NCBI GenBank assembly: GCA_964497185.1
Contig: CAZCBX010000001.1
Span: 5,333-69,332 of the forward strand
DNA from: an uncultured Bdellovibrionales bacterium
Lineage (GTDB): Bacteria > Bdellovibrionota_G > JALEGL01 > JAGRMV01
Length of the DNA stretch: 64,000 nt
Reading direction: 5' to 3'
The position numbers were made by a program, and so were the translations under genes. Positions within the stretch are counted from its first letter, which is position 1; every line of letters starts with the position of its first letter. This document shows, one piece after another, positions 1 through 64,000 of this stretch. A model generated the notes under the pieces. It was given only the letters and a program-made list of their open reading frames with translations, ran no database searches and was not told the DNA's origin.

Positions 1-25
1 AAAAATTTTATCTCTTGGAAACCCT

Positions 26-1117
26 TTAATTTATTGAGTTTTGGCTTATCGGCTCCCATATTATTTTGCCTGACACCGTGGTTGGACCAAAGACCGTGGC
101 GCCGATTTTTTCCAATGCATTTGTGATATTGGGATCACAGGTGGTCAACAAAGTTTGATACTGGTGGGCGTTGATTTTATCAAAAAGCTGTGCTCTTCGG
201 TGTTGATCCAACGTCATGCCAATGTCATCCAATAGAAACACGGGTTTTTTCTTGGTTTCGGTCATGGTGTAATCCAATTCGGACAATTTCAAGGCCAGCA
301 AGATGGAGGCTTTTTCCCCTTGGCTTGCATCTTTTTTGGCACCTTGACCTTCCAGCGCCAGCGCAAAGTCATCGCGTTGTGCGCCCAGAAGCACGCGCTT
401 GGCATAATATTCTCGGTCTTTGAGCGTGTCGGTCCACTGGTCGGCATCGCGTGCAATTTGGTAAGTTATGTCAATGCGCTGGGAGGTTTGAGCAATGCTT
501 TGATAGTGGTGGGCCAACATGGGGGCCATGGCTTGGATCATGGGCTGTCGCACCTGACGAATTTGGGCGGATAAAAGCTGTTGTTGTTCGGTCCACGGTT
601 CTGCACGGTCTAAATAAACGGCCTTGGGCAACTCTTGATTGAGCAACGCCTTTTTTTGAGCGGTTACTTTGTGCAAGTCTTTGCGCCACTGAAGATAGGG
701 GGGATGAACCAAGGTGGCAACGTGGTCCATCCATTGTTGGCGAACGGTTTTGCTGCCTTGAATCAACTGATCATGTTCAGGGGCCAGGGTGATCACGTGG
801 TATTGACCCACAAAATCACTTTGTTTGGCCACTTTGTCTTGGTTGATGGCAAAATCATTTTTTCTGGGAGCCATGGTTAAAGACAATTGTTGGTCGGCGG
901 TTTCGAGCACCATTTTTCCAGCGGGTTGTCCGTTTTGCACCAGATCCATCAAACGCGCTGTACGGTAAGATCGGGTCATGGAAAGGGTATGAACTGCTTC
1001 CAAAATGGTGGTTTTGCCCACCCCATTTCGGCCGGTTAGCACGTTCATGCCCGGTGCCAGTGTGATTTTGCCGTGTCGGTACGGCCGTATGCAGCGCAGG
1101 TCTACGCTATGAATCAT
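26..1117 (-). CDS. recF: DNA replication/repair protein RecF
   Basis: 363 aa ORF with N-terminal Walker A (GRNGVGKTTILEA); lies just downstream of dnaN in the conserved dnaA-dnaN-recF order. Confidence 0.88.
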   Translation of the reverse strand: MIHSVDLRCIRPYRHGKITLAPGMNVLTGRNGVGKTTILEAVHTLSMTRSYRTARLMDLVQNGQPAGKMVLETADQQLSLTMAPRKNDFAINQDKVAKQSDFVGQYHVITLAPEHDQLIQGSKTVRQQWMDHVATLVHPPYLQWRKDLHKVTAQKKALLNQELPKAVYLDRAEPWTEQQQLLSAQIRQVRQPMIQAMAPMLAHHYQSIAQTSQRIDITYQIARDADQWTDTLKDREYYAKRVLLGAQRDDFALALEGQGAKKDASQGEKASILLALKLSELDYTMTETKKKPVFLLDDIGMTLDQHRRAQLFDKINAHQYQTLLTTCDPNITNALEKIGATVFGPTTVSGKIIWEPISQNSIN

Positions 1118-1124
1118 ACGGTCG

Positions 1125-2249
1125 TCAAATTCTCATGGGCATGACCACACCAAAAAAACTTGGGTCATCTGGAATGCGAAACACGCCGGGGCTCTGTTCA
1201 TGATTGAGTTCCAACACGATCTCTTCGCTGTGCACGTTGGATAAAATGTCCATCACATACTTGGCATTGAACCCAATTTGCAATTGACCGCCGTCAAATT
1301 CGCCCAGCACTTCTTCTTCGGCCTCGCCCAACTCGGGTGAATTGGCTTTGAGTAAGACGCCTTTGCCATGAATGCCAAATTTGACACACTTGGACTTTCC
1401 TTCGGATAAAAGTGAAACCCGTTTGAGTGAATTGGTGAAAACCTGACGATCGATTTTAAGCCGTTTGTCGTTGTTTTTGGGAATAACGGCCGTGTAGTCT
1501 GGAAACTCGCCCACCACCAGTTTCATGGACAAAAACACATCCCCCACCATAAAGGCGGCTGTTCCTTGATCAACCGAAACGGAAAGTTCTTTGGCGGTGG
1601 TGTCTGCGATGATTTTTTTGATTTCCATAATGCCCTTGCGCGGCAAGATCACGCCTTTGCCCAGCTCTAGGGTTTCTTCTTCTTCAAGGGGAATGTGATA
1701 GTACGCCAAACGGTGGCCATCGGTGGAAACCATTTTAAAATTGCGCTTGCCCGATGGGCTGTCCTCGGTTTCAATCAAAGAGCCATTGAGGTTGTAGCGC
1801 ATTTCGTCGGTGCAAATGGCGTAGGATGTTTTGTCCATGGCGCCTTTGAACGTTTGTGTTTGAATTTTTTGAAAGGAGAAATCTTCTTGTTTGGCAATCT
1901 TGGGAAACTCTTCTCCCGACAACGCCGCGATTCGAAACTGCGCTTTGCCACTTGAAATTTTTACCCAGGATTGGTCTTCGGTTTCCATCGTGACTTCACT
2001 GCGGGGCAGCTCTTTCATGATGTTCATTAAATGTTGGCCTGGAATGCAGATTTGCCCTGGCTCAGAAACCGTGGCTTCTACTTTGGTGCGAATGCCAATT
2101 TCTAAATCGGTTGCGCTAAGGCTGACATGGTCTTGCTCTGCCACCCAAAGCACGTTGCCCAAGATGGGCATGGTGGTTTTCTTTTCAGCGACACCCACAC
2201 AGCGTTGTAAACTTTTTAACATGGTTTGTTTATCAAACTGAATTTTCAT
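1125..2249 (-). CDS. dnaN: DNA polymerase III beta sliding clamp
   Basis: 374 aa ORF of sliding-clamp length; three-domain clamp-like sequence; sits between dnaA and recF. Confidence 0.9.
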   Translation of the reverse strand: MKIQFDKQTMLKSLQRCVGVAEKKTTMPILGNVLWVAEQDHVSLSATDLEIGIRTKVEATVSEPGQICIPGQHLMNIMKELPRSEVTMETEDQSWVKISSGKAQFRIAALSGEEFPKIAKQEDFSFQKIQTQTFKGAMDKTSYAICTDEMRYNLNGSLIETEDSPSGKRNFKMVSTDGHRLAYYHIPLEEEETLELGKGVILPRKGIMEIKKIIADTTAKELSVSVDQGTAAFMVGDVFLSMKLVVGEFPDYTAVIPKNNDKRLKIDRQVFTNSLKRVSLLSEGKSKCVKFGIHGKGVLLKANSPELGEAEEEVLGEFDGGQLQIGFNAKYVMDILSNVHSEEIVLELNHEQSPGVFRIPDDPSFFGVVMPMRI

Positions 2250-2493
2250 GGGTGACCTCTTTGCTGGTGGCTAAAATTTTTATCAACAACCCCTATATAT
2301 TACATAAAGCTTTTATAAAATAGTAGTTGTAGTAGGGCGTGTGCATAACCCAAACACTTCCCTAAAGACGAATCCAGACAGTGGTTTCGTTTAAAATCGT
2401 CTTGTGTATAACTAGTGGTTTACCCACCGAAGATCAAGGGAAAAAAGCCAAGTTTTTTTGATTCAAACCCACATGTTTGCATGAAAAGCGAGT

Positions 2494-2502
2494 TTATCCA
2501 CA
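2494..2502. promoter_or_regulatory. DnaA box (TTATCCACA, perfect) in the dnaN-dnaA intergenic region
   Basis: Exact match to the 9-mer DnaA box consensus read directly from the sequence. Confidence 0.6.
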
Positions 2503-2583
2503 ATGGCCTGTGGACGCATGAAAAAACGCAGTCCATGGTTGGCTGACATGCCTTGAAAAATTGCAAAAAGGATAAGAAAAAAA

Positions 2584-3936
2584 CTAGGCGCTTGTGTCGC
2601 GCGCGATGTTTTGTTGCAAGGCTTCTACTGAGGATAAAAGCGCAGGGTCTTGGGTCAGCAATTTTTCAATTTTGCCCACACCGTGCATGATGGTGGTGTG
2701 GTCTTTGCCGCCAAACGCGCTTCCAATCTCAGGAAATGAAAGCTGGGTCAGTTTGCGCGCCAAATACATGGCAATCTGTCGCGGTTGAGACACAGTTTTG
2801 ACCCGCTTGGCCGATTTTAAATCACTGACCTTGATGTGATAAAAGGTCGCCACCCGTTTCATGATGTCTTCCACCGTGATTCTTTTTTCAACCGTGGTCA
2901 ATGTGGCCACCACAGACTGCGCCAATGGCAGTGTAATGGCGTGACCACGCAAAGAAGCCATGGCTCCCAAACGAATCAAGGAACCTTCCAAAATTCGAAT
3001 GTTGGATTCAATGTGTTTGGCCATAAACAAACAAACATCTTCAGGCAGATCAATTTGCTCCGAAACAGCTTTTTTCTGCAGAATGGCCACCCGCGTTTCA
3101 AAGTCGGGCCGTTGTATATCGCAGAACAATCCGGCCTGAAACCGAGACCGAAGTCGGTTGTCAAGCTCGGGTATGTCCGATGGCATGCGGTCGGAGGTTA
3201 GCACGATTTGCTTGCCCTCTTGTTGCAAGACATTGAAAGTATGGAAAAATTCTTCTTGGGTGCGTTCTTTGCCAGAAAAGAACTGAATGTCATCAATTAA
3301 CAGCACGTCACACGCGTTTCGATACGTGGTGCGAAACGAATCCATTTTTTGAAAGCGAATGCTTTCAATCAAATCATTCATAAACTGTTCAGAGGTTCGG
3401 TACACCACCCGTTTGTTGGCAAACCGTTGTTGAATTTGATTGCCAATGGCGTGAAGCAAGTGGGTTTTGCCCAGACCCACACCGCCATAAATAAGCAGTG
3501 GGTTGAATTTTTGGCCAGGTTCCCTGGACACTGCTTCCGATGCGGCGTGGGCCAGATGGTTGTTGCCCCCCACCACAAAAGCATCAAAGGTATAGGCTTG
3601 TTGAAACGTGCTGGGCGCCGGTGCATTGTTTTTTGGCTTTTCAGGCTGACGTTCCACGGGTTGGGGTGGAGATTGGACCGGTTTTCTTTTTTGTAGGGCC
3701 AAAGAAACTTTTACTTTTTGGCTGCCCACATGGGCTTGAACCGCTTCTTCTAAAAATGGAAGATAGAATTTTTTGATTTTATCCCGATAGACGCTATTGG
3801 GCACATGAAGGCAGACATTGCCATCTTCATCACTGGTGACTTCCAGTGGTTTAATCCATGTGTTGAAAACATGGGTCGAAAACTCATTTCGACAGCTTTC
3901 CAATGTTTGAGCCCAAAAATTCAAAGGTAAAACCAA
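2584..3936 (-). CDS. dnaA: Chromosomal replication initiator DnaA
   Basis: 450 aa ORF; AAA+ Walker A (GGVGLGKTHLLHAIG); C-terminal DNA-binding domain (SFPEIGSAFGGKDHTTIMHGVGKIEKL). Confidence 0.95.
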   Translation of the reverse strand: MVLPLNFWAQTLESCRNEFSTHVFNTWIKPLEVTSDEDGNVCLHVPNSVYRDKIKKFYLPFLEEAVQAHVGSQKVKVSLALQKRKPVQSPPQPVERQPEKPKNNAPAPSTFQQAYTFDAFVVGGNNHLAHAASEAVSREPGQKFNPLLIYGGVGLGKTHLLHAIGNQIQQRFANKRVVYRTSEQFMNDLIESIRFQKMDSFRTTYRNACDVLLIDDIQFFSGKERTQEEFFHTFNVLQQEGKQIVLTSDRMPSDIPELDNRLRSRFQAGLFCDIQRPDFETRVAILQKKAVSEQIDLPEDVCLFMAKHIESNIRILEGSLIRLGAMASLRGHAITLPLAQSVVATLTTVEKRITVEDIMKRVATFYHIKVSDLKSAKRVKTVSQPRQIAMYLARKLTQLSFPEIGSAFGGKDHTTIMHGVGKIEKLLTQDPALLSSVEALQQNIARDTSA

Positions 3937-4705
3937 CTTTCGTAAAAAAACAGTAAAGAGGTCTTAAAAAGAACAACGCATGTCCGTCAAGCAAGAAATC
4001 CAAAAATTTATTTTTGATGCCCATCTTTTTGCCTCTTGATCACTTGGAAAAAAAAACCGTTTGAAGAATTAAGGGTTTAGAAAAAATTTTTTTTAGGATT
4101 TGAAATAAATTTTTTTTTATGCCGACCCTGTTTCAAAACCAGAAAAACACCCTTTGAAAAAAGTTATCCACAAGTGCCTCTGAAAACCTTTATGGTTAAG
4201 GGTTTTAGAGAAACATATTTTTTTTATCCACAGGCGAGCCATTTCAATCATGCACTTGCACGAATGCAAGTAAAAAAATCGAAAACCACTTTTTGATAAT
4301 TCTTTGTTTTTATCCTGTGATTTTACCCACATTGATCAAGGCACGCATCTTGTGGTCGATCGGTGGGTCGGAGCCAAAACGTTTAAAATGTTTTTGGATG
4401 TTTATGAATGCAAATGCAAATCAAGTAAAGTTATGCAAACACCGTTTTTTTTAACCGGGTTGTTCAGTGTATGGTGATCAATGAGGTAAAATGGTCTAAA
4501 GGTGGTCAAAAACAGGTGAATTAAACAAAAAACACCAGTTGACTTAAAAGCCAAAATATGATGTAACATTGCGAATTGTTTTTAGATCTCAGGACGTAGG
4601 GCAACCACTCTCATTGCTATTTTCTCAGGTTTCCCCACGTCATAACAAGGCGGCCTGTCACCCCATGCAAGGTGATCATATAAAAAAGGCCCACAGGAAA
4701 ACATT
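3937..4705. other. Candidate oriC (dnaA-rpmH intergenic region)
   Basis: 769 bp non-coding; perfect DnaA boxes TTATCCACA at 4164-4172 and 4224-4232; A/T-only tracts at 4081-4130 (aaaaaattttttttaggatttgaaataaatttttttttat) could serve as a DNA unwinding element. Confidence 0.6.
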
Positions 4706-4855
4706 ATGAAAAGAACCTATCAACCCAGTAACACCAGCCGTCGTCGTTCTCACGGCTTTCGTAAACGTATGAGCACCAAAGCAGGTCGCGCTGTGATTAA
4801 CCGTCGTCGCGCCAAAGGCCGTAAACGCTTGGCTGTGAGCATCGCCTCGAAGTAA
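4706..4855 (+). CDS. rpmH: 50S ribosomal protein L34
   Basis: 49 aa [48 protein letters not shown]; below the ORF-track size cut-off so found by eye; immediately upstream of rnpA. Confidence 0.9.
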
Positions 4856-4884
4856 TTGTAGACCCCAACGCTGCTGTTATTATT

Positions 4885-5232
4885 TTGTCTTTGTCTCAGG
4901 CCTTTCCTGTGTCGGAGCGTGTACACCAACCCAAGCAGTTTCAAGCTTTTCGTGAAAAAGGCAAGAAACACCACAGCCGTACGTTCGTGTATGTGACGCT
5001 ACCCAACGATCTAACCCATCCACGCATGGGCTGCATTGTTACGAAAAAAACGGGCTCTGCGGTGGTGCGAAACCGATGGAAACGGTGGTTGCGAAACTTT
5101 TACCGTCAAAACAAAGCGTTGTATGCAGCTCAAACCGATCACTTGGTGATTGTTAAATCGGCCCATATGGGCCCGCCTGTTGCCAAACACACCCGTGAAT
5201 TGACCCATCTATTGGAGAAACACACCCCATGA
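4885..5232 (+). CDS. rnpA: Ribonuclease P protein component
   Basis: 115 aa basic protein in the conserved rpmH-rnpA-yidD-yidC arrangement. Confidence 0.85.
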   Translation: MSLSQAFPVSERVHQPKQFQAFREKGKKHHSRTFVYVTLPNDLTHPRMGCIVTKKTGSAVVRNRWKRWLRNFYRQNKALYAAQTDHLVIVKSAHMGPPVAKHTRELTHLLEKHTP

Positions 5233-5471
5233 AACATTTTCTTTTGTTCATGATTGGCGTTTATCAAAAAGCCCTCTCACCGCTTAAAGCGCAAAGCTCT
5301 TGCCGGTTTTACCCCAGTTGTTCTGCCTATGCTTCGGATGCGCTAAAAAAACATGGTTTGTTTCGGGCGTTGACAATGATTGGGCATCGTTTGGTTCGTT
5401 GTCATCCATTTCATCCGGGGGGTGTGGACCTTGTGCCATGTGCCTCTTCCAAGAAAGCAAATAGAGAATGA
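5229..5471 (+). CDS. yidD: Membrane protein insertion efficiency factor YidD
   Basis: 80 aa; conserved cysteine motif (CRFYPSCSAYA); 4-nt overlap with rnpA. Confidence 0.8.
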   Translation: MKHFLLFMIGVYQKALSPLKAQSSCRFYPSCSAYASDALKKHGLFRALTMIGHRLVRCHPFHPGGVDLVPCASSKKANRE

Positions 5472-7123
5472 ATGGTTCAAAAAATATGATCATGGCGCTG
5501 GGCGCCAGCTTTTTGTTTTTAATGTTTTGGTCCAACTACATTGCGCCAAAACCAGCGGTGGTTCCCATGGATGCGCCAGTGGAACAACAGCAACCCATTG
5601 AAAAATCTGCTTCCAGCCCTGGAGCTTCCGCGCCAACCCCCAACCCTTCACCCGACTCCCCCTCCCCTTCGGTTGAGCAAACAGAACAACCTGCACCCGA
5701 AACCGTACAAATTGATTTGCCCGCGATGGATGCGACTTTAACCAATGCCTATGGTGGCACGGTGTCGGTTCAGACGTTGCACACCTACAAAAAGTCTTTG
5801 GCGGATGGGGCACCCGGACAAACCGTCATTCCTTTTGCTTTGGAGGATCAACCACCGCTTGTGTGGATGTGGGAAGCCCAGAGCACCGATGGTCAATGGA
5901 CCAAGCAATGGAATGAGGCCGATGTTGTGGCCCAGTGGAGTCAAACCACGTCTCCTTACCGCTTTGCGTATCAACAGGGGCCGTTGCGCATTGAAAAACA
6001 GTACACCTTTTTAGAGGATTCCTATCAGTGGATGGTGCAGGTGGATGTGATCAATCAAGGCAATCAATCGTTGACCCTAAAAGGCCATCCCATGTTGGAC
6101 TCCACGCAAGATCCTACTACGCAAAACAAGGGTGGTTTTTTGTCCATGTTTCAGGCCAAAAAACAACCGGTCCGTGCCATTTCCTACATGCGAGAAGATG
6201 TGGAACGTTGGACGTTTGATGATTTGACCGAAGAGCCTGTGCATGAAGAAGGTGGCTTGATGGAATGGGCGGGTTTTAGCAATCAGTATTTTTTAATGGC
6301 TTTGCGCCCGGTTCAAAGCACCTGGGTATCCATTGACGGGACGGCCACTGAGGATCAGGCACGATTGACCATGGCTTATGCACCCCGCACATTGAACGCG
6401 GGTGGACGATTGTCGTATGGCCTGGCTTTGTATGCTGGCCCCAAAGACATTGATGTGTTGGAAGCGGTGACCCCGTCGATGAAGTACGCCATTGATTTGG
6501 GTGGCTGGCTCGGTGGCATCTCGCGGTTTATCCTACGTGCGCTTCGCGCTCTGTATGGTGTGCTTGGCAATTATGGGGTGGCGATTTTGGTGCTGACGGT
6601 GGTGGTGCGGTTGCTTCTGTTTCCTTTGGCGCATCGCCAAGCCAAATCCATGAAAAAAATGCAGCTGCATAAACCAGCCATGGATGCGCTTAAAGAAAAG
6701 CATGGCGATGATCGGGAAGCGTATTCGCGTGAACTGATGGGGTACATGCGCGAAAATAAAATCAACCCCGCTGGCGGGTGTTTGCCACTGTTGTTTCAAT
6801 TTCCGATTTTTATCGCGTTGTATCGTGTGCTTTACAACTCCATCGAGCTGCGCCATGCGCCTTTTGTGGGATGGATTCAAGATCTTTCCGCGCACGATCC
6901 TTATTTTGTTTTGCCGGTGTTGGTCGGCATCACGTTTTTCTTCCAGACACGGTTGAATCCCACTCCGGTGAGTGATCCAGCCCAACAAATGGTGATGAAA
7001 ATCATGCCGGTGTTATTTTCGGTGTTGATGATTTTCTTGCCGGCTGGATTAAATTTATACATTTTTGTTAGTACGCTTTGGGGAATCGCACAGCAGGCGT
7101 GGGTTCAAAAGGCCAAAGCTTAA
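5468..7123 (+). CDS. yidC: Membrane protein insertase YidC
   Basis: 551 aa; N-terminal TM helix, large periplasmic domain, conserved C-terminal 5-TM insertase core. Confidence 0.92.
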   Translation: MNGSKNMIMALGASFLFLMFWSNYIAPKPAVVPMDAPVEQQQPIEKSASSPGASAPTPNPSPDSPSPSVEQTEQPAPETVQIDLPAMDATLTNAYGGTVSVQTLHTYKKSLADGAPGQTVIPFALEDQPPLVWMWEAQSTDGQWTKQWNEADVVAQWSQTTSPYRFAYQQGPLRIEKQYTFLEDSYQWMVQVDVINQGNQSLTLKGHPMLDSTQDPTTQNKGGFLSMFQAKKQPVRAISYMREDVERWTFDDLTEEPVHEEGGLMEWAGFSNQYFLMALRPVQSTWVSIDGTATEDQARLTMAYAPRTLNAGGRLSYGLALYAGPKDIDVLEAVTPSMKYAIDLGGWLGGISRFILRALRALYGVLGNYGVAILVLTVVVRLLLFPLAHRQAKSMKKMQLHKPAMDALKEKHGDDREAYSRELMGYMRENKINPAGGCLPLLFQFPIFIALYRVLYNSIELRHAPFVGWIQDLSAHDPYFVLPVLVGITFFFQTRLNPTPVSDPAQQMVMKIMPVLFSVLMIFLPAGLNLYIFVSTLWGIAQQAWVQKAKA

Positions 7124-7144
7124 AAAAAGAAAGAGGACAATATC

Positions 7145-8344
7145 ATGGGTATTTTTAATATCTTTAAAGGATCCGACAAAAAAGGTGGTAAAGGGCATCA
7201 AACCAAAGCCAATTTTATTGATGATGAATGGGTCGAAGTTTCAGCTGCTAGCCGTGAAGAGGCTGTTGAACGTGCATGCACGGCGCTTAATGCAACCGAA
7301 TCTCATTTGGAAATCAAATGGTTGAGCAAGGACGGAAAAAAACTCCGCGCACGCAAAGGCTCAGGCCAAAGCCAGAGCAAAGCTGCGTCGGGTGGTGAGA
7401 AAAAAACGGGCAACCGCAAACGCAAAAACAGCCCCAAGAAACAAACCCAAGGCGGACGCCGTGGCAACAAGCGCAATGAGCGTGACGATGACCGTGATGG
7501 TAATTCTCGCGGCGGTGCTCGCAAAGCGCGCGGCTCGCAAAACAAAAACAATTCGAAACAGAGTTCATCGCGTGATGCGCAAAACCGCAGAGATGAATAC
7601 GATGATGCCGATGATTTCAATGACAATCAAGACAACGATTACCGTGATGACGATCGCCATGATTCGCGACGGGATGAAGGCTATGAAAGCAAAGATTCCG
7701 TTCGTGACGATCATGAAGTGTTTGAGGAAGAGTTTGAAGAGGAAACCAATCTTGGTTTGGATGCGCGTGATTTCTTGACCAAACTGGTTCAGTTTATTGA
7801 TCAACCTGCCACGGTAGAGTTGTACGAAACCAATAAAACCATTCGTTTGGAAATTGAAAGTGAAGAGTCAGGTTTGTTTATTGGCAAACATGGTCAAACG
7901 TTGGATTCCATTCAGCATGTGATGATGAAAATCTTCAAAGAAGACGACAATCCCAAATTTATGGTGGTGGACGCGGAAGATTACCGTGTGCGTCGGGAAG
8001 AAAATTTGGAAAACAAAGCCCGCAAATTGGCCAAAAAGGCCCGCAAAGAGCGTCGGCCCGTGGGTGTAGAGCCCATGAATGCCATTGATCGTCGCATTGT
8101 TCACATGGCCCTGCGTGGTGAGCCTGGTGTGGAAACCAAAAGCATTGGCGAAGGCTCTAGCCGTCGCGTATTGATTGTGCCCAAAGGCATGGATCAACGT
8201 CGCGGTGGTCGGGGTGGTGGACGCCATCAGGGACGCCGAGGCAATGGTGACCGTGATGGCAACCAAGCGCCACGACGTGAAAAAGAATATGAAGGTCCTT
8301 CCCGTGGCGGCAACGATCGCGGGTACGATGATTATGATTATTAA
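7145..8344 (+). CDS. jag: Jag/KhpB-like RNA-binding protein (KH + R3H) with long charged low-complexity insert and RGG-rich tail
   Basis: C-terminal KH (LFIGKHGQTLDSIQHV) and R3H (IDRRIVHMALRGEPGVETKSIGEG) modules; position after yidC; ~190 aa Arg/Asp/Asn/Lys-rich internal region. Confidence 0.72.
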   Translation: MGIFNIFKGSDKKGGKGHQTKANFIDDEWVEVSAASREEAVERACTALNATESHLEIKWLSKDGKKLRARKGSGQSQSKAASGGEKKTGNRKRKNSPKKQTQGGRRGNKRNERDDDRDGNSRGGARKARGSQNKNNSKQSSSRDAQNRRDEYDDADDFNDNQDNDYRDDDRHDSRRDEGYESKDSVRDDHEVFEEEFEEETNLGLDARDFLTKLVQFIDQPATVELYETNKTIRLEIESEESGLFIGKHGQTLDSIQHVMMKIFKEDDNPKFMVVDAEDYRVRREENLENKARKLAKKARKERRPVGVEPMNAIDRRIVHMALRGEPGVETKSIGEGSSRRVLIVPKGMDQRRGGRGGGRHQGRRGNGDRDGNQAPRREKEYEGPSRGGNDRGYDDYDY

Positions 8345-8353
8345 CGTTTTGAG

Positions 8354-9745
8354 TTGGGGGCGCCTTTGAGTTCGCTTCCAAGTTTGGACGACACCATTGT
8401 TGCGATTGCCACGCCACCCGGTCAAGGTGGCGTGGGCATCATCCGCTTATCTGGCCCGTGCGCTCTAACGATCGCACAGGCCATTTTTTTTCCTAAACAA
8501 GCTTCGGCGCCGTGGACACCGGCTTTCATGTTGTACGGTGATGTACGACAAGACAATGAAGTGTTGGACGATGGGTTGGCGGTGTATTTTCAAAACCCAC
8601 ATTCCTTTACGGGTCAAGATGTAGTTGAGCTACAGCTGCACGGCAGTCCGTATGTTTTGTCCAAAGTGGTGGGCCTGTGTCAGACCCATGGTGCGCGGTT
8701 GGCGCAGCCGGGAGAGTTTACGCAGCGTGCATTTCTTTTGGGAAAAATGGATTTGCTTCAAGCCGAAGCGGTTTCCGAATTAATTCATGCCCAATCGGAA
8801 GAAGAAGCCAGACGAAGTCGCATGCGCCTGGATGGCAAACTTTCGGATCATGTTGAACAACTGCGCGCATCGGTGATTGATGTGTTGGCACAACTGGAAG
8901 CCGATGTGGATTTTCCAGAGGAAGTGCTGCCCATCGAACAACAAACGGTCACCTTGCAAAAAATTAAGACCATTGAAGAAAAAGCGTTGGCGCTGCTGGA
9001 GACGTACCAAGCCAATGCACAAGTGCGCGATGGCGTACGCATTGCGCTGATGGGCGCACCCAATGTGGGAAAATCTTCCTTCTTTAATCAAGTTTTGGGT
9101 CAAGACCGCGCCATTGTCACCGATCAAGCTGGCACGACCCGCGACGTGTTGCGTGAAGAAGTGCATCGTCTGGGGCGTCGCATTCATTTTATTGATACAG
9201 CTGGTTTGCGCGAAAACACCGAAGATTTGATTGAAAAAGAAGGTATGACGCGTGCGCGTCATGAGGTGCTGCAAGCCGACAAAGTTTGTCTGTTGGTGAG
9301 CCACGGTGAACCCAGCACCCCCTATATGCAAGAACTTTTTGAACAAGTGCCGGTTGAGCGTCGTTGGATCATCGCCACCAAAGCGGATTTGACGCCGATG
9401 GACGAAAAAGCCATAAAATGGCCCAGAGAGCGGTTTTTTTCGGTTTCCAATAGCACGGGTAAGGGTTTTTCGGAATTTTGGACGGCATTGGATGACTACC
9501 TTGAAGCCATGCCCATGCAAGCTTGGGGTGGGGGAATTTCAAATGATCGGCAAAAAGAGCGTTTGCTTCAAGTGGTGGAGGCATGCAAACAAGCGCATCG
9601 GGCCTTGTCCAATCAAACTTCTCCCGATTTGGTGGCTTTTGAGTGCCGTCAGATTTATCGCGCGGTCAGCGAAATGTTGGGGTTGGAAGCCGATTTTGAA
9701 GATGTGTTTGATCAAATATTTTCGACTTTTTGCATCGGCAAATAA
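8354..9745 (+). CDS. mnmE: tRNA modification GTPase MnmE
   Basis: 463 aa; G-domain motifs (GAPNVGKSS, DTAG); C-terminal CIGK tetrapeptide. Confidence 0.92.
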   Translation: MGAPLSSLPSLDDTIVAIATPPGQGGVGIIRLSGPCALTIAQAIFFPKQASAPWTPAFMLYGDVRQDNEVLDDGLAVYFQNPHSFTGQDVVELQLHGSPYVLSKVVGLCQTHGARLAQPGEFTQRAFLLGKMDLLQAEAVSELIHAQSEEEARRSRMRLDGKLSDHVEQLRASVIDVLAQLEADVDFPEEVLPIEQQTVTLQKIKTIEEKALALLETYQANAQVRDGVRIALMGAPNVGKSSFFNQVLGQDRAIVTDQAGTTRDVLREEVHRLGRRIHFIDTAGLRENTEDLIEKEGMTRARHEVLQADKVCLLVSHGEPSTPYMQELFEQVPVERRWIIATKADLTPMDEKAIKWPRERFFSVSNSTGKGFSEFWTALDDYLEAMPMQAWGGGISNDRQKERLLQVVEACKQAHRALSNQTSPDLVAFECRQIYRAVSEMLGLEADFEDVFDQIFSTFCIGK

Positions 9746-9764
9746 GCTTTTCAAGATAGCCCAA

Positions 9765-9780
9765 CGTTCCACGTGGAACA
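9765..9780. other. parS centromere-like site (cGTTCCACGTGGAACA)
   Basis: 15/16 match to the symmetric parS variant; one of four copies within 1 kb upstream of mnmG-parAB. Confidence 0.65.
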
Positions 9781-9871
9781 TGATGCCATCCTTTGATCAA
9801 CCCGACGGCCATCCCAATCCAACACCGATATTTCAAAAATATTCCTAGGCAAGCGTGGCAATCCAGGCATA

Positions 9872-10618
9872 ATGGACGGCATGGAAGAAAAACTGATTGA
9901 ATGGTCCATTGACACCTATTTGTCCACCGAAGCCCTGTGGTTTGCCTCAATTTTTCCCAAGGGCTCACCTTTTACGGCCATCCTAAAACCCAAAGAAAAA
10001 GAACAATGGATTCAAACCCACATTCAAAGCAATGCATCGCAAATTGAAACGCGCGATGGGTGGGTGACGCATTATCAACGGGTAAATGTTCCACGTGGAA
10101 CATTTGAGGTGCATCCAGGGGTTTTTATTGCCGATGCGCACATTGAAATTCGGGAAGGATGTGTCATTGAATCGGGGGCTTATTTGGCTGGACCCACGAT
10201 ATTGGGTGCAGGCACCACGGTACGACATGGTGCCTATGTGCGCGGTGGGGTGATCACCGGCGAAAAAGCCATGATAGGACACGCCACAGAAATCAAATCG
10301 GCCATTCTTGGCAATGAAGCCAAAGCAGCGCATTTTGCTTATGTGGGTGATTGCATTTTGGGCTCAGAGGTCAATTTGGGTGCAGGCACCAAACTATCCA
10401 ATCTAACCATTGGCGGTCGAGAGATCAGTGTGCGCATTCATGCACAACGGGTGCCGACGGGCTTGAGAAAATTTGGCGGTATTTTGGGTGATCGGGTTCA
10501 AACCGGTTGCAATGCAGTGATCAACCCTGGAGCACTGTTGGGGCCGGGCTGTATGGTTTTTCCATGCGCATCGGTTAAAAATCAATATTATCCTGCCAAA
10601 AGCATTATTCGCGCTTAA
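9872..10618 (+). CDS. Left-handed beta-helix (hexapeptide-repeat) transferase-family protein
   Basis: 248 aa with repeated [LIV]-G-x-x-x-x hexapeptide pattern from about residue 85; unusual position between mnmE and mnmG. Confidence 0.55.
   Translation: MDGMEEKLIEWSIDTYLSTEALWFASIFPKGSPFTAILKPKEKEQWIQTHIQSNASQIETRDGWVTHYQRVNVPRGTFEVHPGVFIADAHIEIREGCVIESGAYLAGPTILGAGTTVRHGAYVRGGVITGEKAMIGHATEIKSAILGNEAKAAHFAYVGDCILGSEVNLGAGTKLSNLTIGGREISVRIHAQRVPTGLRKFGGILGDRVQTGCNAVINPGALLGPGCMVFPCASVKNQYYPAKSIIRA
10087..10102. other. parS site (TGTTCCACGTGGAACA), inside the hexapeptide-protein coding sequence
   Basis: Perfect 16-bp palindrome within a perfect 22-bp palindrome AAATGTTCCACGTGGAACATTT. Confidence 0.72.
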
Positions 10619-10640
10619 AAAGACGCACCTCTTCACATAA

Positions 10641-10656
10641 TGTTCCACGTGAAACA
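10641..10656. other. parS site (TGTTCCACGTGAAACA)
   Basis: Exact match to the Bacillus subtilis-type parS 16-mer as I recall it (Lin and Grossman). Confidence 0.75.
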
Positions 10657-10709
10657 TTTATGATGTTTTGGGGACAAACAATTGAGGTTTCTGTCCCCAA
10701 AAGCGGTTG

Positions 10710-10725
10710 TGTTCCACGTGGAACA
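10710..10725. other. parS site (TGTTCCACGTGGAACA)
   Basis: Perfect 16-bp palindrome about 85 bp upstream of mnmG. Confidence 0.72.
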
Positions 10726-10805
10726 TTGGAGATGGAAAATGTTCATGGCCAGCCGTAAGGGCCTGCTTTCTTCTTTCGATAAAATGACCAATGTGGTAAG
10801 AACGG

Positions 10806-12689
10806 GTGATGAAAAAAGACGTGTTGGTCATAGGGGCAGGCCATGCTGGTTTAGAAGCAGCCATGGCAGCAGCGCGAATGGGTGCACAAACCTGTTTGCT
10901 TACTGGCAATTTGGATCGCATTGGCCATATGTCCTGCAACCCAGCCATTGGCGGGTTGGGAAAATCCCATTTGGTCAAAGAAATTGATGCCATGGGCGGT
11001 GCCATGGCCCGGGCCATTGATGCCACCGGCATACAGTTCCGAAAACTCAACACCCGAAAAGGCCCGGCCGTTTGGGCCACCCGTGGTCAAGCCGATAAAT
11101 ACCAATATGCCGCTTACATGAAAAATGCCGCAGAGTATCATGATGGCCTGCTGGTCAAAGAAGGCATGGCTGCGTCCTTGTTGATTGAAGACGGCCGCTG
11201 TGTGGGCGTAGAAACTGGCACGGGTGAAATCATTGAAGCGGGCAGCGTGGTGTTGGCCACGGGCACGTTTTTAAATGGCCTTATGCACATTGGCACCCAT
11301 ACAGAAGCGGGCGGTCGGGCCGGAGATGCCGCCTCCACGTCTTTAAGTCAGTCGTTGCTGCGCATTGGTTTTCGCATGGGCCGCATGAAAACAGGCACCG
11401 TGCCTCGGCTGGATGCCAACACCATTGACTACACCCATTTGGAAGTGCAGCCCGGCGATACGCCCACCCCTTATTTTTCATTTTTTCACCGCGCGACGCG
11501 ATTGCCCCAAGTGTCTTGTCACATGACCTACACCAATGAAAAAACCCATGATTTGATTCGCGCACATTTGCATGAATCAGCCATGTACAGCGGCAAAATA
11601 CAAAGCGTGGGACCCCGGTACTGCCCTTGCATTGAAGACAAAATCGTTCGTTTTGCAGACAAAGACCAGCATCAGATTTTTCTCGAGCCCGAAGGGCTTA
11701 ACACCAGTGAAGTGTATCCCAATGGACTGTCCAACTCTTTGCCTTTGGCCGTGCAGCTGGCCTTTTTGCGCACGATTGCGGGTCTGGAAAAAGTGGAAGT
11801 AATGCGACCTGGCTACGCCATTGAATACGATTATGTGGATCCCACAGAGCTTCATCCCTGGTTGGAAACAAAAAAAGTCAAAGGGTTGTTTCTTGCAGGG
11901 CAAATCAACGGCACCACGGGGTACGAGGAAGCCGGCGCGCAAGGCCTGCTGGCAGGAGTTAATGCCGTACTAAGCCTTCAGCAGCAAACGGATTATTATG
12001 TGCCTTCGCGCGCGCAAAGTTACATGGGTGTGTTGGTGGACGATTTGGTCACCAAAGGCACCACCGAGCCATACAGAATGTTTACTTCACGCGCCGAACA
12101 TCGTTTGCACTTGCGCGAAGACAATGCTGACCAGCGGCTGTTGCCCGATGCGCACCGCCTGGGCTTGATCGATGCACAAACCCATCAAGCTTTTGAGGAA
12201 AAAATGGCCAACCTTCAAACGTTGCAACATGCATTAACCCAAAAACAATTTACGCCCACCCCAGCGTTTAATGAAAAGTTGCAAAGCATGGGCCTCAGCG
12301 CTTTGCAAGGGCCCAACACGGCCAAGGTTTTTTTACGCCGGCCGGAGGTCACCTGGTCGACGTTGCAAACACTGGTGCCCGAATGGCAATCGGTGGATCC
12401 GGCCTTGGGTGAGGTGATTCAAATTGACACCAAGTATGAAGGGTACATTCAAAAAGAACAAATCGAAGTGCGCCGCAGTCTGCAGGAAGAAAAAATGACC
12501 ATTCCGCAAGGTTTTGATTACAACGCGCTGCCAAGCTTATCCAACGAAATCAAAGAAAAACTATCCACCATTCAACCCCGAACATTGGGCCAAGCAGCCC
12601 GTATTTCAGGCGTAACGCCGGCGGCCATTGGTATTTTATCGGTGTATGTCAAAAAAGAATTTGGATCGACAACAAAGGAAACGGTATGA
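10806..12689 (+). CDS. mnmG: tRNA uridine 5-carboxymethylaminomethyl modification enzyme MnmG (GidA)
   Basis: 627 aa; N-terminal FAD-binding fold ([15 protein letters not shown]). Confidence 0.93.
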
Positions 12690-13528
12690 AAAAAGCCCAC
12701 TGTGTAGCCATCTCCAATCAAAAGGGTGGGGTCGGCAAAACCACCACCGCCATTAATTTATCGGCATCGCTGGCCGCATTGGAACACAAAACGTTATTGG
12801 TGGATATGGATCCGCAAGCCAACGCCACCAGCGGGGTTGGCATATTTGATATTCCCACCGATACACCCAGCGTGTACGAAGCGCTATTGGGCCAAGCCCA
12901 AACCTCAGCGCTCATCATGAACACCGCCGTGCCCATGTTGGACCTTTTGCCGGCCACCACCGATTTGGTGGGTTTTGAAGTCGAAGGACTGGAATTGCCC
13001 GAACGCCAAGCCCGCTTGGCCCAAGCGCTTTCCAGCGTGGCCAACCAATATGATTACATCGTCATTGATTGCCCACCTTCCCTGAGTTTGCTGACCCTTA
13101 ATGCACTGTGCGCAGCCGACGGTGTGCTGGTGCCGCTGCAATCGGAATATTACGCGTTGGAGGGATTGTCCCGGTTAACGCAAACCATTTCGCGCATCCA
13201 GCAAGTCTACAATCCGACCCTCCAGTTGGAGGCCATTTTGTTGACCATGTTTGACCGCCGCAACAGTTTGTCTTTTCAAGTGGAAAAAGAAGTGCTGACC
13301 CACTTTCCCGACGTGGTCATGAAAACCAAAATCCCGCGCAACGTACGCTTGTCGGAGGCGCCCAGTTTTGGCAAACCTATTGTCACCTACGACATTCGTA
13401 GCGCGGGCGCGCAAAGCTACCTTGCGTGCGCTGCGGAATACCACACACTGGCATCCAAAACCAAACAACCTGAAACCGTGGTTGCACCCCAGCCTTTGGT
13501 TTCAACCAACCCTGAGGTTCAACCATGA
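12686..13528 (+). CDS. parA: Chromosome partitioning ATPase ParA/Soj
   Basis: 280 aa; deviant Walker A (KGGVGKTTT); 4-nt overlap with mnmG, with no rsmG in between. Confidence 0.92.
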
Positions 13529-14409
13529 AAGAAACCAATCGACTGGGCCGAGGCATTTCCTCGCTGATTCCCAACAAACCCGCCGAGCCACAAACCACCG
13601 CGGCCAACGCGTCTGCCACCACGGCGTCCACGGGCCAGCCCATGCAAGAAATTGCCATCGACCAACTTAAAGTCAATCCACGCCAACCGCGTAAATCATT
13701 TGATGAAACTGCCATGCAAGAGCTGGCCAGCTCCATCAAAGAAAAAGGCGTGCTGGTCCCCATTTTGGTGCGTCGGGTGGGCCATCACTTTGAAATCATT
13801 GCCGGCGAACGACGGTATCGAGCCAGCAAACAAGCCGGCTTGAAAAAAATGCCAGCTCATGTGGTCACCATGTCCGACCAAGAACAGTTGGAAGCCGCTT
13901 TGATCGAAAACATCATTCGCGAAGACCTATCGGCTTGTGAAACCGCGCGCGCTTTTGAGCAGCTCCAAAAACAATTTAATTTAACCCAAGAAGACATTGC
14001 CACCCGTACCGGCAAAGACCGAAGCACCGTGGCCAATTTTTTGCGCTTGTTGCAATTGCCCAAAAGCATTCAAACCCTGGTGGATCAGAAAAAAATCACC
14101 ATGGGTCATGCCCGCGCGCTTTTGCGTTTTGACAATCCAGTCCACCAAGACCTGCTGTCCACCATGATCGTGGAAAAAGGTTTAAGCGTTCGCCAAGTCG
14201 AGCAGTGGAGTTTTAACCCTAAGAAAAAGAAGGTCAAACCGCAAGCCAAGGCTGTTTCGCCCAATTTGCGCGACACGGTCGAGACCATCCAACGCAAGCT
14301 GGGGGCCAAAGTACACATTCAGGCCAAAACCGATGAAAAAGGGGAAATCCGCATCCCTTATTACCATCCCCAAGAGCTGCAGAAAATTTTAAGCCAATTG
14401 CTTAAATAG
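13525..14409 (+). CDS. parB: Chromosome partitioning protein ParB/Spo0J
   Basis: 294 aa; ParB box (GERRYRA); HTH region; 4-nt overlap with parA. Confidence 0.92.
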   Translation: MKETNRLGRGISSLIPNKPAEPQTTAANASATTASTGQPMQEIAIDQLKVNPRQPRKSFDETAMQELASSIKEKGVLVPILVRRVGHHFEIIAGERRYRASKQAGLKKMPAHVVTMSDQEQLEAALIENIIREDLSACETARAFEQLQKQFNLTQEDIATRTGKDRSTVANFLRLLQLPKSIQTLVDQKKITMGHARALLRFDNPVHQDLLSTMIVEKGLSVRQVEQWSFNPKKKKVKPQAKAVSPNLRDTVETIQRKLGAKVHIQAKTDEKGEIRIPYYHPQELQKILSQLLK

Positions 14410-14434
14410 CCTTTTGCTTCCAAGCACTTGGCTT

Positions 14435-14488
14435 TTGACAAACAATGTCAAAATGCCATTGACACGCAGGGGCCAAACTTCGTATAAT
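14435..14488 (+). promoter_or_regulatory. Consensus sigma-70 promoter overlapped by a TTGACA/TGTCAA inverted repeat, upstream of the VWA gene
   Basis: TTGACA (14459-14464), 18-bp spacer, TATAAT (14483-14488); inverted repeat TTGACAaacaaTGTCAA at 14435-14451. Confidence 0.45.
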
Positions 14489-14595
14489 GATGGGTAACAA
14501 AGCATGTCAACCCACCCAAAACATTGGTTTGGTTGATATGCGCAGGGATGATTAAGGAAGCGGCGCACCCATTGAAAACAAAAGAAACCATATTT

Positions 14596-15873
14596 ATGTT
14601 GTCCATTGTGGCCTTTCTGGCCCTTTTTGCTACCTACAACAACTGTGGGCTGCAAATTCCGGGTCAAGATGTGAAACAAAACACCACACCCGCCACCAAC
14701 ACCCAAGGCAACTTGGTTACCGACACATGGACTCAACCCGCCGCCGATCAACCCCCCATGAAGCCAGAAGTTATTTTTGTCATGGACACCTCGGGTTCCA
14801 TGTCCCCCAAAGTCACGGCCTTGAGTGATTCCATTGAAGGTTGGTTGGATCAACTGTCCAGCCGAAACCTGGACGAACTTTGCTTGGGCGTCATTCGTGC
14901 GCATACCAGCTCGCTGACCAGCGGAAAACTGGTGGCCAAAGCCGGCAATCAGCTCTGTTATTGCACCTTTGGTGAAAACGCCGTGGCGGTGGAGCAGGCC
15001 GTGGATCGATTTCGAGAAAACTTGGACGAAGCCCTCATGTCGCCCACCGGCAGCGCCAATGAAGAGGCCGGCATTTATAGCATGCAAAAAGCCTTAACGG
15101 ATGACGCGCTTTTGGACACCCATCAAAATGCAGGTTGTTTTCGGGACGACACCGCGCTGATCCCCATCTTGGTGAGCGACGAAAACGACATGAGTGCCGC
15201 CATGGACAGCGATACACTGATGTTTGACAATGACAATTTGATTGGCCAGGGCAACAGCTTTTCCACCACCCCTGGCGACCCCTTTTATCACAGCCAGCTG
15301 CCTACAGCTTTGCCCAGCGAGGCCTTGGCCCGTCGCAATTATTATACGCGCAAAATGGAGGGGGGTCCTTACATCACCGATGCCAGCGGCCGGTATGTCA
15401 ATCAAATTACGCACGTCACCTTGGCCCAGGCGGTCAAAGAGTTCAATCAAGCGTTTCCAAGCTTCGGTGCGGCCATTGGCTTTTATCCCGATCGTCTACC
15501 CACCAATCTAGAGCAAAATGCGCCTTACTGGGGTGGGCAGCAGTTTGCCCAAGAATTCAACAATCCCATGGTTGACATGCGCGAAGCGCTCAACAGCGAC
15601 CAAACCGCATTTCAAAACGAAATGAACCAGATGGCCGAAGCATTGGCCAACAGTTTGCAGTACTTTTATACGTTTGACCTCACGCAAAGCATTTGTGATC
15701 AAAATCAAAACGGCATGATCAACGACGAACCCGTGCAAGTAAGCGTCAATGGCCAAGTGGTGGAAGCCGACCAATACACCATCGAGCGCGCCGATCGATT
15801 GGCTTTTGCATCAAGTTTTGCATGGAGTCCTTCAGACCAGATCAGCATTGCCTACACCGTTTGCACCCCCTAA
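14596..15873 (+). CDS. Secreted von Willebrand factor A (VWA) domain protein
   Basis: N-terminal hydrophobic signal; MIDAS motif (VIFVMDTSGSMS); start adjusted to internal Met (MLSIVAF). Confidence 0.55.
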   Translation: MLSIVAFLALFATYNNCGLQIPGQDVKQNTTPATNTQGNLVTDTWTQPAADQPPMKPEVIFVMDTSGSMSPKVTALSDSIEGWLDQLSSRNLDELCLGVIRAHTSSLTSGKLVAKAGNQLCYCTFGENAVAVEQAVDRFRENLDEALMSPTGSANEEAGIYSMQKALTDDALLDTHQNAGCFRDDTALIPILVSDENDMSAAMDSDTLMFDNDNLIGQGNSFSTTPGDPFYHSQLPTALPSEALARRNYYTRKMEGGPYITDASGRYVNQITHVTLAQAVKEFNQAFPSFGAAIGFYPDRLPTNLEQNAPYWGGQQFAQEFNNPMVDMREALNSDQTAFQNEMNQMAEALANSLQYFYTFDLTQSICDQNQNGMINDEPVQVSVNGQVVEADQYTIERADRLAFASSFAWSPSDQISIAYTVCTP

Positions 15874-16026
15874 CTTTCGGTTAATTTTACCAACAAATAT
15901 TGCCTGCAGAGCCTTTTATGATAAGGGTTTGCAGGCAATACCGCATTGACACACGTCATCATTTGCTGTACGTAATGGGCAGCCCGTGGTCCATGAACCG
16001 TTTGACCCCGGCTGGAGGATGACACT

Positions 16027-17658
16027 GTGAAAAAAATAACCACTTTATGCATGACCCTTTTGATGTTGCAAGCTTGCGGTTTGCAATTGCTCGATCCAGC
16101 AGCGCGCAACAACACCTCGCCTGCGGTGCCCAATCCGGATGACACCACCTACACCGTGGGTGGAACCGTGGTGGGTCTGCCCATGGGTAAAAATGTCGAC
16201 GTGGCCATCAACGAAAATGCCTACACCCTCGACACCAATGGCACTTTTACCTTTCCGGAAACTTTTGACTTCAACCAATCCTATGACGTGCAAGTGGCCC
16301 AAGGCCCTGGTGGCGCCTACATTTGCAGCGTGGATCAAGGTCAAGGCGTGGTTCAAAACGATGTAGACAATGTGCTCATTGAGTGCACGTGCGATGTGGA
16401 CAGTCTTGGCCCTGGCAAAGGCACCCAAACCGATCCGTACAAAGTGTACACCGCCGAACAATTTGATGCTTGGGCCGTGGCCGGCAATTCGCCCGTCAAC
16501 GATGCGCAACATTTTTTGCAAGTGTGTGAACTTGATTTTCAAAACATCGACGCGCCAACCCCCATGGGTACGCGCAATCAACCGTTTAACGGCATTTATG
16601 ACGGCAATGAATTTTTTATGATCAATTACACCTCCGACGCGCAAGCACCCAGCAGCAAAGGTTCGGGGCAAACAGCCAAAGGAATTTTTGGTTACACTTA
16701 TGACGCCTTTGTCACCCGCGTTCGTTTGGCCCAGATTTACATTCAAGGGTCAGCCGACTTAACCAATGCCCGCGTGGGCGGTTTGATTGGCCAGGCCGGC
16801 CTGACCGCGCTGGAAGACATCTATGCCACCAACATTCGCCTGGAGTTGGATGAAGGCACCTACAATGGTGTGGGCGGTTTGGTGGGCCGTCAATTGTATG
16901 TGGTGCAAACCAGCGCCACCCCCGAACAGCGCGCTGCACGCGCCATTCATTTAGATCAAATCACCATTGTTCGAAATCACCCCACCCCCCAATTGGTGGA
17001 GTTGTCCATTGATGCCTGCAACGATGGCAGCATTGCCTGCAACATCGGCGGTGTATTTGGTTTAGTGGAAGGTGTGACCGAAAACATCATGGCCCGTCAA
17101 GTGAATATGATGGGATGTGATGTGAACTGCGGCGGCTTGGCCGGTCGTTACAATGAATTGGAAGACGCCAACGGTGTGCTCGATGTTGACATGAAAGACG
17201 TGACCATCACCGATGGGTACATTGATGGTGGCTACATTGTGGGCGGCTTGGTGGGCTTGCATTATGCCAAAGCCAAGCGCGTGTCTTTTGATGGAACCGT
17301 GTATGCCTCGCGCACAGGTTCTGGCTGTGTGGGCGGTCTGATTGGTTATGCCACGCCGGCCAAAGGCACATTGGAAGATGCCTACGTATCGGCAGATATT
17401 CAGGCTTTGATTGCCAATCCGCTGGAAGTCGGCTTTGTGGCTGGTCATTTGATGGAAACGCTTAATGTCAGCTATGATGCCAACCGAACCTGCACCTTTT
17501 GTGAAGTGATCAACGATGTTTCCTCTCAGGCCAATGTGGCGGCATTTTACGATGCCACCGACAGCGCCATGCAATCATGGGACACGCAAAACACATGGTG
17601 TCTGTTGGCAAATGATTTTGCCCAGCTGCGCGAGGTGCCGTTTTCTTCATGTGAATAG
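16027..17658 (+). CDS. Large lipoprotein with GLUG-type glycine-rich repeats
   Basis: Lipobox MLQAC-G; repeated GGL[IV]G motifs (GGLIGQ, GGLVGR, GGLAGR, GGLVGL, GGLIGY). Confidence 0.5.
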   Translation: MKKITTLCMTLLMLQACGLQLLDPAARNNTSPAVPNPDDTTYTVGGTVVGLPMGKNVDVAINENAYTLDTNGTFTFPETFDFNQSYDVQVAQGPGGAYICSVDQGQGVVQNDVDNVLIECTCDVDSLGPGKGTQTDPYKVYTAEQFDAWAVAGNSPVNDAQHFLQVCELDFQNIDAPTPMGTRNQPFNGIYDGNEFFMINYTSDAQAPSSKGSGQTAKGIFGYTYDAFVTRVRLAQIYIQGSADLTNARVGGLIGQAGLTALEDIYATNIRLELDEGTYNGVGGLVGRQLYVVQTSATPEQRAARAIHLDQITIVRNHPTPQLVELSIDACNDGSIACNIGGVFGLVEGVTENIMARQVNMMGCDVNCGGLAGRYNELEDANGVLDVDMKDVTITDGYIDGGYIVGGLVGLHYAKAKRVSFDGTVYASRTGSGCVGGLIGYATPAKGTLEDAYVSADIQALIANPLEVGFVAGHLMETLNVSYDANRTCTFCEVINDVSSQANVAAFYDATDSAMQSWDTQNTWCLLANDFAQLREVPFSSCE

Positions 17659-17813
17659 GGGAAGGTTTACGGGGCGCAAGCCGTTGAAAAAAGAGGCTTT
17701 GACGTTCAAATAACTTGACAGATAGGGGCTATTTTAATATCCCCTACCCATGTTCCATGGCTGTTTTTTTAAGCCATGCAACCACACCAGCAACGCCTAC
17801 CAGGAGAGCCACC

Positions 17814-18272
17814 ATGGGAATTCTTAAAAACGAAGACATGCCCCGAAGTCTAGCCCAAACCCCGACCAATGTGGGCGGCTTTAATGCCATTTTGGATCGT
17901 GGCAGTGAGTTTGAAGGCAAACTTACGTTTCAGGGCACGGTACGCATTGATGGTAAATTTAAAGGCGAAGTTTTTTCCAAAAGTCATATTGTCATTGGGG
18001 AAAGTGGTGAAGTCGAAGGTTCTGCCAACATTGGCTCCATTTCCATCAGCGGTCATTTTAAAGGCGACATCACCGCCAAAGAAAAAGTAGAGCTTCACCC
18101 TTCAGCCGTGGTCGATGGCGACATCACCACACCATCCCTGATTATTGAAGAAGGCGTAACATTTAATGGACGCGCCATCATGGAAACCGGTAAAACAAAA
18201 AAAATACAGAGCAGTGATCCTTTGGCACAAAAAACGGATGCCAAACCGGCCATCACGCCTGCCAACGCATAG
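17814..18272 (+). CDS. Bactofilin (CcmA-like polymer-forming cytoskeletal protein)
   Basis: DUF583-type beta-helical repeat pattern (FEGKLTFQGTVRIDGKFKGEV...GEVEGSANIGSISISGHFKGDI); start adjusted to MGILKNE. Confidence 0.75.
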   Translation: MGILKNEDMPRSLAQTPTNVGGFNAILDRGSEFEGKLTFQGTVRIDGKFKGEVFSKSHIVIGESGEVEGSANIGSISISGHFKGDITAKEKVELHPSAVVDGDITTPSLIIEEGVTFNGRAIMETGKTKKIQSSDPLAQKTDAKPAITPANA

Positions 18273-18854
18273 TTGATTGTAAGGAAAAATCACTTGAAAC
18301 AAACTGTGGACATCATTGTTATTGGCGCCCTGTTTTTGGTATTGGGCTTTGCATTGAATCATTTTGGTTTTTGGCAAGCCATCGATATGGATACCCCCCA
18401 TGGGTTGATCGTACAAGGGTGCATGTTTTTGGTGCTTTGGTTTGTGCTGTCCAAATTTTTATTTGTCCCCTTTGTACAGCTTTCACAAGAACGCGTGGCG
18501 CAAACCGATGGCCGCAAAGAAGATGCGCTTGCACAGCAAAAGCAAGCCGAAGAAATGTTTTCACAATACAAAGCGCAGCTGCAAGAAAGCAAAATTAAAG
18601 CGGCCACCATGGTCCAAACGTTAGCCTTGGAAGCCGAAAAAGAAGAAAAAGAAATTTTGGACCAAGCGCGCGCGCAAGCCAAAGATCATTTGCAAGCGCA
18701 AATTCAAAGCCTGGAAGAACAGCAAGCGCAAGCCAAACAAACATTGGAAAAACAAATCCCCGCCATTGTGGATGACATTGTGGCCCAAACCCTTGGCTTT
18801 TCAACGGCCCAAAACAGTTCATCCGCGCAACCAGAAATGAGTCAAACTTCATGA
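18273..18854 (+). CDS. atpF2: F0F1 ATP synthase subunit b'
   Basis: 193 aa; single N-terminal TM helix then long Ala/Gln/Glu/Lys-rich coiled coil; immediately precedes a second b-type subunit. Confidence 0.68.
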   Translation: MIVRKNHLKQTVDIIVIGALFLVLGFALNHFGFWQAIDMDTPHGLIVQGCMFLVLWFVLSKFLFVPFVQLSQERVAQTDGRKEDALAQQKQAEEMFSQYKAQLQESKIKAATMVQTLALEAEKEEKEILDQARAQAKDHLQAQIQSLEEQQAQAKQTLEKQIPAIVDDIVAQTLGFSTAQNSSSAQPEMSQTS

Positions 18855-19345
18855 CCCATCTACCCGCTCTTTCTAGTTTTATTAATTTTGCAGTGTTGAT
18901 GGGTTTGCTCATTTTCTTGCTGCGCAAACCGGTCACGGCTTTTTTGCAAGATCGAAGTCAAACGTTGTCCAAAGAGCTCACCGAAAGTGAAAAGCTACGC
19001 GCGCAAGCGCAGGCAATGCTGGCGCAATACCAAGAAAAAATGAATCAGCTGGATGCGGAAGTCGAAACCATTTTAACCAAAGCCAAACAAGACGGACAAA
19101 AACTCCGAGACGAAATTTTGCAACAAGCACAGCGACAAGCCGCCCAGACCATGGAAAACGCCAAACTTGCAGCCAACAATCAAGCCGATGTGATGATTGA
19201 AAATTTGCAAAAAGAAATCATGGCAGCGGCCCTTGCGCAAGCTTCACAAAAGGTGGCCAAAAAGGCCGATACTTCGGACCACCAGCAATACGTCAACCAA
19301 TTTATGGAAGAACTACAAGGGGGATTTGATGGCCGTATCCGCTGA
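18851..19345 (+). CDS. atpF: F0F1 ATP synthase subunit b
   Basis: 164 aa; N-terminal TM helix plus coiled coil; 4-nt overlap with the preceding b' gene. Confidence 0.75.
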   Translation: MTHLPALSSFINFAVLMGLLIFLLRKPVTAFLQDRSQTLSKELTESEKLRAQAQAMLAQYQEKMNQLDAEVETILTKAKQDGQKLRDEILQQAQRQAAQTMENAKLAANNQADVMIENLQKEIMAAALAQASQKVAKKADTSDHQQYVNQFMEELQGGFDGRIR

Positions 19346-19889
19346 CATTCTTGCCAAAAAATATGCACAAGCTTTTTTAAGTTTATTGACCGAAGGCAAA
19401 CAAACATCTTCTTTGGACCAATTTGCGCAAGAGCTTGATGCATTGGGCGTGCTGGGCCATGGAGAGATTCAAGACTTTTTTCAAAATCCCTTGTTCACCA
19501 TGGAAGAAAAAGCCAAGGTGCTCAGCCATGCATTGGAACAAGTCAATGCTTCACCCTTGACCCATCAGTTTTTATTGGCTGTCAATCAAGCAGGGCACGC
19601 TGAGCTGATCCACGACATCGCGCAAGAATTTGGCAAAGCGCTTTTGGCACAAAATAAAACGGTTCGTGTATTGGTCACCAGCGCCAAAGAACTGGATGAC
19701 TCGGTACAAAAAGCACTGACCCAAAGTTTTACCAAGCAGCTGGGTCAAGACATCCTTTTGGAAACGCAGGTTGATCCATCCTTGTTGGGCGGTCTTCGGG
19801 CAACGGTGGGTGGCGTGGTTTTTGATTCCACCATCACCGGCTATTTGGATCGACTTGGCAAACAATTTTCAACCAACAACGTGCGATAG
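19329..19889 (+). CDS. atpH: F0F1 ATP synthase subunit delta (OSCP)
   Basis: Start adjusted to [16 protein letters not shown]; about 186 aa; position between b and alpha. Confidence 0.8.
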
Positions 19890-20031
19890 ACAGCAAAGGA
19901 TTGAAAGGTATGGATATCGGCGTACAAAAGATTTTAGACAGACTTTTCTCAAAGGCCGGTATTCACCAGCCTGGAGAAAAAAGAGTACGCGTCTTAGGGC
20001 GTGTATAAAATATGAAGGAGAAATCATTAGC

Positions 20032-21549
20032 ATGAACATCAGAGCGGAAGAAATTTCACAATTCATACGCAGCCAAGTGCGTGATTACGATACACGCATG
20101 GAAGTTAGCGAAACGGGCACGGTGGTCAGTGTCGGGGACGGCATTGCCCGTATTTACGGCCTTGAAAACGTGATGGCCGGTGAGCTGCTTAAGTTCCCCC
20201 ATGACGTATACGGCATCGCACTCAACCTTGAAGAAAACAATGTGGGTGCCACCCTGCTGGGCAATGATGTGGCCATTCGTGAAGGCGACAGCGTAGAGCG
20301 CACCGGCAACATTGCGGAAGTACCCGTGGGCAAAGAACTTTTGGGCCGCGTGGTCAACGCGCTGGGTATGCCCATTGATGGCAAAGGCGACATCAACGCG
20401 ACCCAAAAAAGCCGAATTGAAGTCAAAGCACCCGGCATTGTGACCCGTAAATCAGTGCATGAACCATTGCAAACAGGTATCAAAGCCATCGATGCCATGG
20501 TTCCCATTGGACGCGGTCAGCGTGAGTTGATCATTGGTGACCGTCAAACGGGTAAAACAGCCGTGGCCCTGGACACCATCATCAACCAAAAAGGGAAAAA
20601 CGTTCATTGTATTTATGTAGCGGTGGGTCAGAAACAATCCACGGTGGCACAAGTGGTGAACAAACTAGAAAAATTTGGCGCCATGGAATACACCACGGTT
20701 GTAGCAGCCAGTGCTTCAGAATCCGCACCCATGCAATTTTTGGCACCCTACACCGGCGCATCCATTGGTGAATATTATCGGGACAATGGCATGCACGCAT
20801 TGATTGTGTATGATGACTTAACCAAGCACGCCGTGGCGTATCGACAACTCTCGCTTTTGCTTCGTCGTCCACCGGGCCGTGAAGCTTATCCGGGCGATGT
20901 GTTTTATGTTCATTCCCGATTGTTGGAACGTGCAGCCAAACTCAACGATGACTTGGGCGGCGGATCACTCACAGCACTGCCCATCATTGAAACCCAAGCG
21001 GGCGATGTATCGGCGTATGTGCCCACCAACGTGATCTCCATCACCGATGGTCAAATTTACCTTGAATCCGATTTGTTTTACTCTGGGGTGCGTCCGGCCA
21101 TCAACGTGGGCTTGTCAGTATCTCGGGTAGGCGGTAGCGCACAAATCAAGGCCATGAAAAAAGTTGCCGGTACCTTGCGTTTGGAATTGGCGCAGTATCG
21201 TGAGCTGGCTGCGTTTGCACAGTTTAGTTCAGACCTGGATGCAGCCACTCAAAAGCAATTGGCGCGAGGTCAACGTTTGGTAGAAGTATTGAAGCAAGGT
21301 CAATACGTACCCTATCCAGTTGAAAACCAAGTGGTGGTCATTTATGCGGCCATCAACGGATACCTGGATGACTATGAAATCTGGGCCATCAAACAGTACG
21401 AAGATGCATTGCTTTCATTTATGCAAGACAAGCATCCTGAAGTATTGCGCTTGATTCGCGAAGAAGAAAAAATGACCGATGAGTTAACGGCCATGTTGAA
21501 AAAAGCATTGGGCGAAATGAAAGAACAATTTCAACCGGTCACCCAATAA
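20032..21549 (+). CDS. atpA: F0F1 ATP synthase subunit alpha
   Basis: Start at MNIRAEEIS preceded by AAGGAG RBS; P-loop [11 protein letters not shown]; about 505 aa. Confidence 0.96.
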
Positions 21550-21552
21550 CCC

Positions 21553-22410
21553 ATGGCGAATTTAAGAGACATACGCAATCGCATCAAAAGCGTAAAATCA
21601 ACGGAGAAAATCACGCGCGCCATGAAAATGGTGGCTGCGGCCAAACTTCGTAAAGCGCAAGATGCCGCCACGGCAAGCACGCCTTATCAAACCAAGATAG
21701 AAGCACTGCTCGCACGTTTGGCAACCAACGCGCAAGAGGACGTTCATCCTTTTTTGGAAAAGCGGGACGTGCAAAAAAAATTGTTGGTGGTTTTTACATC
21801 GGACCGCGGACTTTGCGGCGGGTTTAACAACAACTTGCTTAAAAAAGTTGTGCAGTATCTAAAAGCCCAAACCGTGGAAACCACGGTGCTGGCCATTGGT
21901 AAAAAAGGCATCAGCTTTTTTAGACAGCGCCCTTACCCCACCGACGATCGGGGAACAGGATACTGGGAAGATTTTTCGCACGCCAAAGCCAAAGCACTGA
22001 TGGATCAAATCAGCGATGACTTTTTGGCCGGCCGTGTGGATCAAGTGGACATCTACTTTAACGAGTTTGTAACGGTGATGAGTCAAGTGCCGATGCTCAA
22101 AACACTCTTGCCCATGCAGCCGCCCAAACAACAAGACAGCGGTGCAGATTCAGTGGAGTACACCTTTGAGCCAGACCCGCAAACCATTTTGCAAACACTC
22201 ATTCCGCGCAGCGTGATGGGCACTTGGTACGGCGCCAGTCTCCACTCGTTGGCTGGTGAATTTGGCGCGCGTATGGCAGCCATGGACAGTGCTTCACGCA
22301 ATGCCGGCGAAATGATTGACAGTCTTACGTTAAACATGAACCGCATCCGTCAAGCGGCCATTACCAGCGAATTGGTTGAAATCATTTCGGGTGCAGAGGC
22401 CATTAAATAA
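21553..22410 (+). CDS. atpG: F0F1 ATP synthase subunit gamma
   Basis: 285 aa; MANLRDIRNRIKSVKST N-terminus typical of gamma. Confidence 0.92.
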   Translation: MANLRDIRNRIKSVKSTEKITRAMKMVAAAKLRKAQDAATASTPYQTKIEALLARLATNAQEDVHPFLEKRDVQKKLLVVFTSDRGLCGGFNNNLLKKVVQYLKAQTVETTVLAIGKKGISFFRQRPYPTDDRGTGYWEDFSHAKAKALMDQISDDFLAGRVDQVDIYFNEFVTVMSQVPMLKTLLPMQPPKQQDSGADSVEYTFEPDPQTILQTLIPRSVMGTWYGASLHSLAGEFGARMAAMDSASRNAGEMIDSLTLNMNRIRQAAITSELVEIISGAEAIK

Positions 22411-22413
22411 TGA

Positions 22414-23958
<1,545 letters not shown>

Positions 23959-23963
23959 GCACC

Positions 23964-24359
23964 ATGGCCCAAGGCTTACAGCTAGACATACTGACGCCAT
24001 CGCGCAGCGTGTTTTCAGATACGTGCCAAGACGTGTACGTGCCTACCCAAGCGGGTGAAATTGGCGTGCTGGAAGCCCACGAAAATTTCGTCACGCTGCT
24101 TGGCATGGGACCGGTTCGCATTCAAGGCAGCAAGGCCCCTGCGCTTTGCATTCGGGGTGGCTTTTTGGAAATCATCCAAGACAACGTCACGCTGCTGGCC
24201 GATGAAGTTTGTTTTCAAAAAGAAATCGACCCCGCTGCGCTGGATGCGCAAGAAGCGCAAATCAAAGAAAAGCTAACCGATGCCTCCTTGGATGTTCACA
24301 CCCAACAGCGGTTGCGCGACGATTTGCGTTGGATCGAAACCCAAAGAAATCTTGTATAA
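23964..24359 (+). CDS. atpC: F0F1 ATP synthase subunit epsilon
   Basis: 131 aa; last gene of the F1 cluster. Confidence 0.88.
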   Translation: MAQGLQLDILTPSRSVFSDTCQDVYVPTQAGEIGVLEAHENFVTLLGMGPVRIQGSKAPALCIRGGFLEIIQDNVTLLADEVCFQKEIDPAALDAQEAQIKEKLTDASLDVHTQQRLRDDLRWIETQRNLV

Positions 24360-24365
24360 AATCAT

Positions 24366-24394
24366 GGGGACAGACACCAAAGGTGTCTGTCCCC
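24366..24394. terminator. Perfect 13-bp stem hairpin between convergent atpC and lipoprotein genes (bidirectional terminator candidate)
   Basis: GGGGACAGACACC-aaa-GGTGTCTGTCCCC; T-rich run follows on the minus strand. Confidence 0.5.
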
Positions 24395-24423
24395 AAAATC
24401 GCTGTGGTACCGATGGGGAACGC

Positions 24424-25452
24424 TTAGTTGCGACTACGAACAAAAGCAGCCATGGTAAAGCTGGGCTCATGTTCTTGACGCTCGCGCCCCGCGCCATAAA
24501 TGGTCATGATGCCTTGACCCATGGTGGGGGTGCCGTTGTGGTACTGGCTGTAGTTGACCATAAAGTCCACCAACGTGACCCCAAAAATGCTCATGGTGCT
24601 GGGTTGTGGCATGACATAAGGCGCCCAGCCCGTTTGTGAAAAATCAACCTGCTCACTTAACTCGGTGGGCAATTGGAACGCTGCCGTTTGAGGGCGTTTC
24701 CACACAAGGTTCATTTCATCTTCAATGGCATCGGTAAATGGAATGACATCGTAAACGGTGCCACCCACATTGATGGTGCTGTCTTTCCAAGGCTCCACTT
24801 TGACAGAAATTTTACCCCGTCGGCTGGGTGAACAATGCACATTGTCCGACACGGGTTGACCAATGTATACGCGTTCGTGCGGATGGGTTAAACGGGTTTT
24901 GTATTTACCCCGCGTGGCCAGTTTTTGGGTGCGCAACGTCGAACCCTGAAAGGCAATGTTGCTTTCACCGCGGTCGTAACAACCACTGACGGTCACCAAC
25001 ACCACTTTGGACGGTTGGGGAATCATAATGGGATCGGAAGCTGCAATGGTATCAAACGCATCAAATATCCCTTCAAAAATATCGCACTGCTCGTTGCAGG
25101 CAGTTTGAGCGGCAGGACACGAATTAACTGCATCAAAGGGATCGATGCATCCTTCATCAATTAAACAACTGCCCATGCACGTGTCATACAAAGTGGTGGC
25201 TTCCAGCTCGGTGGAAGGCACAGAATCCACAATGTTGTCATCTTCAAAATCCAAATAACAATCCAGCGTGCCATCATCACATACTTTGATGCAGTCTTCG
25301 CATTCATTTTCAATGAAGGTCGTGGTTGTCGTTGACGAACCATCGGTTTCAGCCGGCATGGGAACCTGCTGACACGCGGCCAGTGCAAAAAATAGGGGCA
25401 TTAGGGCCCAGGTTAAAAAAGATGGTTGGGTGTGTTTTTTCATCATAGTCAT
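24424..25452 (-). CDS. Cysteine-rich secreted lipoprotein, function unknown
   Basis: Signal peptide with lipobox (FALAAC); about 20 Cys in the mature part. Confidence 0.5.
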   Translation of the reverse strand: MTMMKKHTQPSFLTWALMPLFFALAACQQVPMPAETDGSSTTTTTFIENECEDCIKVCDDGTLDCYLDFEDDNIVDSVPSTELEATTLYDTCMGSCLIDEGCIDPFDAVNSCPAAQTACNEQCDIFEGIFDAFDTIAASDPIMIPQPSKVVLVTVSGCYDRGESNIAFQGSTLRTQKLATRGKYKTRLTHPHERVYIGQPVSDNVHCSPSRRGKISVKVEPWKDSTINVGGTVYDVIPFTDAIEDEMNLVWKRPQTAAFQLPTELSEQVDFSQTGWAPYVMPQPSTMSIFGVTLVDFMVNYSQYHNGTPTMGQGIMTIYGAGRERQEHEPSFTMAAFVRSRN

Positions 25453-25611
25453 ATCCTCACCCCTATACCTATCAAGTTTTATGCCAAGATTATGTCATCT
25501 AACCCATGAATTTTACTGGATAAAAAGAAACACCCGTTGTGCAATATATCAGCAACGGGTGTTTGGCATGGGACAAGTATCTCCGCTACCATGCGAAAAT
25601 GCATGGTTTGG

Positions 25612-26064
25612 CTACTTGCTTTTAATGGCAATGCGCGTTTGTTTGGGGGCAGCCGATTTGTGCAATTGGATGGTCAGCACCCCTTTTTCAAAGGTGGCAT
25701 CCACTTTGTCCGGATCGACATCGCTGGGCAAGGCCACGCTGCGGTGAAAACTGCCATAAGCACGTTCCACACGAAGATGGGTTTCGCCTTCTTCTTTGGT
25801 CTCAAGCTTTTTTTCGCCTTTGATGTGCAGCTGTCCATCTTTTAATGACAAATCAATGTCTTTCTCATCCATGCCAGGCAGTTCAGAGATGATGGTATAA
25901 AGTTTGTCGGTTTCTTTGACGTCCATGGCGGGCAAAAAGTCGGGCTGATCCTGTGGGTTGAATCGCTGTGGAAAATCCTCAAAAAGGCGATTCATCTCAT
26001 TCCAAATGGACATAGGATGATCATTTCGACTGGCCCGAAATGGACTAAGGGTAAATTTTGTCAT
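25612..26064 (-). CDS. Hsp20/alpha-crystallin family small heat-shock protein
   Basis: Alpha-crystallin domain; start adjusted to MTKFTLSPF; about 150 aa. Confidence 0.85.
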   Translation of the reverse strand: MTKFTLSPFRASRNDHPMSIWNEMNRLFEDFPQRFNPQDQPDFLPAMDVKETDKLYTIISELPGMDEKDIDLSLKDGQLHIKGEKKLETKEEGETHLRVERAYGSFHRSVALPSDVDPDKVDATFEKGVLTIQLHKSAAPKQTRIAIKSK

Positions 26065-26339
26065 GGCGCAATCTCCTTTCATTTGTTTTGTTGGTTGCGG
26101 GGCATGATATTTTTTCTACAACCTCAATGTAAACACCACCTTGAGCCTGTCAATGGCGTGCACTGAAGGCTTATACAAATTGTTTTAAGGTAAAAAACCA
26201 CCGTTTAAAAAAATTGGTCGGGTGCGTACCGTCTGCTACGGATTCATGTTTGTAAAAAGAAAGAATCTTAAACGCGCAGGGCCACATTTATCCATGAAAA
26301 AAATGGTCACTTGCCTAAATCTATGAAAAAAATAAAGTT

Positions 26340-27320
26340 ATGAGCAAAACCTCGGCCCAGCACATCATTGACATCGCAGGTTTGTCTGTTTATCCCGGCG
26401 AAAACAAGCGAATCGAGATTCCCGTCGCACGCTTGCCCACGCAAACGTGGGTTTCGGTACCGGTGCAAGTCATTCACGGCGCACACCCTGGCCCTACGTT
26501 GGCCTTGATTTCAGGCATCCATGGTGACGAGATCAATGGCATGGAAGTCATACGCGAACTGCTGCCCAAAATTGACGCCCAAAAACTCCATGGCACGCTG
26601 CTATTGGTGCCGGTGGTCAATGTGTTTGGCTTTTTGAATGGGTCGCGTTATTTGCCCGACCGCCGAGATTTAAATCGTTGTTTTCCCGGCAGCGACGGGG
26701 GCTCCATGGCATCGCGCTTGGCGCATTTGTTTACGCAAGAAATTATCAAAAAGGCTGACTACGCCATCGATTTTCATACTGCAGCGACAGGACGCATCAA
26801 CGAGCCGCAAATTCGCGCCAACATCAAAAGCAAAAAAATTGTATCGTTTGTAAACATGTTTGGCCAAGTTCCCGTTGTGCATTCCAGTGAAATTGATGGC
26901 TCGCTGCGTGCCACCGCGCGAAAACATCGCTGCACCATGATGGTGTTTGAGGGGGGCGAAGCCAACCGCTTTAACAACCAAGTGATTCAAGAAGCGCTGG
27001 AAGGTACGGTGCATGTATTGAAAAAACTAAACATGATCAAAGTGCCGGGCCGTTGGGGCAAACGGAAAAATAATACCATTTGTAAAAAATCCAAATGGCT
27101 TCGCGCTTCCAGAAGCGGTTTGTTTCGTTTATTTCCAAACTTGGGTGATGCTGTGAAAGCCAAACAGAAAATTGGTGTGATCTCAAACATTTTTGGCGAT
27201 CCCATTCGCAGCGTAAAAGCGCCCTTTGATGGGCTCATCATTGGTGTATCCACAGACCCTAAAGTGAATCAAGGTGACGGTATGATTCATCTCGCTCAGC
27301 TGGAAGCCGATCGCGTTTAA
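26340..27320 (+). CDS. Succinylglutamate desuccinylase/aspartoacylase (AstE/AspA) family zinc hydrolase
   Basis: 326 aa; HGDEINGMEV zinc-binding motif typical of the family. Confidence 0.7.
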   Translation: MSKTSAQHIIDIAGLSVYPGENKRIEIPVARLPTQTWVSVPVQVIHGAHPGPTLALISGIHGDEINGMEVIRELLPKIDAQKLHGTLLLVPVVNVFGFLNGSRYLPDRRDLNRCFPGSDGGSMASRLAHLFTQEIIKKADYAIDFHTAATGRINEPQIRANIKSKKIVSFVNMFGQVPVVHSSEIDGSLRATARKHRCTMMVFEGGEANRFNNQVIQEALEGTVHVLKKLNMIKVPGRWGKRKNNTICKKSKWLRASRSGLFRLFPNLGDAVKAKQKIGVISNIFGDPIRSVKAPFDGLIIGVSTDPKVNQGDGMIHLAQLEADRV

Positions 27321-28632
27321 GCAAATGCACAATGCGAAAACAGTGCAGCAAGCTGGCTGCAAACAAAGCCAGGGTTAAACCATACCAAACGCCCCGATAA
27401 TGCAAGGGGGTGTAAATGCCCAAGACCAACGAAACCGGCGCACCCACAAGCCAAAACGCCAGCATAATATTGATAAAGGGAATCAGCGTATCTTTTAAGC
27501 CACGGCATATGTTCATACCCAGCGATTGCAGTCCATCCACAATTTGAAACACCCCGGCCATCATCACCAATTGAACGCCGATGGTCACCACATCCGGATC
27601 CGACGTGTACAGGCCCACGAGGGCAGCAGGCATGGATAAAAACACCACCATAAAACAGGTCATGCTGACGCAAACCATTTGAAAGCCCGTGATAATGTAC
27701 AACCGTACCGCACCTCGATCTTGTTTGGCCGCGGCTTCTGAAACCAAAATGGACACCGCCTGCGCCGTGCCGAAGGCCACCATAAAGGTTAACGAAATGA
27801 TGTTTAACGTCACCTGATGTGCGGCCAGCTCCATGGTGCCCAATCGACCCATCAGCAGTGCCGTAAAAAGAAAAAAACCAATTTCGGCCATGATCATTCC
27901 CGCCAAGGGAAGGCCCAGCGCAATCATGTGTCGAAAAATTTGGGGACGGAACCGGCCCAACCCGCGGAAAAAATGATAACTTTGATAGGCCGGCTGTCGA
28001 TACACATACACCCACGCCACAATGGCCATGATCCAGCCCACCAGAGAGGTGGCCAGTCCCGAACCTGGCAGGCCCATGGCCGGAAAAAAACCAGGGCCAT
28101 AAATAAAGCCATAGTTGAGCACAACATTCAAGCCAAGGCCAAACACCATGATCCACATGGCCGGCTTAGGGTGCTGCAAGGCCTCAGTGCTGTAGCGCAT
28201 GACCAAAAACAACAAATGGCCCAACACCCCAAACGAAAAATAAAAAAGATACGCGCGTGTATCGGCGATGAGGCTCGGATCTTGTCCTGCCATGCGCAAA
28301 AGCCACGGCGATAGATAAAACATCAGCCACGCCAACAAGGTGACACCCAGGGCAATCCAAAGGGCATGTTGCACCAGAAGTCGAATACGGATTTTTTTGT
28401 TTTGCGAAAGGGCATCATTGAGCAGCGGTGATAAAGCCGAAAACAAACCGATGGCAAAAATTACCACCAACACCCAAAGCAGATGGGCCAAGGTCATGGA
28501 GGCCAGTGCTTGGGGTCCCAGGCGGCCAACCATCAGCGTATCGATGGTGGTCATGAGACTGGAGGCCAACTGGTTTAGCACGATGGGCCAGGCTAGGGTT
28601 TTTATTTTTTTTACGGTTTGGATGGAAAGCAT
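27259..28632 (-). CDS. MATE family multidrug/metabolite efflux transporter
   Basis: 457 aa, about 12 TM segments, MATE-like N-terminus; 3' end overlaps the convergent AstE/AspA gene by 62 nt. Confidence 0.8.
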   Translation of the reverse strand: MLSIQTVKKIKTLAWPIVLNQLASSLMTTIDTLMVGRLGPQALASMTLAHLLWVLVVIFAIGLFSALSPLLNDALSQNKKIRIRLLVQHALWIALGVTLLAWLMFYLSPWLLRMAGQDPSLIADTRAYLFYFSFGVLGHLLFLVMRYSTEALQHPKPAMWIMVFGLGLNVVLNYGFIYGPGFFPAMGLPGSGLATSLVGWIMAIVAWVYVYRQPAYQSYHFFRGLGRFRPQIFRHMIALGLPLAGMIMAEIGFFLFTALLMGRLGTMELAAHQVTLNIISLTFMVAFGTAQAVSILVSEAAAKQDRGAVRLYIITGFQMVCVSMTCFMVVFLSMPAALVGLYTSDPDVVTIGVQLVMMAGVFQIVDGLQSLGMNICRGLKDTLIPFINIMLAFWLVGAPVSLVLGIYTPLHYRGVWYGLTLALFAASLLHCFRIVHLLKRDRLPAERDESYRHLDSL

Positions 28633-28799
28633 GGGTGTTGGTAGTGTTATAGATATGTAGCGTTGTATTGGGAAATTTTTTTTCTTTTTTTAATGAAGAT
28701 TTGTGGGACTTGGGGCAAGCCCAAAGCTCCCCTGTGCATTTGGATGGGTGGGGGTTTGAAAGCGGATGCAGTCAAACGCTTTTGGGCGTTTGGTCTTTT

Positions 28800-29372
28800 T
28801 TAGGTTTTCTTTTTTTTGGCGACGGGTTTGATTTTGACTTTGCCGTTTTCGGTTTCGATTTTGAAGGAGATGTCGTGGCCTTTGTGTTTTTGTTCGATGG
28901 CGCGTCTTTTTTGGGTAAGCTGGGCTTGAAATTTTTTATAGGAAACGTTATCCAGCTTTTGTTTCAAACCATCTTTGGCTTCTTGATACTGGTGGTAAAG
29001 GTCAAACATGCTGTCGGTGGCGGTGCCCATTTCGCCGTGCTCGTGGGCTTTTAAATTCAGATTGGCGCGAAACACATCGCGCTCATAAGTGCCTTCTTCT
29101 ATTTTTCGCAAGGTCCGGTCCCAATAGGTGCAGTAGGTGTTGTAACGCGCGACGCTTTGCTGAAACCGAAATTTAAGCCGCGCATTTTGAATGGGCACAC
29201 CGTGATGCTGCCGAATGATGCGATTGACGCGCTCACGGCGGGGTTCCGGATTTTCTTTGATCAGACCCATAAAATATTGCTCGTACATGACGCGCAGTCG
29301 TTCAATTTCTTTGACCAAAAAATCCACATCTTGGTCCATGCCTTCGGTGTCTTGAAATCGGGTTAATGCCAT
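28800..29372 (-). CDS. Hypothetical charged cytoplasmic protein
   Basis: 190 aa ORF with good coding periodicity; no recognisable motif. Confidence 0.4.
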   Translation of the reverse strand: MALTRFQDTEGMDQDVDFLVKEIERLRVMYEQYFMGLIKENPEPRRERVNRIIRQHHGVPIQNARLKFRFQQSVARYNTYCTYWDRTLRKIEEGTYERDVFRANLNLKAHEHGEMGTATDSMFDLYHQYQEAKDGLKQKLDNVSYKKFQAQLTQKRRAIEQKHKGHDISFKIETENGKVKIKPVAKKKKT

Positions 29373-29402
29373 AAGTAATGGTTTGATTATATCATAAATG
29401 GC

Positions 29403-31148
29403 TCAGCGATTCATGGGCGTGCTCAACCGTGTGCCCGGATAGTAAGCTTGCAAAATCTGCCAATAGTTCTGGCCGCGCTCTGCTCGCCCAATGGCGCCCA
29501 CCTGGCTTAAGCCCACGCCGTGTCCCTGGCCCCGACCAAAAATATGCAGGCTGGTGATGCGGTTGCCTTGTTTTTTGATGTCAAACACCATCATGGACGA
29601 GGGCAAATTGCCCAGCGCACGACGGATGGCCAATTCAGAATAAAGGACCTTGCGCTGGGTGCCCGCATAAAACGCCATTTTGGTCACCCGACCCGACACC
29701 CCTCGGCTTAACACTTCAATGCGGTCGATGGGTGTGGCCAACCCCCATTGTTTGGCCAGCCTCGAAAGCGCCGGTTTTGAAACGGTGCGCTGCCAAAATT
29801 GGCCAGGGCCGCCCATGGACGAAGCGCTGCAATAGGTGGGTGCCTTTTGCAAAATATGCAATCGAAGCTGCGCTTCATCTTGAAGGTTGGTGGGAGCAGA
29901 CAGGCCCAAAAAATCAGAAGTGCCATGCAAATAGGATTTGGCCACGCCACCAAACGCGTATCGATTGGTTTCGGTTCGCCCACCCGAGCTGGCGTGATAA
30001 AAAGTTTGGGCAAAGTCGCCCTGTGGTTCGCGAAGCACCATGTTTTGGGTTTGAACCACAGCCTTGCGCACGTTGGGAAAAAATTGTTTTTGCCCATGGT
30101 AGGCTTGACAAGCCGTGGTGATGCACATTTGAAAAGGCTCCAAAGGTTTGGTTGTACTTCGATGATCCAACGCCGACGCGCTGGACTGCGCATACACATA
30201 AGTGCGCGCAATGATGGCTTGCGTTTTGAGTGCCTGCAAGGGCGCACTTGGATAGGTTTCTTCGGGGATCAAACTTTCAAGGTACTGTTGCATATCAATG
30301 GACTGCACCACCGAAAGTTGCTGTTGCATGTTGGGTAACACATACACGCTTTGGGTCAGTGGAATGTCTTGAGGGTTGCCACCCAACAGTTCGGTGGGTA
30401 CGTTTTCAATGATCACCGTGCGCTGGGGTGCGGGCACAATTTCAACCAAACCGGTAAAGCTTTTTTCATAATTGCCCTGCACCGACCTGAGCGTGGCGCT
30501 GCCCAGCATGGGCAATTCAATGCGTGCAATCACATGGCATTTGTTCTTGTATTGCGCGGTGACTTTTTTGCAGTAGTTTTCTGCTTCCTGTTCAGACTCC
30601 ATAAAATCCAATGCAAGAAAATGACGGTACAAAAGTTGATCGTAGGCTTTCCACGCATCCATTTTGGGTGGCCCCACCCAACCAGCACGCACAAAACCGC
30701 GTGTGATCCAAGGGCGTACGGCTTCAAACGAAGGCTTTTGTCGCGCAGGCATGAGCGTGTCCTGAACTGTTGGGTAATACCGCACAATGGCCGGTCGGAC
30801 CACGGCATCAAACGCAATTTTCCATTGAACACGGGCCGGAGAATAAACATCCCAGGTGCGGTGTTCTTCAAACACGCGAATTTTAAAATCATGATCGGAG
30901 CGGACCGACACTTCCTGCGCGCTGGGAACAATGCCCAGTTGAATATGCGCTTTGTCGTCGGCAGGCAGCGCCCAGAAACTTCGATTGAGGTGTCGGGATA
31001 TCCAACCGCCCTGCGCCAGGGGTTTGTTTTCAATGGTGACCACCGGTTTTTCCACAATGGGCGCCACAGTACTGGGCGTCATCTCGCAACCAGCCAGCGT
31101 AAGGGTGACCAAACATGTGGCCACAATATGCAACCCAAGACAGCGCAT
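29403..31148 (-). CDS. SpoIID/LytB-domain lipoprotein (peptidoglycan remodelling / amidase enhancer)
   Basis: Lipobox LTLAGC; C-terminal SpoIID signature GHGVGLSQVGA; adjacent to PBP1A. Confidence 0.7.
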   Translation of the reverse strand: MRCLGLHIVATCLVTLTLAGCEMTPSTVAPIVEKPVVTIENKPLAQGGWISRHLNRSFWALPADDKAHIQLGIVPSAQEVSVRSDHDFKIRVFEEHRTWDVYSPARVQWKIAFDAVVRPAIVRYYPTVQDTLMPARQKPSFEAVRPWITRGFVRAGWVGPPKMDAWKAYDQLLYRHFLALDFMESEQEAENYCKKVTAQYKNKCHVIARIELPMLGSATLRSVQGNYEKSFTGLVEIVPAPQRTVIIENVPTELLGGNPQDIPLTQSVYVLPNMQQQLSVVQSIDMQQYLESLIPEETYPSAPLQALKTQAIIARTYVYAQSSASALDHRSTTKPLEPFQMCITTACQAYHGQKQFFPNVRKAVVQTQNMVLREPQGDFAQTFYHASSGGRTETNRYAFGGVAKSYLHGTSDFLGLSAPTNLQDEAQLRLHILQKAPTYCSASSMGGPGQFWQRTVSKPALSRLAKQWGLATPIDRIEVLSRGVSGRVTKMAFYAGTQRKVLYSELAIRRALGNLPSSMMVFDIKKQGNRITSLHIFGRGQGHGVGLSQVGAIGRAERGQNYWQILQAYYPGTRLSTPMNR

Positions 31149-33632
31149 TTATTCTTGCATAAAAAATTCTTGGGTTTGATTGCTGCGTTTGTTGCGGTCG
31201 GTGTATTCGGTGGGCTCTGTGCCCTCACGGAATACTTCAAAAATGGCGCGCTCGGTTTTGTCGGTGGCCAGTTTGCCTGTATCGGCATCGATTTGTGCAA
31301 ACACCAACCGAGGCGGAATATCAAAATCCAGAACAGGTTTGTCTTCAAGGGTGGTTTTCATGTAGTCCAACCACACCGGTGTTGCGGTTCGGCCCCCACC
31401 TTCACGATAGCTAAGGGGCTGTCGATCGTCGTAACCAAACCATACAGTGGTGACCAGCTGTGGGGTGTAGCCAGAAAACCAAGCATCCAAGTTGTCATTG
31501 GTGGTGCCAGTTTTGCCAGCAGCGGGGCGGCCCAGCGCTAAGGCGCGGCGGCCAGTGCCGGAAGTAATAACCTCTTTAAGTAAGTGCGTCATGATGTAAG
31601 AGGTTTGGGGTGTCAGTACATAAGGCTCCGGCAATTCGGCCAAAGGATCTTTACCCAGCTCGGCAACCTTGCGCACTTTTTGCGCTTCAAATTCCAAGTG
31701 ATCCAACTGAGCCAACTGATCCAGCAAAGGGGTCATGTAAGAGGTGCTTTCATTTTCTTCAATGATTTCTCCGTGCCGGTCGATGATGCGAATGATGGAA
31801 AAAGGTTCAATGCGTTTGCCGCCGGATGCAAAAACGGCGTAGCCACGCGCCAGCTCCATGGGCGAAACACTGCTGGAGCCTAGGGCCAATGAAAAGTTGC
31901 GTTGCAAGTCCGAAGCAATGCCCATTTTTTTGGCGTAGGCAATCACCGGATCAATGCCAATGTCTTGCACCATTTTGATGGTTGGAATGTTGCGAGAGTT
32001 GACCAAACTATCGCGAAAAATGGTGTCGCCATAAAATTTTCCGCTAAAGTTTTTGGGCTTCCAGCGAAACTCATTGGTGGGATCGTCATACACAATGGGC
32101 GCATCGTTGATAACGCTGCCCGGTGTATACCCATGGTCTAGCGCGGCAGCATACACAAACGGCTTAAAGGCTGAACCAGGCTGGCGCTTGGCTTGCAGCA
32201 CGCGATTGAATTCACTCAAATCAAAATCATACCCACCCACCATGGACACAATTTCGCCGGTGGATGGGTCCAAGGAAATCAAAGCGCCTTGCACTTCGGG
32301 CACTTGAAACAGTTCATAATTTGTGCGGGTTTTCAATGTTTCGGGCACTTCGATGTCTGAAGCCAGCGCATCCGAATTTTTACGCACCAATATCACATCG
32401 CCTTTGGACAAAGCCTCTGAGGGGCGTTTGATGAGGTTGGCTTCGGATGATAAATTGGTATTGGGCTTTCGGGCCCAGTTCATGGTGCTAATGTGAATTC
32501 TTCCTTGTTCCAGACCAGTATGGATGCTCACCCAGCCATTGGCATCATCGATATTTTCAACCAGCGCTTTCCAATAGCCCGATGGTGGATTTGATTTTTG
32601 CGAGGCCAACGTTTCTTGAATAAACGTTTCTTGTTGGTCTGATGTCAAGTTTTCCAAAGGGCCACGATAGCCTTGTCGACGATCAATTTCTTCAATGCCT
32701 CGCTTTACCGCATCTCTGCCGGCCAGCGCTGCTTTAATGCGCAAGGATGTGTACACTTGCAGGCCCTCTTTGAGCACGCGGTCTGCACCGTATTGATCCA
32801 TTAAAAAGGTTCGGATGTTTTCCACAAAATAAGGGGCTATGGTGGCATTTAAGTCGCTGAACGGCTCAATGTAAATCTCTTCGGCCAGGGCTTGCTCATA
32901 TTCTGCTTGGGTGATTTTGCTTTCGGCGAGCAAACGGCCCAGCACGTATTGTTGACGGCCGGTGGCTTTTTCAAAATCTTTTTTGGGATTGTCACGGCTG
33001 GGCGCTTTGGTTAAACCAGCCATCATGGCCATTTCAGCAATGGTGAGTTCCGACAAGTCTTTGCCGTAATACACTTCCGCAGCGGCTTGAACGCCGTACG
33101 CCGAGTTGCCCAAGTACACTTCATTTAAATACATTTCCAAAATTTCATTTTTGGTAAAAAAGCGTTCCATAAAAAACGCCAAAAAGATTTCTTTGACCTT
33201 TCGAGAATATTTTTTTTCGGGTGAAAGCAAAAGCGCGCGGGCCACTTGTTGGGTGATGGTGCTACCGCCCTGTTTTTTATAACCGGCTTGAATGTTTTTT
33301 ATAAACGCGCGGCCAATGGCCATGAAAGATACACCCCCGTGATCATAAAACTCGGCGTCTTCCGCGGCCAAAAATGAATGAATCAAGGTGGCAGGGATTT
33401 CATCAATGGGCACAAAAAAACGGCGCTGCTGATAAAACTCGCCAATTTTGATCATTTCTTTGGAATACACTTCGGTGGCCACATCGGGTTGATAGGGTTT
33501 GAGTGAGTCCACGCTGGGCAAGTCCCAGGCAATGACGAGCACCAGCACCACAACAGCCACAATGCCAGCCGCCACAGCACCGATAAGTCCTTTTAACCAC
33601 AAAGGAAAACGAGATTGTTTGTTTTTACTCAT
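31149..33632 (-). CDS. mrcA: Penicillin-binding protein 1A (bifunctional glycosyltransferase/transpeptidase)
   Basis: 827 aa; GT51 motif (AAEDAEFYDHGG); transpeptidase SxxK (GSAFKPF) and KTG (AGKTGTT). Confidence 0.92.
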   Translation of the reverse strand: MSKNKQSRFPLWLKGLIGAVAAGIVAVVVLVLVIAWDLPSVDSLKPYQPDVATEVYSKEMIKIGEFYQQRRFFVPIDEIPATLIHSFLAAEDAEFYDHGGVSFMAIGRAFIKNIQAGYKKQGGSTITQQVARALLLSPEKKYSRKVKEIFLAFFMERFFTKNEILEMYLNEVYLGNSAYGVQAAAEVYYGKDLSELTIAEMAMMAGLTKAPSRDNPKKDFEKATGRQQYVLGRLLAESKITQAEYEQALAEEIYIEPFSDLNATIAPYFVENIRTFLMDQYGADRVLKEGLQVYTSLRIKAALAGRDAVKRGIEEIDRRQGYRGPLENLTSDQQETFIQETLASQKSNPPSGYWKALVENIDDANGWVSIHTGLEQGRIHISTMNWARKPNTNLSSEANLIKRPSEALSKGDVILVRKNSDALASDIEVPETLKTRTNYELFQVPEVQGALISLDPSTGEIVSMVGGYDFDLSEFNRVLQAKRQPGSAFKPFVYAAALDHGYTPGSVINDAPIVYDDPTNEFRWKPKNFSGKFYGDTIFRDSLVNSRNIPTIKMVQDIGIDPVIAYAKKMGIASDLQRNFSLALGSSSVSPMELARGYAVFASGGKRIEPFSIIRIIDRHGEIIEENESTSYMTPLLDQLAQLDHLEFEAQKVRKVAELGKDPLAELPEPYVLTPQTSYIMTHLLKEVITSGTGRRALALGRPAAGKTGTTNDNLDAWFSGYTPQLVTTVWFGYDDRQPLSYREGGGRTATPVWLDYMKTTLEDKPVLDFDIPPRLVFAQIDADTGKLATDKTERAIFEVFREGTEPTEYTDRNKRSNQTQEFFMQE

Positions 33633-33773
33633 ATTGGCTCTTTATCATTGTTTTGGAGTATTCTATACTATAGAGGCCAACAAAAAAACCCACAAGCGAT
33701 CACGGGGTCTTTCAAATGTGTGAAAGGTTTTGGTGATCTTGCGGACTGTTTCAATCATAACCCTGGTGGATGT

Positions 33774-34136
33774 ATGACCCAAGCTGGAAACAATACAAAA
33801 GACGACAATCGACGAAAGTTTGCGCGGATCTCGCTGGCCACGCAAGTCAAAGTGGTGTTTCGTGAGATAAGCCAGCGCAATTCGATGATTTTAAGCAATT
33901 TGAGCGAAGGCGGTTTGTTTTTGGAATCGGACGTGCTTAAGCCCATCGGCACGGTATTGGAATTTGAATTTCGTGTGCAAGATGGCAGCGAGGCCATCAA
34001 GGGCAAAGGGGTGGTGCGTTGGCTGGAAGAAGACCCCATGCGTCGCAAAGGAATGGGCATTCAGTTTTTGGACCTCAATCATGTGGGCCGAGAGGTCATC
34101 ACCCAACTTTACCGAGAATACAAAAATAACGCATAG
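33774..34136 (+). CDS. PilZ domain protein (c-di-GMP receptor-like)
   Basis: RxxxR (RRKFARI) and DxSxxG-like (NLSEGGLFL) motifs; start adjusted to MTQAGNN. Confidence 0.65.
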   Translation: MTQAGNNTKDDNRRKFARISLATQVKVVFREISQRNSMILSNLSEGGLFLESDVLKPIGTVLEFEFRVQDGSEAIKGKGVVRWLEEDPMRRKGMGIQFLDLNHVGREVITQLYREYKNNA

Positions 34137-34377
34137 CTTCTAATTTTATACCGCAGTGCTAACCACCACGCACACTGACTTTGAAAAAAAGTTGCGTAGA
34201 CCGTCTTGACAACGTTTCAGCGGCCCTCTATACCTGCAAAGGTAAGTACCAACGTATGATGATCTTCAACCTGACACTTGCGCAGGGTTTTCGACCCTTG
34301 CACTGCTGCGACCACCACGCTTGCTTTTGTTCAAAGCGTTTGCGTCGCAACTTTCACCCTACAAAGGAGAATAAAGT

Positions 34378-35448
34378 ATGGTAGCTATCCGCATGGACGC
34401 TTCGGCCCCACGTATTCAAACGCTTCGCATTTCGATTACATCGCAAAGCAATATCAAGCCCTTTTATGCCACCAGCTTGGGCCTTGATTCAACTTGGACC
34501 ATGCGACCCCCCACGCTGCTTCATACGGATATCAATAAATTTGTTAAAATTGTGGGTGAGCAGGGGGTCACCAGGGTAGAAATTTGTGGCAATGAACCAT
34601 TGCTGCGCAAGGATGTATCTTCTTTTATCAAAGCCGCGCATGCTTACAAGGGCATCAAAGATGTTCGGGTGATCACCAACGGCACGCAGCTAAAAAATTA
34701 CGCCGATGGTTTGCGCAAAATGGGTTTGAAAAAAGTCGAAATCGAACAATGCGATACCTTGGATTTTAAAAAGTATCAAAAAATTACAGGCAAAGATGCA
34801 TTGTATCGGGTGCTCGATGGCATCGAAAAAGTTGAAAAGTTAAAATACAGCGAAATTGTCGTGAACATTTTGCTACTCAATCAAATCAACAACGACGAAC
34901 TGGTCGAAATGGCTCGCTGGACACGCGACCGAAAAATTCACATCCGCTTTAAAGAATTTGCCCCAGTTCAGGACCGCAATAACCCTTATGAAGACCGCCC
35001 AATTTTGACGGTGCGCCAAGCCAAGGACATCATTGAAAATTATCAAAAATTAGAAATGGAATACGATCTAGACCAAGATCAACCCACCCCCACCTTCCGC
35101 TTTGAAGGCGGTGTAGGCAAGATTTCTTTTGTTTCTGCCAAAGACATTCAGGCCGAGCGGGAAAAACCTTGTTTGTATATCAATGAAGAAGGCGTGGTGT
35201 ACAACAATGTACAACCAAAAAAAACATTGTCGGTGTTGTCGTCGCTGCGCAAAGATTCAAAAGATCCCAAATTTCGCAAAAGCATTGAAAAGTTTATCGT
35301 GCTGAAAAAACCGTCTTCGGGCAAAAAGGCCAAGACGAGCAGCAAAAGCGGCCGTAAAAAAGCAAGCAGCCAAGCCAAAACATCCACGCGCAAAACGGCT
35401 TCTACGCGAAGCAAAAGCAAACGCGCCACGGCCAGCGCTTCAAATTAA
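34378..35448 (+). CDS. MoaA-like radical-SAM-fold protein lacking the CX3CX2C cluster motif, with Lys/Ser-rich C-terminal tail
   Basis: LRISITSQSNIKPFYATS where MoaA has LRISVTDRCNxRCxYCMP; conserved GGEPLLR-like ICGNEPLLRKD; last ~60 aa resemble histone H1 tail (KKPSSGKKAKTSSKSGRKKASSQAKTSTRK). Confidence 0.55.
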   Translation: MVAIRMDASAPRIQTLRISITSQSNIKPFYATSLGLDSTWTMRPPTLLHTDINKFVKIVGEQGVTRVEICGNEPLLRKDVSSFIKAAHAYKGIKDVRVITNGTQLKNYADGLRKMGLKKVEIEQCDTLDFKKYQKITGKDALYRVLDGIEKVEKLKYSEIVVNILLLNQINNDELVEMARWTRDRKIHIRFKEFAPVQDRNNPYEDRPILTVRQAKDIIENYQKLEMEYDLDQDQPTPTFRFEGGVGKISFVSAKDIQAEREKPCLYINEEGVVYNNVQPKKTLSVLSSLRKDSKDPKFRKSIEKFIVLKKPSSGKKAKTSSKSGRKKASSQAKTSTRKTASTRSKSKRATASASN

Positions 35449-35531
35449 GCGTATCGCTTTGTGCACAAAGGCCCTAAGGTGTCGGGCTTTTTTTCGGGCA
35501 TCTTGAAGGGCTTTCCAGTACAATAAGTGCC

Positions 35532-35846
35532 ATGTTGGGCATTGGAACCCCAGAATTGTTGGTCATTGGCCTGGTATTATTAATGTTGTATGGTCCCGAT
35601 CGTTTGCCCAAAATGCTGGCCAAAGTAACCGGCTTTATGCGGGACGTAAAAGATGCCGGACAAGATGTAAGCCGAACCGTTCAAAAAGAGTTGTACAAAG
35701 TCGAAACGCAGGTACAAACCTTGGCCCAAGATGAACAAGCCCAACCACGCGTTTCCGATTCAGCGCCACCTTCACCCAAAAAAGACAACGACGCTGAAGA
35801 ACACCTCAGCGAAACGCAAGAAAAACCCAACGACGAGGCGCTTTGA
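35532..35846 (+). CDS. tatA: Twin-arginine translocase TatA/TatB-family protein
   Basis: N-terminal TM helix then hinge (MLYGPDRLPK) and amphipathic helix; 104 aa; 4-nt overlap with tatC. Confidence 0.72.
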   Translation: MLGIGTPELLVIGLVLLMLYGPDRLPKMLAKVTGFMRDVKDAGQDVSRTVQKELYKVETQVQTLAQDEQAQPRVSDSAPPSPKKDNDAEEHLSETQEKPNDEAL

Positions 35847-36592
35847 TGAACGACGGTTCGATGGATTTTTGGGCGCACTTTGGACAGCTTCGGCAATCCA
35901 TTTTGCGATCGGTGGCCAGTGTCCTGCTCGGCTTTATTGGCTGTTACGCATTTCGCAAAGACATTTTTGCATTACTTCGTGCCCCTTACGACCAAGCTTA
36001 TGAAACCGTATTGCAAAAAACACCAGTGTTGATTCAAACCGGACTGATGGAAGCTTTTTTGGTATACTTAAAATTGAGTTTGCTGGCTGGCTTGTTCATC
36101 GCATGCCCCTTTGTCTTTTATCAACTCTGGCGTTTTATTGCACCGGGCCTTAAAAAAAGTGAGCGCAAACATGTGGTGCCCTTTGTTGTTTTGGCCACCG
36201 CGTTTTTTTTGGGCGGCGCCCTGTTTGGTTATTTTATGGTTTTTCCCAAAGGCTTTGCATTTTTCTTGTCCATCACCCAAGGCGAAAACATTGAGCCACT
36301 GATTAAAATGCAGGATTATTACAAACTGGCATCCTGGATGCTTTTGGGCTTCGGCCTCTCTTTTGAAGCCCCCCTGGTGGCATTGTATTTGGTTAAATTC
36401 GGCATCATTACAGCCGATCAACTGCAACGCTCCTGGCGCGGCGTGATCATCGGTATTCTTATTTTTGCCGCCATTATTACACCCACGCCCGACCCAGGCA
36501 CCCTGCTTATGATGGCCGCACCGCTGATGGTTTTGTATGGATTAACCATTGTGGTCGCCCACATGATGCCCAAAGGCAAAAGCCGTGCATGA
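35843..36592 (+). CDS. tatC: Twin-arginine translocase subunit TatC
   Basis: 249 aa, 6 TM segments, TatC-family sequence. Confidence 0.88.
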   Translation: MMNDGSMDFWAHFGQLRQSILRSVASVLLGFIGCYAFRKDIFALLRAPYDQAYETVLQKTPVLIQTGLMEAFLVYLKLSLLAGLFIACPFVFYQLWRFIAPGLKKSERKHVVPFVVLATAFFLGGALFGYFMVFPKGFAFFLSITQGENIEPLIKMQDYYKLASWMLLGFGLSFEAPLVALYLVKFGIITADQLQRSWRGVIIGILIFAAIITPTPDPGTLLMMAAPLMVLYGLTIVVAHMMPKGKSRA

Positions 36593-36641
36593 TGCTTTCA
36601 GAGCATGCAATGCATTCATTGAAAAAAAAGAATATAAAGAC

Positions 36642-37808
36642 TCAGGGCGCTCGATCAAAAAGGGTGAAAGCCTCGGAAAAATGTAACAGTTTGGTGTTTT
36701 GTTGGGTGCGGGTGGGGCCGTTGTAGATTAAGGACCCATTGCAGTCGGGGATCCACTGCTGAACTTTTTTCACGGTTTTAAGCATGTCTGGGTGGAAAGT
36801 TGCGGCTGATTTAATTTCAATGGCGGTGAATTTTCTTCCTTGTTTGTACAATAAATCAACTTCGTTTTGGTTGTTGTCACGATAAAAATACAAATTGGGA
36901 TCTTTTCCTTGGTTTAATTTTGTTTTAACCGCATCCATCACCACCAAGTTTTCAAAAATTTGACCCACCAATGGATCGCGTTGAATGTGATCTGGTTTTT
37001 CAATGCCCAACAAATAAACCAACAGTCCTGTTTCAATAAAATAATATTTGGGGGCTTTGATCACGCGCTTGCCGAAGTTTTCATAATAGGGATTGAGCCG
37101 GTACAAAATAAATGAAGCTTCTAAAATGCTCAGCCAGCTTTTGATGGTGGGAATCGATGTGCCTACATCGTTGGCCAATGTTTGATACGCCAGGATTTGT
37201 CCCGCGCGCCCAGCCATAAGACGAATGAATTTTTCGAATAAGTGCAGTTGTTTGATCTGAATCAATTGTTGTACATCCCGTTCGACATACGTTTTATAAT
37301 AGCTTTGGTAAGCTGCATAAGGACGAATGGCTTGATCAAACACGCGTGGCAAAAATCCATGGAATGCACAATTTGAAAAGTCCCCCAGTTCACGGTGGGC
37401 TTTTTTTAGCTCTTGCACGCTCAGGGGCCAAAGTTTAAGAATGCCGGTTCGCCCTGCCAAAGATTGAGAAATGCCTTGCTGCAAATAAAGCTGATGAGAA
37501 CCTGTCAGAACAAACTGTCCATTGATTTTCTGCTCATCGACGATCACTTGAATGTAGCTGAGCAATTCAGGCACTCTTTGGATTTCATCCAAAATGACAT
37601 GGTCTCGGCCGATGTCTTTAAAAAAAGATTGAGGATCTTGCGCAGCATAAGCCCTTTGATCTGGATCTTCCAAATTAATGTAACGATAGCTGGGTAAAGC
37701 TTTACGTGTCAGGGTGGTCTTGCCCGATTGTCGTGGCCCCAAAATGCTTACGACAGGAAATTCATCCAGCATGGTGCGCAATTCTTTTTCGATCTGTCGG
37801 CCAATCAT
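36642..37808 (-). CDS. AAA-family ATPase with C-terminal DUF4143-type domain
   Basis: Walker A GPRQSGKTTL at the N-terminus; 388 aa. Confidence 0.72.
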   Translation of the reverse strand: MIGRQIEKELRTMLDEFPVVSILGPRQSGKTTLTRKALPSYRYINLEDPDQRAYAAQDPQSFFKDIGRDHVILDEIQRVPELLSYIQVIVDEQKINGQFVLTGSHQLYLQQGISQSLAGRTGILKLWPLSVQELKKAHRELGDFSNCAFHGFLPRVFDQAIRPYAAYQSYYKTYVERDVQQLIQIKQLHLFEKFIRLMAGRAGQILAYQTLANDVGTSIPTIKSWLSILEASFILYRLNPYYENFGKRVIKAPKYYFIETGLLVYLLGIEKPDHIQRDPLVGQIFENLVVMDAVKTKLNQGKDPNLYFYRDNNQNEVDLLYKQGRKFTAIEIKSAATFHPDMLKTVKKVQQWIPDCNGSLIYNGPTRTQQNTKLLHFSEAFTLFDRAP

Positions 37809-37825
37809 TTTATCTAGTTTAATCT

Positions 37826-37856
37826 ATACAATATTAAAGTTCAACTTTAATATTGT
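37826..37856. promoter_or_regulatory. Perfect 14-bp-arm AT-rich inverted repeat immediately upstream of the AAA ATPase gene
   Basis: TACAATATTAAAGTT-caa-AACTTTAATATTGTA read directly from the sequence. Confidence 0.45.
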
Positions 37857-37932
37857 ATAAATATATAAAAAGAAGATCTAAATCATTGAAATTATTTGAT
37901 AATATAGACTTATGCGCGACGAATAAGCTGTG

Positions 37933-39507
37933 TTAAGGCTGATAAAGACCAAACACGCCGCGCAGGGTATGGGCGATTTCGCCCAAGGTGGCGCGGGCAT
38001 TGGCCGCTTCAATGATGGCGGGCATGAGGTTTTCTTTGCCCGATGCGGCCGTTTTCAGCTGAGACAATGCTTGATCGGTGGCTTCTTGATTGCGGCTGGC
38101 GCGAAAGGCTTTGAGTCGATTGCATTGGTCTTGCTCCAAGGCTGAGTCCATTTTTAAAATATCGGGTGCTTGAAGGCTTTCGGTGGCGTACGCATTGACG
38201 CCCACAATTTTGCGCTCGCCTTTTTCCATTTCCATGGCAAACTCATACGCGCGTTCGGCGATGGCATTTTGAAAATACTGTTTTTCGATGGCTTCAATGC
38301 TGCCACCCATGCCGTCAATTTTCTCAATAAGCGCTAGGGCGCCATCGGCAATGCGCCGGGTTTCTTTTTCAATGGTGAAGCTGCCGGCCAACGGATCGAT
38401 GGTGTGGGTGACCCCGCTTTCATCGGCAATGATTTGCTGCGTGCGCAGGGCAATCATGGCTGATTCATCGGTGGGTAGACCCAAGGCTTCATCCCGTGAA
38501 TTGGTGTGCAAACTCTGTGTGCCGCCCAGCACTGCCGCCAACGCTTGTAAGGTGACACGCACAATGTTGTTGTTGGGCTGTTGCGCGGTGAGAGTGCTTC
38601 CAGCGGTTTGTGTGTGAAAGCGCATCAGTTTGGAGCGCTCCTTTTTTGCGCCAAAGCGCTTTGTGACAATCTGGCCCCATAGTTTTCGCGCGGCACGAAA
38701 TTTGGCAATCTCTTCGACAAAGTCATTGTGCCCGTTGAAGAAAAACGAAAGCTGACCGGCAAACGCATCCACGTCCAGTCCGCGAGCACAAGCATGCTGC
38801 GTGTAGGCGATGGCATTGCTTAAGGTAAACGCCACTTCTTGAATGGCATCGCTGCCGGCTTCGCGGATGTGGTAGCCTGAAATGGAAATGGGGTTCCACC
38901 GCGGGATATGCTGGGCGGTGTATTCAATGATATCGGTAACCAGTCGCATGGATGGCAAGGGGGGATAAATGTATGTGCCCCGCGCAATGTACTCTTTTAA
39001 AATATCATTTTGTAAGGTACCGCGCAGTTGATCCACGGCCACGCCTTGCTGCTGGGCCACCGCAATGTAGAACGCGAGTAAAATGCTGGCCGTTGAATTG
39101 ATGGTCATCGAGGTGGAGACTTGATCCAAACGAATTTGATCAAAGAGCCGATGCATATCATCAATGGTTGAAATGGACACGCCAACGCGGCCCACTTCAC
39201 CGCGGGCCATGGGCTCGTCGGCATCAAAACCCATTTGCGTGGGAAGATCAAAAGCGGTGGAAAGGCCCGTTTGGCCGCCTTTGAGTAAATAATGAAACCG
39301 CTCATTGGTTTTTTCGGCGGTGCCAAAACCAGAATATTGGCGCATGGTCCATAGGCGACCACGGTACATGGTGGGTTGTACGCCGCGTGTATAGGGTGCC
39401 TGGCCGGGAAAGCCGAGGTCTTGTTGGTAATCCAGCGGGGCCGATGTGTCGACGGTGCTTGCTTGGGATCCGTCGGATCGTTTGGTGGTGAAGGTGGGTT
39501 TGGTCAT
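37933..39507 (-). CDS. Methylmalonyl-CoA mutase catalytic (substrate-binding barrel) subunit, without a B12-binding domain
   Basis: 524 aa MCM-family N-terminal domain; no C-terminal cobalamin-binding domain in this ORF. Confidence 0.85.
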
Positions 39508-39831
39508 TGGGTTTTTTGTACGTGAAATTGTATAAAAACCAAAGGGTAAAAATTTTTTGAGTTTTCTATTCTTTTTTCAAATGAAGATCTTTGGCGAGGT
39601 ACACACCCCGGGGAAATGCTCCGCGGACTCGCGGAGGTGCTTACTTTTAAAGCAAACTACGAATTCATTGAAGAGTTTTTCTTTGTTTCGGTACATTGAA
39701 TTGCTCAAACAGCGCTGCGCATTGTCCCCGGGGTGGTACCTGCGGCCTGTGCATTTGGACGTTCATATAAGGCATTGGGCAAAGGGCTTGGGGTTTGTCT
39801 TGAAATTTTTGATGAGGGGTGGGGGTGGTTT

Positions 39832-40326
39832 TTATGGGGTGATTGAAATCATGCGTTGGCCGGCTTCGACGGAATCGCCTTGGTTTATGTCTATGGCAGT
39901 TATGTTTCCGGCGGTGGGGGCTTTGATGACGTTTTCCATTTTCATGGCTTCTAAAACCAAAAGGGGTTGACCTTCTTCCACGGTGTCACCGGATTGTACA
40001 TGAATGGCCAGTACGCGACCTGGCATCACAGCCGTGACTTCTCCAGCGCCCGCGCCGTCTCCAAGGCTATTACCCAACGCATAAGGATCTTCCACGGTGA
40101 TGTCCAGGGTGTGCTGGTTCACCATGACTTGGGTGGGGCCATTGGCTTTGCGGGTGAGGGTGTTGGTGTGAAATACCTGCCCGTCTTTTTGCAAAATCCA
40201 ACCACCGCTGGTGTGCTGATAAGAAAAAACATGTTTTTGATCATCGAGCGTAAGGGTGATGGTTTGATCGGTTCGCTCTACTTGAAGGTCGTGGCTTTGG
40301 TCTTGAAAATGCGCAGTGCGTTTCAT
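39832..40326 (-). CDS. accB: Biotin carboxyl carrier (biotinyl domain) protein of acyl-CoA carboxylase
   Basis: Biotinylation motif EAMKMEN; start placed at MKRTAHF, 4 nt after the stop of the upstream biotin carboxylase gene and preceded by GGAG. Confidence 0.7.
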   Translation of the reverse strand: MKRTAHFQDQSHDLQVERTDQTITLTLDDQKHVFSYQHTSGGWILQKDGQVFHTNTLTRKANGPTQVMVNQHTLDITVEDPYALGNSLGDGAGAGEVTAVMPGRVLAIHVQSGDTVEEGQPLLVLEAMKMENVIKAPTAGNITAIDINQGDSVEAGQRMISITP

Positions 40327-40330
40327 GGGG

Positions 40331-41827
40331 TTAGCTCCAGGGAAATCGAGGTAGACGTGAGTTCCACCATTGCGATGGTGCCATCGTCGGTGTGCTTTTG
40401 GGTTGGGTCGTGGGTTCATCCAAGAGGGCTGTGGCCACGGCGGCGAGCCACTCTTGGGTTGTGGCGGTGGTTTGGGCTTCAAAAGGCATGTTGTCTTCCA
40501 CAAAGGTCGTCGAGATTTGGCCTTGTTGATACGCAGGGTTGTCCAAAATGTTTTGCAGAAAAGTGGTGTTGGTGGTTAAGCCGCCCAAGCGCAATTCACG
40601 CAGTGCTTGCTGCGTTTTGGCAATGGCTTTGTCTCGGGTGTTGTCCCATACAGAAATTTTAGCAATCATTGGATCATAGAATAGCGTGATTTCACTGCCT
40701 TGTTCCACGCCTGAGTCGATGCGAATGCCTTTGCCAGTGGGCCACACCAGCTGGCTTAACGTGCCGGGGCTTGGAAAAAATTGATTGCTGGGATCTTCCG
40801 CATAAATACGCACTTCAATGGAATGGCCTAAAAATGCAATGGGCTCATCCAATTGAATTTCTTCACCAAAGGCAGCGCGAATTTGCAACGCCACCAAATC
40901 CAAACCGGTAATCCATTCGGTTACGGGATGCTCCACTTGTAGGCGTGTGTTCATTTCTAAAAAATAGAAATTTTCATCGGCATCCACCAAGTATTCAATG
41001 GTGCCAGCGCCTCGGTAAGATACGTTTTTACACAGCTGTTTGGATACGGCGGCCATGGCCTGTCGGGTTTCGTCTTTCAAACCCGGTGCCGGTGCTTCTT
41101 CGATGATTTTTTGATGGCGCCGCTGCAGCGAACACTCGCGGTCGCCCAATGTGTAAATGTGGCCATGGTGATCGCAAAACACTTGCACTTCAATGTGCCT
41201 TGGGTGCACCAAACATTTTTCAATGTAAATGCTGTCATCGCCAAAAGCATTGCGGGCTTCGCTTTGAGCCAAATCAAAAGCCTCTCGGACGTCTTCTTTG
41301 CGGGTCACACGGCGCATGCCTTTGCCACCCCCTCCCGCTTTGGCTTTTAAAAGTACAGGAAAGCCAATTTCCACAGCATAGGTTTCTGCTTCTTCTGCAT
41401 TTTTAACCTGATCGGTACCAGGGACCATGGGTACATTGGCCTTGGCGGCGGCTTGTCGCGCCAAAATTTTGTCGCCCATGGCAGCGATGGTTTCGGGCTT
41501 GGGGCCAATAAACACAATGTTGTTTTCACCACAGGCTTTGGCAAAAGCCTGATTTTCAGCCATAAAACCGTAGCCAGGATGAATGGCATCAATTTGATGC
41601 TTTTGGGCCAAAGCCAACAAACGATCCAGTTGCAAATAACTCTCGGCCGATGGCGCAGGTCCCACACAGTAAGCCTCATGGGCCAAACGTACGTGCGGTG
41701 CATTGGCATCGGCTTCGGAATAAATGGCAATGGGAAGGTGTCCCATTTCTCGAACGCTGCGTGCAATGCGCACAGCGATTTCACCGCGATTGGCAATGAG
41801 TATGCGTTTGGGAGGCGTCGCGCTCAT
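40331..41827 (-). CDS. accC: Acetyl/propionyl-CoA carboxylase biotin carboxylase subunit
   Basis: 498 aa ATP-grasp biotin carboxylase (ILIANRGEIAVRI N-terminus, full BC domains). Confidence 0.92.
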   Translation of the reverse strand: MSATPPKRILIANRGEIAVRIARSVREMGHLPIAIYSEADANAPHVRLAHEAYCVGPAPSAESYLQLDRLLALAQKHQIDAIHPGYGFMAENQAFAKACGENNIVFIGPKPETIAAMGDKILARQAAAKANVPMVPGTDQVKNAEEAETYAVEIGFPVLLKAKAGGGGKGMRRVTRKEDVREAFDLAQSEARNAFGDDSIYIEKCLVHPRHIEVQVFCDHHGHIYTLGDRECSLQRRHQKIIEEAPAPGLKDETRQAMAAVSKQLCKNVSYRGAGTIEYLVDADENFYFLEMNTRLQVEHPVTEWITGLDLVALQIRAAFGEEIQLDEPIAFLGHSIEVRIYAEDPSNQFFPSPGTLSQLVWPTGKGIRIDSGVEQGSEITLFYDPMIAKISVWDNTRDKAIAKTQQALRELRLGGLTTNTTFLQNILDNPAYQQGQISTTFVEDNMPFEAQTTATTQEWLAAVATALLDEPTTQPKSTPTMAPSQWWNSRLPRFPWS

Positions 41828-41863
41828 GCAAGCGGTATAAAACGGATTGGCGCAAAAGTACAG

Positions 41864-42886
41864 CTATAGTTGGACATCAAACACAGCCGAAACCGCATAG
41901 TGGTCACTGATGACTTGAGCATGTTGGGCGGTTGGGCCAGAGGACTCAGCGTAAAGAAAATCATCTAAATGATGGCAAAAATCCATCAGGCTGCTTGGAC
42001 CATCCACTTTATAAAAAATATGGTCAATGATGCCATGGTAGGGCACATCCCGGTTTTGTGTCCATAGGTCCACAAAAAAACCAACAAACCCTTCTGTCTG
42101 CCCCACCAATGGGTTTTGTTGATCATAGCTGCATATCGCGTTGCTGTTGGGGGCCAGCTGAAAATGCAAAGCAGCCAATGCTTCTACATATTGGTCCCAA
42201 AAATGATCAATGGCGGGTGCGGTCCATAGCCCTTTGCCGTTTTCAATTTCAATGACTTCGCCGGGCATCCGATCCATATCCACCCACCATTGGAGATGGC
42301 CCAAGTTGAAATCTCCTGCAACAATGGTCGTGGAAGTTTGTTTGGATATGTATTCAAGGAGCTGCTCAAGCTGAAGCTGGTGGGTGGCGTCCACACCATC
42401 GTAGGGTTGACTGGTGTAGGTCATGTGTACATTCACAAAACAGTATTCCTTTTCTTGCAAGTCTGTCTGCAGACACAAGGTGAGCATGCCCTTGTGGTAA
42501 TTCCATATTTGAAATGAATCTTGGTCCCATGGCACAAAGCTTTCCTCCACTTTCATGGATGGATGTCTGGGATCGATCAAATTGGTTAATATCACCAAAC
42601 CATGATGATGGGCGATGCCCTCATGGGTGCGGTGGTCTGCCAAAAAAACATGATGCTTGCGACTCAATTGTTTCAGCTGCTGCTGAAGCGCTTGAGAAAA
42701 AACCTCCTGCAAAAAAAACACAAAGTATTCGTTTTTCGCTTCCAGTGATTGGATGGTTTGATCCAACACATTGCCAAGGTGCTGTCCGCGGGTTTTGGCA
42801 TCCGATACAAAAAAAAGATCGGCCACATTGTAGGTGGTGACATACAACGGGGTGCCCTGCGCCAACATGGGCATAAAAAGAAACAT
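41864..42886 (-). CDS. Secreted endonuclease/exonuclease/phosphatase (EEP) family protein
   Basis: C-terminal SDHYAVSAVF EEP signature; signal peptide after adjusting start to MFLFMPMLAQG. Confidence 0.55.
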   Translation of the reverse strand: MFLFMPMLAQGTPLYVTTYNVADLFFVSDAKTRGQHLGNVLDQTIQSLEAKNEYFVFFLQEVFSQALQQQLKQLSRKHHVFLADHRTHEGIAHHHGLVILTNLIDPRHPSMKVEESFVPWDQDSFQIWNYHKGMLTLCLQTDLQEKEYCFVNVHMTYTSQPYDGVDATHQLQLEQLLEYISKQTSTTIVAGDFNLGHLQWWVDMDRMPGEVIEIENGKGLWTAPAIDHFWDQYVEALAALHFQLAPNSNAICSYDQQNPLVGQTEGFVGFFVDLWTQNRDVPYHGIIDHIFYKVDGPSSLMDFCHHLDDFLYAESSGPTAQHAQVISDHYAVSAVFDVQL

Positions 42887-43151
42887 GATGGTGAAAAAAA
42901 ACTTACTTTGCGCTTGGCTCACTGCTCCCCCAGTGCATACAGAATAGCAAAAGATTTTTAAACACCGTGTTAAGCATCTGTAAAATCCAATAAAAAAAAG
43001 GTTAAGAAGGTTGTAAAAAAAGTACAAGTCTGGAAGGCAACATTTGCGTCCATGCTTTTCAAGGCGCGCTCAGCATAAGCCATGAAGGCATTGCAATCGT
43101 GGTAAAGAGATCTTTTGTGTTTAAGCACTGACGTGATACCCATATAGAAGC

Positions 43152-44567
43152 ATGAATTCAATATTGCGATACTTAATGTGGGGTGTTGGTGCGATTGTGG
43201 TGCTGTACGCATTGTTTTTTATCGCCTTGGAGACGGTGGGGGATCATTACATTCAAAAAAACCTGACCCAAGCTGCGCAACAACCGTATCAATTCGACCT
43301 CTCCATTGGCACCATAAGCCACTCTTTCTTTAAGCCCACACGGACCAAGATCAAAAATGCAGCATTGACGTATCAAAAAAACAAAGTCGTTGAAATCGAG
43401 CGCATGAAAATTGATTTGAGTGTCTTGGCGTTGATGAAACAAAAACTAAAAATCACCACTTTTGATTTCAAAGTCGCATCCTTGACCTTGAAGCCATCCT
43501 TGCTGGATCATGTTCAACAAGTGCAACCACCCGCTGACAAAGCGACATCCAAACCAGCATTGCCATTGGGCATCAACCGCTTGGAGTTGGTAGACAGCAA
43601 GGTGGAAGTGGACAAAGCCACTTATCAAAAAATGGCGTTGTCATCCTTGGTGCTTGAAACAAAAGATCTGAAAGTTGCATCCATAACTTCCCTTCTGTCC
43701 ACGCTATCGTGGAAAGCCACCATGCAGTTTCAACAATGGTCCCATCCCTACGTCGCCCTTGAAAATTGTGACATGCATATCAAACTGCAAAGTCAAACAA
43801 TGGACATCCAAAACATCCAATGCAAAGCCGAGGGCCAAAACCTTCAAGCGCAAACCACGTTTCAACTCTCACCCCTGAGCGACATTCACTTAAAGCTTCA
43901 ATACGATCAAATCGATCTAAAAAAATGGTCCAGCCAAGTGGCGCCAGAGCTGGGCTATCCCATATCAGGCCAGCTCAACCTACACACGGATGTACGCGTA
44001 GCGGACCTCCAACAGTGGCAACAAGCGCAAGGTCAAGTGCGGGTTGAAGGGCAAAACATTGTAATTGAAAACATCAACATCGACCGGTTGATTGATGCCT
44101 ATGTGCAAAGCAATCAGACCAGTTTGCTCAACGTGGCTGGTTTTATGGCACTGGGCCCCGTCGGCATTTTGGCCACGCAGTCGGCTAAGCTGGGCAAAAA
44201 CATGCCGGGCCTTATGCAGGGGCAAACCAAAATGGAAACGTTGCACGTGGAATTGGAAATTGCAGACCAATTGGCCAAGACCCAAGATGTTGCATTCAAG
44301 ACGGCCAAACATCGGGTGGCGGCCCAAGGCGCCATTGATCTCAAAGAACAAACCTACCAAAATTTTGAAATTGGATTTTTGGATGCCCAAGGCTGTGCCA
44401 AGCTGGTGCAAACCATCGAAGGCTCGCTGACCCAACCTTCGTTTCGCATCACGCGTTCATTGATCAAAACCATCACCGCCCCGGTGACCAACATGACAAA
44501 TAGAGTAGAAAACATGCTGACAGGTGGCTGTGAAAAATTTTACCAAGGCACCGTTGCACATCCTTGA
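43152..44567 (+). CDS. AsmA-family (outer-membrane biogenesis) protein; 3' ~300 bp belongs to the island-flanking direct repeat
   Basis: N-terminal TM anchor then long beta-rich domain, AsmA-like C-terminus; last 294 bp duplicated at 60783-61079. Confidence 0.5.
   Translation: MNSILRYLMWGVGAIVVLYALFFIALETVGDHYIQKNLTQAAQQPYQFDLSIGTISHSFFKPTRTKIKNAALTYQKNKVVEIERMKIDLSVLALMKQKLKITTFDFKVASLTLKPSLLDHVQQVQPPADKATSKPALPLGINRLELVDSKVEVDKATYQKMALSSLVLETKDLKVASITSLLSTLSWKATMQFQQWSHPYVALENCDMHIKLQSQTMDIQNIQCKAEGQNLQAQTTFQLSPLSDIHLKLQYDQIDLKKWSSQVAPELGYPISGQLNLHTDVRVADLQQWQQAQGQVRVEGQNIVIENINIDRLIDAYVQSNQTSLLNVAGFMALGPVGILATQSAKLGKNMPGLMQGQTKMETLHVELEIADQLAKTQDVAFKTAKHRVAAQGAIDLKEQTYQNFEIGFLDAQGCAKLVQTIEGSLTQPSFRITRSLIKTITAPVTNMTNRVENMLTGGCEKFYQGTVAHP
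44274..44567 (+). repeat. Direct repeat A (AsmA 3' end; left island junction)
   Basis: About 97% identical to 60783-61007 over the first ~225 bp; the last ~70 bp diverge, and the two copies differ in base composition there. Confidence 0.8.
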
Positions 44568-44582
44568 TGTTTAGGTGTAAAA

Positions 44583-45956
44583 TTATTTCATCATTTGCAA
44601 ACGTTTCATACGTCGAATCAGAGAAGATCTCGAAATTCCTAACAAAGTGGAGGCTTTTTGTTTTTGCCCAAAAGCTTGATCCAGTGCTTTTTGAATGAGC
44701 TGTTTTTCATACGCGTCAAGGGCCTGCTCAAATTGATTCATTGGCTTGTTGGCAGTCGATGAAGCGGGGGATGTGTTTTCCAAAACATAGGCTGGAATAT
44801 CCTGTGACGTTAATTCGCGATGGTCGGATAACACCAACATGGCATCTATGACATTAAACAACTGTCGTGCATTGCCAGGCCAGTCCATGCTGGATAAGCG
44901 TGCTTTGGTTTCTGCATGGATGGTTTTGTTTTCTTGATTGTGCTCGGTTCGTTCAAGATAATAGTCTATTAAAAGCGGGATGTCCTCTCGGCGTTCACGC
45001 AGGGGCTCCAAATGAAGCTGCACTACCGATAAACGGTAATACAAATCTTCCCGAAAAGTGCCCTCTTGGATTTGGATGCGCAAATCTCGATTGGTTGCGG
45101 CAATGACCCGAAAATTGGACTGAATCATCTGATGGCCACCAACCCGCTCAAATTCTTTTTCTTGTAAGACCCGCAAAAGTTTGGACTGTAGATGCAAGGG
45201 CATCGAACCGATCTCATCCAGAAAAATATCTCCGCCGTTGGCCAATTCAAACTTTCCGATTTTTTGTCGATCGGCTCCCGTAAACGCACCCTTTTCATGG
45301 CCAAACATGATCGATTCCATAAGCTCAGATGGGATGGCTGCACAATTAAGTGCTACGAAGGGCCGTGAATTTTTTTTATGCATGGAGTGAATATATCGAG
45401 ACAGCACCTCTTTGCCTGTCCCGCTTTCACCAATGATCAATACATTCACTTCTGCGTTGGCTACTTTTTGACTGACGAGGCGAAGTTTTTGCACATTTTC
45501 AGATCGACCAATGTATTCTTTGGCCACAGGCTCTGAAGACGAATCATAAATTGGATCATCAAATTGCCAAGCGATTTTACGAATGGATTTTTCAACCGTC
45601 TTATGAAGGTCATCTTTTTCAAATGGTTTGGTGATGTAATCCACGGCGCCAATCTTAAGTGCTTTGGCAATGGATTGCGAGTCGCGATCTCCAGTGAGCA
45701 TCAAATATTGGACATGTTTTCGCTTTCGCTTAAGTTCAGACAAAAGTGCAATGCCGTCGTCCTGATCCAAATGAACATCCAGAATCACCAAATCAGGATG
45801 ATTTTTTTGAAATATTTGTTTTGCCTCATCTCCAGTTTGGGCAGTCCATAAATCGTATCGCTCAGAAAGCTCTAATTTCAATGAGGCGAGAATACCGGGA
45901 TCATCATCGACACAAAGAATAGAAGGCTTGGTACGCATGTTATTTTTCCCTTTCAT
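44583..45956 (-). CDS. Sigma-54-dependent response regulator (NtrC/LuxO-like bacterial enhancer-binding protein)
   Basis: Receiver domain; AAA+ sigma-54 activator domain with GAFTGA (EKGAFTGA); C-terminal Fis-type HTH. Confidence 0.88.
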   Translation of the reverse strand: MKGKNNMRTKPSILCVDDDPGILASLKLELSERYDLWTAQTGDEAKQIFQKNHPDLVILDVHLDQDDGIALLSELKRKRKHVQYLMLTGDRDSQSIAKALKIGAVDYITKPFEKDDLHKTVEKSIRKIAWQFDDPIYDSSSEPVAKEYIGRSENVQKLRLVSQKVANAEVNVLIIGESGTGKEVLSRYIHSMHKKNSRPFVALNCAAIPSELMESIMFGHEKGAFTGADRQKIGKFELANGGDIFLDEIGSMPLHLQSKLLRVLQEKEFERVGGHQMIQSNFRVIAATNRDLRIQIQEGTFREDLYYRLSVVQLHLEPLRERREDIPLLIDYYLERTEHNQENKTIHAETKARLSSMDWPGNARQLFNVIDAMLVLSDHRELTSQDIPAYVLENTSPASSTANKPMNQFEQALDAYEKQLIQKALDQAFGQKQKASTLLGISRSSLIRRMKRLQMMK

Positions 45957-46137
45957 CCATTTGGTCCACCAACGCTTCCAAACGATCCAACGCCTGACCC
46001 GTGAACTCGTAAAAATCCTTCATAAAAGCTTCATCTTCTTTTTTGCTCGGAAGATGCCGCATAAAAGTACGAAGGGTTGTCAGTGGTTGCCGAAGATCAT
46101 GTTGAAGATTTGAAAAAGCCATTGTAGAAGTCTCCAA
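45940..46137 (-). CDS. 65-aa standalone H-box (HisKA/DHp-like) protein, candidate phosphotransfer component
   Basis: NLQHDLRQPLTTL matches the histidine-kinase H-box consensus (hELRTPL); 17-nt overlap with the sigma-54 regulator start suggests translational coupling. Confidence 0.4.
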   Translation of the reverse strand: METSTMAFSNLQHDLRQPLTTLRTFMRHLPSKKEDEAFMKDFYEFTGQALDRLEALVDQMDEREK

Positions 46138-46220
46138 TGCGTATTAGCACAAGCCATGCCATATTTTTACACCACTGGGTGGTCCATAACACACCCATTT
46201 GAATCAATACAGTACACACC

Positions 46221-46235
46221 GTTCGATATCCGAAC
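46221..46235. promoter_or_regulatory. Palindromic operator candidate GTTCGATATCCGAAC in the divergent promoter region
   Basis: Perfect inverted repeat GTTCG-N5-CGAAC about 65 bp upstream of the receiver gene; related copy at 53062-53076. Confidence 0.4.
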
Positions 46236-46300
46236 ATCAATCATGGTCTGCACAAAGATAAACTTGCCATATAACGCCTAACAATAGTATAAAAAAATCA

Positions 46301-46651
46301 ATGAGCCATACGCATTCACTCAAACAAATCTTGGTTCTCATTGATGATGACCCACTGATTCACGCCACATGGTCCATGGTGGCTCAAGCAAAAGGCCATC
46401 AACTTCAATGCTTCACGTGCATTGAAGACTTTAATCAGGCAAGTATCCCCCTGGACGTGCCTGTCTATGTTGATTACCACTTGGGAGAAAAATCGGGCGC
46501 CGACATCATCAAACGCTTGGCTCAAAGAGGGTACGATCATTTATACATCACCACCGGTCGAAAACCCACTGACATCATCAAAGAACCTGAAATGAAAGGA
46601 GTATTTGGCAAAGACTATCCAGAGCAAATTCCTCATTCCAGCTCTTTTTGA
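46301..46651 (+). CDS. Single-domain response regulator (CheY-like receiver only)
   Basis: 116 aa; acidic pocket IDDD; phospho-acceptor in VYVDYHL; conserved Thr (YITTG) and Lys. Confidence 0.75.
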   Translation: MSHTHSLKQILVLIDDDPLIHATWSMVAQAKGHQLQCFTCIEDFNQASIPLDVPVYVDYHLGEKSGADIIKRLAQRGYDHLYITTGRKPTDIIKEPEMKGVFGKDYPEQIPHSSSF

Positions 46652-46677
46652 TAAAAATCGGATGAATACTACACCAA

Positions 46678-48453
46678 CTAAACAATCGGAATTTGCTGAG
46701 CTAAACTTTTAGGCAATATTTTTAATTCAGTTTTCATGGCCAAATCCAGAAGACTTTCGTCCGCATAATGACTCGAAACCAATATAGAATGGTTTTCTAA
46801 GACATTTCGGTGAATGATTTCTTGCCCGTTCACGGGGCTGCCCAGCAGCTCGTAATCAACAAGAAATAAATAGCCCGTTAGCGAAGGCAACACAGAAATC
46901 CAATTTTCAAAAGAAGTAGAATCATAAAAATGGTGCAATTTGATATGATGGCTGATTTTAAAGTTTTGGAGTCGGTTTTTCCAAACTTGGTGAATGGAAG
47001 AGTCGTCATCAAGAATAATGACATTGGTTATTTGATTCAACGCGATAGAAGAGGGAAACCATGCAGGCGTCCGGGTTAAAGGAAAAATCATTTCTACTTC
47101 CGTACCGCGCCCAGGAGTGCTGGTGATTTCAATGGAGGCACTTGCTTTGTGTAAGTTTTTAAAAGCATGATACAAACCCAGTCCTTTGCCAGAAATTTTT
47201 CTATAGCTAATTCTGTCTCTGCCAAGTTTTTCTAAAACATCAGAAGGAATGCCAACACCATTGTCAGTAATTTTTACACTTGCATGATGGTCTTTTTTGG
47301 TCAAAGATATTTCTACACGCCCCTTAGACGGGATAGACTCAATGGCATTGGATAAAATATTTGAAAAAACTCTTTTCAACTCAACACTGCTAAATTTTAC
47401 AAAAGTATCAAAGGAGTGATCGGAAACAATAAAATCAATGGTAACTTTATCAATTTCTTGATGCTGAATTCTTTTTTCAGCCAGCACATGTTCGATTAAA
47501 ACGACAAGCAGTACAGGTTTTAAATTTTGATCGGTATATTCATCTTCGCTAATATTCGTCAGCGTACTTACAATGCCGTCAATTCGGTTGGTTGCTTCAC
47601 GGATAAGTAAACGATAGTTTTCTGGAATCTCATTTAAAGAGCCCGTAACCACCTTCAAAGCAGTCAGGGGTGATCTAATATCATGAACAACTTGATTGGC
47701 GACGGAGATCACACCTTCTTCTCTAGATTTTTTAGCCAATTTTGCTTGGGTTTCTTCTATCATTCGATTGTATGCATTAAATGCTAAGCTAAGAGTTTGA
47801 ATTTCGCCTACGCCCCGAACTTCTTCAATATTTTTTGCTCTTTTCATGACATCTTGGGTAAGTTTTCTGATAGGTCTTTCAAGATTTTCTATGATCAAAA
47901 GCATAATGCCACTAAAAATGAAAAATACGGAGGTAAAATAAAGCAAATATTTATAAAATTCCTGTTTGAATTCTTGTAAAAAGGAACGGCTTGAAATTTT
48001 TGCAACTATATTTCCCCATTCAGTGCTGTATCGATCTATCAGTTTTATGTTTAACTCAAATTGTCTGGTATTAAAGAAATAATCAATGAATGACCATGTA
48101 TCTGTCAAACCATGTTCACTTCCAACTAAAAATTCCTCTGCCCCGTAGTTGAGCTTTACGTATTGAAAAGATCCATTTTTTACAAGATAGTCCATTTTTC
48201 TTTGAACCGAAGCATATTTGCCCACTTGGAGGTCACTTAAAAAAGATTGTGAGTAGACATTTAGCCATTGGTTTTGATTTTCTACAAAAGTAGAAACGTG
48301 GTCACGAAATGTGGTGAAAGTAAATATTCCAAAAATAAAAAAAAGAGATAAAAAAATCGCTCCCAGCGTAATCATTAATTTTTGTCTAAACAGCATGGAC
48401 TTACTCATTAAAATAAACACTTTCCCACTCAGCCAGGTAACCTTTGATGCCAA
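46678..48453 (-). CDS. Hybrid sensor histidine kinase (HisKA + HATPase_c + C-terminal receiver-like domain)
   Basis: H-box VHDIRSPLTAL; G-boxes (ITDNGVGIP, GKGLGLY); C-terminal ILDDDSSIHQVW...LVDYEL receiver paralogous to the standalone receiver. Confidence 0.82.
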   Translation of the reverse strand: MASKVTWLSGKVFILMSKSMLFRQKLMITLGAIFLSLFFIFGIFTFTTFRDHVSTFVENQNQWLNVYSQSFLSDLQVGKYASVQRKMDYLVKNGSFQYVKLNYGAEEFLVGSEHGLTDTWSFIDYFFNTRQFELNIKLIDRYSTEWGNIVAKISSRSFLQEFKQEFYKYLLYFTSVFFIFSGIMLLIIENLERPIRKLTQDVMKRAKNIEEVRGVGEIQTLSLAFNAYNRMIEETQAKLAKKSREEGVISVANQVVHDIRSPLTALKVVTGSLNEIPENYRLLIREATNRIDGIVSTLTNISEDEYTDQNLKPVLLVVLIEHVLAEKRIQHQEIDKVTIDFIVSDHSFDTFVKFSSVELKRVFSNILSNAIESIPSKGRVEISLTKKDHHASVKITDNGVGIPSDVLEKLGRDRISYRKISGKGLGLYHAFKNLHKASASIEITSTPGRGTEVEMIFPLTRTPAWFPSSIALNQITNVIILDDDSSIHQVWKNRLQNFKISHHIKLHHFYDSTSFENWISVLPSLTGYLFLVDYELLGSPVNGQEIIHRNVLENHSILVSSHYADESLLDLAMKTELKILPKSLAQQIPIV

Positions 48454-49954
48454 TAAATTTGATATTTTTTAGATTTTTACTGGTGACGATCTTGGATTGA
48501 TTATGAACAATCGGGTAAGCCAAACTCTTTTTAATAAGGTAATGATCAATCGATGAATAAAGCCTAAATTTTTCCTCTATGGTATTGGATTTTTTTAGAT
48601 TTTCAAAATAAGTGTCTAAATCGTCGTGTTTTCCACCGATAAGATATTCATTTGAATCTTTGTAAAAATATTGCAAGGCGGACATGGGGTCTTCATTTTT
48701 AAAATAAAGTTTTTCAATCCAGACTGGAAGTTTTTGATTTTCATACAATTTGAATATTTCTGAAAAGGGAAGTACGACGGTTTCAACGCCGATTTCCAGC
48801 AAAGGCTTCCTAACAATGTCCAAAATGCAGTCCACCTGCTGATCATCAGCGATATGGAAGACCAAATTGTTAAATTTTTTATTTTTCACAACAGTTTGTA
48901 TATCCTCCTTATAACTCTGCGAAGAACCAATTAATCCTTTTGGAATAATCGAACTGGCTACGTTTTGATTCCCGTAGCAAACCTCTCGAATTTTATGAAT
49001 GGGAATGTTTGACAGTAAATATTTTCTGTACTCAACATTTTTTAATTCATCAAAATGATCTGAATTGATGATAATTGTTTCCGTACTGTATTCAGCAATC
49101 TCTTGATACGCAAAGTGGTCCAATTTTTCGATCTCAGAAAAATCGTCAATGCTATAAAAAATAAGATCCGCAACCTCACCAAGCTTGTACTTTTCTATGG
49201 CAACAGACTTTGCCTGCTGTGAAATAACAATGGTTTTGATTTTGGGTGCGTCGCCATAGTAATACTGATTTCTAGAAAGCTTGATCTCACCTTTTTTTGT
49301 TTCCACGACTGCATAAGGACCAGAAGAAACCGGGTATGAAAAATACGCCTCTTTTGCCATGTCACTAAAATTGTGTGGATAAATACAAAACCGCGGAAGG
49401 GAAAGGTTCATCATAAATTGATCGTAAGAATGAATAAGCTCAATATCAAGTGTCCGGTTGTCAACAATGCGGATACCATTTATGAATGGATTTTTTTCTT
49501 CTCTATACTCTTTTGCACCCAAAATTTGTGTTAACACGCTGCTATCCAGAGCATCTTTGTCGACCCATTGATGGAAAGAGAAGGCAATATCTTTGGCATT
49601 GATTTTTTCGCCATTAGAAAACCGAACTTCATCACGAAGATGCAATCGATAAATTTTTTTATCGGTATCAAATTCCCATGATTTCAACAAATCAGGCTTA
49701 ATGCCAAATGAATCATCCACCTTCACCAAATGGCTATAGATTGGATACAGTAGAGCTTTTTGAATAGAATCAGGGACTTTTTGTGGATTGAGGTTGTCAG
49801 GACGGACCGGAACCAAAATATTCCATACTTTGCTTTGGCTTGAAATTCTTTTTTGGTTAATTCTAGATAATTTTCCGAGAGAAAACGAATAAACCAAAAT
49901 TAAAATTCCAGTAAAAATGAGTATGAATGGCGCATATTTTTTCGGCATAATCAT
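48401..49954 (-). CDS. Periplasmic solute-binding protein, family 5 (Opp/Dpp-like), encoded without an ABC permease or ATPase
   Basis: 517 aa with signal/anchor; SBP_bac_5-like sequence; 53-nt overlap with the downstream kinase gene. Confidence 0.68.
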   Translation of the reverse strand: MIMPKKYAPFILIFTGILILVYSFSLGKLSRINQKRISSQSKVWNILVPVRPDNLNPQKVPDSIQKALLYPIYSHLVKVDDSFGIKPDLLKSWEFDTDKKIYRLHLRDEVRFSNGEKINAKDIAFSFHQWVDKDALDSSVLTQILGAKEYREEKNPFINGIRIVDNRTLDIELIHSYDQFMMNLSLPRFCIYPHNFSDMAKEAYFSYPVSSGPYAVVETKKGEIKLSRNQYYYGDAPKIKTIVISQQAKSVAIEKYKLGEVADLIFYSIDDFSEIEKLDHFAYQEIAEYSTETIIINSDHFDELKNVEYRKYLLSNIPIHKIREVCYGNQNVASSIIPKGLIGSSQSYKEDIQTVVKNKKFNNLVFHIADDQQVDCILDIVRKPLLEIGVETVVLPFSEIFKLYENQKLPVWIEKLYFKNEDPMSALQYFYKDSNEYLIGGKHDDLDTYFENLKKSNTIEEKFRLYSSIDHYLIKKSLAYPIVHNQSKIVTSKNLKNIKFIGIKGYLAEWESVYFNE

Positions 49955-49956
49955 AT

Positions 49957-51816
49957 TTATAGTTTGTTTTCAAACATGATTCCAAAATTCATTGATTCTG
50001 GATCATCATAATAATCTTTGAGTAATCCCAAATCAGTTGCGCCTGAGCTTGTGGCGGCACGGTAGCCATATTCATTGTATTTGGATATTTTTAAACCAGA
50101 ATGATACTGATCGATGGAAATCCCAAGCTCATGCCAATAGGCAAAGTTAGGGATTCGTATTCCATAAAAAATAGATTTAATGGCCTCTTCTTTATAAAAG
50201 ATCTTTGCAGCACGAATAATTTCAACTGCTGTCCCTATGGGCGCGTCTGGTAAGACAGAAATGGAAACAATGTATCTAGAATCAAAGTTGGACAAGGTTT
50301 TTTTAGCATAATCAATGCATGCATAATGATGCCACTTATGTTTTTTCATGGCTTGACTTTGATTGCATGGTACTGAATAGATAAAACCCACTGGTTTTCC
50401 TTTATTTCGGCTATAAGCGATCAGAAAATTATCAGGCTTTATTTTTAGTCTTTCTCGAATGGTTTCTTTGCTGGCGGCATGTTTTTTGAGCCATGATCCA
50501 TCTTCAATGTTGGATAAAATATCTACATCGCTTTCAAGAGCTTGAAATACAGCAATTTGATCTTTGGTGCGTGTAGTTGTTTTAGAAATGTATTTTTGAA
50601 CAGAAAAAGAAAAATCATCCAATTTTTGATTGAAAGACGAAATTCTTTGGGCAATCCTGGGTTGCTCATTGGATTCATTGGTCCATAAAACTTCTTTGTT
50701 CCCAACCAGCAAGGTGAGTTGATTTTGCTGCGCTTTTTCTAAGTCCAAATCAAAAACTCTTCCTTCATATGGATTGGTTAAAAACTCCCCCGTCCACCGA
50801 CCGTTTAATTCTATATCACCATCTTTCAAGGGTTTGCCAAGGGCCGTGTGGATAAGAAGCTCACCTATGTTCTCGTTTATTAAAGTTCGATTGATAAGCT
50901 CAGGCATATAGTCACCGGCTATTCGTGCATTGACTTCAATGAGAACAGGCATTTCATTGACCAGCTTAAATTCAATATGTGTCCAAGAGTTTTGTATTTT
51001 TAATGTTGTGTGACATGCCTGCGCGAAATTTTGGATGGCCTCCAAAATTTTCTCATTTTGAATATTGGTTGGAAAAGTATCGGATAATTCATTGGTGCAG
51101 TGAGTTTTTTTATCCGTAATACCAATGACGTGCGTTTTTCCATTGAGCACCATAGACTCTACACTGTACTCGTTGCCATAGATGATCTCTTCAACGACAA
51201 TGTCTTGAGTAATGTTACCATAAATTTTTCGTAAATTCTCCTCATGAAAATCAATGGTTCTTAATTCTTGTATAGCACCAAACAGTTCTTTTTCATTGTT
51301 GATGATTTGAACGCCAAGGCTGGCCATCATTTGTGCAGGTTTGATGATGAATGGAAACGCTAAATTTTTTTCCTTTAATTCATCATAAGTCGGACTTGCA
51401 TCTGAAAAGTAATAAAAATTTGGATTATAATGTGAAAAGGAACTTTGAATTTTCTCTCGCACTAAGCCTTTGTGTCGATAACTTGCTTGCGGGTCTTGAC
51501 TAATTGAAGGCAATTGAAGATCCATTTGCAGTTGATTGCAAAATCCCACGGAGGTCTCAACCCAACACAACGCCCCACAGATTTTCAACTGATATTTGGA
51601 AGCATATTGTTTGGTTTGCTGGGTTAAGTCATGGTGGCTTTGATAATCAAATACAAAGCCTTTAATAGAATATTTTTCTTCCAACCAGGAATAGTCCATA
51701 AAGGCAAGACCCTGAGCGTAAATAAAATGATAATCGGTGTTTTGCTTTAGTTGTTCCACCAAGTAAGCTTTGGAAGATTGAAAACCAGGTTCGACAATGA
51801 TGATTGTTTCTTTCAT
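49957..51816 (-). CDS. ATP-grasp ligase fused to a ~220-aa C-terminal domain of unknown function
   Basis: 619 aa; N-terminal ~400 aa ATP-grasp fold (carboxylate-amine ligase-like); extra C-terminal domain. Confidence 0.6.
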   Translation of the reverse strand: MKETIIIVEPGFQSSKAYLVEQLKQNTDYHFIYAQGLAFMDYSWLEEKYSIKGFVFDYQSHHDLTQQTKQYASKYQLKICGALCWVETSVGFCNQLQMDLQLPSISQDPQASYRHKGLVREKIQSSFSHYNPNFYYFSDASPTYDELKEKNLAFPFIIKPAQMMASLGVQIINNEKELFGAIQELRTIDFHEENLRKIYGNITQDIVVEEIIYGNEYSVESMVLNGKTHVIGITDKKTHCTNELSDTFPTNIQNEKILEAIQNFAQACHTTLKIQNSWTHIEFKLVNEMPVLIEVNARIAGDYMPELINRTLINENIGELLIHTALGKPLKDGDIELNGRWTGEFLTNPYEGRVFDLDLEKAQQNQLTLLVGNKEVLWTNESNEQPRIAQRISSFNQKLDDFSFSVQKYISKTTTRTKDQIAVFQALESDVDILSNIEDGSWLKKHAASKETIRERLKIKPDNFLIAYSRNKGKPVGFIYSVPCNQSQAMKKHKWHHYACIDYAKKTLSNFDSRYIVSISVLPDAPIGTAVEIIRAAKIFYKEEAIKSIFYGIRIPNFAYWHELGISIDQYHSGLKISKYNEYGYRAATSSGATDLGLLKDYYDDPESMNFGIMFENKL

Positions 51817-51827
51817 TGATTCTCCGT

Positions 51828-52991
51828 TTAAAAAAAAGAATGGGGCCAGTTTGTAATCATGTTTTCAATAAAATTGGAAAGGGCTGGCATTGTCCAGAAT
51901 CCAATGTGAACTGAAGCAATATAAGGCCCAACCAAACAAATAAAAGCATCAAAAGCCAAAATGCGGTTGATGTAAGGTCCACTTAACTTTTTATAGGAAA
52001 ATAAATAATGGTCAATATTGGGCAGTTGATATGCTTCACAAACACTCCACACCACAAAAAATGGAATCCCAAGCCAGAAATTAGAAATGAGCAGCATGAT
52101 CGTGCAGAAAAAAGCAATTAAGCTAATAACATCATAGCGGCGCAAGGAAAATTCCAAAATTTTTGTCTTTATGGAAATAAGTTGAATCAAAATGACAGCA
52201 ATGGGGTTAAAACCCAATATTATTGCACTATACTTTGCTTCTAAATTGATGGCACTGGCTTTGATGGGTATGGCAGAAATCATAATGGCATAAGGAAGTA
52301 CAAACCCCAAAAAGCGTAAAACATCTTGCAAGACGTTGTGGATCGAAGCAATGCTTTCAACTTCTAAGTGGTTTGATTCCACTTGCTTGGTTTCTTTAGC
52401 AGAATCAAATGTGAATGGCTGATCCAGCCACCGCAAGATTTTCGAGGATATAACGGCGCCAGCGCTCCCTAGTAAAAAAACAACAAGAGTCGGAAAGGAC
52501 GCTTCCAACAGAAAAGCACCAACAAGCGGAAAAACAAGAAAAGCCAGATTGGTGGTGATGCCAAATAAAATGTATAAATTACCTTTTCCCTTGTAAAAAT
52601 TTACAAACTCACCCAGCAGATAACGACTTTTTTTGTAATAAATGGCCTGGGACAAACCAAAAGAAATAAAACTCACAATTTGCAATATCGGGACAGGTAC
52701 GAAAATAAGACAAAGGGCAGCCATTCTGGTGCAAAGCATCAAAGCAATGTGGGTTGTCCATTTTTCTCCGAAAAAGGAAATCAACCACACGCCCCCCACC
52801 TGCAGCCCAGCAAAAAGCCCCATGCCCAAGATGATGGCAGAGCGCAGCTTTGTTTCTTCAATGGGTAGATGCAAAAAAAGCGCATTCACGCCAATGTAGG
52901 CATAAGACCCAAAGAAGAAAAAATTCGAAAGGCCCAGAAGCCCAAGTTTTGAAAACAGTCTATTCATGAATAATGATTGCCTATAGAGCAT
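51828..52991 (-). CDS. Polytopic membrane protein (10-12 TM), possibly a transporter
   Basis: Hydrophobic helices throughout; start adjusted to ATG (MLYRQSL). Confidence 0.5.
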   Translation of the reverse strand: MLYRQSLFMNRLFSKLGLLGLSNFFFFGSYAYIGVNALFLHLPIEETKLRSAIILGMGLFAGLQVGGVWLISFFGEKWTTHIALMLCTRMAALCLIFVPVPILQIVSFISFGLSQAIYYKKSRYLLGEFVNFYKGKGNLYILFGITTNLAFLVFPLVGAFLLEASFPTLVVFLLGSAGAVISSKILRWLDQPFTFDSAKETKQVESNHLEVESIASIHNVLQDVLRFLGFVLPYAIMISAIPIKASAINLEAKYSAIILGFNPIAVILIQLISIKTKILEFSLRRYDVISLIAFFCTIMLLISNFWLGIPFFVVWSVCEAYQLPNIDHYLFSYKKLSGPYINRILAFDAFICLVGPYIASVHIGFWTMPALSNFIENMITNWPHSFF

Positions 52992-53061
52992 AAACCATAC
53001 CAACTTTTTAAGTTCTAGCCACTGGATTAGCTTATTTTAAACCATGTATTTGATTGAAGAT

Positions 53062-53076
53062 GTTCGGTATCCGAAC
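53062..53076. promoter_or_regulatory. Palindromic operator candidate GTTCGGTATCCGAAC (second copy)
   Basis: Extended palindrome ATGTTCGG-TAT-CCGAACAT in the divergent intergenic region. Confidence 0.4.
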
Positions 53077-53141
53077 ATAATGTGCAGACCGCTGAGATAT
53101 ACGTTCGTCAATTGATGCCAAACAAGAGTATAAAAAGATCA

Positions 53142-53345
53142 ATGAGCCATACGCATTCACCCAAACAAATCCTAGCCCTCATTGATGATGACCCACTGAT
53201 TCACGCCACATGGTCCATGGTGGCTCAAGCAAAAGGCCATCAACTTCAATGCTTCTATTCGCTAGACAAGTTTTGCACTGCATATGTCCTCATTTATACA
53301 TATATTTTTGTTGGCTATCATTTAAATGACAGAAAAGGCACCTAA
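53142..53345 (+). pseudogene. Truncated duplicate of the single-domain response regulator 5' end
   Basis: First 38 codons (MSHTHSPKQILALIDDDPLIHATWSMVAQAKGHQLQCF) near-identical to 46301-46414 (~77 bp identical at DNA level), then unrelated sequence and early stop. Confidence 0.6.
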
Positions 53346-53744
53346 GTTATAAAAAAGTTGGCCAGAAGCGGTTTTTCTTCGCTCTTTATTACAACTGGAC
53401 ATGACAAAAGCACCATTCATTCTTTTTCCCCAGCGAGAGCTGTTTTTGGAAAAAATTATCCTTAGTTCATATGAGTGAATATGTTGTCAGCCCCAAGATA
53501 AATATTTCAGTTGCTATCACTAAATCGAACAAATGTGATTGGAATCCAAACAAATCATTAATTTCTTTCCCATGGGTTTTGGCGGGTTTTCAGTCATCTT
53601 TATCTTTATTTTTTTGATTAACAGAACCTATCTAAAATCTTATAGCGTTTGGAAATAGAACGAACTTGTTCTGTTTCCAAATTATTTTTGTAGAAATAAT
53701 GCATCCTTTCCAGGATACGGTACGGTTTTTTTTACTTTAACCGT

Positions 53745-53760
53745 TGGCATACTCATTGCT
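53745..53760 (+). promoter_or_regulatory. Candidate sigma-54 (-24/-12) promoter for the biosynthetic operon
   Basis: TGGCAT-actca-TTGCT with GG-N10-GC spacing; imperfect palindrome TTTGGAAATAGAAC-gaac-TTGTTCTGTTTCCAAA at 53650-53684 about 90 bp upstream could be an enhancer-binding-protein site. Confidence 0.4.
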
Positions 53761-53772
53761 CTATGCCTTCAC

Positions 53773-55059
53773 ATGAAAATAAAAAATGTTGTACAAAGAA
53801 ACTGGCAAAAAGAGAAAATTAAAAAATCATCATTTCACCAAAATCTTTCCTTTAGCTCTGGCATTAACAACAAAAATGTCACTTCAAGAAAAGAGAAATG
53901 GATCGAACTTGCAGATGGAACCAGCGCCACAGAATTCATGTCTTGCTCATACCTGGGATTAGAAACTGACAACCGCCTTAAGAATGCCGCACTAAGTGCT
54001 ATCGATCAATATGGTGTGCAACTTGCTGTAGCTAGAACCAGAATCAAACCAATCATTTGTGAAGAGCTTGAAGAAAATCTACAAACCATTTTTCAAGGCC
54101 CTACGGTTACGTTTAGTACTGTAGGTCTAACTCACCTTGCCATCTTCCCTCTTCTAGGGGCTGGTGTTTTACCGTCGTATCCAGTGAGTGTCAATGGGCC
54201 GCTTTGGATCATGGATAAGACATCTCATGCTTCCATTCAGATTTTACGGGGTATCATGCAACAAAATGGTGAAGTGATTCGGGTATCATTCTCTGACCAT
54301 CAGGCACTTGCAGATGCATTTCAGTATGCACATAAAAGCCAAAGAACGCCTATCTCCATATCTGATGGTGTTGGTTCTATGGGAGGAGATGCTCCGGTTC
54401 GACTTCTAGTAGAACTTTCTTACAAATACAATGGATATGCATACATTGACGATGCCCATGGCACGTCAATTATGGGTAAATACGGAGGGGGATATGTCAT
54501 TCACGAGCTAAATGACACTCTCGATCCAAGAGTGATACTGGTCTCATCACTTTCGAAGGCATTTGGAGCCACTGGAGGCTGTGTAACGGTCCGAAGTCCT
54601 AACGATAAGGACACCATTCAACGATTTGGAACACCATATATCTTTGGCGGGCCTGTTTCACTTCCCGGTATCGCTGCAGCCCTTGCATCATCTGAAATTC
54701 ATATACAAGATGAAATCTATACGCTGCAAAATAAACTACAAGAAAACATAAAGCACTTTGATACCTTGGCTGGCAATAAGACAATTAACTTCAAAAAACG
54801 CATTCCCATTCGTGGTCTTGTTGTGGGGGATGAGGTGAAGTGCCTTAGCGTTTCAAAACAAATGTGGGAAAGAGGTTTTGGAACGACCGCTGCTATGTAC
54901 CCGACGGTACAAAAAGGCGAAGCCATGCTCCGCGTAGCGCTTTCCGTCCTCCATACAAAAAAACAAATAGAAAACCTCATTTATACGTTTCAGCATGCAA
55001 GACAAGGTTTGCATATTGTCACAGACACTCTCAAGGGATCCTCCAATGTACACGTATAA
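53773..55059 (+). CDS. PLP-dependent alpha-oxoamine synthase (BioF/Kbl/SPT/CqsA/LqsA family)
   Basis: 428 aa; N-terminal SYLGLETD motif; PLP-lysine motif SLSKAFGATGG; no bioA/B/D genes nearby. Confidence 0.75.
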   Translation: MKIKNVVQRNWQKEKIKKSSFHQNLSFSSGINNKNVTSRKEKWIELADGTSATEFMSCSYLGLETDNRLKNAALSAIDQYGVQLAVARTRIKPIICEELEENLQTIFQGPTVTFSTVGLTHLAIFPLLGAGVLPSYPVSVNGPLWIMDKTSHASIQILRGIMQQNGEVIRVSFSDHQALADAFQYAHKSQRTPISISDGVGSMGGDAPVRLLVELSYKYNGYAYIDDAHGTSIMGKYGGGYVIHELNDTLDPRVILVSSLSKAFGATGGCVTVRSPNDKDTIQRFGTPYIFGGPVSLPGIAAALASSEIHIQDEIYTLQNKLQENIKHFDTLAGNKTINFKKRIPIRGLVVGDEVKCLSVSKQMWERGFGTTAAMYPTVQKGEAMLRVALSVLHTKKQIENLIYTFQHARQGLHIVTDTLKGSSNVHV

Positions 55060-55909
55060 ATGTAAGACCGGATCCTCATCAATCCTACCTAATGGTAATG
55101 ACGTGCGGGCAAAATTATCAAAACATGGAGCTGTACTCTTTCGGGGGTACCGAATCTGCGTGAAAAATTTTGATCAGTATACAAATCAATTTGGTAACGA
55201 ACACTTGATTCATGGATCTATAAGGAAAAAAATTAATGCCAAAGATACCATTCAAGATGTCACAAAAGGCCAGGGAAAAGTATTGCCCCATATAGAAATG
55301 GGAAGAATGCCTACAAAACCCAATCAAGTTTGGTTCTTGAGCGAAAAGCCGGCTCTTATCGGGGGCGAAAGTACACTCGTTGATGGTATCAAGGTTGCTG
55401 AAAGCCTACCTGATCATGTGCGTAATTTCTTTAGGGATAATCCTATTTCTTTTCAAGCAAAAGTTTCTAAATTCTCTTGGCAGAGACTTTGGGGTATCCA
55501 AACACTAAGCGAATTAAAAGATCGTATGGATATGCTTTCCGTAAATCCTAACATTTCATTTGAGATGAATAAAGAAGATGAATCATTTATTGGAAGATAC
55601 AGCACCAGCGCATTTATCACTCAACCTGATGGAAAATTAGCTTTTAGTAATAGTATCGTAGGACCTTATGAAGGCCCTAGTGGAGGAGAATGCAGAATGC
55701 TAAATGGCAATCCAATTCCATCATCAATAATCGAAACCATCTTGAATTGCTACCAATACAATATGAACACAATTACCATGGATCCCGGAGATTTTATGGT
55801 CGTTAACAATCATCGCTTTATGCATGGCAGAGAAGCGTTTCGAGTAAAACCAGGTGATACAAGAAAAATGTATGCAAAACTTATCAAAGGAGAATTTCAT
55901 GCAATCTAG
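55046..55909 (+). CDS. Fe(II)/2-oxoglutarate-dependent dioxygenase (TauD/TfdA / clavaminate-synthase-like)
   Basis: HxE-type motif (PHIEMG) and distal HRFMHGR; start adjusted to MYTYKCK, 14-nt overlap with the upstream gene. Confidence 0.58.
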   Translation: MYTYKCKTGSSSILPNGNDVRAKLSKHGAVLFRGYRICVKNFDQYTNQFGNEHLIHGSIRKKINAKDTIQDVTKGQGKVLPHIEMGRMPTKPNQVWFLSEKPALIGGESTLVDGIKVAESLPDHVRNFFRDNPISFQAKVSKFSWQRLWGIQTLSELKDRMDMLSVNPNISFEMNKEDESFIGRYSTSAFITQPDGKLAFSNSIVGPYEGPSGGECRMLNGNPIPSSIIETILNCYQYNMNTITMDPGDFMVVNNHRFMHGREAFRVKPGDTRKMYAKLIKGEFHAI

Positions 55910-56951
55910 TCTAAAAGTGAATCAAATGATTCAACACGATACAAAACCTACACTTCAAGACCGCTCATTGGTTCAAATTATTACTTCTTATAGAAGCGCC
56001 AGCGCTTTGTATGCTTTTGTGAAGCTCGACCTCCCTACATTCATTCACAACAATTCTTCACCAACACTGAAGAAAGCTGCTTTTTACTCTGGTGTTCCCA
56101 TCGAAAAACTATCTCGACTCATGGATGTCATTGCCATGGAACAAATCGTAGCGATCGAAAATTCTTGTTTACACCTAACAACCAAAGGCAAACAATTGGC
56201 TACAGATAAGAGCCTAAGAGACTGGATTTTATGCGAGCTTAGCCCTACCTATTGGAATGTCTGGGCCAACCTAACAGACGCCCTCCAACAAAACATAGAC
56301 TGTGCTTTCGACTCTACACACAACCAGTCCTTTTTTCCCTACCTAAAAGAGAATGAGAATTTTCATAAACTATTTCAAAGCGTCATGACAAATTACTCGA
56401 TTCGAGCAGGGGCAGAAGTCGCGAAAGCAATCAACTTTGAGGATGATAAAAAAATCGTAGATGTGGGTGGAGGCCACGGCCACATGCTTTTTAGCATCCT
56501 CAAAGCCAATCAACACCTTCATGGATGCGTATTCGAGCTGCATGAGAATTATAAAGGATTTCAGATTGAAAAACAAAAAACCGGGCTTCTTGATCAAAGA
56601 GCAACTTTCCAATCCGGCAATTTCATGCATGAAGCTATTCCAAGGTGTGACACAATCATCATGAAAAATATTATTCATGATTGGGACGATGAAAATGCCG
56701 TTCATATACTTTCAGCATGTAGACAATCCCTGAAAAACAACGGCCGTATCATCCTGGCGGAAATTTTGAAATCTGAGGATCCACTTGACTCTTTAGGTAA
56801 AAGTTTGGATCTGCTTATGATGCTGCTATTCAATGGGAAAGAGCGAAATTATTCGCAATATCAATCTTTGGCTGAACAATCAGGCCTAACCATCAGCAAC
56901 ATCTACCCAACTAGAGGACCGCTTTCGTTGATTGAACTGAGAAAGGCATGA
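55899..56951 (+). CDS. Class I SAM-dependent O-methyltransferase (dimerisation domain + Rossmann fold)
   Basis: SAM motif VDVGGGHGH; start MQSSLKV preceded by AAAGGAGAA; 11-nt overlap with the dioxygenase gene. Confidence 0.75.
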   Translation: MQSSLKVNQMIQHDTKPTLQDRSLVQIITSYRSASALYAFVKLDLPTFIHNNSSPTLKKAAFYSGVPIEKLSRLMDVIAMEQIVAIENSCLHLTTKGKQLATDKSLRDWILCELSPTYWNVWANLTDALQQNIDCAFDSTHNQSFFPYLKENENFHKLFQSVMTNYSIRAGAEVAKAINFEDDKKIVDVGGGHGHMLFSILKANQHLHGCVFELHENYKGFQIEKQKTGLLDQRATFQSGNFMHEAIPRCDTIIMKNIIHDWDDENAVHILSACRQSLKNNGRIILAEILKSEDPLDSLGKSLDLLMMLLFNGKERNYSQYQSLAEQSGLTISNIYPTRGPLSLIELRKA

Positions 56952-57910
56952 ATATGCGTTGCTATTGGGTAGTTTGTTACAAAGATTTTGACGAGCAAAC
57001 GAGAAAAAAAATTGAAAACAAGTACCACAAGATGTTTCAAGAAGCATCAGAAAAGCACGGAATATCATTTTCGTTCATCGATAGTGAGGATCTCTCCATA
57101 ACATGTGATCATAAAACGAATATATGCTTGGGTAATCAGAATATTGCAACCGAAGATACAGCGTTTTTGATTTCAAATTTTAGTATGGACCCAAAAAGAA
57201 AGCGATACTTAGATCAGCTTTATTATGCTTTCCTTGAAAGCGACAGTACACTCCTTAACAAAACATTCTATCATGGGGCGCACCTTGAGAAAAATAAGTT
57301 TTCTATGACGCAACTCATAACTCAGCTTGGAATACCTAATATACCTACACACTTCATGAAACCCTCAGGTGATCTAAAACACGCAGAATTATTTTATCAG
57401 AACCACTGCATTGATCATGGCGCAATGCTAAAACCCAATGAAATGGGCATGGGCATTGGTATTTCTCATTGCAAATCCTGGCAAGATACCAAAGATACCT
57501 GGCAGCGTGATGGAAAAGACGTTGATTATATTTTGCAGCCCTATATTCCGCATATAGGAGATCTAAGATTATACCTTTACAACCACAGTGTTGTTGAGGG
57601 TCAATTTCGCATTGTTCCGAATGGACGACATCAAGCCAATATCTCTCAGGGTGCAATGAGCAAAGATGTTGAGTTCCCACAAGCATTACGAACTTTAGCA
57701 AAAAATATAAGTAGACACGTCGGTGCTGAGCAGTGCTGCATTGATTGGCTCATCACAGAAAAATCATTTTTCTTTAACGAAATCACAACAACACTAGGTG
57801 GGTTCACTGGGCTAAAGGAGAGCAAGCAAAAAGTGCTTGCAGACAGACTATTTAATTACATCCAATACCGTATAACATCGAACAAAGAAAAGAGAAACGT
57901 ATGGCCCTAA
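56948..57910 (+). CDS. ATP-grasp family ligase (RimK/GshB-like)
   Basis: 320 aa; ATP-grasp C-terminal half (DYILQPYIPHIGDLRLYLY...EITTTLGGFTGL). Confidence 0.6.
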   Translation: MNMRCYWVVCYKDFDEQTRKKIENKYHKMFQEASEKHGISFSFIDSEDLSITCDHKTNICLGNQNIATEDTAFLISNFSMDPKRKRYLDQLYYAFLESDSTLLNKTFYHGAHLEKNKFSMTQLITQLGIPNIPTHFMKPSGDLKHAELFYQNHCIDHGAMLKPNEMGMGIGISHCKSWQDTKDTWQRDGKDVDYILQPYIPHIGDLRLYLYNHSVVEGQFRIVPNGRHQANISQGAMSKDVEFPQALRTLAKNISRHVGAEQCCIDWLITEKSFFFNEITTTLGGFTGLKESKQKVLADRLFNYIQYRITSNKEKRNVWP

Positions 57911-59208
57911 CCTTACTTGAAAATTCTTACCTCACGTCCATCAAAGACATCTATGCACTTCAACATCAAAATGCACTCGCAACAATCCAAAGGCTTTCAA
58001 AGATTGATGCATATAAAGACAAATTAATTGGAATTGATCAAAATAATTGGAAAAATGATTGGTTCAAGGTTCAACAAATGAAAGCTCTGGACGTTGAAGC
58101 AACGCAAAAACAAGATGAAGCAAGAACAGCAGGCCCAGTCCTTCGGTCAGGTGGAACTAGCAGTCTTCGTAAGGTTATTCATCATTCTTGGAGATTTAAT
58201 GACCAAGTTACTCACCTTGGTGTGCGTTCATTTCAGGCAATTACAAACAAGACGAATTTTCGCATTGCCAATTGTTATAGCAGTGGTGATATGTTGGGGG
58301 CTTATTTTTTTGCAGAATCTATCGCTAGAGAGTTACGTTTACCCTACTACCCGATTGGAAGCTCGGTTCCTCTTGAAGAGACCCTCAATATAATCTCAGA
58401 CCACAAGATTGATATACTTATGGCAACGCCATCATACGCACAAAGCCTGTATCATCATGCCTCTATCAGAAATCAAAAAGAAAAATTATCATCTATATCG
58501 ATCATTCTGTATTTAGGAGAGATGTTTCCAAAAACATTTTATGAAAAAATTTGTAGCCTTCACCCGAATGTTTGCATCCATAATTTATCCTATACAACGA
58601 CCGAAACGGGACCGATTGGATATCAATGCACCTCATTGCCAAATGATTGTTTTCACATTCATGAGGACGCGATTTGGGTTGAAGTTATTGAGCCAATCAC
58701 AAAGCAGCCTATTATGGATGTGCCAGGCAATATTATCGTAACCCCCTTTTCAAGCACAGGTATCCCACTTCTTCGATATGACACAGGTGATAAAGGAATA
58801 TTGCGGTCGGTATCATGTCAATGTGGGCACAAAACAAGAGTGATTCAACTATTGGGAAGAAGTCAACAATCCATTAAAATTTGCGGTGCCATTATACAAA
58901 AGAGTTATATTATCGACTCTATTAGAAGTATATGTAAAGAAGCTCTCGTTAATGAAACCAATATTCAAGTCCAACAAATTCAGAACCATGATGGCATTCA
59001 AGTCAAAATATTGCTCAATAAGAAAAATTGGACGTGTATTTCAGCCAGACGAATTGAGGATAGACTGAGACAAGATCATCACTTCTCGTTTATTGTATCT
59101 CACCCTGCTTGTAGGCTCTTTGGTGTTTCGTCGGTTCCCTTCACTGAGTTTGCAATGACAAAAAGCGGAAAAACACCGTTTTTTATTACGATCCATGAGA
59201 AGCAATAA
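57901..59208 (+). CDS. Adenylate-forming enzyme of the PaaK / coenzyme F390 synthetase-like family
   Basis: P-loop-like RSGGTSSLRKV where PaaK has SSGTTGKP; 435 aa. Confidence 0.6.
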   Translation: MALTLLENSYLTSIKDIYALQHQNALATIQRLSKIDAYKDKLIGIDQNNWKNDWFKVQQMKALDVEATQKQDEARTAGPVLRSGGTSSLRKVIHHSWRFNDQVTHLGVRSFQAITNKTNFRIANCYSSGDMLGAYFFAESIARELRLPYYPIGSSVPLEETLNIISDHKIDILMATPSYAQSLYHHASIRNQKEKLSSISIILYLGEMFPKTFYEKICSLHPNVCIHNLSYTTTETGPIGYQCTSLPNDCFHIHEDAIWVEVIEPITKQPIMDVPGNIIVTPFSSTGIPLLRYDTGDKGILRSVSCQCGHKTRVIQLLGRSQQSIKICGAIIQKSYIIDSIRSICKEALVNETNIQVQQIQNHDGIQVKILLNKKNWTCISARRIEDRLRQDHHFSFIVSHPACRLFGVSSVPFTEFAMTKSGKTPFFITIHEKQ

Positions 59209-60414
59209 ATGAAAAACAACAATCCAAACCTAATTCCTCGCTGCACGATAACGTATGTTCTACTGACAAATATAGATTTTTTGATCATATTGCCTCTCAT
59301 TCCAGTGCTCGTAGGGGCTGAACATGGAAATGTAGCCACGAAAGTTGCATCAATTTTGTCGATGCGCATCTTTTTTTCAATGGGGTCTTCACTTTTTTCG
59401 TCGATCCTATTCAAAAAAACAAGCTATGGGACACTCCTTGCTATTGCGGCTATTTCTCGAGCCATTGCGTTTTTCATGCTGTTTCGATTCGATCTAACCA
59501 GTTTGTACTTATTTGCAGGCATTGCTGGTTCTGCCACAGGTCTTATTCGCCCAAGTGTTCGGGCTCTTTTGGCAGACACAACATCAGGAACGACAAAAAC
59601 ACTGTATTTTCAGTTTCTTTTCATTGCTATGAACGCTGCATTTGTCATTGGCCCTACAATATCTCGTTGGATCATGAAAAAAGACATCCTTGCAACAATA
59701 ATTGCTTACTTGATCACCATCGAGATCGCGCTTGCTCTAATGATGATCATGGTTGGTCGCCATGTAAAACCTCAGCATAATGAAACCAGCCAAGACAAAC
59801 CTTCGCTCCTGTCTATTGAAAGATACAGGCATTTTTTTTCTCCATTGCTCCAAATAGCTCTTTTCTATGAATTTCTTGCCTTTTTTGGCATTGGTTTCAT
59901 GATCGCTTGTTTTGTTTTATATAATAAAATCATTCCTGAACTTGGTGATTTTCGGCATTTTCTCCTAAGTTTTGAAGGATTTGCCATGATTGTAATGCAG
60001 TTGGTACTGCTACCCTTATTTACAAAGTTACGGGGAACAATTAAAATGCTACTTGTCAGCATATGTTTTGGAACAGGTGTGTACCTTGCATTTACACCTC
60101 CGTTATGGGTCGTTATTGTTGGATTAGTTGTTTTTGCTCTGGCAGAGTCTATTCTCTTGCCGCATATACAATTACTCATGTCAAAGGCATCAACCTCAGC
60201 CAACAGAAGACAAATCTATGCACTTGCAACATGCATCGCTGCATTGGGTGAAATTTGTGGTAACTTTTGCGCTGGCTTTATAATTGATGCACCATACTTT
60301 TCTCACCAACCCGCTACCAATGGACAAATTGTTGGGGTGCTGTTTCTTTTTGCCTTTGTTGCTTTGACCTTACATTATAGGCAACAAGAAAATATCATGA
60401 ATGATTCCATATAG
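59209..60414 (+). CDS. MFS transporter (probable product exporter)
   Basis: 401 aa, 12 predicted TM helices; start codon abuts the upstream gene's stop. Confidence 0.72.
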   Translation: MKNNNPNLIPRCTITYVLLTNIDFLIILPLIPVLVGAEHGNVATKVASILSMRIFFSMGSSLFSSILFKKTSYGTLLAIAAISRAIAFFMLFRFDLTSLYLFAGIAGSATGLIRPSVRALLADTTSGTTKTLYFQFLFIAMNAAFVIGPTISRWIMKKDILATIIAYLITIEIALALMMIMVGRHVKPQHNETSQDKPSLLSIERYRHFFSPLLQIALFYEFLAFFGIGFMIACFVLYNKIIPELGDFRHFLLSFEGFAMIVMQLVLLPLFTKLRGTIKMLLVSICFGTGVYLAFTPPLWVVIVGLVVFALAESILLPHIQLLMSKASTSANRRQIYALATCIAALGEICGNFCAGFIIDAPYFSHQPATNGQIVGVLFLFAFVALTLHYRQQENIMNDSI

Positions 60415-60782
60415 TGAAAACAGGAGTATTTGATAGAATTATCTTTGGATAACTGATTACTGACTCGAAATGAAATGAACACTAGGTTGCATTCTTTTTA
60501 GTACAATAGAAAAAGTCACCAGAAAGAGCATCATGTTATCGCATTTATAGACTCTGAATTTATTCCATATACTGCCCCAGGCTCGTAGATCGCCCCAGAT
60601 TTATTGAACGAGTAAAATAATTTAACCAACAAGACTTCTACTTCGAGAATCACAGGCTTGTAGTGTGTCTTCTATTTTTTTGGGCAGCTCGGTAAGCTGG
60701 TGTCCATGAATGCCATCGACCAAGGCATGGTGGGCAGACACGTTAAAGAAAAAAGAAAATCTATTTGGGCTGCGTTGGTATC

Positions 60783-61079
60783 TTGGCCAAGACCCAAGAT
60801 GTTGCATTCAAGACGGCCAAACATCGGGTGGCGGCCAAAGGCGCCATTGATCTCAAAGAACAAACCTACCAAAATTTTGAAATTGGATTTTTGGATGCCC
60901 AAGGCTGTGCCAAGCTGGTGCAAACCATCGAAGGCCCGCTGACCCAACCCTCGTTTCGCATCACGCGATCATTGATCAAAACCATCACCGCTCCGGTGAC
61001 CAACATGTCCGACCGCGTAGAAAACTTGCTGACCGGGGGCTGTGACGTTTTTTATCAGGGCACCGTTTCGCACCCCTAA
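60783..61079 (+). repeat. Direct repeat B: orphan AsmA 3' fragment (right island junction)
   Basis: Encodes ...LAKTQDVAFKTAKHRVAAKGAIDL...CDVFYQGTVSHP, near-identical to the C-terminus of the full AsmA gene but with no upstream coding context. Confidence 0.8.
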
Positions 61080-61133
61080 GGCCTATTGGCCACATCCATG
61101 CGCCCCATCAAAAGGCCCAGTCCCAAACGTGAG

Positions 61134-62690
61134 TTATAGCGGAATGTTGCCGTGTTTTTTGGGTGGGTTTTGATCGCGTTTGTTGGCCAGTAGGTCTAAC
61201 GCGGCGTTGATTTTTTTTCGGGTTTGGGCGGGTTCGATCACTTCATCAATGTAGCCCAGTTCGGCGGCTCGGTAAGGTGTGGCAAAGGTTTCTTTGTAAT
61301 GGTCGATGAGCTCTTTGCGTTTGGCTTCAACGTCTTTGGCTTGCTTAAGCTCATTGCGGAAGATGATGTTGACCGCGCCTTCTGCGCCCATTACGGCGAT
61401 TTCAGCGGTGGGGTAGGCAAAGTTCATGTCGCCACGCAAATGTTTGGAGCTCATCACGTCATACGCGCCACCATAAGCTTTGCGGGTGATGATGGTGATT
61501 TTGGGTACCGTGGCTTCTGCATAAGCAAAAAGCAACTTGGCGCCATGGCGAATGATGCCCCCAAATTCTTGCTGGGTGCCGGGTAAAAAGCCGGGCACAT
61601 CAACAAACGTCACCAAAGGAATATGAAAGCAGTCGCAAAAGCGGATAAAACGTGCGGCCTTGACCGATGCGTCAATGTCCAAACAGCCAGCCAACACGGC
61701 AGGTTGATTGGCCACAATGCCGACACTGCGTCCATTCATTCTGGCAAAGCCCACAATCATGTTTTGCGCATATTGCGCCTGGACTTCAAAAAAATCTTGG
61801 CTGTCCACCACTTTGCCGATGACGTCGCGAATGTCGTACGGCTGTGAGGATGAGGTGGGTACGATGCTGTTAAGACTGGAGTCGGCCCGATCCCATGGGT
61901 CTTGGGTTTCAACCACAGGCGGTTTTTCCATGTTGTTAAGTGGAAGATACGATAAAAGTTTGCGAACGGCCCGCAAACAGTCTTCGTCCGAGTCAAAAGC
62001 AAAGTGGGCCACGCCCGATTTTTGGTTGTGGGTGGCGCTGCCGCCCAGCTCTTCTTTGGTGATGTCTTCATGGGTGACGGTTTTGATGACATCTGGCCCT
62101 GTAATAAAAAGGTAGCTGCTTTGTTTTACCATGAGGATAAAATCGGTGATGGCCGGTGAATACACAGCCCCGCCCGCACAAGGGCCCATGATGGCGGAAA
62201 TTTGAGGAATCACGCCCGAGGCAAGCGTGTTGCGTAAAAAGATATCGGCGTATCCGCCCAAACTCGCCACGCCTTCTTGAATGCGCGCACCACCCGAGTC
62301 GTTTAATCCAATGACCGGGCAGCCAACTTTCATGGCCATATCCATGATTTTGCAAATTTTCTGCGCATTGGATTTGGAAAGCGACCCGCCAAATACGGTA
62401 AAGTCTTGCGCAAAAACAAACACTTTTCGGCCTTCTACCCGGCCATGACCTGCCACCACGCCATCGCCGGGGTAATGCTGCTTGTCCATGCCAAAGTCAC
62501 GACACTGATGACGAACCAACGCATCGACCTCATGAAAGCTACCGTCGTCGAGAAAAAAATCGATGCGCTGGCGAGCCGTCAGTTTGCCAGCATCATGTTG
62601 CTTGGCAATGCGTTTTTCACCACCACCTGCGGAAGCCTGGGCCAATTTTTCTTGAAGAATTTTAAGCTGAGTCTGCGCTGTTGTTTCCAT
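61134..62690 (-). CDS. pccB: Propionyl-CoA / methylmalonyl-CoA carboxyltransferase beta subunit
   Basis: 518 aa carboxyltransferase; N- and C-terminal crotonase-like CT domains. Confidence 0.9.
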
Positions 62691-62904
62691 GGTACCGTCT
62701 TAAACGCCTTTGGCCCAAAAGTCGAGAAGAACAAGGCAGTGCCGTTTTTTGAGCGCACCATCAAAATAACGAGCAATTTCCATTTTTACCACGCTTCGGC
62801 TGTACGTTTCACGCTACTTTCATCAAACGCTTGATCTTTGGCATTTCCAGCTGATTTGTTGGAAAAAACTTTCAAAAAGTACATTCCTACCCGGTGATTC
62901 GGTT

Positions 62905-64000
62905 TTAAAAACGCACGTTTGTGCTTAAATAGACCTCGTGTAAATTGACGGTTTGGTCCAAGTTGACCGCATCGACTTGCTTGTAGTACGCATACATCAA
63001 GTACCAAGCAATTTTGAGCGAAGGCTGATAAATCAAATTCACGCGGCCTACGCCTTCTTGGTCACGCTGAACACGGTCGGTGGGGGCAAAGTCTTCAAAC
63101 ACTTCCCGTTCGTTGGCCGACAGCGTACCACCCAGCTCCATGCGCAGCTGAGAGGCAATGACATCAAAGCCCAAAAGCAGATCAAAGTTGGTATGAAAAC
63201 TGCGGAAATTGTCGATGATGGTGGTTTTAATCGTCATGTCCACTTCGCTGTTGCCAATCTCGGGGTCGCGGTAGCCGATAACGTAATCTTTGCGCGTGCG
63301 CTGATCAAACTCTCGGTAGGTATGAGAAAAGCGCGTGAAAAAATAATTTTTCTTCAGCTTAAATTTCGTGTGGTTGGAAATGCGGCGATAGTAAGTGTTC
63401 TGCACTTCATCGCCCAAATCAAAATTGGGATTGATGTCGGTGGGCACCGAGATGCCCGAGGCATCGGAAGCGGCAAAAAAAATGGATTGATAGCGATAGT
63501 ACGATAAATCATTGGTGATTTTGGGGCTCAGCTGCGTTTGCACAAAAAGTTGCAGCTGTTGTAAACCAGGGTCGCCCGCAACGCCGGCATCCACCAATCC
63601 TGAAAACCGCCAACGATCGTTGAGCCGGTAAAGCGCTTGGGTAAACACATTGATGCGATCAATTTCCATTTCAAATAAGAGACTGTTGACCGCAACATTG
63701 AATTGCAGTCGCTCATTGCGCCAGGAGGCAAAAGCACCGCCGGTTTGAAAGTCTGGATTGATGAATTCCTCGCGAAAGTTGGGTCCAATGTAACCGGTAA
63801 ATTGTCTCGGGTCGACGCCCAAGCCCGCGTACAAACCAATCTCCAAAGGGTCTTTGGGAGAAATCACAGCGGTTAAGCCATCCACACCAATGCCGCCAGT
63901 CTGCCAATTCGATTTACGACCGACAAACAAAGACGTGTTTTTAAAAAGTTTGGCCCATTCGATGTTGAGCTCGTCAAACTGATAGCGATAGCGTTCGTTG
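62905..64000 (-). CDS. Outer-membrane beta-barrel protein (5' end beyond the window)
   Basis: Alternating beta-strand pattern; C-terminal Phe (NVRF); reading frame stays open to the window edge with no start or signal peptide, so N-terminally partial. Confidence 0.55.
   Translation of the reverse strand, partial: NERYRYQFDELNIEWAKLFKNTSLFVGRKSNWQTGGIGVDGLTAVISPKDPLEIGLYAGLGVDPRQFTGYIGPNFREEFINPDFQTGGAFASWRNERLQFNVAVNSLLFEMEIDRINVFTQALYRLNDRWRFSGLVDAGVAGDPGLQQLQLFVQTQLSPKITNDLSYYRYQSIFFAASDASGISVPTDINPNFDLGDEVQNTYYRRISNHTKFKLKKNYFFTRFSHTYREFDQRTRKDYVIGYRDPEIGNSEVDMTIKTTIIDNFRSFHTNFDLLLGFDVIASQLRMELGGTLSANEREVFEDFAPTDRVQRDQEGVGRVNLIYQPSLKIAWYLMYAYYKQVDAVNLDQTVNLHEVYLSTNVRF

Follow-up and report, generated by a model that had tools for sequence, protein, structure and literature searches.

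The window (i.e., the whole 64-kb stretch of DNA analysed here) holds a low-GC island (~38% GC vs 47-50%) and two copies of a small receiver gene, copy A and copy B, with the following genes around them.

44583-45956, minus strand: NtrC-type sigma-54 enhancer-binding response regulator, 457 aa, with receiver, AAA+ and Fis-type HTH
45940-46122, minus strand: orf60, free-standing 60-aa HisKA/DHp protein with the H-box HDLRQPL, first gene of the regulator operon
46301-46651, plus strand: copy A, intact 116-aa single-domain divergent receiver
46678-48453, minus strand: hybrid histidine kinase with HisKA, HATPase_c and a divergent C-terminal receiver (Pfam)
48401-52967, minus strand: upstream genes of the leftward operon, preceding the kinase
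48401-49954, minus strand: family-5 solute-binding protein, third in the leftward operon, followed by the kinase
49957-51816, minus strand: ATP-grasp ligase, 619 aa, second in the leftward operon
51828-52967, minus strand: MFS-like membrane protein, first in the leftward operon
53142-53465, plus strand: copy B, full-length pseudogene paralog, 107 codons, colinear with copy A
53773-60414, plus strand: biosynthetic operon with six gene types

The regulator is matched by the Pfam models Sigma54_activat (7e-70), Response_reg (3e-26) and HTH_8, carries GAFTGA at residues 223-228 together with GESGTGKE and IFLDE (Walker A/B motifs present), and gives a generic match to LuxO and NtrC models; its orthologs, 53-60% identical, adjoin orf60 and the receiver gene in three loci (L001, L006, L015). 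By its Pfam match (30.3 bits vs a cut-off of 26.9), orf60 is a HisKA protein; four orthologs keep the H-box unchanged, and its stop codon overlaps or abuts the regulator start. In its AlphaFold model (pLDDT 75.6), copy A is a receiver fold whose top PDB matches are all CheY-like receivers; the Pfam Response_reg score is only 13.7 bits, under the Pfam threshold, and the residues invariant in this receiver family are D15, D17, D58, and K104. The C-terminal 130 aa of the kinase match the profile of this receiver family (hhalign 83%, E 9e-6), and the kinase is without a second, copy-A-type receiver, a domain that its relatives carry fused at the C terminus. A distantly related ATP-grasp/solute-binding-protein/kinase cassette is found as well in L033, where the upstream region has neither a sigma-54 element nor CGAAC, which speaks against the circuit preferred below. 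The biosynthetic operon encodes a BioF/Kbl-type PLP acyltransferase, a TauD-type dioxygenase, an O-methyltransferase, a RimK-type ATP-grasp protein, a PaaK-like ligase, and an MFS exporter.

Copies A and B share an ungapped direct repeat of 194 nt (46221-46414 / 53062-53255, 84% identity, offset 6841). A sequence-only reading, whose observation is partly confirmed here, had described a segment of ~130 bp occurring twice; the repeat is real and longer than described, it does take in the first 38 codons of the receiver gene, and the core reported as ~77 bp is a run of 78 nt at 100% identity (46337-46414 / 53178-53255). The homology reaches farther left, to a conserved patch at 46147-46161 / 52988-53002, and no further copies of the repeat module or the receiver gene were found in the 64-kb window. 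Inside the repeat lies a tract of 139 nt that is 94.2% identical between the copies.

46276-46414, plus strand: proposed gene-conversion tract, A side, 139 nt at 94%
53117-53255, plus strand: proposed gene-conversion tract, B side, -10 region and first 38 codons, now apparently copy A sequence

Copy B aligns with copy A over 107 codons without gaps (56% aa identity, E 4e-45). It had been called a truncated pseudogene; a pseudogene it is, not truncated at codon 38 but running on in frame through its 107 codons. Copy B is dead: its reading frame is broken by one in-frame TAA at codon 68 (53343-53345), and it has Gly where the phospho-acceptor Asp58 stands, a residue invariant in 18 family members. 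Nucleotide identity between the copies is 95.6% in codons 1-38 and 47% (36% aa) in codons 39-107; the drop at 46414/53255 is abrupt, and synonymous sites inside the tract are identical too. This sharp switch from 96% to 47% points to recent gene conversion, which the sequence-only reading had offered as one of two explanations and which fits. For the 3′ part of copy B, the nearest sequence is copy A (36%) and the next L001 (30%). The two direct repeats stand 6.8 kb apart; conversion between them would have overwritten the -10 region and codons 1-38 of copy B, and its direction, judged from GC content alone (42-45% in the shared tract, 44.7% in the 3′ part of copy A, 35.2% in that of copy B), was probably from A to B. 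Because the tract carries the promoter -10 region, the dead copy B probably stays transcribed. Gene conversion between nearby paralogs, pseudogene copies included, is a general phenomenon, and the present case resembles it in its sharp boundaries, its synonymous-site identity, repeats a few kb apart, and one non-functional partner; it differs in that sequence appears here to have passed from the live gene into the pseudogene, and a variation system like that of antigenic-variation loci is not in evidence. The other explanation offered, a promoter/operator cassette copied to co-regulate both loci, was not borne out: most of the DNA upstream at site B and two thirds of the coding sequence have diverged from A to near saturation, and similarity is confined to functional-looking patches and the tract. 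By this comparison, site B is an old paralog of the entire divergent control region, not a newly copied cassette, and the near-identity of A and B is best explained as a by-product of recombination rather than as a designed cassette.

The control regions contain the following candidate elements.

46146-46161, minus strand: sigma-54 -24/-12 element A, TGGCATGGCTTGTGCT, 9/11 consensus positions
46219-46238, no strand: palindrome A, core GTTCGATATCCGAAC at 46221-46235, proposed activator-binding site (UAS)
46264-46293, plus strand: sigma-70-like promoter of copy A, TTGCCA, 18-nt spacer, TATAAA, read from sequence
52987-53002, minus strand: sigma-54 -24/-12-like element B, TGGTATGGTTTATGCT, in exact register with element A
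53060-53078, no strand: palindrome B, ATGTTCGGTATCCGAACAT, i.e., ATGTTCGG-TAT-CCGAACAT, perfect 8-3-8
53647-53682, plus strand: inverted repeat with a 16-bp stem, then a T-rich tract, RNA fold -19.9 kcal/mol, z -5.9
53745-53760, plus strand: sigma-54 promoter 3, TGGCATACTCATTGCT, 0 mismatches to the searched pattern

Read from left to right, the layout is the same at both sites: a leftward sigma-54 promoter, ~68 bp, the dyad, a sigma-70-type promoter, and the receiver gene, whose leader is short or absent. Transcription start sites at the sigma-54 elements are predicted: that of element A, which is conserved upstream of orf60 in L001, L006 and L015/16, at ~46135, 13 nt ahead of the orf60 ATG, and that of element B at ~52976, 9 nt ahead of the ATG at 52967, with the element itself 21 nt from this ATG of the leftward four-gene operon. 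Elements A and B are identical at 12/15 positions vs 25-45% for the surrounding DNA; outside the conversion tract, A/B identity consists of the -24/-12 element and the palindrome bin (17/20), with flanking bins at 3-10/20. Taken alone, element B is weak (8/11 positions, a -12 of ATGC; the window holds 72 sites of this class) and has drifted (TGGTAT...ATGC). Promoter 3 matches 10/11 positions, one of only 3 such sites in the window, and stands 13 nt ahead of the biosynthetic operon ATG. All three sigma-54-like elements lie in the right orientation 13-36 nt upstream of three operon start codons, in intergenic regions of ~650 bp together; please note that over the whole window the generic sigma-54 pattern shows no enrichment (16 observed vs 15 expected) and that rpoN was not seen within the 64-kb window.

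That a related palindrome precedes each copy is borne out, palindromes A and B being the only two matches to GTTCGNTATCCGAAC (<=2 mismatches, 64 kb; 0.17 expected by chance, and 0/100 shuffles reached 2). The dyad has the form GTTCG-N5-CGAAC, with half-sites one helical turn apart. Palindrome A is centred at ~-93 relative to the predicted leftward sigma-54 start, and the spacing from palindrome B to element B is the same as that from palindrome A to element A. CGAAC/GTTCG is enriched vs shuffles in 5/6 regions (P = 0.007 for the palindrome A region; for the palindrome B region, the observed count was reached in 0/5000 shuffles). In an alignment of six sequences, with orthologous loci of other Bdellovibrionota, only two runs are invariant, AGCA (inside the sigma-54 element) and CGAAC. 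Upstream of orf60, TGGCA-N-GTGC is retained in the orthologs, and CGAAC follows 49-96 bp farther out; there it forms direct repeats with a spacing of 21 or 47 bp and no clean palindrome, so the binding geometry is not conserved.

At both sites the dyad precedes the receiver start codon by ~73 bp, in exact register, a position from which it might act on the rightward promoter, either instead or in addition. At copy A, the -10 of that promoter ends 7 nt ahead of the ATG, so the mRNA would be leaderless or have a very short leader; its CTTGnnnT and TTATAA blocks are semi-conserved among orthologs, and the promoter is counted as inferred since a strict consensus scan did not pick it up. The promoters served by the palindromes most plausibly point leftward, to the orf60/regulator and the MFS-like/ATP-grasp/solute-binding-protein/kinase operons, not to the receiver genes. 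The interpretation in the sequence-only reading is partly supported, i.e., a regulatory site linking both loci is plausible (unique in the window, CGAAC invariant in orthologs), with the receiver promoters not upheld as its target; the second copy was also said to sit in the divergent promoter region between the sensory and biosynthetic operons, and palindrome B does not adjoin the latter operon, which has its own near-consensus promoter, ~600 bp with the pseudogene and a strong hairpin lying between. This hairpin, the inverted repeat centred at ~-106 from promoter 3, may terminate the copy B transcript or may serve as a second activator site.

We consider it reasonably probable (about 0.6) that A and B arose as paralogs from a single divergent control region, that the dyad is the upstream activator site of the regulator, and that copy B was converted. 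Most likely the dyad would be bound by the NtrC-type regulator encoded beside site A, a binding that we infer. From site A, the regulator would switch on the operon that encodes it (orf60 and regulator), which would be positive autoregulation; from site B, its target would be the MFS-like/ATP-grasp/solute-binding-protein/hybrid-kinase operon; and the biosynthetic operon, under its own sigma-54 promoter, would probably belong to the same regulon. On this reading, copy A is the working receiver and probably a relay intermediate, in a phosphorelay that would probably run from the kinase to this receiver, to the His of orf60 and on to the regulator, an order suggested by gene content only.

If the palindrome is instead the operator of another DNA-binding protein, encoded elsewhere, it would control the rightward sigma-70-type receiver promoters, and the sigma-54-like element at site B would be incidental. 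The exact register of the dyad with both receiver starts, the semi-conserved -35-like/-10-like receiver blocks in the orthologs and the weakness of element B alone all agree with this; however, the -24/-12 of element A is kept in four orthologous loci at 49-96 bp from CGAAC, a classic enhancer distance, the -73 position is clear of -35/-10, unlike the usual repressor operator, and the very operon that starts at the element A promoter encodes an HTH-bearing enhancer-binding protein, and we regard a separate operator as unlikely. It seems still less probable that only site A works and that site B is without current function, its palindrome and -24/-12 similarity being leftover ancestry or patchy conversion. 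In favour of this, copy B is a pseudogene, element B has drifted and the action of gene conversion between the loci is demonstrable; yet the patches are set apart from each other and from the tract by DNA of 20-50% identity, as selection on short sites yields, they match exactly the only blocks kept across species, the symmetry of palindrome B is more perfect than that of palindrome A, and the four-gene leftward operon needs a promoter, with element B close to its ATG.

Recombination has shaped the locus, given that a larger 16.5-kb segment is bracketed by a 293-nt direct repeat, and a discrete set of genes, 6.8 kb long, lies between the direct repeats of 139-194 nt, so one may take these repeats as recombination sites or cassette boundaries where this sensory segment came in, or is excised or amplified, and the palindromes as recombinase core sites. 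We find this very improbable: recombinase, integrase, and transposase genes are absent in or near the segment, as is a tRNA, the dyad spacer of 3-5 nt is unlike tyrosine-recombinase core sites, CGAAC sites also occur in orthologous loci without any island, and one and the same arrangement is present in all three assemblies. No supporting point was found for an assembly artefact, which is practically refuted: three of three independent metagenome assemblies (L003-L005), with their own SNPs (2-7 relative to the window over 12-20 kb), reproduce both copies, the flanks, and the same stop codon, and the copies differ at 8 positions in the 139-nt tract and continue wholly differently beyond it.

The preferred circuit, in which the regulator would act from the dyad on both leftward operons, follows a familiar type of architecture, here in an unstudied lineage (a predatory-type bacterium), and ordinary genome evolution would here expose a tidy regulatory circuit. 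NtrC-type enhancer/sigma-54 modules with autoregulation are known from glnAp2/glnALG in enteric bacteria, and the upstream activator sites of NifA read TGT-N10-ACA. Like these modules, the present one has a -24 GG/-12 GC promoter, a dyad spanning about one helical turn and placed some 90-100 bp ahead of the predicted start, an activator with receiver, AAA+ (GAFTGA) and Fis-type HTH, and an activator gene inside an operon apparently controlled by that activator. Unlike them, it has ortholog sites that are direct rather than inverted repeats and a site shared with a divergent sigma-70-type receiver promoter, where binding of the regulator is predicted; to our knowledge, the CGAAC half-site is none of the known activator half-sites. 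Phosphorelays ending in a transcription factor include Spo0F-Spo0B-Spo0A and LuxPQ/LuxN-LuxU-LuxO, in which LuxO is sigma-54 dependent. Further phosphorelays are CckA-ChpT-CtrA (ChpT: PMC3433190) and that of PhyT (PMC5898713). As in such multi-step relays, there is here a hybrid kinase with its own receiver adjoining a periplasmic binding protein gene, and a single-domain receiver (copy A) with a small His protein in operon with the final regulator, which, as in the LuxO relay, is sigma-54 dependent by type. The His-carrier here is a bare 60-aa HisKA hairpin, unlike the four-helix HPt of LuxU, and is without the pseudo-ATPase part of Spo0B and ChpT (DHp plus pseudo-ATPase); the receiver, unlike those of the known phosphorelays, is too divergent for the Pfam threshold. 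As to gene order, copy A occupies the regulator <- orf60 / receiver arrangement conserved in L001/2, L006, and L014-16, which would favour conversion from A to B.

The control region and first 38 codons of a receiver gene occur twice in the window, at 46221-46414 and 53062-53255, as an ungapped direct repeat of 194 nt with 84% identity and an offset of 6841 (repeat search within the window). The duplicated segment noticed in the sequence-only reading exists, and it is larger than described there. BLAST delimits a tract of 139 nt at 94.2% identity inside the repeat (46276-46414 and 53117-53255), and a bin-by-bin comparison of the two copies places the 100%-identical run at 46337-46414, i.e., 78 nt. 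BLAST placed the module and the receiver gene nowhere else in the 64 kb. An assembly artefact is excluded, because three independent metagenome assemblies (L003-L005) hold both copies with identical sequence despite 2-7 SNPs of their own elsewhere relative to the window. The features concerned are as follows.

44583-45956, minus strand, NtrC-type regulator
45940-46122, minus strand, orf60, a 60-aa HisKA protein
46301-46651, plus strand, copy A, the intact receiver gene, with control region site A to its left
46678-48453, minus strand, island kinase (591 aa) of the leftward sensor operon
51828-52967, minus strand, MFS-like gene of the sensor operon
53142-53465, plus strand, copy B, the paralog pseudogene, with control region site B to its left
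53647-53682, hairpin downstream of the pseudogene
53745-53760, plus strand, site 3, a predicted sigma-54 element
53773-60414, plus strand, biosynthetic operon: BioF/Kbl-type PLP acyltransferase, TauD-type dioxygenase, O-methyltransferase, RimK-type ATP-grasp, PaaK-like ligase and MFS exporter

Copy B, translated in frame, is gapless and colinear with copy A over 107 codons (56% identity, E 4e-45). It has one in-frame TAA at codon 68, the same in the three assemblies, and Gly at position 58 instead of the phospho-acceptor Asp58; since D58 is invariant in the 18-member family alignment, both the reading frame and the phospho-acceptor have been lost, and copy B is a pseudogene. It had been taken for a truncated gene; it is instead a full-length dead paralog. 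The nucleotide identity between the copies is 95.6% over codons 1-38 and 47% (36% at the amino acid level) over codons 39-107, and the switch at 46414/53255 is abrupt, from 96% to 47%, with synonymous sites included in the identical stretch.

Several explanations of this pattern were weighed. Purifying selection would keep two copies alike, but it is ruled out for the 78-nt core because one partner is a pseudogene; the core is identical at synonymous sites too, in a gene pair whose remainder is near saturation. RNA structure was rejected as the cause of the core, the sense strand being unremarkable (z -0.3 and -1.1), and no credible Rfam match to known structured RNAs was obtained across 43-62 kb. 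The core does hold an imperfect inverted repeat whose minus-strand fold reaches -29.7 kcal/mol (z -3.1); this antisense fold was not adopted, since the paired stretches are made up of codons and the orthologous locus L001 does not conserve the pairing. The sequence-only reading had offered two possibilities, a promoter/operator cassette copied to co-regulate both loci or recent gene conversion. The former was not borne out, and the latter agrees with the abrupt identity change, synonymous sites included, in an otherwise diverged colinear pair, which points to recent gene conversion in a single tract, or in two tracts one inside the other, with 139 nt at 94% that include a perfect core of 78 nt.

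The direction of the conversion is likely, although not proven, to be from A to B, because the tract, at 42-45% GC, matches the remainder of copy A (44.7%) and copy A has an orthologous context; the remainder of copy B, at 35.2%, is island-like. Homolog searches found no outgroup with an unconverted copy B, no B-type gene in intact form and no further copy of the island. The MFS-like protein has a single distant relative (39%), at the distant cassette L033, a locus that carries the kinase cassette without the divergent receiver, the sigma-54 element or the palindrome. What the repeat shows is, in itself, ordinary genome evolution: a dead paralog that gene conversion has held partly identical to the live copy.

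The paralog pair also works as a built-in phylogenetic footprint, which yields a candidate enhancer site and three candidate sigma-54 promoters. Outside the conversion tract, only two short patches of identity between A and B stand out, both in exact register, while the surrounding bins match at 3-10 of 20 positions. One is the palindrome, GTTCGATATCCGAAC at 46221 in A and ATGTTCGGTATCCGAACAT at 53060-53078 in B, whose bin is identical at 17 of 20 positions. A search with GTTCGNTATCCGAAC at up to 2 mismatches returned palindromes A and B as the only 2 matches in the 64-kb window, against a chance expectation of 0.17 (the form of the pattern for genome scans is GTTCGNNNNNCGAAC). The other patch, at 46147-46161 and 52988-53002, is 15 nt long with 12 of 15 positions identical and reads on the minus strand TGGCATGGCTTGTGC in A and TGGTATGGTTTATGC in B, with the -24 GG and -12 GC correctly spaced; element A lies 25 nt ahead of the orf60 ATG (46122) and element B 21 nt ahead of the MFS-like ATG (52967). 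We required -24 GG and -12 GC with 10 nt between them, and scored against the consensus TGGCAC-N5-TTGCW, where A reaches 9/11, site 3 10/11 and B 8/11. All three point toward their genes, and the -12 GC precedes the ATG by 13-25 nt. Taken by itself element B is a weak match, of a class (8/11) with 72 sites in the window, but it lies in exact register with A. There is no window-wide enrichment of the sigma-54 pattern (16 observed versus 15 expected); the sigma-54 argument rests instead on position, register and conservation. The rpoN gene is outside the window.

In the orthologous loci L001, L006 and L015/16, TGGCA-N-GTGC is kept upstream of orf60 and is followed, 49-96 bp further out, by a pair of CGAAC(A) sites. 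Of six regions compared with dinucleotide shuffles, five show enrichment of CGAAC/GTTCG. The only invariant runs in a six-sequence alignment are AGCA, inside the sigma-54 element, and CGAAC; the ortholog CGAAC sites are direct repeats, not inverted. At both sites of the window the dyad is centred at about -93 relative to the predicted leftward start (near 46135 at A and near 52976 at B) and has its half-sites 10 bp apart, which is the geometry of an enhancer-binding-protein UAS. Because of this UAS-like spacing we assign the palindrome to the adjacent regulator, as its putative activator site. Bound at site A, the regulator would act on its own operon; bound at site B, it would act on the MFS-like/ATP-grasp/SBP/kinase operon. 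The earlier proposal that the palindrome is a shared regulatory site has held up, with the CGAAC half invariant in six sequences and only two matches in the window. The footprint ties the sensor operon, the regulator operon and the biosynthetic cluster into one candidate regulon. An architecture of this sort (enhancer plus sigma-54 promoter, autoregulated activator, paralog conversion) is of a known kind, here in an unstudied lineage.

On the rightward side, no plus-strand sigma-54 promoter with the correct GG-N10-GC spacing was found between the palindromes and the receiver genes. Blocks of CTTGnnnT and TTATAA are semi-conserved 6-8 nt before the receiver ATG, which suggests a sigma-70-type promoter and an mRNA that may be leaderless or nearly so, with predicted starts at or just before 46301 and 53142. 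The suggestion draws on these semi-conserved blocks because a strict sigma-70 consensus scan called nothing convincing at site A, and at site B its only match overlaps palindrome B. As for the biosynthetic operon, its direct control from site B had been suggested, which the analysis did not support. Site 3 (TGGCATACTCATTGCT) is the best regional sigma-54 match, at 0 mismatches; it stands 13 nt before the operon's ATG, and only two other sites in the window also reach 10/11. The operon has, by this prediction, its own sigma-54 promoter and so would not be directly served by palindrome B. The hairpin at 53647-53682 has a 16-bp stem and a T-rich tail (-19.9 kcal/mol, z -5.9), and its centre is ~106 bp upstream of the predicted start of the biosynthetic operon (near 53771); it could be a terminator, an activator (enhancer) site, or both. 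It was rejected as a second copy of the palindrome, as its GAAC/GTTC halves are in opposite (everted) order. An extra CGAACAAATGT is present at 53526-53536, past the end of copy B and before the hairpin, and is similar to the CGAACATAATGT in palindrome B and to the L001 sites; CGAACA-N2-4-TGT has 2 matches in the window, namely this one and palindrome B. The biosynthetic operon adjoins the pair of sensor genes for a solute-binding protein and a kinase.

Copy A has no significant Pfam match (13.7 bits against Response_reg, under the 30.2 cut-off), and its family profile meets PDB receivers at only E = 0.02. The AlphaFold model, run with a 2-sequence alignment, has a pLDDT of 75.6 and alternating strands and helices, (beta-alpha)5, and the top 50 Foldseek matches in the PDB are receiver domains (CheY-like) in 50 of 50 cases, at TM 0.5-0.6. 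D15, D17, D58 and K104 are invariant in the 18 family members aligned and D16 is nearly so. By predicted fold and signature residues, not by a curated model, copy A is recognised as a divergent branch of the CheY-like receivers. As a called protein, the family is very rare, with two clusters among 5.8 billion proteins. Tblastn added 27 family loci, of which 8 come from genome records, nearly all Bdellovibrionota-type MAGs, and at most of these loci the receiver domain is the C-terminal end of a large hybrid kinase homologous to the window kinase. At L001/2, L006 and L014-16, loci without the island, the receiver is free-standing and divergent from an operon that pairs a 60-61-aa ORF with an NtrC-type sigma-54 regulator (53-60% identical to the window regulator); copy A is therefore in the conserved, orthologous position.

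The kinase combines HisKA and HATPase with a putative, divergent receiver at the C-terminus; its C-terminal 130 aa align with the receiver-family profile (hhalign 83%, E 9e-6), with no Pfam or PDB sequence match. At L033 (1953-4139), a homologous ATP-grasp/SBP/kinase cassette encodes a kinase of 728 aa with a copy-A-type receiver fused C-terminally. The window kinase stops just short of such a domain, and copy A is convergent with it, 27 bp away. Copy A itself carries a 9-aa C-terminal extension, EQIPHSSSF, absent from all relatives. The extension suggests that the left junction of the island is at the very end of copy A.

The regulator combines receiver, AAA+ and HTH domains (Sigma54_activat 7e-70, HTH_8, GAFTGA at residues 223-228). 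orf60 overlaps or abuts its start codon and scores 30.3 bits for HisKA (cut-off 26.9), with no ATPase domain in its 60 aa; the H-box HDL[KR]QPLT is invariant in all four orthologs. Proteins of this type, 60-61 aa with only the HisKA/DHp hairpin, are conserved in L001, L006, L014 and L015, and orf60 could be a minimal histidine phosphotransfer protein. Judging from gene content, phosphate may pass from kinase to receiver to orf60 to regulator, with copy A as candidate intermediate. If confirmed, the Bdellovibrionota triad of divergent receiver, 60-aa HisKA-only protein and sigma-54 regulator would be an unusually minimal phosphorelay, and it is the most interesting loose end of this analysis. 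The N-terminal resemblance of orf60 to the MFS-like protein (MAFSNLQ and MNRLFSKLG) was considered as homology and rejected, the match being too short and the remainders unrelated.

A second direct repeat (44271-44563 and 60783-61075; 293 nt at 92%) consists of 3'-terminal sequence of the asmA-like gene and encloses a 16.5-kb segment, which runs from the regulator gene to the MFS exporter gene and includes both receiver copies and the sensor operon. It is a mosaic, ~98% identical over 225 nt and then ~70%, and its left copy ends AT-rich and its right copy GC-rich. Since a mosaic asmA repeat brackets the whole segment, the sequence suggests a joint entry of the triad and the island through asmA-anchored recombination. 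Neither an integrase nor a tRNA was found at the segment, and a search for the empty insertion site via AsmA homologs returned only the query protein itself.

A wider reading, which we regard as a long shot (roughly one chance in eight), is that the 16.5-kb segment is a self-contained circuit for producing and sensing a signal, which a predatory-type (Bdellovibrionota) genome acquired whole by transfer and which works as a quorum-sensing-like positive feedback loop. A small molecule would be made by the CqsA-like acyltransferase, dioxygenase, methyltransferase, ATP-grasp protein and ligase and exported by the MFS pump; the BioF/Kbl-type enzyme has weak similarity (9e-13) to CqsA-type autoinducer synthases. 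The solute-binding protein and hybrid kinase would sense the molecule, the divergent receiver and the 60-aa HisKA-only protein would relay the signal to a LuxO-like sigma-54 regulator, and the latter would switch on its own, the sensor and the biosynthetic operons from CGAAC-type enhancer sites. If this reading were true, it would bring a new, previously undescribed type of His-carrier.

As to the source of the segment, neither the AsmA-like protein (43152-44567) nor copy A nor the MFS-like protein has a relative above 50% identity among 5.8 billion proteins besides itself. Hardly anything of the source lineage has been sampled, and every relative of the triad comes from a Bdellovibrionota MAG.

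Follow-up and report, generated by a model that had tools for sequence, protein, structure and literature searches.

Introduction

Promoters of the NtrC/glnAp2 type combine a GG-N10-GC core with extended consensus and two dyad-like sites ~80 to 120 bp upstream at whole-helical-turn spacing; their activator consists of a REC domain, an AAA+ domain with GAFTGA and a Fis-type HTH, and the regulator's own operon is autoregulated. The locus described here, located in a 64-kb stretch of DNA from an uncultured Bdellovibrionota bacterium (the window, meaning the whole stretch that was analysed), is alike in core, site geometry and activator architecture and, as predicted, in autoregulation. It differs in its sites, which are GTTC-N7-GAAC-like instead of TGCACC-N5-GGTGCA; in its activator, which scores below the NtrC equivalog cutoff (402.7 versus 558.6); in its predicted leader of ~2 nt; and in its target, a secondary-metabolite-type operon instead of nitrogen assimilation.

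In the Vibrio LuxQ(LuxP)-LuxU-LuxO system, a periplasmic binding protein gene and a hybrid kinase are coupled, the sigma-54 activator shares an operon with a small His-phosphotransfer protein, and the target promoters are of the sigma-54 type. The same arrangement was found here, with a putative phosphotransfer protein and with target promoters predicted from their motifs. However, the activator, called NtrC/LuxO-like in an earlier, sequence-only reading, is not a LuxO equivalog, as it reached 327.2 bits where the model (NCBIfam NF041946) requires 800. In addition, the putative relay protein consists of a HisKA/H-box helix pair of 60 aa, in principle similar to Spo0B, and not of an Hpt domain; the putative targets are protein-coding operons, whereas those of Vibrio are Qrr sRNAs; and the segment contains no known autoinducer synthase.

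In its broad fold class, that of the BioF/Kbl alpha-oxoamine synthases, the first enzyme of the operon studied here agrees with the CqsA/LqsA alpha-hydroxyketone autoinducer synthases, and its gene likewise adjoins a two-component system. Yet this enzyme scored 47.5 bits against the cutoff of 428 of the CqsA/LqsA model (NF005526) and 422.9 against 342 for the NCBIfam subfamily PRK07505, so that the 'synthase' of the earlier reading is a BioF/Kbl-like enzyme of the latter subfamily and not of the CqsA/LqsA type. Its partner genes also differ, encoding a TauD-family protein, an O-methyltransferase, two ligases and an MFS transporter.

Finally, the PexR-type enhancer-binding-protein regulons of Myxococcus have several upstream activating sites (UASs) and a leaderless regulator mRNA, a start site at most 5 nt from the start codon being counted as leaderless (PMC12754779). 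Divergent regulator and target genes with a common intergenic region, sigma-54 promoters and repeated UASs are features in which they resemble the present locus, but their leaderless transcript arises from a sigma-A promoter and not from the sigma-54 one, and the regulator family and the signal differ (PMC12754779).

Results and Discussion

Gene content of the segment

The genes under study form an island of ~16 kb bounded by 285-bp direct repeats, with the following features (positions are those of the window).

44271 to 44555, plus strand: left copy of the 285-bp direct repeat, 3' end of an AsmA-family gene
44583 to 45956, minus strand: NtrC-family sigma-54 activator with REC, AAA+ with GAFTGA and Fis-type HTH (likely start 45938, 451 aa)
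45940 to 46122, minus strand: mini-HisKA, 60 aa, H-box/HisKA helix pair only, a putative phosphotransfer protein co-operonic with the activator
46301 to 46651, plus strand: REC1, single-domain receiver, divergent from promoter P3
46678 to 52967, minus strand: operon behind promoter P2, four genes, membrane protein first and kinase last
51828 to 52967, minus strand: gene 1 of this operon, membrane protein
49957 to 51816, minus strand: gene 2, ATP-grasp enzyme
48401 to 49954, minus strand: gene 3, SBP_bac_5 binding protein
46678 to 48408, minus strand: gene 4, hybrid histidine kinase with C-terminal REC-like domain
53142 to 53468, plus strand: REC2, paralogue of REC1, probable pseudogene with an in-frame TAA at 53343 to 53345, 5' of promoter P1 and on the same strand
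53773 to 60414, plus strand: biosynthetic operon of six genes, behind P1
60783 to 61067, plus strand: right copy of the direct repeat, 93% identical

No tRNA gene was found within the window. The same segment was present on four metagenome contigs, but their identity to the window, 99.9% or higher, made them useless for footprinting.

The biosynthetic operon encodes, in this order, a BioF/Kbl-like PLP enzyme (53773 to 55059), a TauD-family dioxygenase, an O-methyltransferase, a RimK-like ATP-grasp ligase, a PaaK-like adenylating enzyme and an MFS transporter. The partners of the first enzyme suggest that the product is a modified amino-acid or peptide-like compound and not an alpha-hydroxyketone. 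A search of the literature on clusters combining an oxoamine synthase with ATP-grasp enzymes returned nothing directly applicable.

A predicted sigma-54 promoter in front of the biosynthetic operon

53745 to 53760, plus strand: P1, sigma-54 -24/-12 element TGGCATACTCATTGCT, 16.6 bits, rank 1 in the window with an approximate sigma-54 PWM

Read directly from the sequence, P1 consists of TGGCAT (53745 to 53750), ACTCA and TTGCT (53756 to 53760), with GG at 53746 and 53747 and GC at 53758 and 53759. The spacing is thus exactly GG-N10-GC, and the element fits TGGCAYN5TTGCW without mismatch (consensus TGGCAC-N5-TTGCW). It is intergenic, 13 to 28 bp 5' of the ATG of the first ORF at 53773 and on the same strand, which confirmed the coordinates of the -24/-12 motif that the sequence-only reading had placed there. 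When both strands of the window were scanned with the approximate sigma-54 PWM, whose frequencies are roughly those reportedly found in the Barrios et al. 1999 compilation, P1 scored highest of all positions; P3 ranked second and P2 fifth, each just 5' of the first gene of an operon.

By itself the motif was not above chance, since 0.53 exact matches to TGGCAYN5TTGCW were expected in the window, where one was observed, and 48 of 100 shuffles contained at least one. Similarly, the PWM matches in the window overall amounted to 8, versus 8.1 by chance. P1 is convincing through its combination with its context and not through the motif alone. A promoter scan predicted no sigma-70-like promoter between 53400 and 53773, and a known riboswitch or sRNA at 52900 to 53900 was rejected after an Rfam search of that region gave nothing credible (best match, E = 0.89). 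The rpoN gene is absent from the 64-kb window; the presence of sigma-54 in the lineage is implied only indirectly, through the conservation of -24/-12 motifs 5' of the operons of orthologous activators (see below).

Transcription from P1 is predicted to start at ~53771, ~12 nt downstream of the GC, which would leave a leader of ~2 nt before the ATG. The near-leaderless start that had been anticipated is real as far as the geometry is concerned, whereas translation from such a leader is a prediction. Leaders of ~2 nt are unusual among sigma-54 promoters. No Shine-Dalgarno sequence was found before the ATG at 53773. This start codon is sound: the alignment with homologues begins at residues 10 and 11, a conserved NW, and no other canonical in-frame start occurs between the upstream stop and this NW. 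Nothing directly applicable was found in the literature on sigma-54 combined with leaderless mRNAs.

The palindrome upstream of P1

53647 to 53661, minus strand: putative activator site B-left, GTTCTATTTCCAAAC, left arm, starting 98 bp upstream of the TGG of P1
53668 to 53682, plus strand: putative activator site B-right, GTTCTGTTTCCAAAT, right arm, starting 77 bp upstream of the TGG
53647 to 53682, plus strand: the palindrome as a terminator-like RNA hairpin, 16 pairs of which 4 are G-C, followed by TATTTTTGTA

The imperfect palindrome with 14-bp arms noticed earlier upstream of the promoter was present as TTTGGAAATAGAAC (53648 to 53661) and GTTCTGTTTCCAAA (53668 to 53681), with 93% complementarity, a 6-nt spacer and a centre ~82 bp 5' of the GG of P1. 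Its interpretation as a UAS gained computational support, although it is better read as two inverted 15-bp activator sites 21 bp apart, both of which match the motif found upstream of orthologues of the regulator. A single dimer site formed by the central GAAC-N6-GTTC was rejected, given that the half-sites of the orthologue loci are oriented oppositely (GTTC...GAAC) and that each whole arm matches. B-left was found independently as a match with at most three mismatches to GTTCGRTATCCGAAC, and the offset of B-right (-77) agrees with those of the orthologue sites (-74 to -81). The positions of the two sites (-98 and -77, with 21-bp spacing) are in agreement with the geometry predicted for a UAS, namely, dyad or tandem sites ~70 to 150 bp upstream and whole helical turns apart. 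Both B sites carry the motif of the activator's orthologues, as judged with an unsupervised PWM as well as with a hand-picked one that is partly circular; their outer halves are degenerate, with AAAC and AAAT in place of GAAC.

The palindrome could also act at the RNA level. Its hairpin folds with -19.9 kcal/mol (z = -5.9; none of 200 shuffles folded equally well), a terminator scan recovered the 16-pair stem with a 4-nt loop and the tail TATTTTTGTA, and the only same-strand gene on its 5' side is the remnant REC2. It might thus be mainly an intrinsic terminator or insulator that halts plus-strand transcripts of the REC2 region ahead of the operon, its likeness to activator sites being incidental. 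We regard this as improbable: the stem is AT-rich (4 of its 16 pairs are G-C); the hairpin lies ~180 bp past the end of what is probably a pseudogene; the intact paralogue REC1 has no such hairpin 3' of it; and a pure terminator would not explain why both arms independently match a motif from other genomes, at the offset that it has in them. Terminator and activator-site roles can, moreover, coexist.

Sister promoters and orthologous loci

Two further promoters of the segment, both on the minus strand, were predicted to have the same arrangement as P1.

52987 to 53002, minus strand: P2, sigma-54-like element TGGTATGGTTTATGCT, 12.9 bits, before the kinase operon (ATG at 52967)
53062 to 53076, no strand assigned: putative activator site A2, palindrome GTTCGGTATCCGAAC, starting 74 bp upstream of the TGG of P2
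46146 to 46161, minus strand: P3, sigma-54 element TGGCATGGCTTGTGCT, 15.0 bits, rank 2, before the mini-HisKA and activator operon (ATG at 46122, with a GGAGA ribosome-binding site)
46221 to 46235, no strand assigned: putative activator site A1, GTTCGATATCCGAAC, starting 74 bp upstream of the TGG of P3

Orthologues of the activator with 53 to 69% identity were found in Bdellovibrionota contigs, in loci that have in common a conserved trio consisting of a divergent REC gene, a mini-HisKA gene and the activator gene. All seven loci fetched (L089 to L095) contained a P3-type TGGCAY-N5-(G/A)TGC(T/A) element just 5' of the mini-HisKA gene. When the orthologue loci were anchored on the TGG, GTTC-N7-GAAC-like 15-mers were observed starting at -74 to -81 and often also at -54, and further pairs of sigma-54 motif plus site preceded neighbouring genes. 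An unsupervised motif search found an element of the GTTC-N7-GAAC type in five of six orthologue loci.

A sigma-54 match with an activator-type site 50 to 105 bp upstream was observed three times in the window, at exactly P1, P2 and P3, whereas 200 simulations gave 0.02 on average and never more than 1. Among the 127,972 window positions, A1, B-left, A2 and B-right ranked 1, 2, 3 and 6, respectively, with the hand-picked PWM, which was built from eight sites of the orthologue loci only, chosen after the window sites had been seen. The ranks obtained with the stricter, unsupervised PWM were weaker (37 to 56, 4 to 7, 27 to 32 and 45 to 81, respectively, of 127,972) and refer to the window background; an AT-rich local background put GC-rich backbone matches first.

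The comparison was extended to ~80 homologous operon loci from reference genomes. Sigma-54-like motifs were observed only in L086 (TGGCATAGAATTTGCT) and L016 (TGGCCCAGCCCTTGCT), two among the closest homologues of the first enzyme, and weakly in L085, and the regulatory module was present in none of the loci. P1 thus has no deep conservation across these ~80 operons, which, from their sequences, argues for a type of regulation local to the lineage. A metagenome scan with the activator as the query rendered one unrelated locus only (L088).

These data bear on whether the P1 match arose by chance, the operon being read from an unrecognised sigma-70-type promoter or by read-through, with a normal leader. 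Such an origin would be in accordance with the 0.53 exact matches expected per window and the 48% of shuffles with at least one, with the awkwardness of the implied leader and with the majority of homologous operons having no sigma-54 motif. Against it, P1 is the top score of the window, properly placed and oriented; two activator-type sites accompany it, at an offset typical of the lineage; the scan of 53400 to 53773 returned no sigma-70-like promoter; sigma-54 motifs occur again before the closest homologues, L086 and L016; and the sister promoters typically have short leaders, too. We therefore give a chance match long odds.

The candidate activator

The regulator encoded next to the mini-HisKA gene matched Sigma54_activat (7e-70), with GAFTGA at residue 223, and remained below every equivalog cutoff (LuxO, NtrC, AtoC, ZraR and GlrR). 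As had been claimed, it is encoded in the island, within the repeat-bounded segment, and no second GAFTGA activator was found within the 64 kb. Since it has GAFTGA, is the only such protein in the window and lies inside the segment, this neighbouring regulator is the likely activator of P1. Its recognition-helix region, ISRSSLIRRMKRL, is identical in orthologues P0122 to P0145, whereas P0146, P0149 and P0151, which are more distant, depart from it.

Slimmer still is the chance that P1 is a real sigma-54 promoter controlled by another activator, encoded elsewhere, or that the palindrome binds an unrelated dimeric regulator: although it is common for such bacteria to encode many sigma-54 activators, the outer halves differ between the B and A sites, and L086 and L016 have sigma-54 motifs without the GTTC-N7-GAAC site type (so that other activators would serve related operons), the motif is conserved 5' of orthologues whose recognition helix is identical, the window holds no other such activator, and one architecture is common to all three promoters of the segment.

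Proposed regulatory circuit

We estimate at roughly 70% the probability that P1 is a functional sigma-54 promoter with the palindrome as its enhancer and that the island-encoded activator drives P1 to P3. According to this model, P1 would serve the six-gene biosynthetic operon, and its enhancer would consist of the inverted sites GTTCTATTTCCAAAC and GTTCTGTTTCCAAAT, with a centre-to-centre distance of 21 bp (two helical turns), to which the NtrC-family activator (44583 to 45938) would bind. The phosphorylated activator would oligomerise at these sites and reach the sigma-54 holoenzyme through a DNA loop, whereupon P1 would open, with transcription starting at ~53771. P2 and P3 would be driven by the same activator, each via a GTTCGRTATCCGAAC palindrome starting 74 bp upstream, and the phosphorelay may run from the hybrid kinase to REC, mini-HisKA and the activator. 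The P1 circuit is an ordinary kind of switch, its sole oddity being that transcription would begin almost at the start codon.

Activation would raise the sensor, relay, regulator and enzymes together and would therefore exert positive feedback on the signalling proteins. Feedback at the level of the regulators is supported by the recurrence of the predicted promoter-plus-site arrangement before the operon of the activator itself (P3) and before that of the kinase (P2). An autoinduction loop, in which the kinase would sense the product of the operon, is put forward as a hypothesis, now narrowed to one step, the recognition of that product by the binding protein and the kinase. A more speculative view, to which we give a small chance, is that the segment forms an autoinduction cassette complete in itself and of a new chemical type, which may have arrived by horizontal transfer: the product would be exported and sensed outside by the SBP_bac_5 protein and the hybrid kinase, and the REC, HisKA-only and activator relay would act on three promoters, with an essentially leaderless biosynthetic mRNA. 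The cassette would then represent a quorum-sensing-like circuit in Bdellovibrionota using no known autoinducer synthase family.

If the estimated model is correct, a compact three-promoter regulon with a defined GTTC-N7-GAAC-type activator motif has been reconstructed from sequence alone, and its regulator family is one conserved in uncultured Bdellovibrionota, a group whose gene regulation is little understood. The model would provide handles to switch on an orphan biosynthetic operon, via phosphomimetic or constitutive activator variants, and a test case for sigma-54 promoters feeding leaderless translation.

The P2 and P3 regions go back to an old duplication. All that they still have in common is the -24/-12 element, the 15-bp palindrome and a REC-adjacent block, with no gap between these, while the DNA separating the conserved blocks has diverged. 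A second, weaker putative site was observed near P3, at 46201 to 46215.

Candidate sigma-54 promoter of the biosynthetic operon

The most probable reading of the region upstream of the biosynthetic operon (about 0.7) is that of a sigma-54 promoter, P1, with an enhancer. The coordinates of the promoter motif and of the palindrome upstream of it, put forward in the sequence-only reading, were all borne out when the sequence was read. The elements of P1 and of the candidate promoters P2 and P3 are as follows.

53745-53760, plus strand: P1, TGGCAT-ACTCA-TTGCT; GG at 53746-47 and GC at 53758-59, spacing exactly GG-N10-GC
53648-61 and 53668-81: palindrome, TTTGGAAATAGAAC/GTTCTGTTTCCAAA; one mismatch, 6-nt spacer
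53661 to 53647, minus strand: B-left (left arm), GTTCTATTTCCAAAC; starts at -98
53668-82, plus strand: B-right (right arm), GTTCTGTTTCCAAAT; starts at -77
53002-52987, minus strand: P2 (membrane-protein/kinase operon), TGGTATGGTTTATGCT; 12.9 bits, fifth best in the window; 19 nt before the ATG
53062-76: A2, 15-bp palindrome of P2, GTTCGGTATCCGAAC
46161-46146, minus strand: P3 (mini-HisKA and activator operon), TGGCATGGCTTGTGCT; 15.0 bits, second best in the window; 23 nt before the ATG
46221-35: A1, 15-bp palindrome of P3, GTTCGATATCCGAAC

The first ORF starts at ATG 53773, which can be regarded as secure because its homologues align from a conserved NW (residues 10-11) and this ATG is the sole canonical in-frame start downstream of the preceding stop. 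The alignment of 22 homologues begins at NW, their N-termini lying 1 to 10 residues earlier, with longer extensions in a few.

A sigma-54 PWM scan, proposed earlier as a measure of match quality, was run on the window and placed P1 first, at 16.6 bits with a PWM that is approximate, its frequencies being estimates after the Barrios et al. compilation. By itself the P1 motif is not above chance: 0.53 matches to TGGCAYN5TTGCW are expected per window, at least one was present in 48 of 100 shuffles, and the 8 PWM hits scoring 12.5 bits or more compare with a simulated mean of 8.1. It is the context that carries the case.

With C 53759 as -12, the predicted +1 is A 53771, two nt before the ATG, and no Shine-Dalgarno sequence lies ahead of ATG 53773. 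This predicted two-nt leader is the weakest step of the P1 reading. The problem is softened because the predicted sister leaders are also short (~12 nt for P3, ~9 nt for P2 and, according to which start codon is taken, 2 to 17 nt in the orthologues), many genes of this genome do without a Shine-Dalgarno sequence, and transcripts whose start codon follows within 5 nt count as leaderless in the literature (PMC12754779).

The activator and its probable conserved sites

The genes of the segment between the two copies of a direct repeat are listed below.

44271-44555 and 60783-61067: 285-bp direct repeat, copies 93% identical, enclosing ~16 kb
44583-45938/45956, minus strand: NtrC-family activator
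45940-46122, minus strand: mini-HisKA, 60-aa H-box-only protein (HDLRQPLTTLRTF)
46301-46651, plus strand: REC1, single-domain receiver
46678-52967, minus strand: P2 operon, membrane-protein gene transcribed first
46678-48408, minus strand: hybrid histidine kinase with C-terminal REC1-like domain (P2 operon)
48401-49954, minus strand: SBP_bac_5 binding protein, gene overlapping the kinase start by 8 bp (P2 operon)
P2 operon, between the SBP_bac_5 and membrane-protein genes, minus strand: ATP-grasp enzyme, 619 aa
P2 operon, highest-coordinate gene, minus strand: membrane protein, 379 aa
53142-53468, plus strand: REC2, second receiver copy, in-frame TAA at 53343-53345
53773-60414, plus strand: biosynthetic operon (BioF/Kbl-like PLP enzyme, TauD-family dioxygenase, O-methyltransferase, RimK-like ligase, PaaK-like adenylating enzyme, MFS transporter)

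The NtrC-type regulator, which had been taken as the sole sigma-54 activator nearby, carries GAFTGA at residue 223 and is indeed the only such protein within 64 kb. Its description as island-encoded is correct as to the repeats, because its gene lies between them, though its G+C content (~0.44) is intermediate between cargo and backbone values.

The activator belongs to an orthologous group sharing 53 to 69% identity. In the seven loci fetched (L089-L095), a conserved trio was found: a REC gene in divergent orientation, the intergenic region next to it, and the mini-HisKA and activator genes. Since all seven have TGGCAY-N5-(G/A)TGC(T/A) directly 5' of mini-HisKA, P3 is predicted to be a conserved, autoregulated sigma-54 promoter. 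GTTC-N7-GAAC-like 15-mers start at -74 to -81 from the TGG in these loci, several of which have another at -54, a single step of 21 bp away. An unsupervised one-site-per-sequence search of six non-redundant orthologue upstream regions returned the same 15-bp element in five of them. Pooling of the orthologue sites was justified by the recognition-helix region, ISRSSLIRRMKRL, which is identical across the orthologues P0122-P0145.

Alignment of the P2 and P3 regions identified them as diverged duplicates in which only the -24/-12 element, the 15-bp palindrome and the REC-adjacent block are retained; there are no gaps between promoter and palindrome, and the DNA between them is essentially random. 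This pattern is a likely footprint of function. The operon downstream of P3 has a GGAGA ribosome-binding site.

Additional pairs of sigma-54 motif and GTTC-N7-GAAC-type site occur in the orthologue loci, before neighbouring genes mostly of unknown function.

L089: motif 3585, minus strand; site 3628-42
L090: motif 13365, minus strand; site 13415-29
L094: motif 20788, minus strand; site 20848-62
L091: motifs 7079, minus strand, and 7210, plus strand; site 7122-36

The presence of these pairs implies that the activator family would govern a conserved small regulon.

The palindrome upstream of P1

A first site PWM, built from eight orthologue sites and no window sequence, ranked A1 first, B-left second, A2 third and B-right sixth of 127,972 window positions. 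Because these eight sites were chosen after the window had been seen, the scan was redone with the unsupervised sites; the ranks were weaker (37-56 for A1, 4-7 for B-left, 27-32 for A2 and 45-81 for B-right), yet all four sites fell in the top 0.07% at the expected offsets. A site 50 to 105 bp upstream of a sigma-54 match was found at exactly the three candidate promoters; 200 first-order Markov simulations of the window averaged 0.02 such pairings and never gave more than 1. Since both arms match the orthologue motif and the pairing exceeds the simulations, the palindrome is best read as two inverted putative activator sites two helical turns apart, in agreement with its earlier interpretation as an enhancer-type upstream site. 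Such an arrangement is the classical one for assembly of an NtrC-type oligomer, as with NtrC at glnAp2.

The palindrome could also be a terminator halting transcripts from the REC2 region, as its 16 pairs, T-rich tail and -19.9 kcal/mol (z = -5.9) would suggest, but the stem is AT-rich, it is located 180 bp past a pseudogene (REC2), and its match to a motif from other genomes would be left unexplained. The terminator and activator-site roles could coexist. No Rfam family matches the P1/palindrome region. Beside the three pairings, a P1 that is only a chance promoter, as the frequency of its motif would allow, is improbable.

Homologues of the first enzyme

The first enzyme was assigned to NCBIfam subfamily PRK07505 (422.9; cutoff, 342), and the CqsA/LqsA family was rejected (47.5; cutoff, 428). 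Two of its closest homologues have sigma-54 motifs of their own upstream.

L086, 103-118: exact TGGCATAGAATTTGCT; 118 bp before the ATG
L016 (Bacteriovoracaceae MAG), 9946-9961: TGGCCCAGCCCTTGCT; 43 bp before the ATG

The GTTC-type activator site is absent from both loci, so other activators would serve them; that P1, with its two matching arms, is likewise served by a different activator has a low probability. L086 and L016 show normal leaders and Shine-Dalgarno sequences. Nothing comparable to their sigma-54 motifs was found in ~80 more distant homologous operons scanned.

PRK07505-type BioF/Kbl-like enzymes are widely scattered (L005-L084), occurring in Klebsiella, Pseudomonas, Photorhabdus, Bartonella, Coxiellaceae, Francisella, Chlamydiae, actinomycetes and myxobacteria, and often adjoin PaaK-like and RimK-like ligases, with which they form an uncharacterised small biosynthetic cassette.

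Probable feedback wiring

Feedback wiring at the level of proteins is supported, because the activator motif precedes the activator's own operon, the kinase operon and the biosynthetic operon. Of the autoinduction loop proposed earlier, the wiring thus has support, with the motif at all three operons, whereas the chemistry has none, the enzyme being PRK07505 and not CqsA/LqsA; a loop in which the kinase putatively senses the product is rather unlikely. The regulator had also been called LuxO-like, and was rejected as a LuxO family member (327, below the cutoff of 800). In topology, a binding protein plus hybrid kinase, a small His-transfer protein and then a sigma-54 activator resemble LuxPQ-LuxU-LuxO, a likeness that may concern how the system works and not family membership. 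The P1 system would be a known kind of switch whose near-leaderless geometry is modestly unusual and whose three-promoter regulon can be neatly reconstructed.

Features of the segment and its host

Mini-HisKA is conserved directly 5' of every orthologous activator gene (L089-L094) and may be a minimal-size Spo0B-like phosphotransfer protein. The C-terminal receiver-like domain of the kinase belongs to the atypical subfamily of REC1 and was missed by Pfam; the overlap of the SBP_bac_5 gene with the kinase start suggests the binding protein as co-sensor. REC2 is 94% identical to REC1 (46276-46414) over the first 114 coding bases and 25 bp upstream, with the remainder strongly diverged, and looks like a pseudogene or gene-conversion patch. 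A conserved block, GCCWAACAAKAGTATAAAAARATCA, lies directly 5' of both REC start codons (46276-46300 and 53117-53141), and its TATAAA, only ~8 nt 5' of the ATG, suggests that these leaders are very short or absent as well. The TauD-family gene has two possible starts, ATG 54995 (304 aa, 65-bp overlap with the first gene) and GTG 55160 (249 aa), the latter being that of the metagenome annotation.

G+C content is low at 46-60.5 kb (0.33 to 0.42 versus ~0.49 elsewhere in the window), and two layers are seen between the repeats, with activator, mini-HisKA and REC1 at 0.43 to 0.46 and the remainder at 0.33 to 0.42. The repeat is a duplicate of the 3' end of an AsmA-family gene. No integrase was found among the segment genes scanned against Pfam, and no tRNA genes in the window. 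The backbone beside the segment encodes multi-haem cytochrome-like proteins (62905-63930, minus strand, and beyond, L001 20545-21287), and propionyl-CoA carboxylase/methylmalonyl-CoA mutase pathway genes flank the segment on both sides. The host is a member of the Bdellovibrionota that has not been cultured; the nearest named relatives of the activator are from Bdellovibrionales/Bdellovibrionota MAGs, and the best named matches of the host methylmalonyl-CoA mutase are from Bdellovibrionota MAGs (81% identity).

What the first reader, a model, noticed from the sequence alone, without database searches (positions are those of the whole stretch)
53773..60414. Seven-gene biosynthetic operon built around a CqsA/LqsA-family alpha-oxoamine synthase
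The genes are tightly packed and overlapping on the plus strand: alpha-oxoamine synthase, Fe/2OG dioxygenase, O-methyltransferase, ATP-grasp ligase, PaaK-like adenylating enzyme and MFS exporter. Alpha-oxoamine synthases condense an amino acid with an acyl-thioester; CqsA and LqsA use this chemistry to make alpha-hydroxyketone autoinducers (CAI-1, LAI-1). The other enzymes would hydroxylate, O-methylate and amide-ligate such a scaffold, and the MFS pump would export it. A second ATP-grasp ligase is encoded in the divergent operon. The operon sits beside a kinase/binding-protein/sigma-54 sensory system. Together this suggests a new modified aminoketone or pseudopeptide signal, or possibly an antimetabolite with its own sensor.
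Basis: partly seen in the sequence, partly recalled or inferred. Interest (0 to 1): 0.85.

Follow-up and report, generated by a model that had tools for sequence, protein, structure and literature searches.

The report
Aminoketone gene cluster with its own sensor
A six-gene operon for an unknown small exported molecule, built around an amino-acid/acyl-CoA condensing enzyme, sits on a 16.5-kb acquired island beside a conserved "make, export, bind, sense" gene module and a sigma-54 regulator that probably switches it on.

Summary
The operon is real, but it has six genes, not seven: alpha-oxoamine synthase (AOS), TauD-type Fe/2OG oxygenase, phenol-type O-methyltransferase, RimK-like ATP-grasp ligase, PaaK-like adenylating enzyme and an MFS pump, all overlapping or abutting.

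The AOS is not CqsA/LqsA-like. It belongs to the uncharacterised NCBIfam subfamily NF005697 (PRK07505). Its closest solved relative is Alb29, and CqsA is the most distant AOS hit.

The operon is one member of a recurring, uncharacterised cassette: AOS + RimK-like + MFS + PaaK-like, with or without TauD/OMT. Other members are in Saccharospirillum, Photorhabdus, Bartonella, a Stappiaceae MAG and metagenome contigs.

New findings:
- The whole 44.5-60.8 kb region is a low-GC island bounded by a 293-nt direct repeat.
- The only consensus sigma-54 promoter in 64 kb lies 13 nt upstream of the AOS gene, and a sigma-54 activator is on the island.
- The divergent operon (MFS, L-amino-acid-ligase/GNAT fusion, family-5 binding protein, hybrid kinase) is a conserved module of its own. 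It occurs in at least four unrelated contigs, once with MFS fused to the ligase, and never beside an AOS elsewhere.

Best reading: a signalling module that controls an aminoketone-pseudopeptide cluster. The product and the signalling role are inferred, not shown.

The parts
44271..44563 (+). Left copy of the 293-nt direct repeat. It is the functional 3' end of the asmA-like gene 43152-44567 and marks the left island boundary.
   Evidence: the repeat finder family D1, 92% identity to 60783-61075. Alignment: near-identical over the first ~225 nt of the repeat, divergent over roughly the last 70.
44583..45956 (-). NtrC-type sigma-54 activator: receiver + AAA+ Sigma54_activat + HTH_8, with the GAFTGA motif present.
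   Evidence: Pfam Sigma54_activat 7.1e-70, Response_reg 2.7e-26, HTH_8 1.6e-10. GAFTGA is read in the translation.
45940..46137 (-). 65-aa ORF made only of a HisKA (DHp) domain with an H-box. It overlaps the activator's start codon. It may be a phosphotransfer protein or a kinase remnant.
   Evidence: HisKA 30.3 bits against a cutoff of 26.9. JGI calls a 60-aa version.
46146..46161 (-). Weak sigma-54-like site TGGCAT-N5-GTGCT just upstream of the HisKA-only/activator pair.
   Evidence: 2 mismatches to TGGCAC-N5-TTGCW. Sites of this quality are common (52 in the window), so this is suggestive only.
46301..46651 (+). REC116: a stand-alone atypical receiver domain. The acidic pocket DDD, a candidate phospho-Asp in VYVDYH, and TT and K residues are visible.
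   Evidence: Translation. Weak Response_reg match, E 0.072. 34% identical over 97 aa to an extra C-terminal domain of the kinase in L097.
46678..48453 (-). Hybrid sensor histidine kinase: two TM helices flanking a ~120-aa periplasmic domain, then HisKA, HATPase_c and a C-terminal receiver-like domain. Its start overlaps the end of the binding-protein gene.
   Evidence: Pfam. Hydropathy. 30% identity over 582 aa to the kinase of the L093 module.
48401..49954 (-). Family-5 (DppA/OppA/NikA-type) solute-binding protein with an N-terminal signal/anchor. No ABC permease or ATPase genes are on the island.
   Evidence: SBP_bac_5 4.3e-39. NikA/Opp4A/CntA-type NCBIfam hits, all below their cutoffs. TM segment 6-30.
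49957..51816 (-). 619-aa fusion of an L-amino-acid-ligase-type ATP-grasp domain and a C-terminal GNAT-fold domain.
   Evidence: ATP-grasp_4 2e-24. PDB BL00235 4.3e-16, plus BacD. C-terminal domain model pLDDT 88.7; best fold matches are the SxtA/CurA/GphF GNAT-like domains at E 1e-11 to 1e-9. About 27 full-length family representatives.
51828..52967 (-). Multi-TM permease, probably a divergent MFS. It is the first gene of the divergent operon.
   Evidence: About 8-10 hydrophobic segments. JGI names it 'MFS family permease'. Its only homologue, P0285 (39% identity), has a sub-threshold MFS_1 match of 26.2 bits. The same position is held by clear MFS_1 proteins in L093, L097 and L098.
53062..53480 (+). 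Degraded duplicate (pseudogene) of REC116, including about 80 nt of its upstream region.
   Evidence: Repeat D2: 46221-46414 against 53062-53255, 84% identity. The alignment continues with frameshifts to about 53480.
53647..53682 (.). 16-bp-stem palindrome (TGGAAATAGAAC / GTTCTGTTTCCA) followed by a T run, about 80-110 nt upstream of the -12 element. It is either the terminator of the former receiver gene or an activator binding site.
   Evidence: The half-site occurs exactly only here in the window.
53745..53760 (+). Consensus sigma-54 (-24/-12) promoter TGGCAT-N5-TTGCT, ending 13 nt before the AOS ATG.
   Evidence: It is the only match to TGGCAY-N5-TTGCW in 64 kb on either strand; 0.53 matches are expected per window. 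It is absent upstream of the AOS in all related loci.
53773..55059 (+). Alpha-oxoamine synthase, subfamily NF005697/PRK07505. PLP-Lys262, His229, Asp226, His152 and Arg387 are invariant across 30 relatives.
55046..55909 (+). TauD/TfdA-family Fe(II)/2-oxoglutarate oxygenase. The H99-x-E101...H277 triad and R290 are invariant among the 4 aligned orthologues (numbering of the 54995 ORF).
55872..56951 (+). Class I SAM O-methyltransferase of the phenol/small-molecule type (Methyltransf_2 + dimerisation domain).
   Evidence: Best PDB matches are the Photorhabdus Plu4890-4895 methyltransferases, CalO6 and MmcR, at E 1e-42 to 1e-31.
56948..57910 (+). Divergent RimK/MptN-type ATP-grasp amide ligase.
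   Evidence: RimK 5.6e-10. rimK_fam 5.2e-15 and MptN 7.9e-11, both below their cutoffs. No PDB sequence hit.
57901..59208 (+). PaaK-like adenylate-forming enzyme (aryl/arylacetyl-CoA ligase type).
59209..60414 (+). MFS transporter, presumed exporter.
   Evidence: MFS_1 2.3e-17.
60783..61075 (+). Right copy of the 293-nt direct repeat. It is an orphan asmA 3' fragment inside ORF 60765-61079 and marks the right island boundary.

Best explanation
The locus is a composite 16.5-kb horizontally acquired chromosomal island with two functional units.

Unit 1 is the six-gene plus-strand operon. It is a small biosynthetic cassette that makes and exports a modified alpha-aminoketone amide (a pseudopeptide-like small molecule).
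- The PaaK-like enzyme activates a carboxylic acid, probably an aryl or arylacetyl acid, to its CoA thioester.
- The PRK07505-type AOS condenses that thioester with an amino acid, with loss of CO2.
- The RimK-like ATP-grasp ligase caps the product through an amide bond.
- The TauD oxygenase hydroxylates it.
- The phenol-type O-methyltransferase methylates it.
- The MFS pump exports it.

Unit 2 is the divergent operon: MFS permease, L-amino-acid-ligase/GNAT fusion, orphan periplasmic family-5 binding protein and hybrid histidine kinase. It is a self-contained 'make, export, bind, sense' module with logic analogous to agrBDCA or LuxM/LuxPQ.
- The ligase/GNAT enzyme makes a small, possibly N-acylated, peptide-like compound.
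- The compound is exported and bound outside the cell by the binding protein.
- The binding protein signals to the kinase.

Phosphate is then proposed to pass by a relay (kinase receiver and/or REC116, perhaps the HisKA-only protein) to the NtrC-type activator. The activator fires the sigma-54 promoter directly in front of the AOS operon.

Shown: gene content, family assignments, island boundaries, promoter sequence, conservation of both units elsewhere, and the fusions.
Inferred: substrates, order of steps, direction of transport, the identity of the ligand, the phosphorelay, and that the activator acts on this promoter.
For: Enzyme assignments.

Cassette recurrence:
- AOS-TauD-RimK-MFS-PaaK in Saccharospirillum (L010).
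- AOS-OMT-RimK-MFS-PaaK in Photorhabdus khanii (L060) and in contig L090.
- AOS-RimK-MFS-PaaK in Bartonella vinsonii (L029); L048 and L054 showed AOS, RimK-like and PaaK-like matches only.
- OMT-AOS-MFS-PaaK-RimK in a Stappiaceae MAG (L023).
- The closest AOS (59% identity, L089) is followed by TauD then OMT, as here.
- 34 of 80 species-level AOS loci have a PaaK-like gene within 7 kb. This supports PaaK-like as the acyl-CoA supplier, in the manner of BioW-BioF.

Island:
- GC is 34-41% between about 46 and 60.5 kb, against about 45-49% in the immediately adjacent windows and 43-52% elsewhere in the window.
- A 293-nt direct repeat of the asmA 3' end bounds the region.
- The island separates the biotin carboxylase from the carboxyltransferase of a propionyl-CoA carboxylase neighbourhood.

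Regulation:
- The window has a single consensus -24/-12 promoter, 13 nt upstream of the AOS ATG.
- The activator with GAFTGA is on the same island.

Module:
- The same gene order MFS-ligase/GNAT-SBP5-HK occurs in L093, and in L097 with an extra MBL-fold gene between ligase and SBP. It occurs partially in L096 and L098. Ligase identity is only about 30-32%.
- MFS and ligase are fused in P0143.
- A REC116-like domain is fused to the kinase in L097.
- The SBP and kinase genes overlap in the window, L093 and L097.
- No ABC permease genes are on the island.
- The kinase has a periplasmic domain between two TM helices.
Against: - No product, transcript or binding data exist.
- The sigma-54 site would leave a leader of only about 2 nt before the AOS ATG, which is unusual. 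One such site per 64 kb is roughly what chance gives (0.53 expected); only its position is improbable.
- rpoN was not seen, because the window is too small to tell.
- The GNAT loop of the window's ligase (APIGTA) departs from the R-x-x-G-x-G/A motif kept by relatives, so that domain may be impaired.
- The permease of the window's module is not detectably homologous to the MFS of the other modules.
- Only one module contig (L093) is long enough to show that no AOS cassette lies upstream.
- The ligase/GNAT enzyme could instead act in the AOS pathway, and the aminoketone could be the ligand. Family-5 binding proteins are known to accept 5-aminolevulinate, an AOS product (own knowledge).
Confidence: 0.5

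Rival explanations
1. One pathway with self-sensing of the aminoketone. Both ATP-grasp ligases and the AOS operon build a single pseudopeptide. One of the MFS pumps exports it. The family-5 binding protein and kinase sense that same product and, through the sigma-54 activator, auto-induce the operon.
For: All the genes travel together on one repeat-bounded island. The sigma-54 promoter is in front of the AOS gene. The two operons are divergent from one 770-bp region. Aminoketone acids are dipeptide isosteres, and DppA-type proteins transport 5-aminolevulinate (own knowledge). The GNAT-like domain resembles the SxtA/CurA loading-decarboxylase domains, which feed an AOS in SxtA.
Against: The module MFS-ligase/GNAT-SBP5-HK recurs without an AOS cassette at the equivalent position in L093. 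None of 80 species-level AOS loci, nor the related metagenome contigs, carries the ligase/GNAT, SBP5 or activator genes. The REC116 duplication flanking the module suggests the two units were joined secondarily.
Confidence: 0.2
2. An antibiotic or antimetabolite cluster under environmental control. The AOS operon makes a toxic amino-acid or dipeptide mimic, and its MFS pump gives self-resistance. The binding protein and kinase sense an external cue (peptides, nickel, an opine-like compound from other organisms), not a self-made signal. The ligase/GNAT + MFS pair is a second regulated dipeptide-antibiotic unit of the bacilysin or dapdiamide type.
For: The ligase domain is closest to BL00235, BacD and DdaF, which are dipeptide-antibiotic ligases. 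AOS+MFS alone is the only annotated non-mobilisation cargo of a 6.7-kb mobilizable E. coli plasmid, and the AOS, usually with the adjoining MFS gene, is on 35 enterobacterial plasmids; this pattern is typical of toxin or competition traits. Cassettes sit next to plasmid partition genes in L023, and next to a ParA-like ATPase gene in L091.
Against: Conserved co-transcription of synthase, exporter, binding protein and kinase, with overlapping genes and an MFS-ligase fusion, is the hallmark of autoinduction circuits rather than of sensors for foreign cues. No immunity or target-replacement gene is evident.
Confidence: 0.2
3. A metallophore or opine-type system. The products chelate a metal, and the NikA/CntA-like binding protein senses the metal complex.
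For: The best NCBIfam matches of the binding protein include NikA (7.6e-28) and the staphylopine-binding CntA (1.8e-21).
Against: All those scores are far below the family cutoffs. No ABC importer, TonB receptor or nicotianamine-synthase-like or opine-dehydrogenase genes were found. O-methylation and an aryl-CoA ligase do not fit known opine metallophores.
Confidence: 0.05

Closest known systems
Alb29 (albogrisin pathway AOS, Streptomyces albogriseolus; PDB 8XHA/8XHK/8I7U/8XHD)
   Same: It is the closest solved relative by sequence (E 3.4e-40 over residues 46-403). It is a secondary-metabolism AOS that condenses an amino acid (L-Glu) with acyl-CoAs (PMC11906848).
   Different: The relationship is only distant. 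The window enzyme belongs to NF005697/PRK07505, whose members are uncharacterised. I did not compare the gene neighbourhood with the albogrisin cluster, and the amino-acid substrate here is unknown.
CqsA/CqsS and LqsA/LqsS alpha-hydroxyketone quorum sensing
   Same: An AOS-family enzyme lies near a sensor kinase, and the idea is a small diffusible ketone signal.
   Different: The CqsA model scores 47.5 bits against a cutoff of 428, and CqsA is the weakest AOS hit in the PDB. CqsS/LqsS are multi-TM kinases that bind the signal directly and need no binding protein (own knowledge). Here the kinase has a periplasmic domain and a coupled family-5 binding protein. It belongs to a module that occurs without any AOS.
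Ketomemicin (ktmA-F) / arphamenine-type pseudopeptide clusters
   Same: They combine an AOS (KtmB) with an ATP-grasp peptide ligase to make a ketomethylene pseudopeptide (own knowledge; KtmB is cited in PMC11906848).
   Different: No aldolase, dehydratase or reductase genes for a benzylmalonyl-CoA extender, and no amidinotransferase, are present. Here there are instead PaaK-like, TauD, OMT and MFS genes. The ATP-grasp is RimK-like, not PGM1-like.
BioW-BioF (pimeloyl-CoA synthetase + 8-amino-7-oxononanoate synthase)
   Same: The two-enzyme logic matches: a dedicated acid-CoA ligase feeds an AOS (PMC9544090). The AOS + PaaK-like pair recurs in 34 of 80 loci.
   Different: The enzyme is not BioF (162 bits against 426). 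The ligase is PaaK-type, not BioW. There is no biotin context.
Binding-protein-dependent sensor kinases (LuxP-LuxQ, TorT-TorS; review PMC8050422) and agrBDCA-type autoinduction operons
   Same: An orphan periplasmic binding protein is translationally coupled to a kinase with a periplasmic domain. The synthase, exporter and receptor are co-transcribed.
   Different: The binding protein is family 5 (peptide/nickel/opine type). The presumed signal synthase is an ATP-grasp/GNAT fusion, which is not a known autoinducer synthase type. The output goes through a sigma-54 activator. None of this has been tested experimentally.
SxtA / CurA / GphF GNAT-like loading-decarboxylase domains
   Same: They are the best structural matches to the C-terminal domain of the 619-aa ligase (Foldseek E 1.4e-11 to 4e-9, TM about 0.65-0.69). 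SxtA also contains an AOS domain.
   Different: Sequence identity is 16-20%. Ordinary N-acetyltransferases match nearly as well. No ACP or PKS is present, and the catalytic residues were not checked.

Membership tests
CqsA/LqsA alpha-hydroxyketone autoinducer synthases | Sequence matches the family model (NCBIfam NF005526) at or above its cutoff | tested here: not met
   47.5 bits against a cutoff of 428, and only residues 147-413 align. PDB CqsA hits have E about 2e-4.
CqsA/LqsA alpha-hydroxyketone autoinducer synthases | Adjacent cognate CqsS/LqsS-type multi-TM sensor kinase | tested here: not met
   The neighbouring kinase has 2 TM helices with a periplasmic domain, and it is coupled to an SBP_bac_5 protein.
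Alpha-oxoamine synthase superfamily (PLP fold type I, BioF/Kbl/SPT/ALAS) | Full-length homology, with the PLP-binding Lys and the catalytic His/Asp/Arg conserved | tested here: met
   Hits to all AOS models. K262, H229, D226, H152 and R387 are invariant in a 30-sequence alignment.
NCBIfam NF005697 (PRK07505) AOS subfamily | Score above the curated cutoff over the full length | tested here: met
   422.9 bits against 342; residues 6-410 align to profile positions 4-399 of 405.
BioF (8-amino-7-oxononanoate synthase, biotin pathway) | TIGR00858 score above cutoff, and bioA/bioD/bioB context | tested here: not met
   162.4 bits against 426.45. No bio genes were found among the window ORFs that were scanned. 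The rest of the genome is not visible.
Ketomemicin-type pseudopeptide cluster | AOS plus ATP-grasp ligase, together with the aldolase/dehydratase/reductase set for the alkylmalonyl-CoA and an amidinotransferase | tested here: not met
   Only the AOS and an ATP-grasp (RimK-like) are present. The other four gene types are absent from 44.5-60.8 kb.
Recurrent AOS-RimK-MFS-PaaK cassette (uncharacterised; defined here) | PRK07505-type AOS adjacent to RimK-like ATP-grasp, MFS and PaaK-like genes on one strand, with or without TauD/OMT | tested here: met
   The window has all four plus both tailoring genes. Relatives are L010, L023, L029, L060 and L090, with partial cases L048, L054, L089 and L091.
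NtrC-type sigma-54-dependent regulation | Activator with receiver + AAA+ (GAFTGA) + HTH domains, and a -24 GG / -12 GC promoter at the target | tested here: met
   Domains. GAFTGA. TGGCAT-N5-TTGCT at 53745-53760.
NtrC-type sigma-54-dependent regulation | rpoN present, and the activator binds upstream of this promoter | not testable with these tools
   rpoN was not seen in the window ORFs that were scanned. The palindrome at 53647-53682 is only a candidate binding site.
Binding-protein-dependent sensor kinase | Orphan periplasmic binding protein encoded next to, and co-translated with, a kinase that has a periplasmic domain; no cognate ABC permease | tested here: met
   The genes overlap in the window, L093 and L097. 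No BPD_transp or ABC_tran genes are on the island. TM topology. Physical interaction was not tested.
L-amino-acid ligases (BacD/YwfE, BL00235, DdaF) | ATP-grasp_4-type domain homologous to characterised Lal enzymes | tested here: inconclusive
   BL00235 4.3e-16 and BacD 1.9e-5. The DdaF and BacD NCBIfam scores (57 and 29 bits) are far below the cutoffs of 840 and 850. This shows the same fold and clade but not an equivalog.
GNAT superfamily (C-terminal domain of the 619-aa ligase) | GNAT fold, and the acyl-CoA-binding motif R/Q-x-x-G-x-G/A | tested here: inconclusive
   The fold requirement is met (pLDDT 88.7; 378 PDB matches at E<=1e-3, with the listed top matches being GNAT-fold proteins). 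The motif is kept in relatives (APRGTGT) but reads APIGTAV in the window protein.

The most novel reading that the evidence does not exclude
The four-gene module (MFS exporter, ATP-grasp L-amino-acid-ligase/GNAT fusion, orphan family-5 periplasmic binding protein, hybrid histidine kinase with REC116) is a previously unrecognised class of bacterial cell-cell or autocrine signalling system. In it, an ATP-grasp enzyme is the autoinducer synthase for a small, possibly N-acylated, peptide-like signal. In this genome the module has been recruited, through a phosphorelay and a sigma-54 activator, to control an equally uncharacterised aminoketone-pseudopeptide cluster.
Probability: 0.25. Interest if true: 0.85.

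Novelty: new variant of a known kind. Interest (0 to 1): 0.62.

Why it matters
- AOS-centred small-molecule clusters outside biotin, haem, sphingolipid and CAI-1 chemistry are few. This one defines a recurring cassette with no characterised member that I could find. The cassette is present in insect- and mammal-associated genera (Photorhabdus, Bartonella), and near plasmid partition genes in a Stappiaceae MAG.
- The same AOS subfamily, paired only with an MFS pump, is the only annotated non-mobilisation cargo of a small mobilizable E. coli plasmid and is carried on 35 enterobacterial plasmids. Knowing its chemistry could therefore have wider relevance.
- The conserved exporter/ligase/binding-protein/kinase module gives a concrete, testable candidate for a new kind of self-produced signal and receptor. 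The natural wiring to a single sigma-54 promoter provides a ready reporter for testing it.

Tried and rejected
- Literature searches gave no relevant paper: oxoamine + ATP-grasp; AONS + RimK + phenylacetate-CoA ligase + MFS; PRK07505; ATP-grasp + autoinducer + kinase + binding protein. The library is open-access only, so absence is weak evidence.
- The P. fluorescens SgaAB sphingolipid AOS and the Bacteroides LgsGA3 AOS sit in different contexts (PKS-linked, TetR-linked). I rejected them as matches.
- The metagenome scan for the ligase used uninformative N-terminal patterns. It returned only L095, an unrelated ATP-grasp next to an aaRS-like gene and an LD-carboxypeptidase.
- The full-length structure model of the 619-aa ligase was poor (pLDDT 39.6) and was not used. 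Only the C-terminal domain model was used.
- hhalign found no homology between the window permease and the MFS of the other modules. I therefore call it a probable divergent MFS on weaker grounds.
- Rfam found no RNA family anywhere in the window.
- No plasmid in PLSDB carries the ligase/GNAT fusion or a close PaaK-like relative.
- A catabolic reading (Kbl-like thiolysis plus TauD/PaaK catabolism) was considered and rejected, because the O-methyltransferase and ATP-grasp ligase are anabolic.
- No integrase or transposase ORF was recognised between the island repeats.

Full report
**The observation**

The plus strand between 53773 and 60414 carries six ORFs, not seven. Each has a significant family match.
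- AOS, a PLP fold-type-I enzyme (53773-55059).
- A TauD/TfdA Fe(II)/2-oxoglutarate oxygenase (ORF from 54995). Alignment with three orthologues places the likely start at 55046, overlapping the AOS stop.
- A Methyltransf_2 O-methyltransferase (55854/55872-56951).
- A RimK-like ATP-grasp ligase (56948-57910).
- A PaaK-like adenylate-forming enzyme (57901-59208).
- An MFS transporter (59209-60414).

Junctions overlap by 4-38 nt or abut, so this is one translationally coupled operon.

Catalytic residues look intact. The AOS has PLP-Lys262, His229, Asp226, His152 and Arg387 invariant over 30 relatives. The oxygenase has an HxE...H triad. The adenylating enzyme has its P-loop, YTTTETG, YDTGD and C-terminal GK motifs.

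**What the AOS is**

It scores 422.9 bits on NCBIfam NF005697 (PRK07505, 'hypothetical protein' subfamily; cutoff 342). It scores far below cutoff on every named AOS family:

| Family | Score (bits) | Cutoff (bits) |
|---|---|---|
| bioF | 162 | 426 |
| Kbl | 147 | 460 |
| serine palmitoyltransferase | 107 | 500 |
| ALA synthase | 97 | 339 |
| CqsA/LqsA-type autoinducer synthase | 47.5 | 428 |

Among solved structures the best match is Alb29 (8XHA and related entries, E 3.4e-40). CqsA comes near the bottom of the list (E about 2e-4). Alb29 is the L-glutamate-using AOS of the albogrisin pathway (PMC11906848). The 'CqsA/LqsA-family' label is therefore wrong, while 'not BioF' is right.

**The operon belongs to a recurring cassette**

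Homologues at 45-59% identity are numerous and phylogenetically scattered. In 80 species-level genome loci, I ran tblastn with all the island proteins:
- 34 loci have a PaaK-like gene within 7 kb of the AOS. These include about 20 Pseudomonas species and several actinomycetes.
- 6 loci have both RimK-like and PaaK-like genes.
- 1 adds TauD and 2 add OMT.

Confirmed arrangements are:
- AOS-TauD-RimK-MFS-PaaK in Saccharospirillum impatiens (L010).
- AOS(frameshifted)-OMT-RimK-MFS-PaaK in Photorhabdus khanii (L060).
- AOS-OMT-RimK-MFS-PaaK in contig L090.
- AOS-RimK-MFS-PaaK in Bartonella vinsonii (L029). Two further Bartonella loci (L048, L054) show AOS, RimK-like and PaaK-like matches; their middle gene was not examined.
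- OMT-AOS-MFS-PaaK-RimK next to plasmid partition genes in a Stappiaceae MAG (L023).
- AOS-TauD-ATP-grasp downstream of a ParA-like ATPase gene (L091).

The closest AOS (59%, L089) is followed by TauD and then OMT, exactly as in the window, before its contig ends.

The non-AOS proteins are only 22-41% identical across cassettes, so the synteny is old. The window is the only case seen with both tailoring enzymes and a complete cassette. I found no characterised member. The literature library is open-access only, and no MIBiG comparison was possible.

**Likely chemistry (inferred)**

The recurrent AOS + PaaK-like pair mirrors BioW-BioF logic (PMC9544090): a dedicated ligase makes the acyl-CoA that the AOS condenses with an amino acid.

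The adenylating enzyme is closest to phenylacetate-CoA ligases and to the aryl-acid ligases AjiA1 and a PaaK-like ligase (6SIW). The O-methyltransferase is closest to the Photorhabdus Plu4890-4895 methyltransferases, CalO6 and MmcR, which I recall as phenol O-methyltransferases. Together these point to an aromatic, phenol-bearing moiety, either in the acyl part or from tyrosine.

RimK/MptN-type ligases form amide bonds between a carboxylate and an amino-acid amine. Capping the reactive alpha-aminoketone amine or a side-chain carboxylate is the obvious role. The TauD enzyme would hydroxylate and the MFS would export. The order of steps and all substrates are unknown.

**The surroundings change the picture**

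(a) *Island.* GC falls to 34-41% between about 46 and 60.5 kb. The immediately adjacent windows are about 45-49%, and the rest of the window ranges from 43 to 52%.

A 293-nt direct repeat (92% identity) consists of the 3' end of the asmA-like gene (44271-44563) and an orphan copy just after the MFS gene (60783-61075). The 16.5 kb between the repeats holds every gene of interest, including the activator. This segment separates a biotin carboxylase (40331-41827) from a carboxyltransferase (61134-62690).

The window starts at recF-dnaN-dnaA and yidC-mnmE-mnmG. The island is therefore chromosomal, about 40-57 kb from dnaA. No integrase was recognised.

The same island occurs in several metagenome samples. 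The organism was not among the 185,579 species-representative genomes as far as the scan could tell.

(b) *Promoter.* The pattern TGGCAY-N5-TTGCW occurs once in the 64 kb on either strand, at 53745-53760, 13 nt before the AOS ATG. Expectation is 0.53 per window, so its position rather than its existence is what counts.

None of the related AOS loci has such a site upstream. The island's activator has receiver, AAA+ (GAFTGA) and HTH_8 domains.

A 16-bp-stem palindrome lies 80-110 nt upstream of the -12 element. It could be the activator's binding site, or the terminator of a defunct upstream gene.

Caveat: the predicted leader is only about 2 nt.

A weaker -24/-12-like site lies just upstream of the activator's own small operon (46146-46161).

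(c) *A separate, conserved signalling module.* The divergent operon encodes four proteins:
- A multi-TM permease. JGI calls it 'MFS family permease', and its one homologue has a sub-threshold MFS_1 match.
- A 619-aa protein whose N-terminal half is an L-amino-acid-ligase-type ATP-grasp (BL00235 4.3e-16, BacD, DdaF).
- A family-5 solute-binding protein with a signal/anchor.
- A kinase with a ~120-aa periplasmic domain between two TM helices and a C-terminal receiver-like domain.

The C-terminal 220 residues of the 619-aa protein model confidently (pLDDT 88.7) as a GNAT fold. It is closest to the GNAT-like decarboxylase/loading domains of SxtA, CurA and GphF.

The ligase/GNAT fusion is rare: about 27 full-length cluster representatives among 1.84 billion. 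Every context that could be retrieved shows the same neighbours in the same order:
- MFS-ligase/GNAT-SBP_bac_5-HK in L093.
- [partial gene]-ligase/GNAT-SBP5-[kinase start] in L096.
- MFS-ligase/GNAT in L098.
- In L097, an MFS::ligase/GNAT fusion protein of 1098 aa (P0143), then an MBL-fold hydrolase, SBP5 and a 724-aa kinase.

Identities to the window are about 30-32% for the ligase, 17-30% for the binding protein and 27-30% for the kinase.

The L097 kinase carries a second C-terminal domain that is 34% identical to the window's stand-alone receiver REC116 (46301-46651). REC116 therefore belongs to the same pathway.

The binding-protein and kinase genes overlap in the window, L093 and L097. 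No ABC permease or ATPase genes accompany them.

L093 has no AOS cassette at the equivalent upstream position. Conversely, none of the AOS loci has the module.

Exporter, small-molecule synthase, extracellular binding protein and kinase thus form an evolutionary unit of their own. The two gene fusions are Rosetta-stone support for functional coupling.

(d) *Traces of assembly.* A degraded copy of REC116, including about 80 nt of its upstream region, lies between the two divergent operons (53062-53480). It is 84% identical to the intact copy over the first 194 nt and then frameshifted.

The module is therefore flanked by direct repeats of the receiver gene. This suggests that it and the AOS cassette were joined by recombination.

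A 65-aa ORF made only of a HisKA/DHp domain with an H-box overlaps the activator's start codon (45940-46137; HisKA 30.3 bits against a cutoff of 26.9). With a hybrid kinase and no Hpt protein on the island, it is a candidate phosphotransfer intermediate. It could equally be a remnant.

**Mechanism I consider most likely (confidence about 0.5 overall)**

The ligase/GNAT enzyme makes a small peptide-like compound. The adjacent permease exports it, and the orphan family-5 protein binds it and signals to the kinase. This is 'make, export, bind, sense' logic, like agrBDCA or LuxPQ systems (binding-protein-dependent kinases are reviewed in PMC8050422).

Phosphate then reaches the NtrC-type activator by a relay. 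The activator opens the sigma-54 promoter of the AOS operon, whose product is a hydroxylated, O-methylated, amide-capped aminoketone that the MFS pump exports.

Gene content, families, boundaries, the promoter sequence, synteny and the fusions are shown. The ligand, the direction of transport, the relay and the promoter-activator pairing are inferred.

**Rivals**

- *Single pathway (0.2).* The aminoketone itself is the sensed ligand. It is plausible because aminoketone acids mimic dipeptides, but the independent distribution of the two units weakens it.
- *Antibiotic/antimetabolite units under environmental sensing (0.2).* This is supported by the Lal-type ligase and by the plasmid-borne AOS+MFS pairs.
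- *Metallophore reading (0.05).*

**Verdict**

The family label is wrong. The 'own sensor' idea is strengthened, but the sensor belongs primarily with the second ligase.

The cluster is a new variant of a known kind (AOS-based small-molecule biosynthesis) within an uncharacterised cassette family. The associated module could be a new type of signalling system, but nothing here demonstrates signalling.

Noticed in passing
L099 (E. coli plasmid CP057426.1, 6676 bp); hits H1-H25: A 6.7-kb mobilizable E. coli plasmid has only four annotated genes: two mobilisation genes, an MFS transporter and a PRK07505-type AOS (48% identical to the window's). The AOS is on 35 Klebsiella/E. coli/Enterobacter plasmids, and an MFS gene overlaps the match in most of the 25 listed rows. 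A two-gene AOS+MFS unit as sole plasmid cargo suggests a selectable trait of unknown nature.
   Followed up: partly
L005/L006 (Klebsiella oxytoca complex) and L024 (Pseudomonas): In Klebsiella the AOS sits with a haem-oxygenase-like di-iron enzyme (PF14518), EamA, MFS and an amino-acid permease. In L024, the one Pseudomonas locus examined in detail, it sits with PF14518, a DUF3419 (BtaA-like) protein and a PaaK-like ligase. About 20 Pseudomonas species show the AOS + PaaK-like pair. This is a different recurring context for the same AOS subfamily.
   Followed up: partly
window 45940-46137 (-): A 65-aa ORF consisting only of a HisKA/DHp domain with an H-box is translationally coupled to the sigma-54 activator. 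It could be a minimal phosphotransfer protein or a kinase remnant.
   Followed up: partly
window 46221-46651 and 53062-53480: A stand-alone atypical receiver gene (REC116) and a frameshifted duplicate of it, including its upstream region, flank the MFS-ligase-SBP-HK module as direct repeats.
   Followed up: yes
L097 128-3424 (protein P0143, 1098 aa) and L097 5745-7919: There is a natural fusion of the MFS permease to the ligase/GNAT enzyme. The kinase carries an additional REC116-like domain. An MBL-fold hydrolase gene is inserted between the ligase and the binding protein.
   Followed up: partly
Proteins P0185, P0187, P0188, P0190, P0192, P0209, P0217, P0229, P0230: The GNAT-like C-terminal domain of the ligase also exists as stand-alone 220-255-aa proteins. 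The two that were scanned (P0185, P0187) have no Pfam match. All keep the APRGTG loop that is degenerate (APIGTA) in the window protein.
   Followed up: partly
L060 10016-11238 (Photorhabdus khanii NC19): The AOS gene of the Photorhabdus cassette is split into two overlapping ORFs. This is a frameshift, meaning either a pseudogene or an assembly error.
   Followed up: no
window 26-3936 and 5468-12689: recF, dnaN and dnaA lie on the minus strand, followed by yidC, jag/khpB, mnmE and mnmG on the plus strand. The window therefore starts at the chromosomal replication-origin region, and the 3937-5467 gap is the likely oriC.
   Followed up: no
window 37933-41827 and 61134-62690; L001 20545-21287: Methylmalonyl-CoA mutase, a biotin carboxyl carrier, a biotin carboxylase and a carboxyltransferase flank the island. 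A multihaem cytochrome gene lies further downstream, according to the JGI calls for the same contig.
   Followed up: no
window 36001-38000 (GC 0.431); ORF 36642-37808 (-): A second, small low-GC patch holds an AAA_14/DUF4143 ATPase gene, a type often found on mobile or defence-related DNA.
   Followed up: no
L095 2132-5338: An unrelated stand-alone Lal-type ATP-grasp (427 aa) sits between a class-II aminoacyl-tRNA-synthetase-like gene and an LD-carboxypeptidase gene. This is a different small ligase cluster.
   Followed up: no
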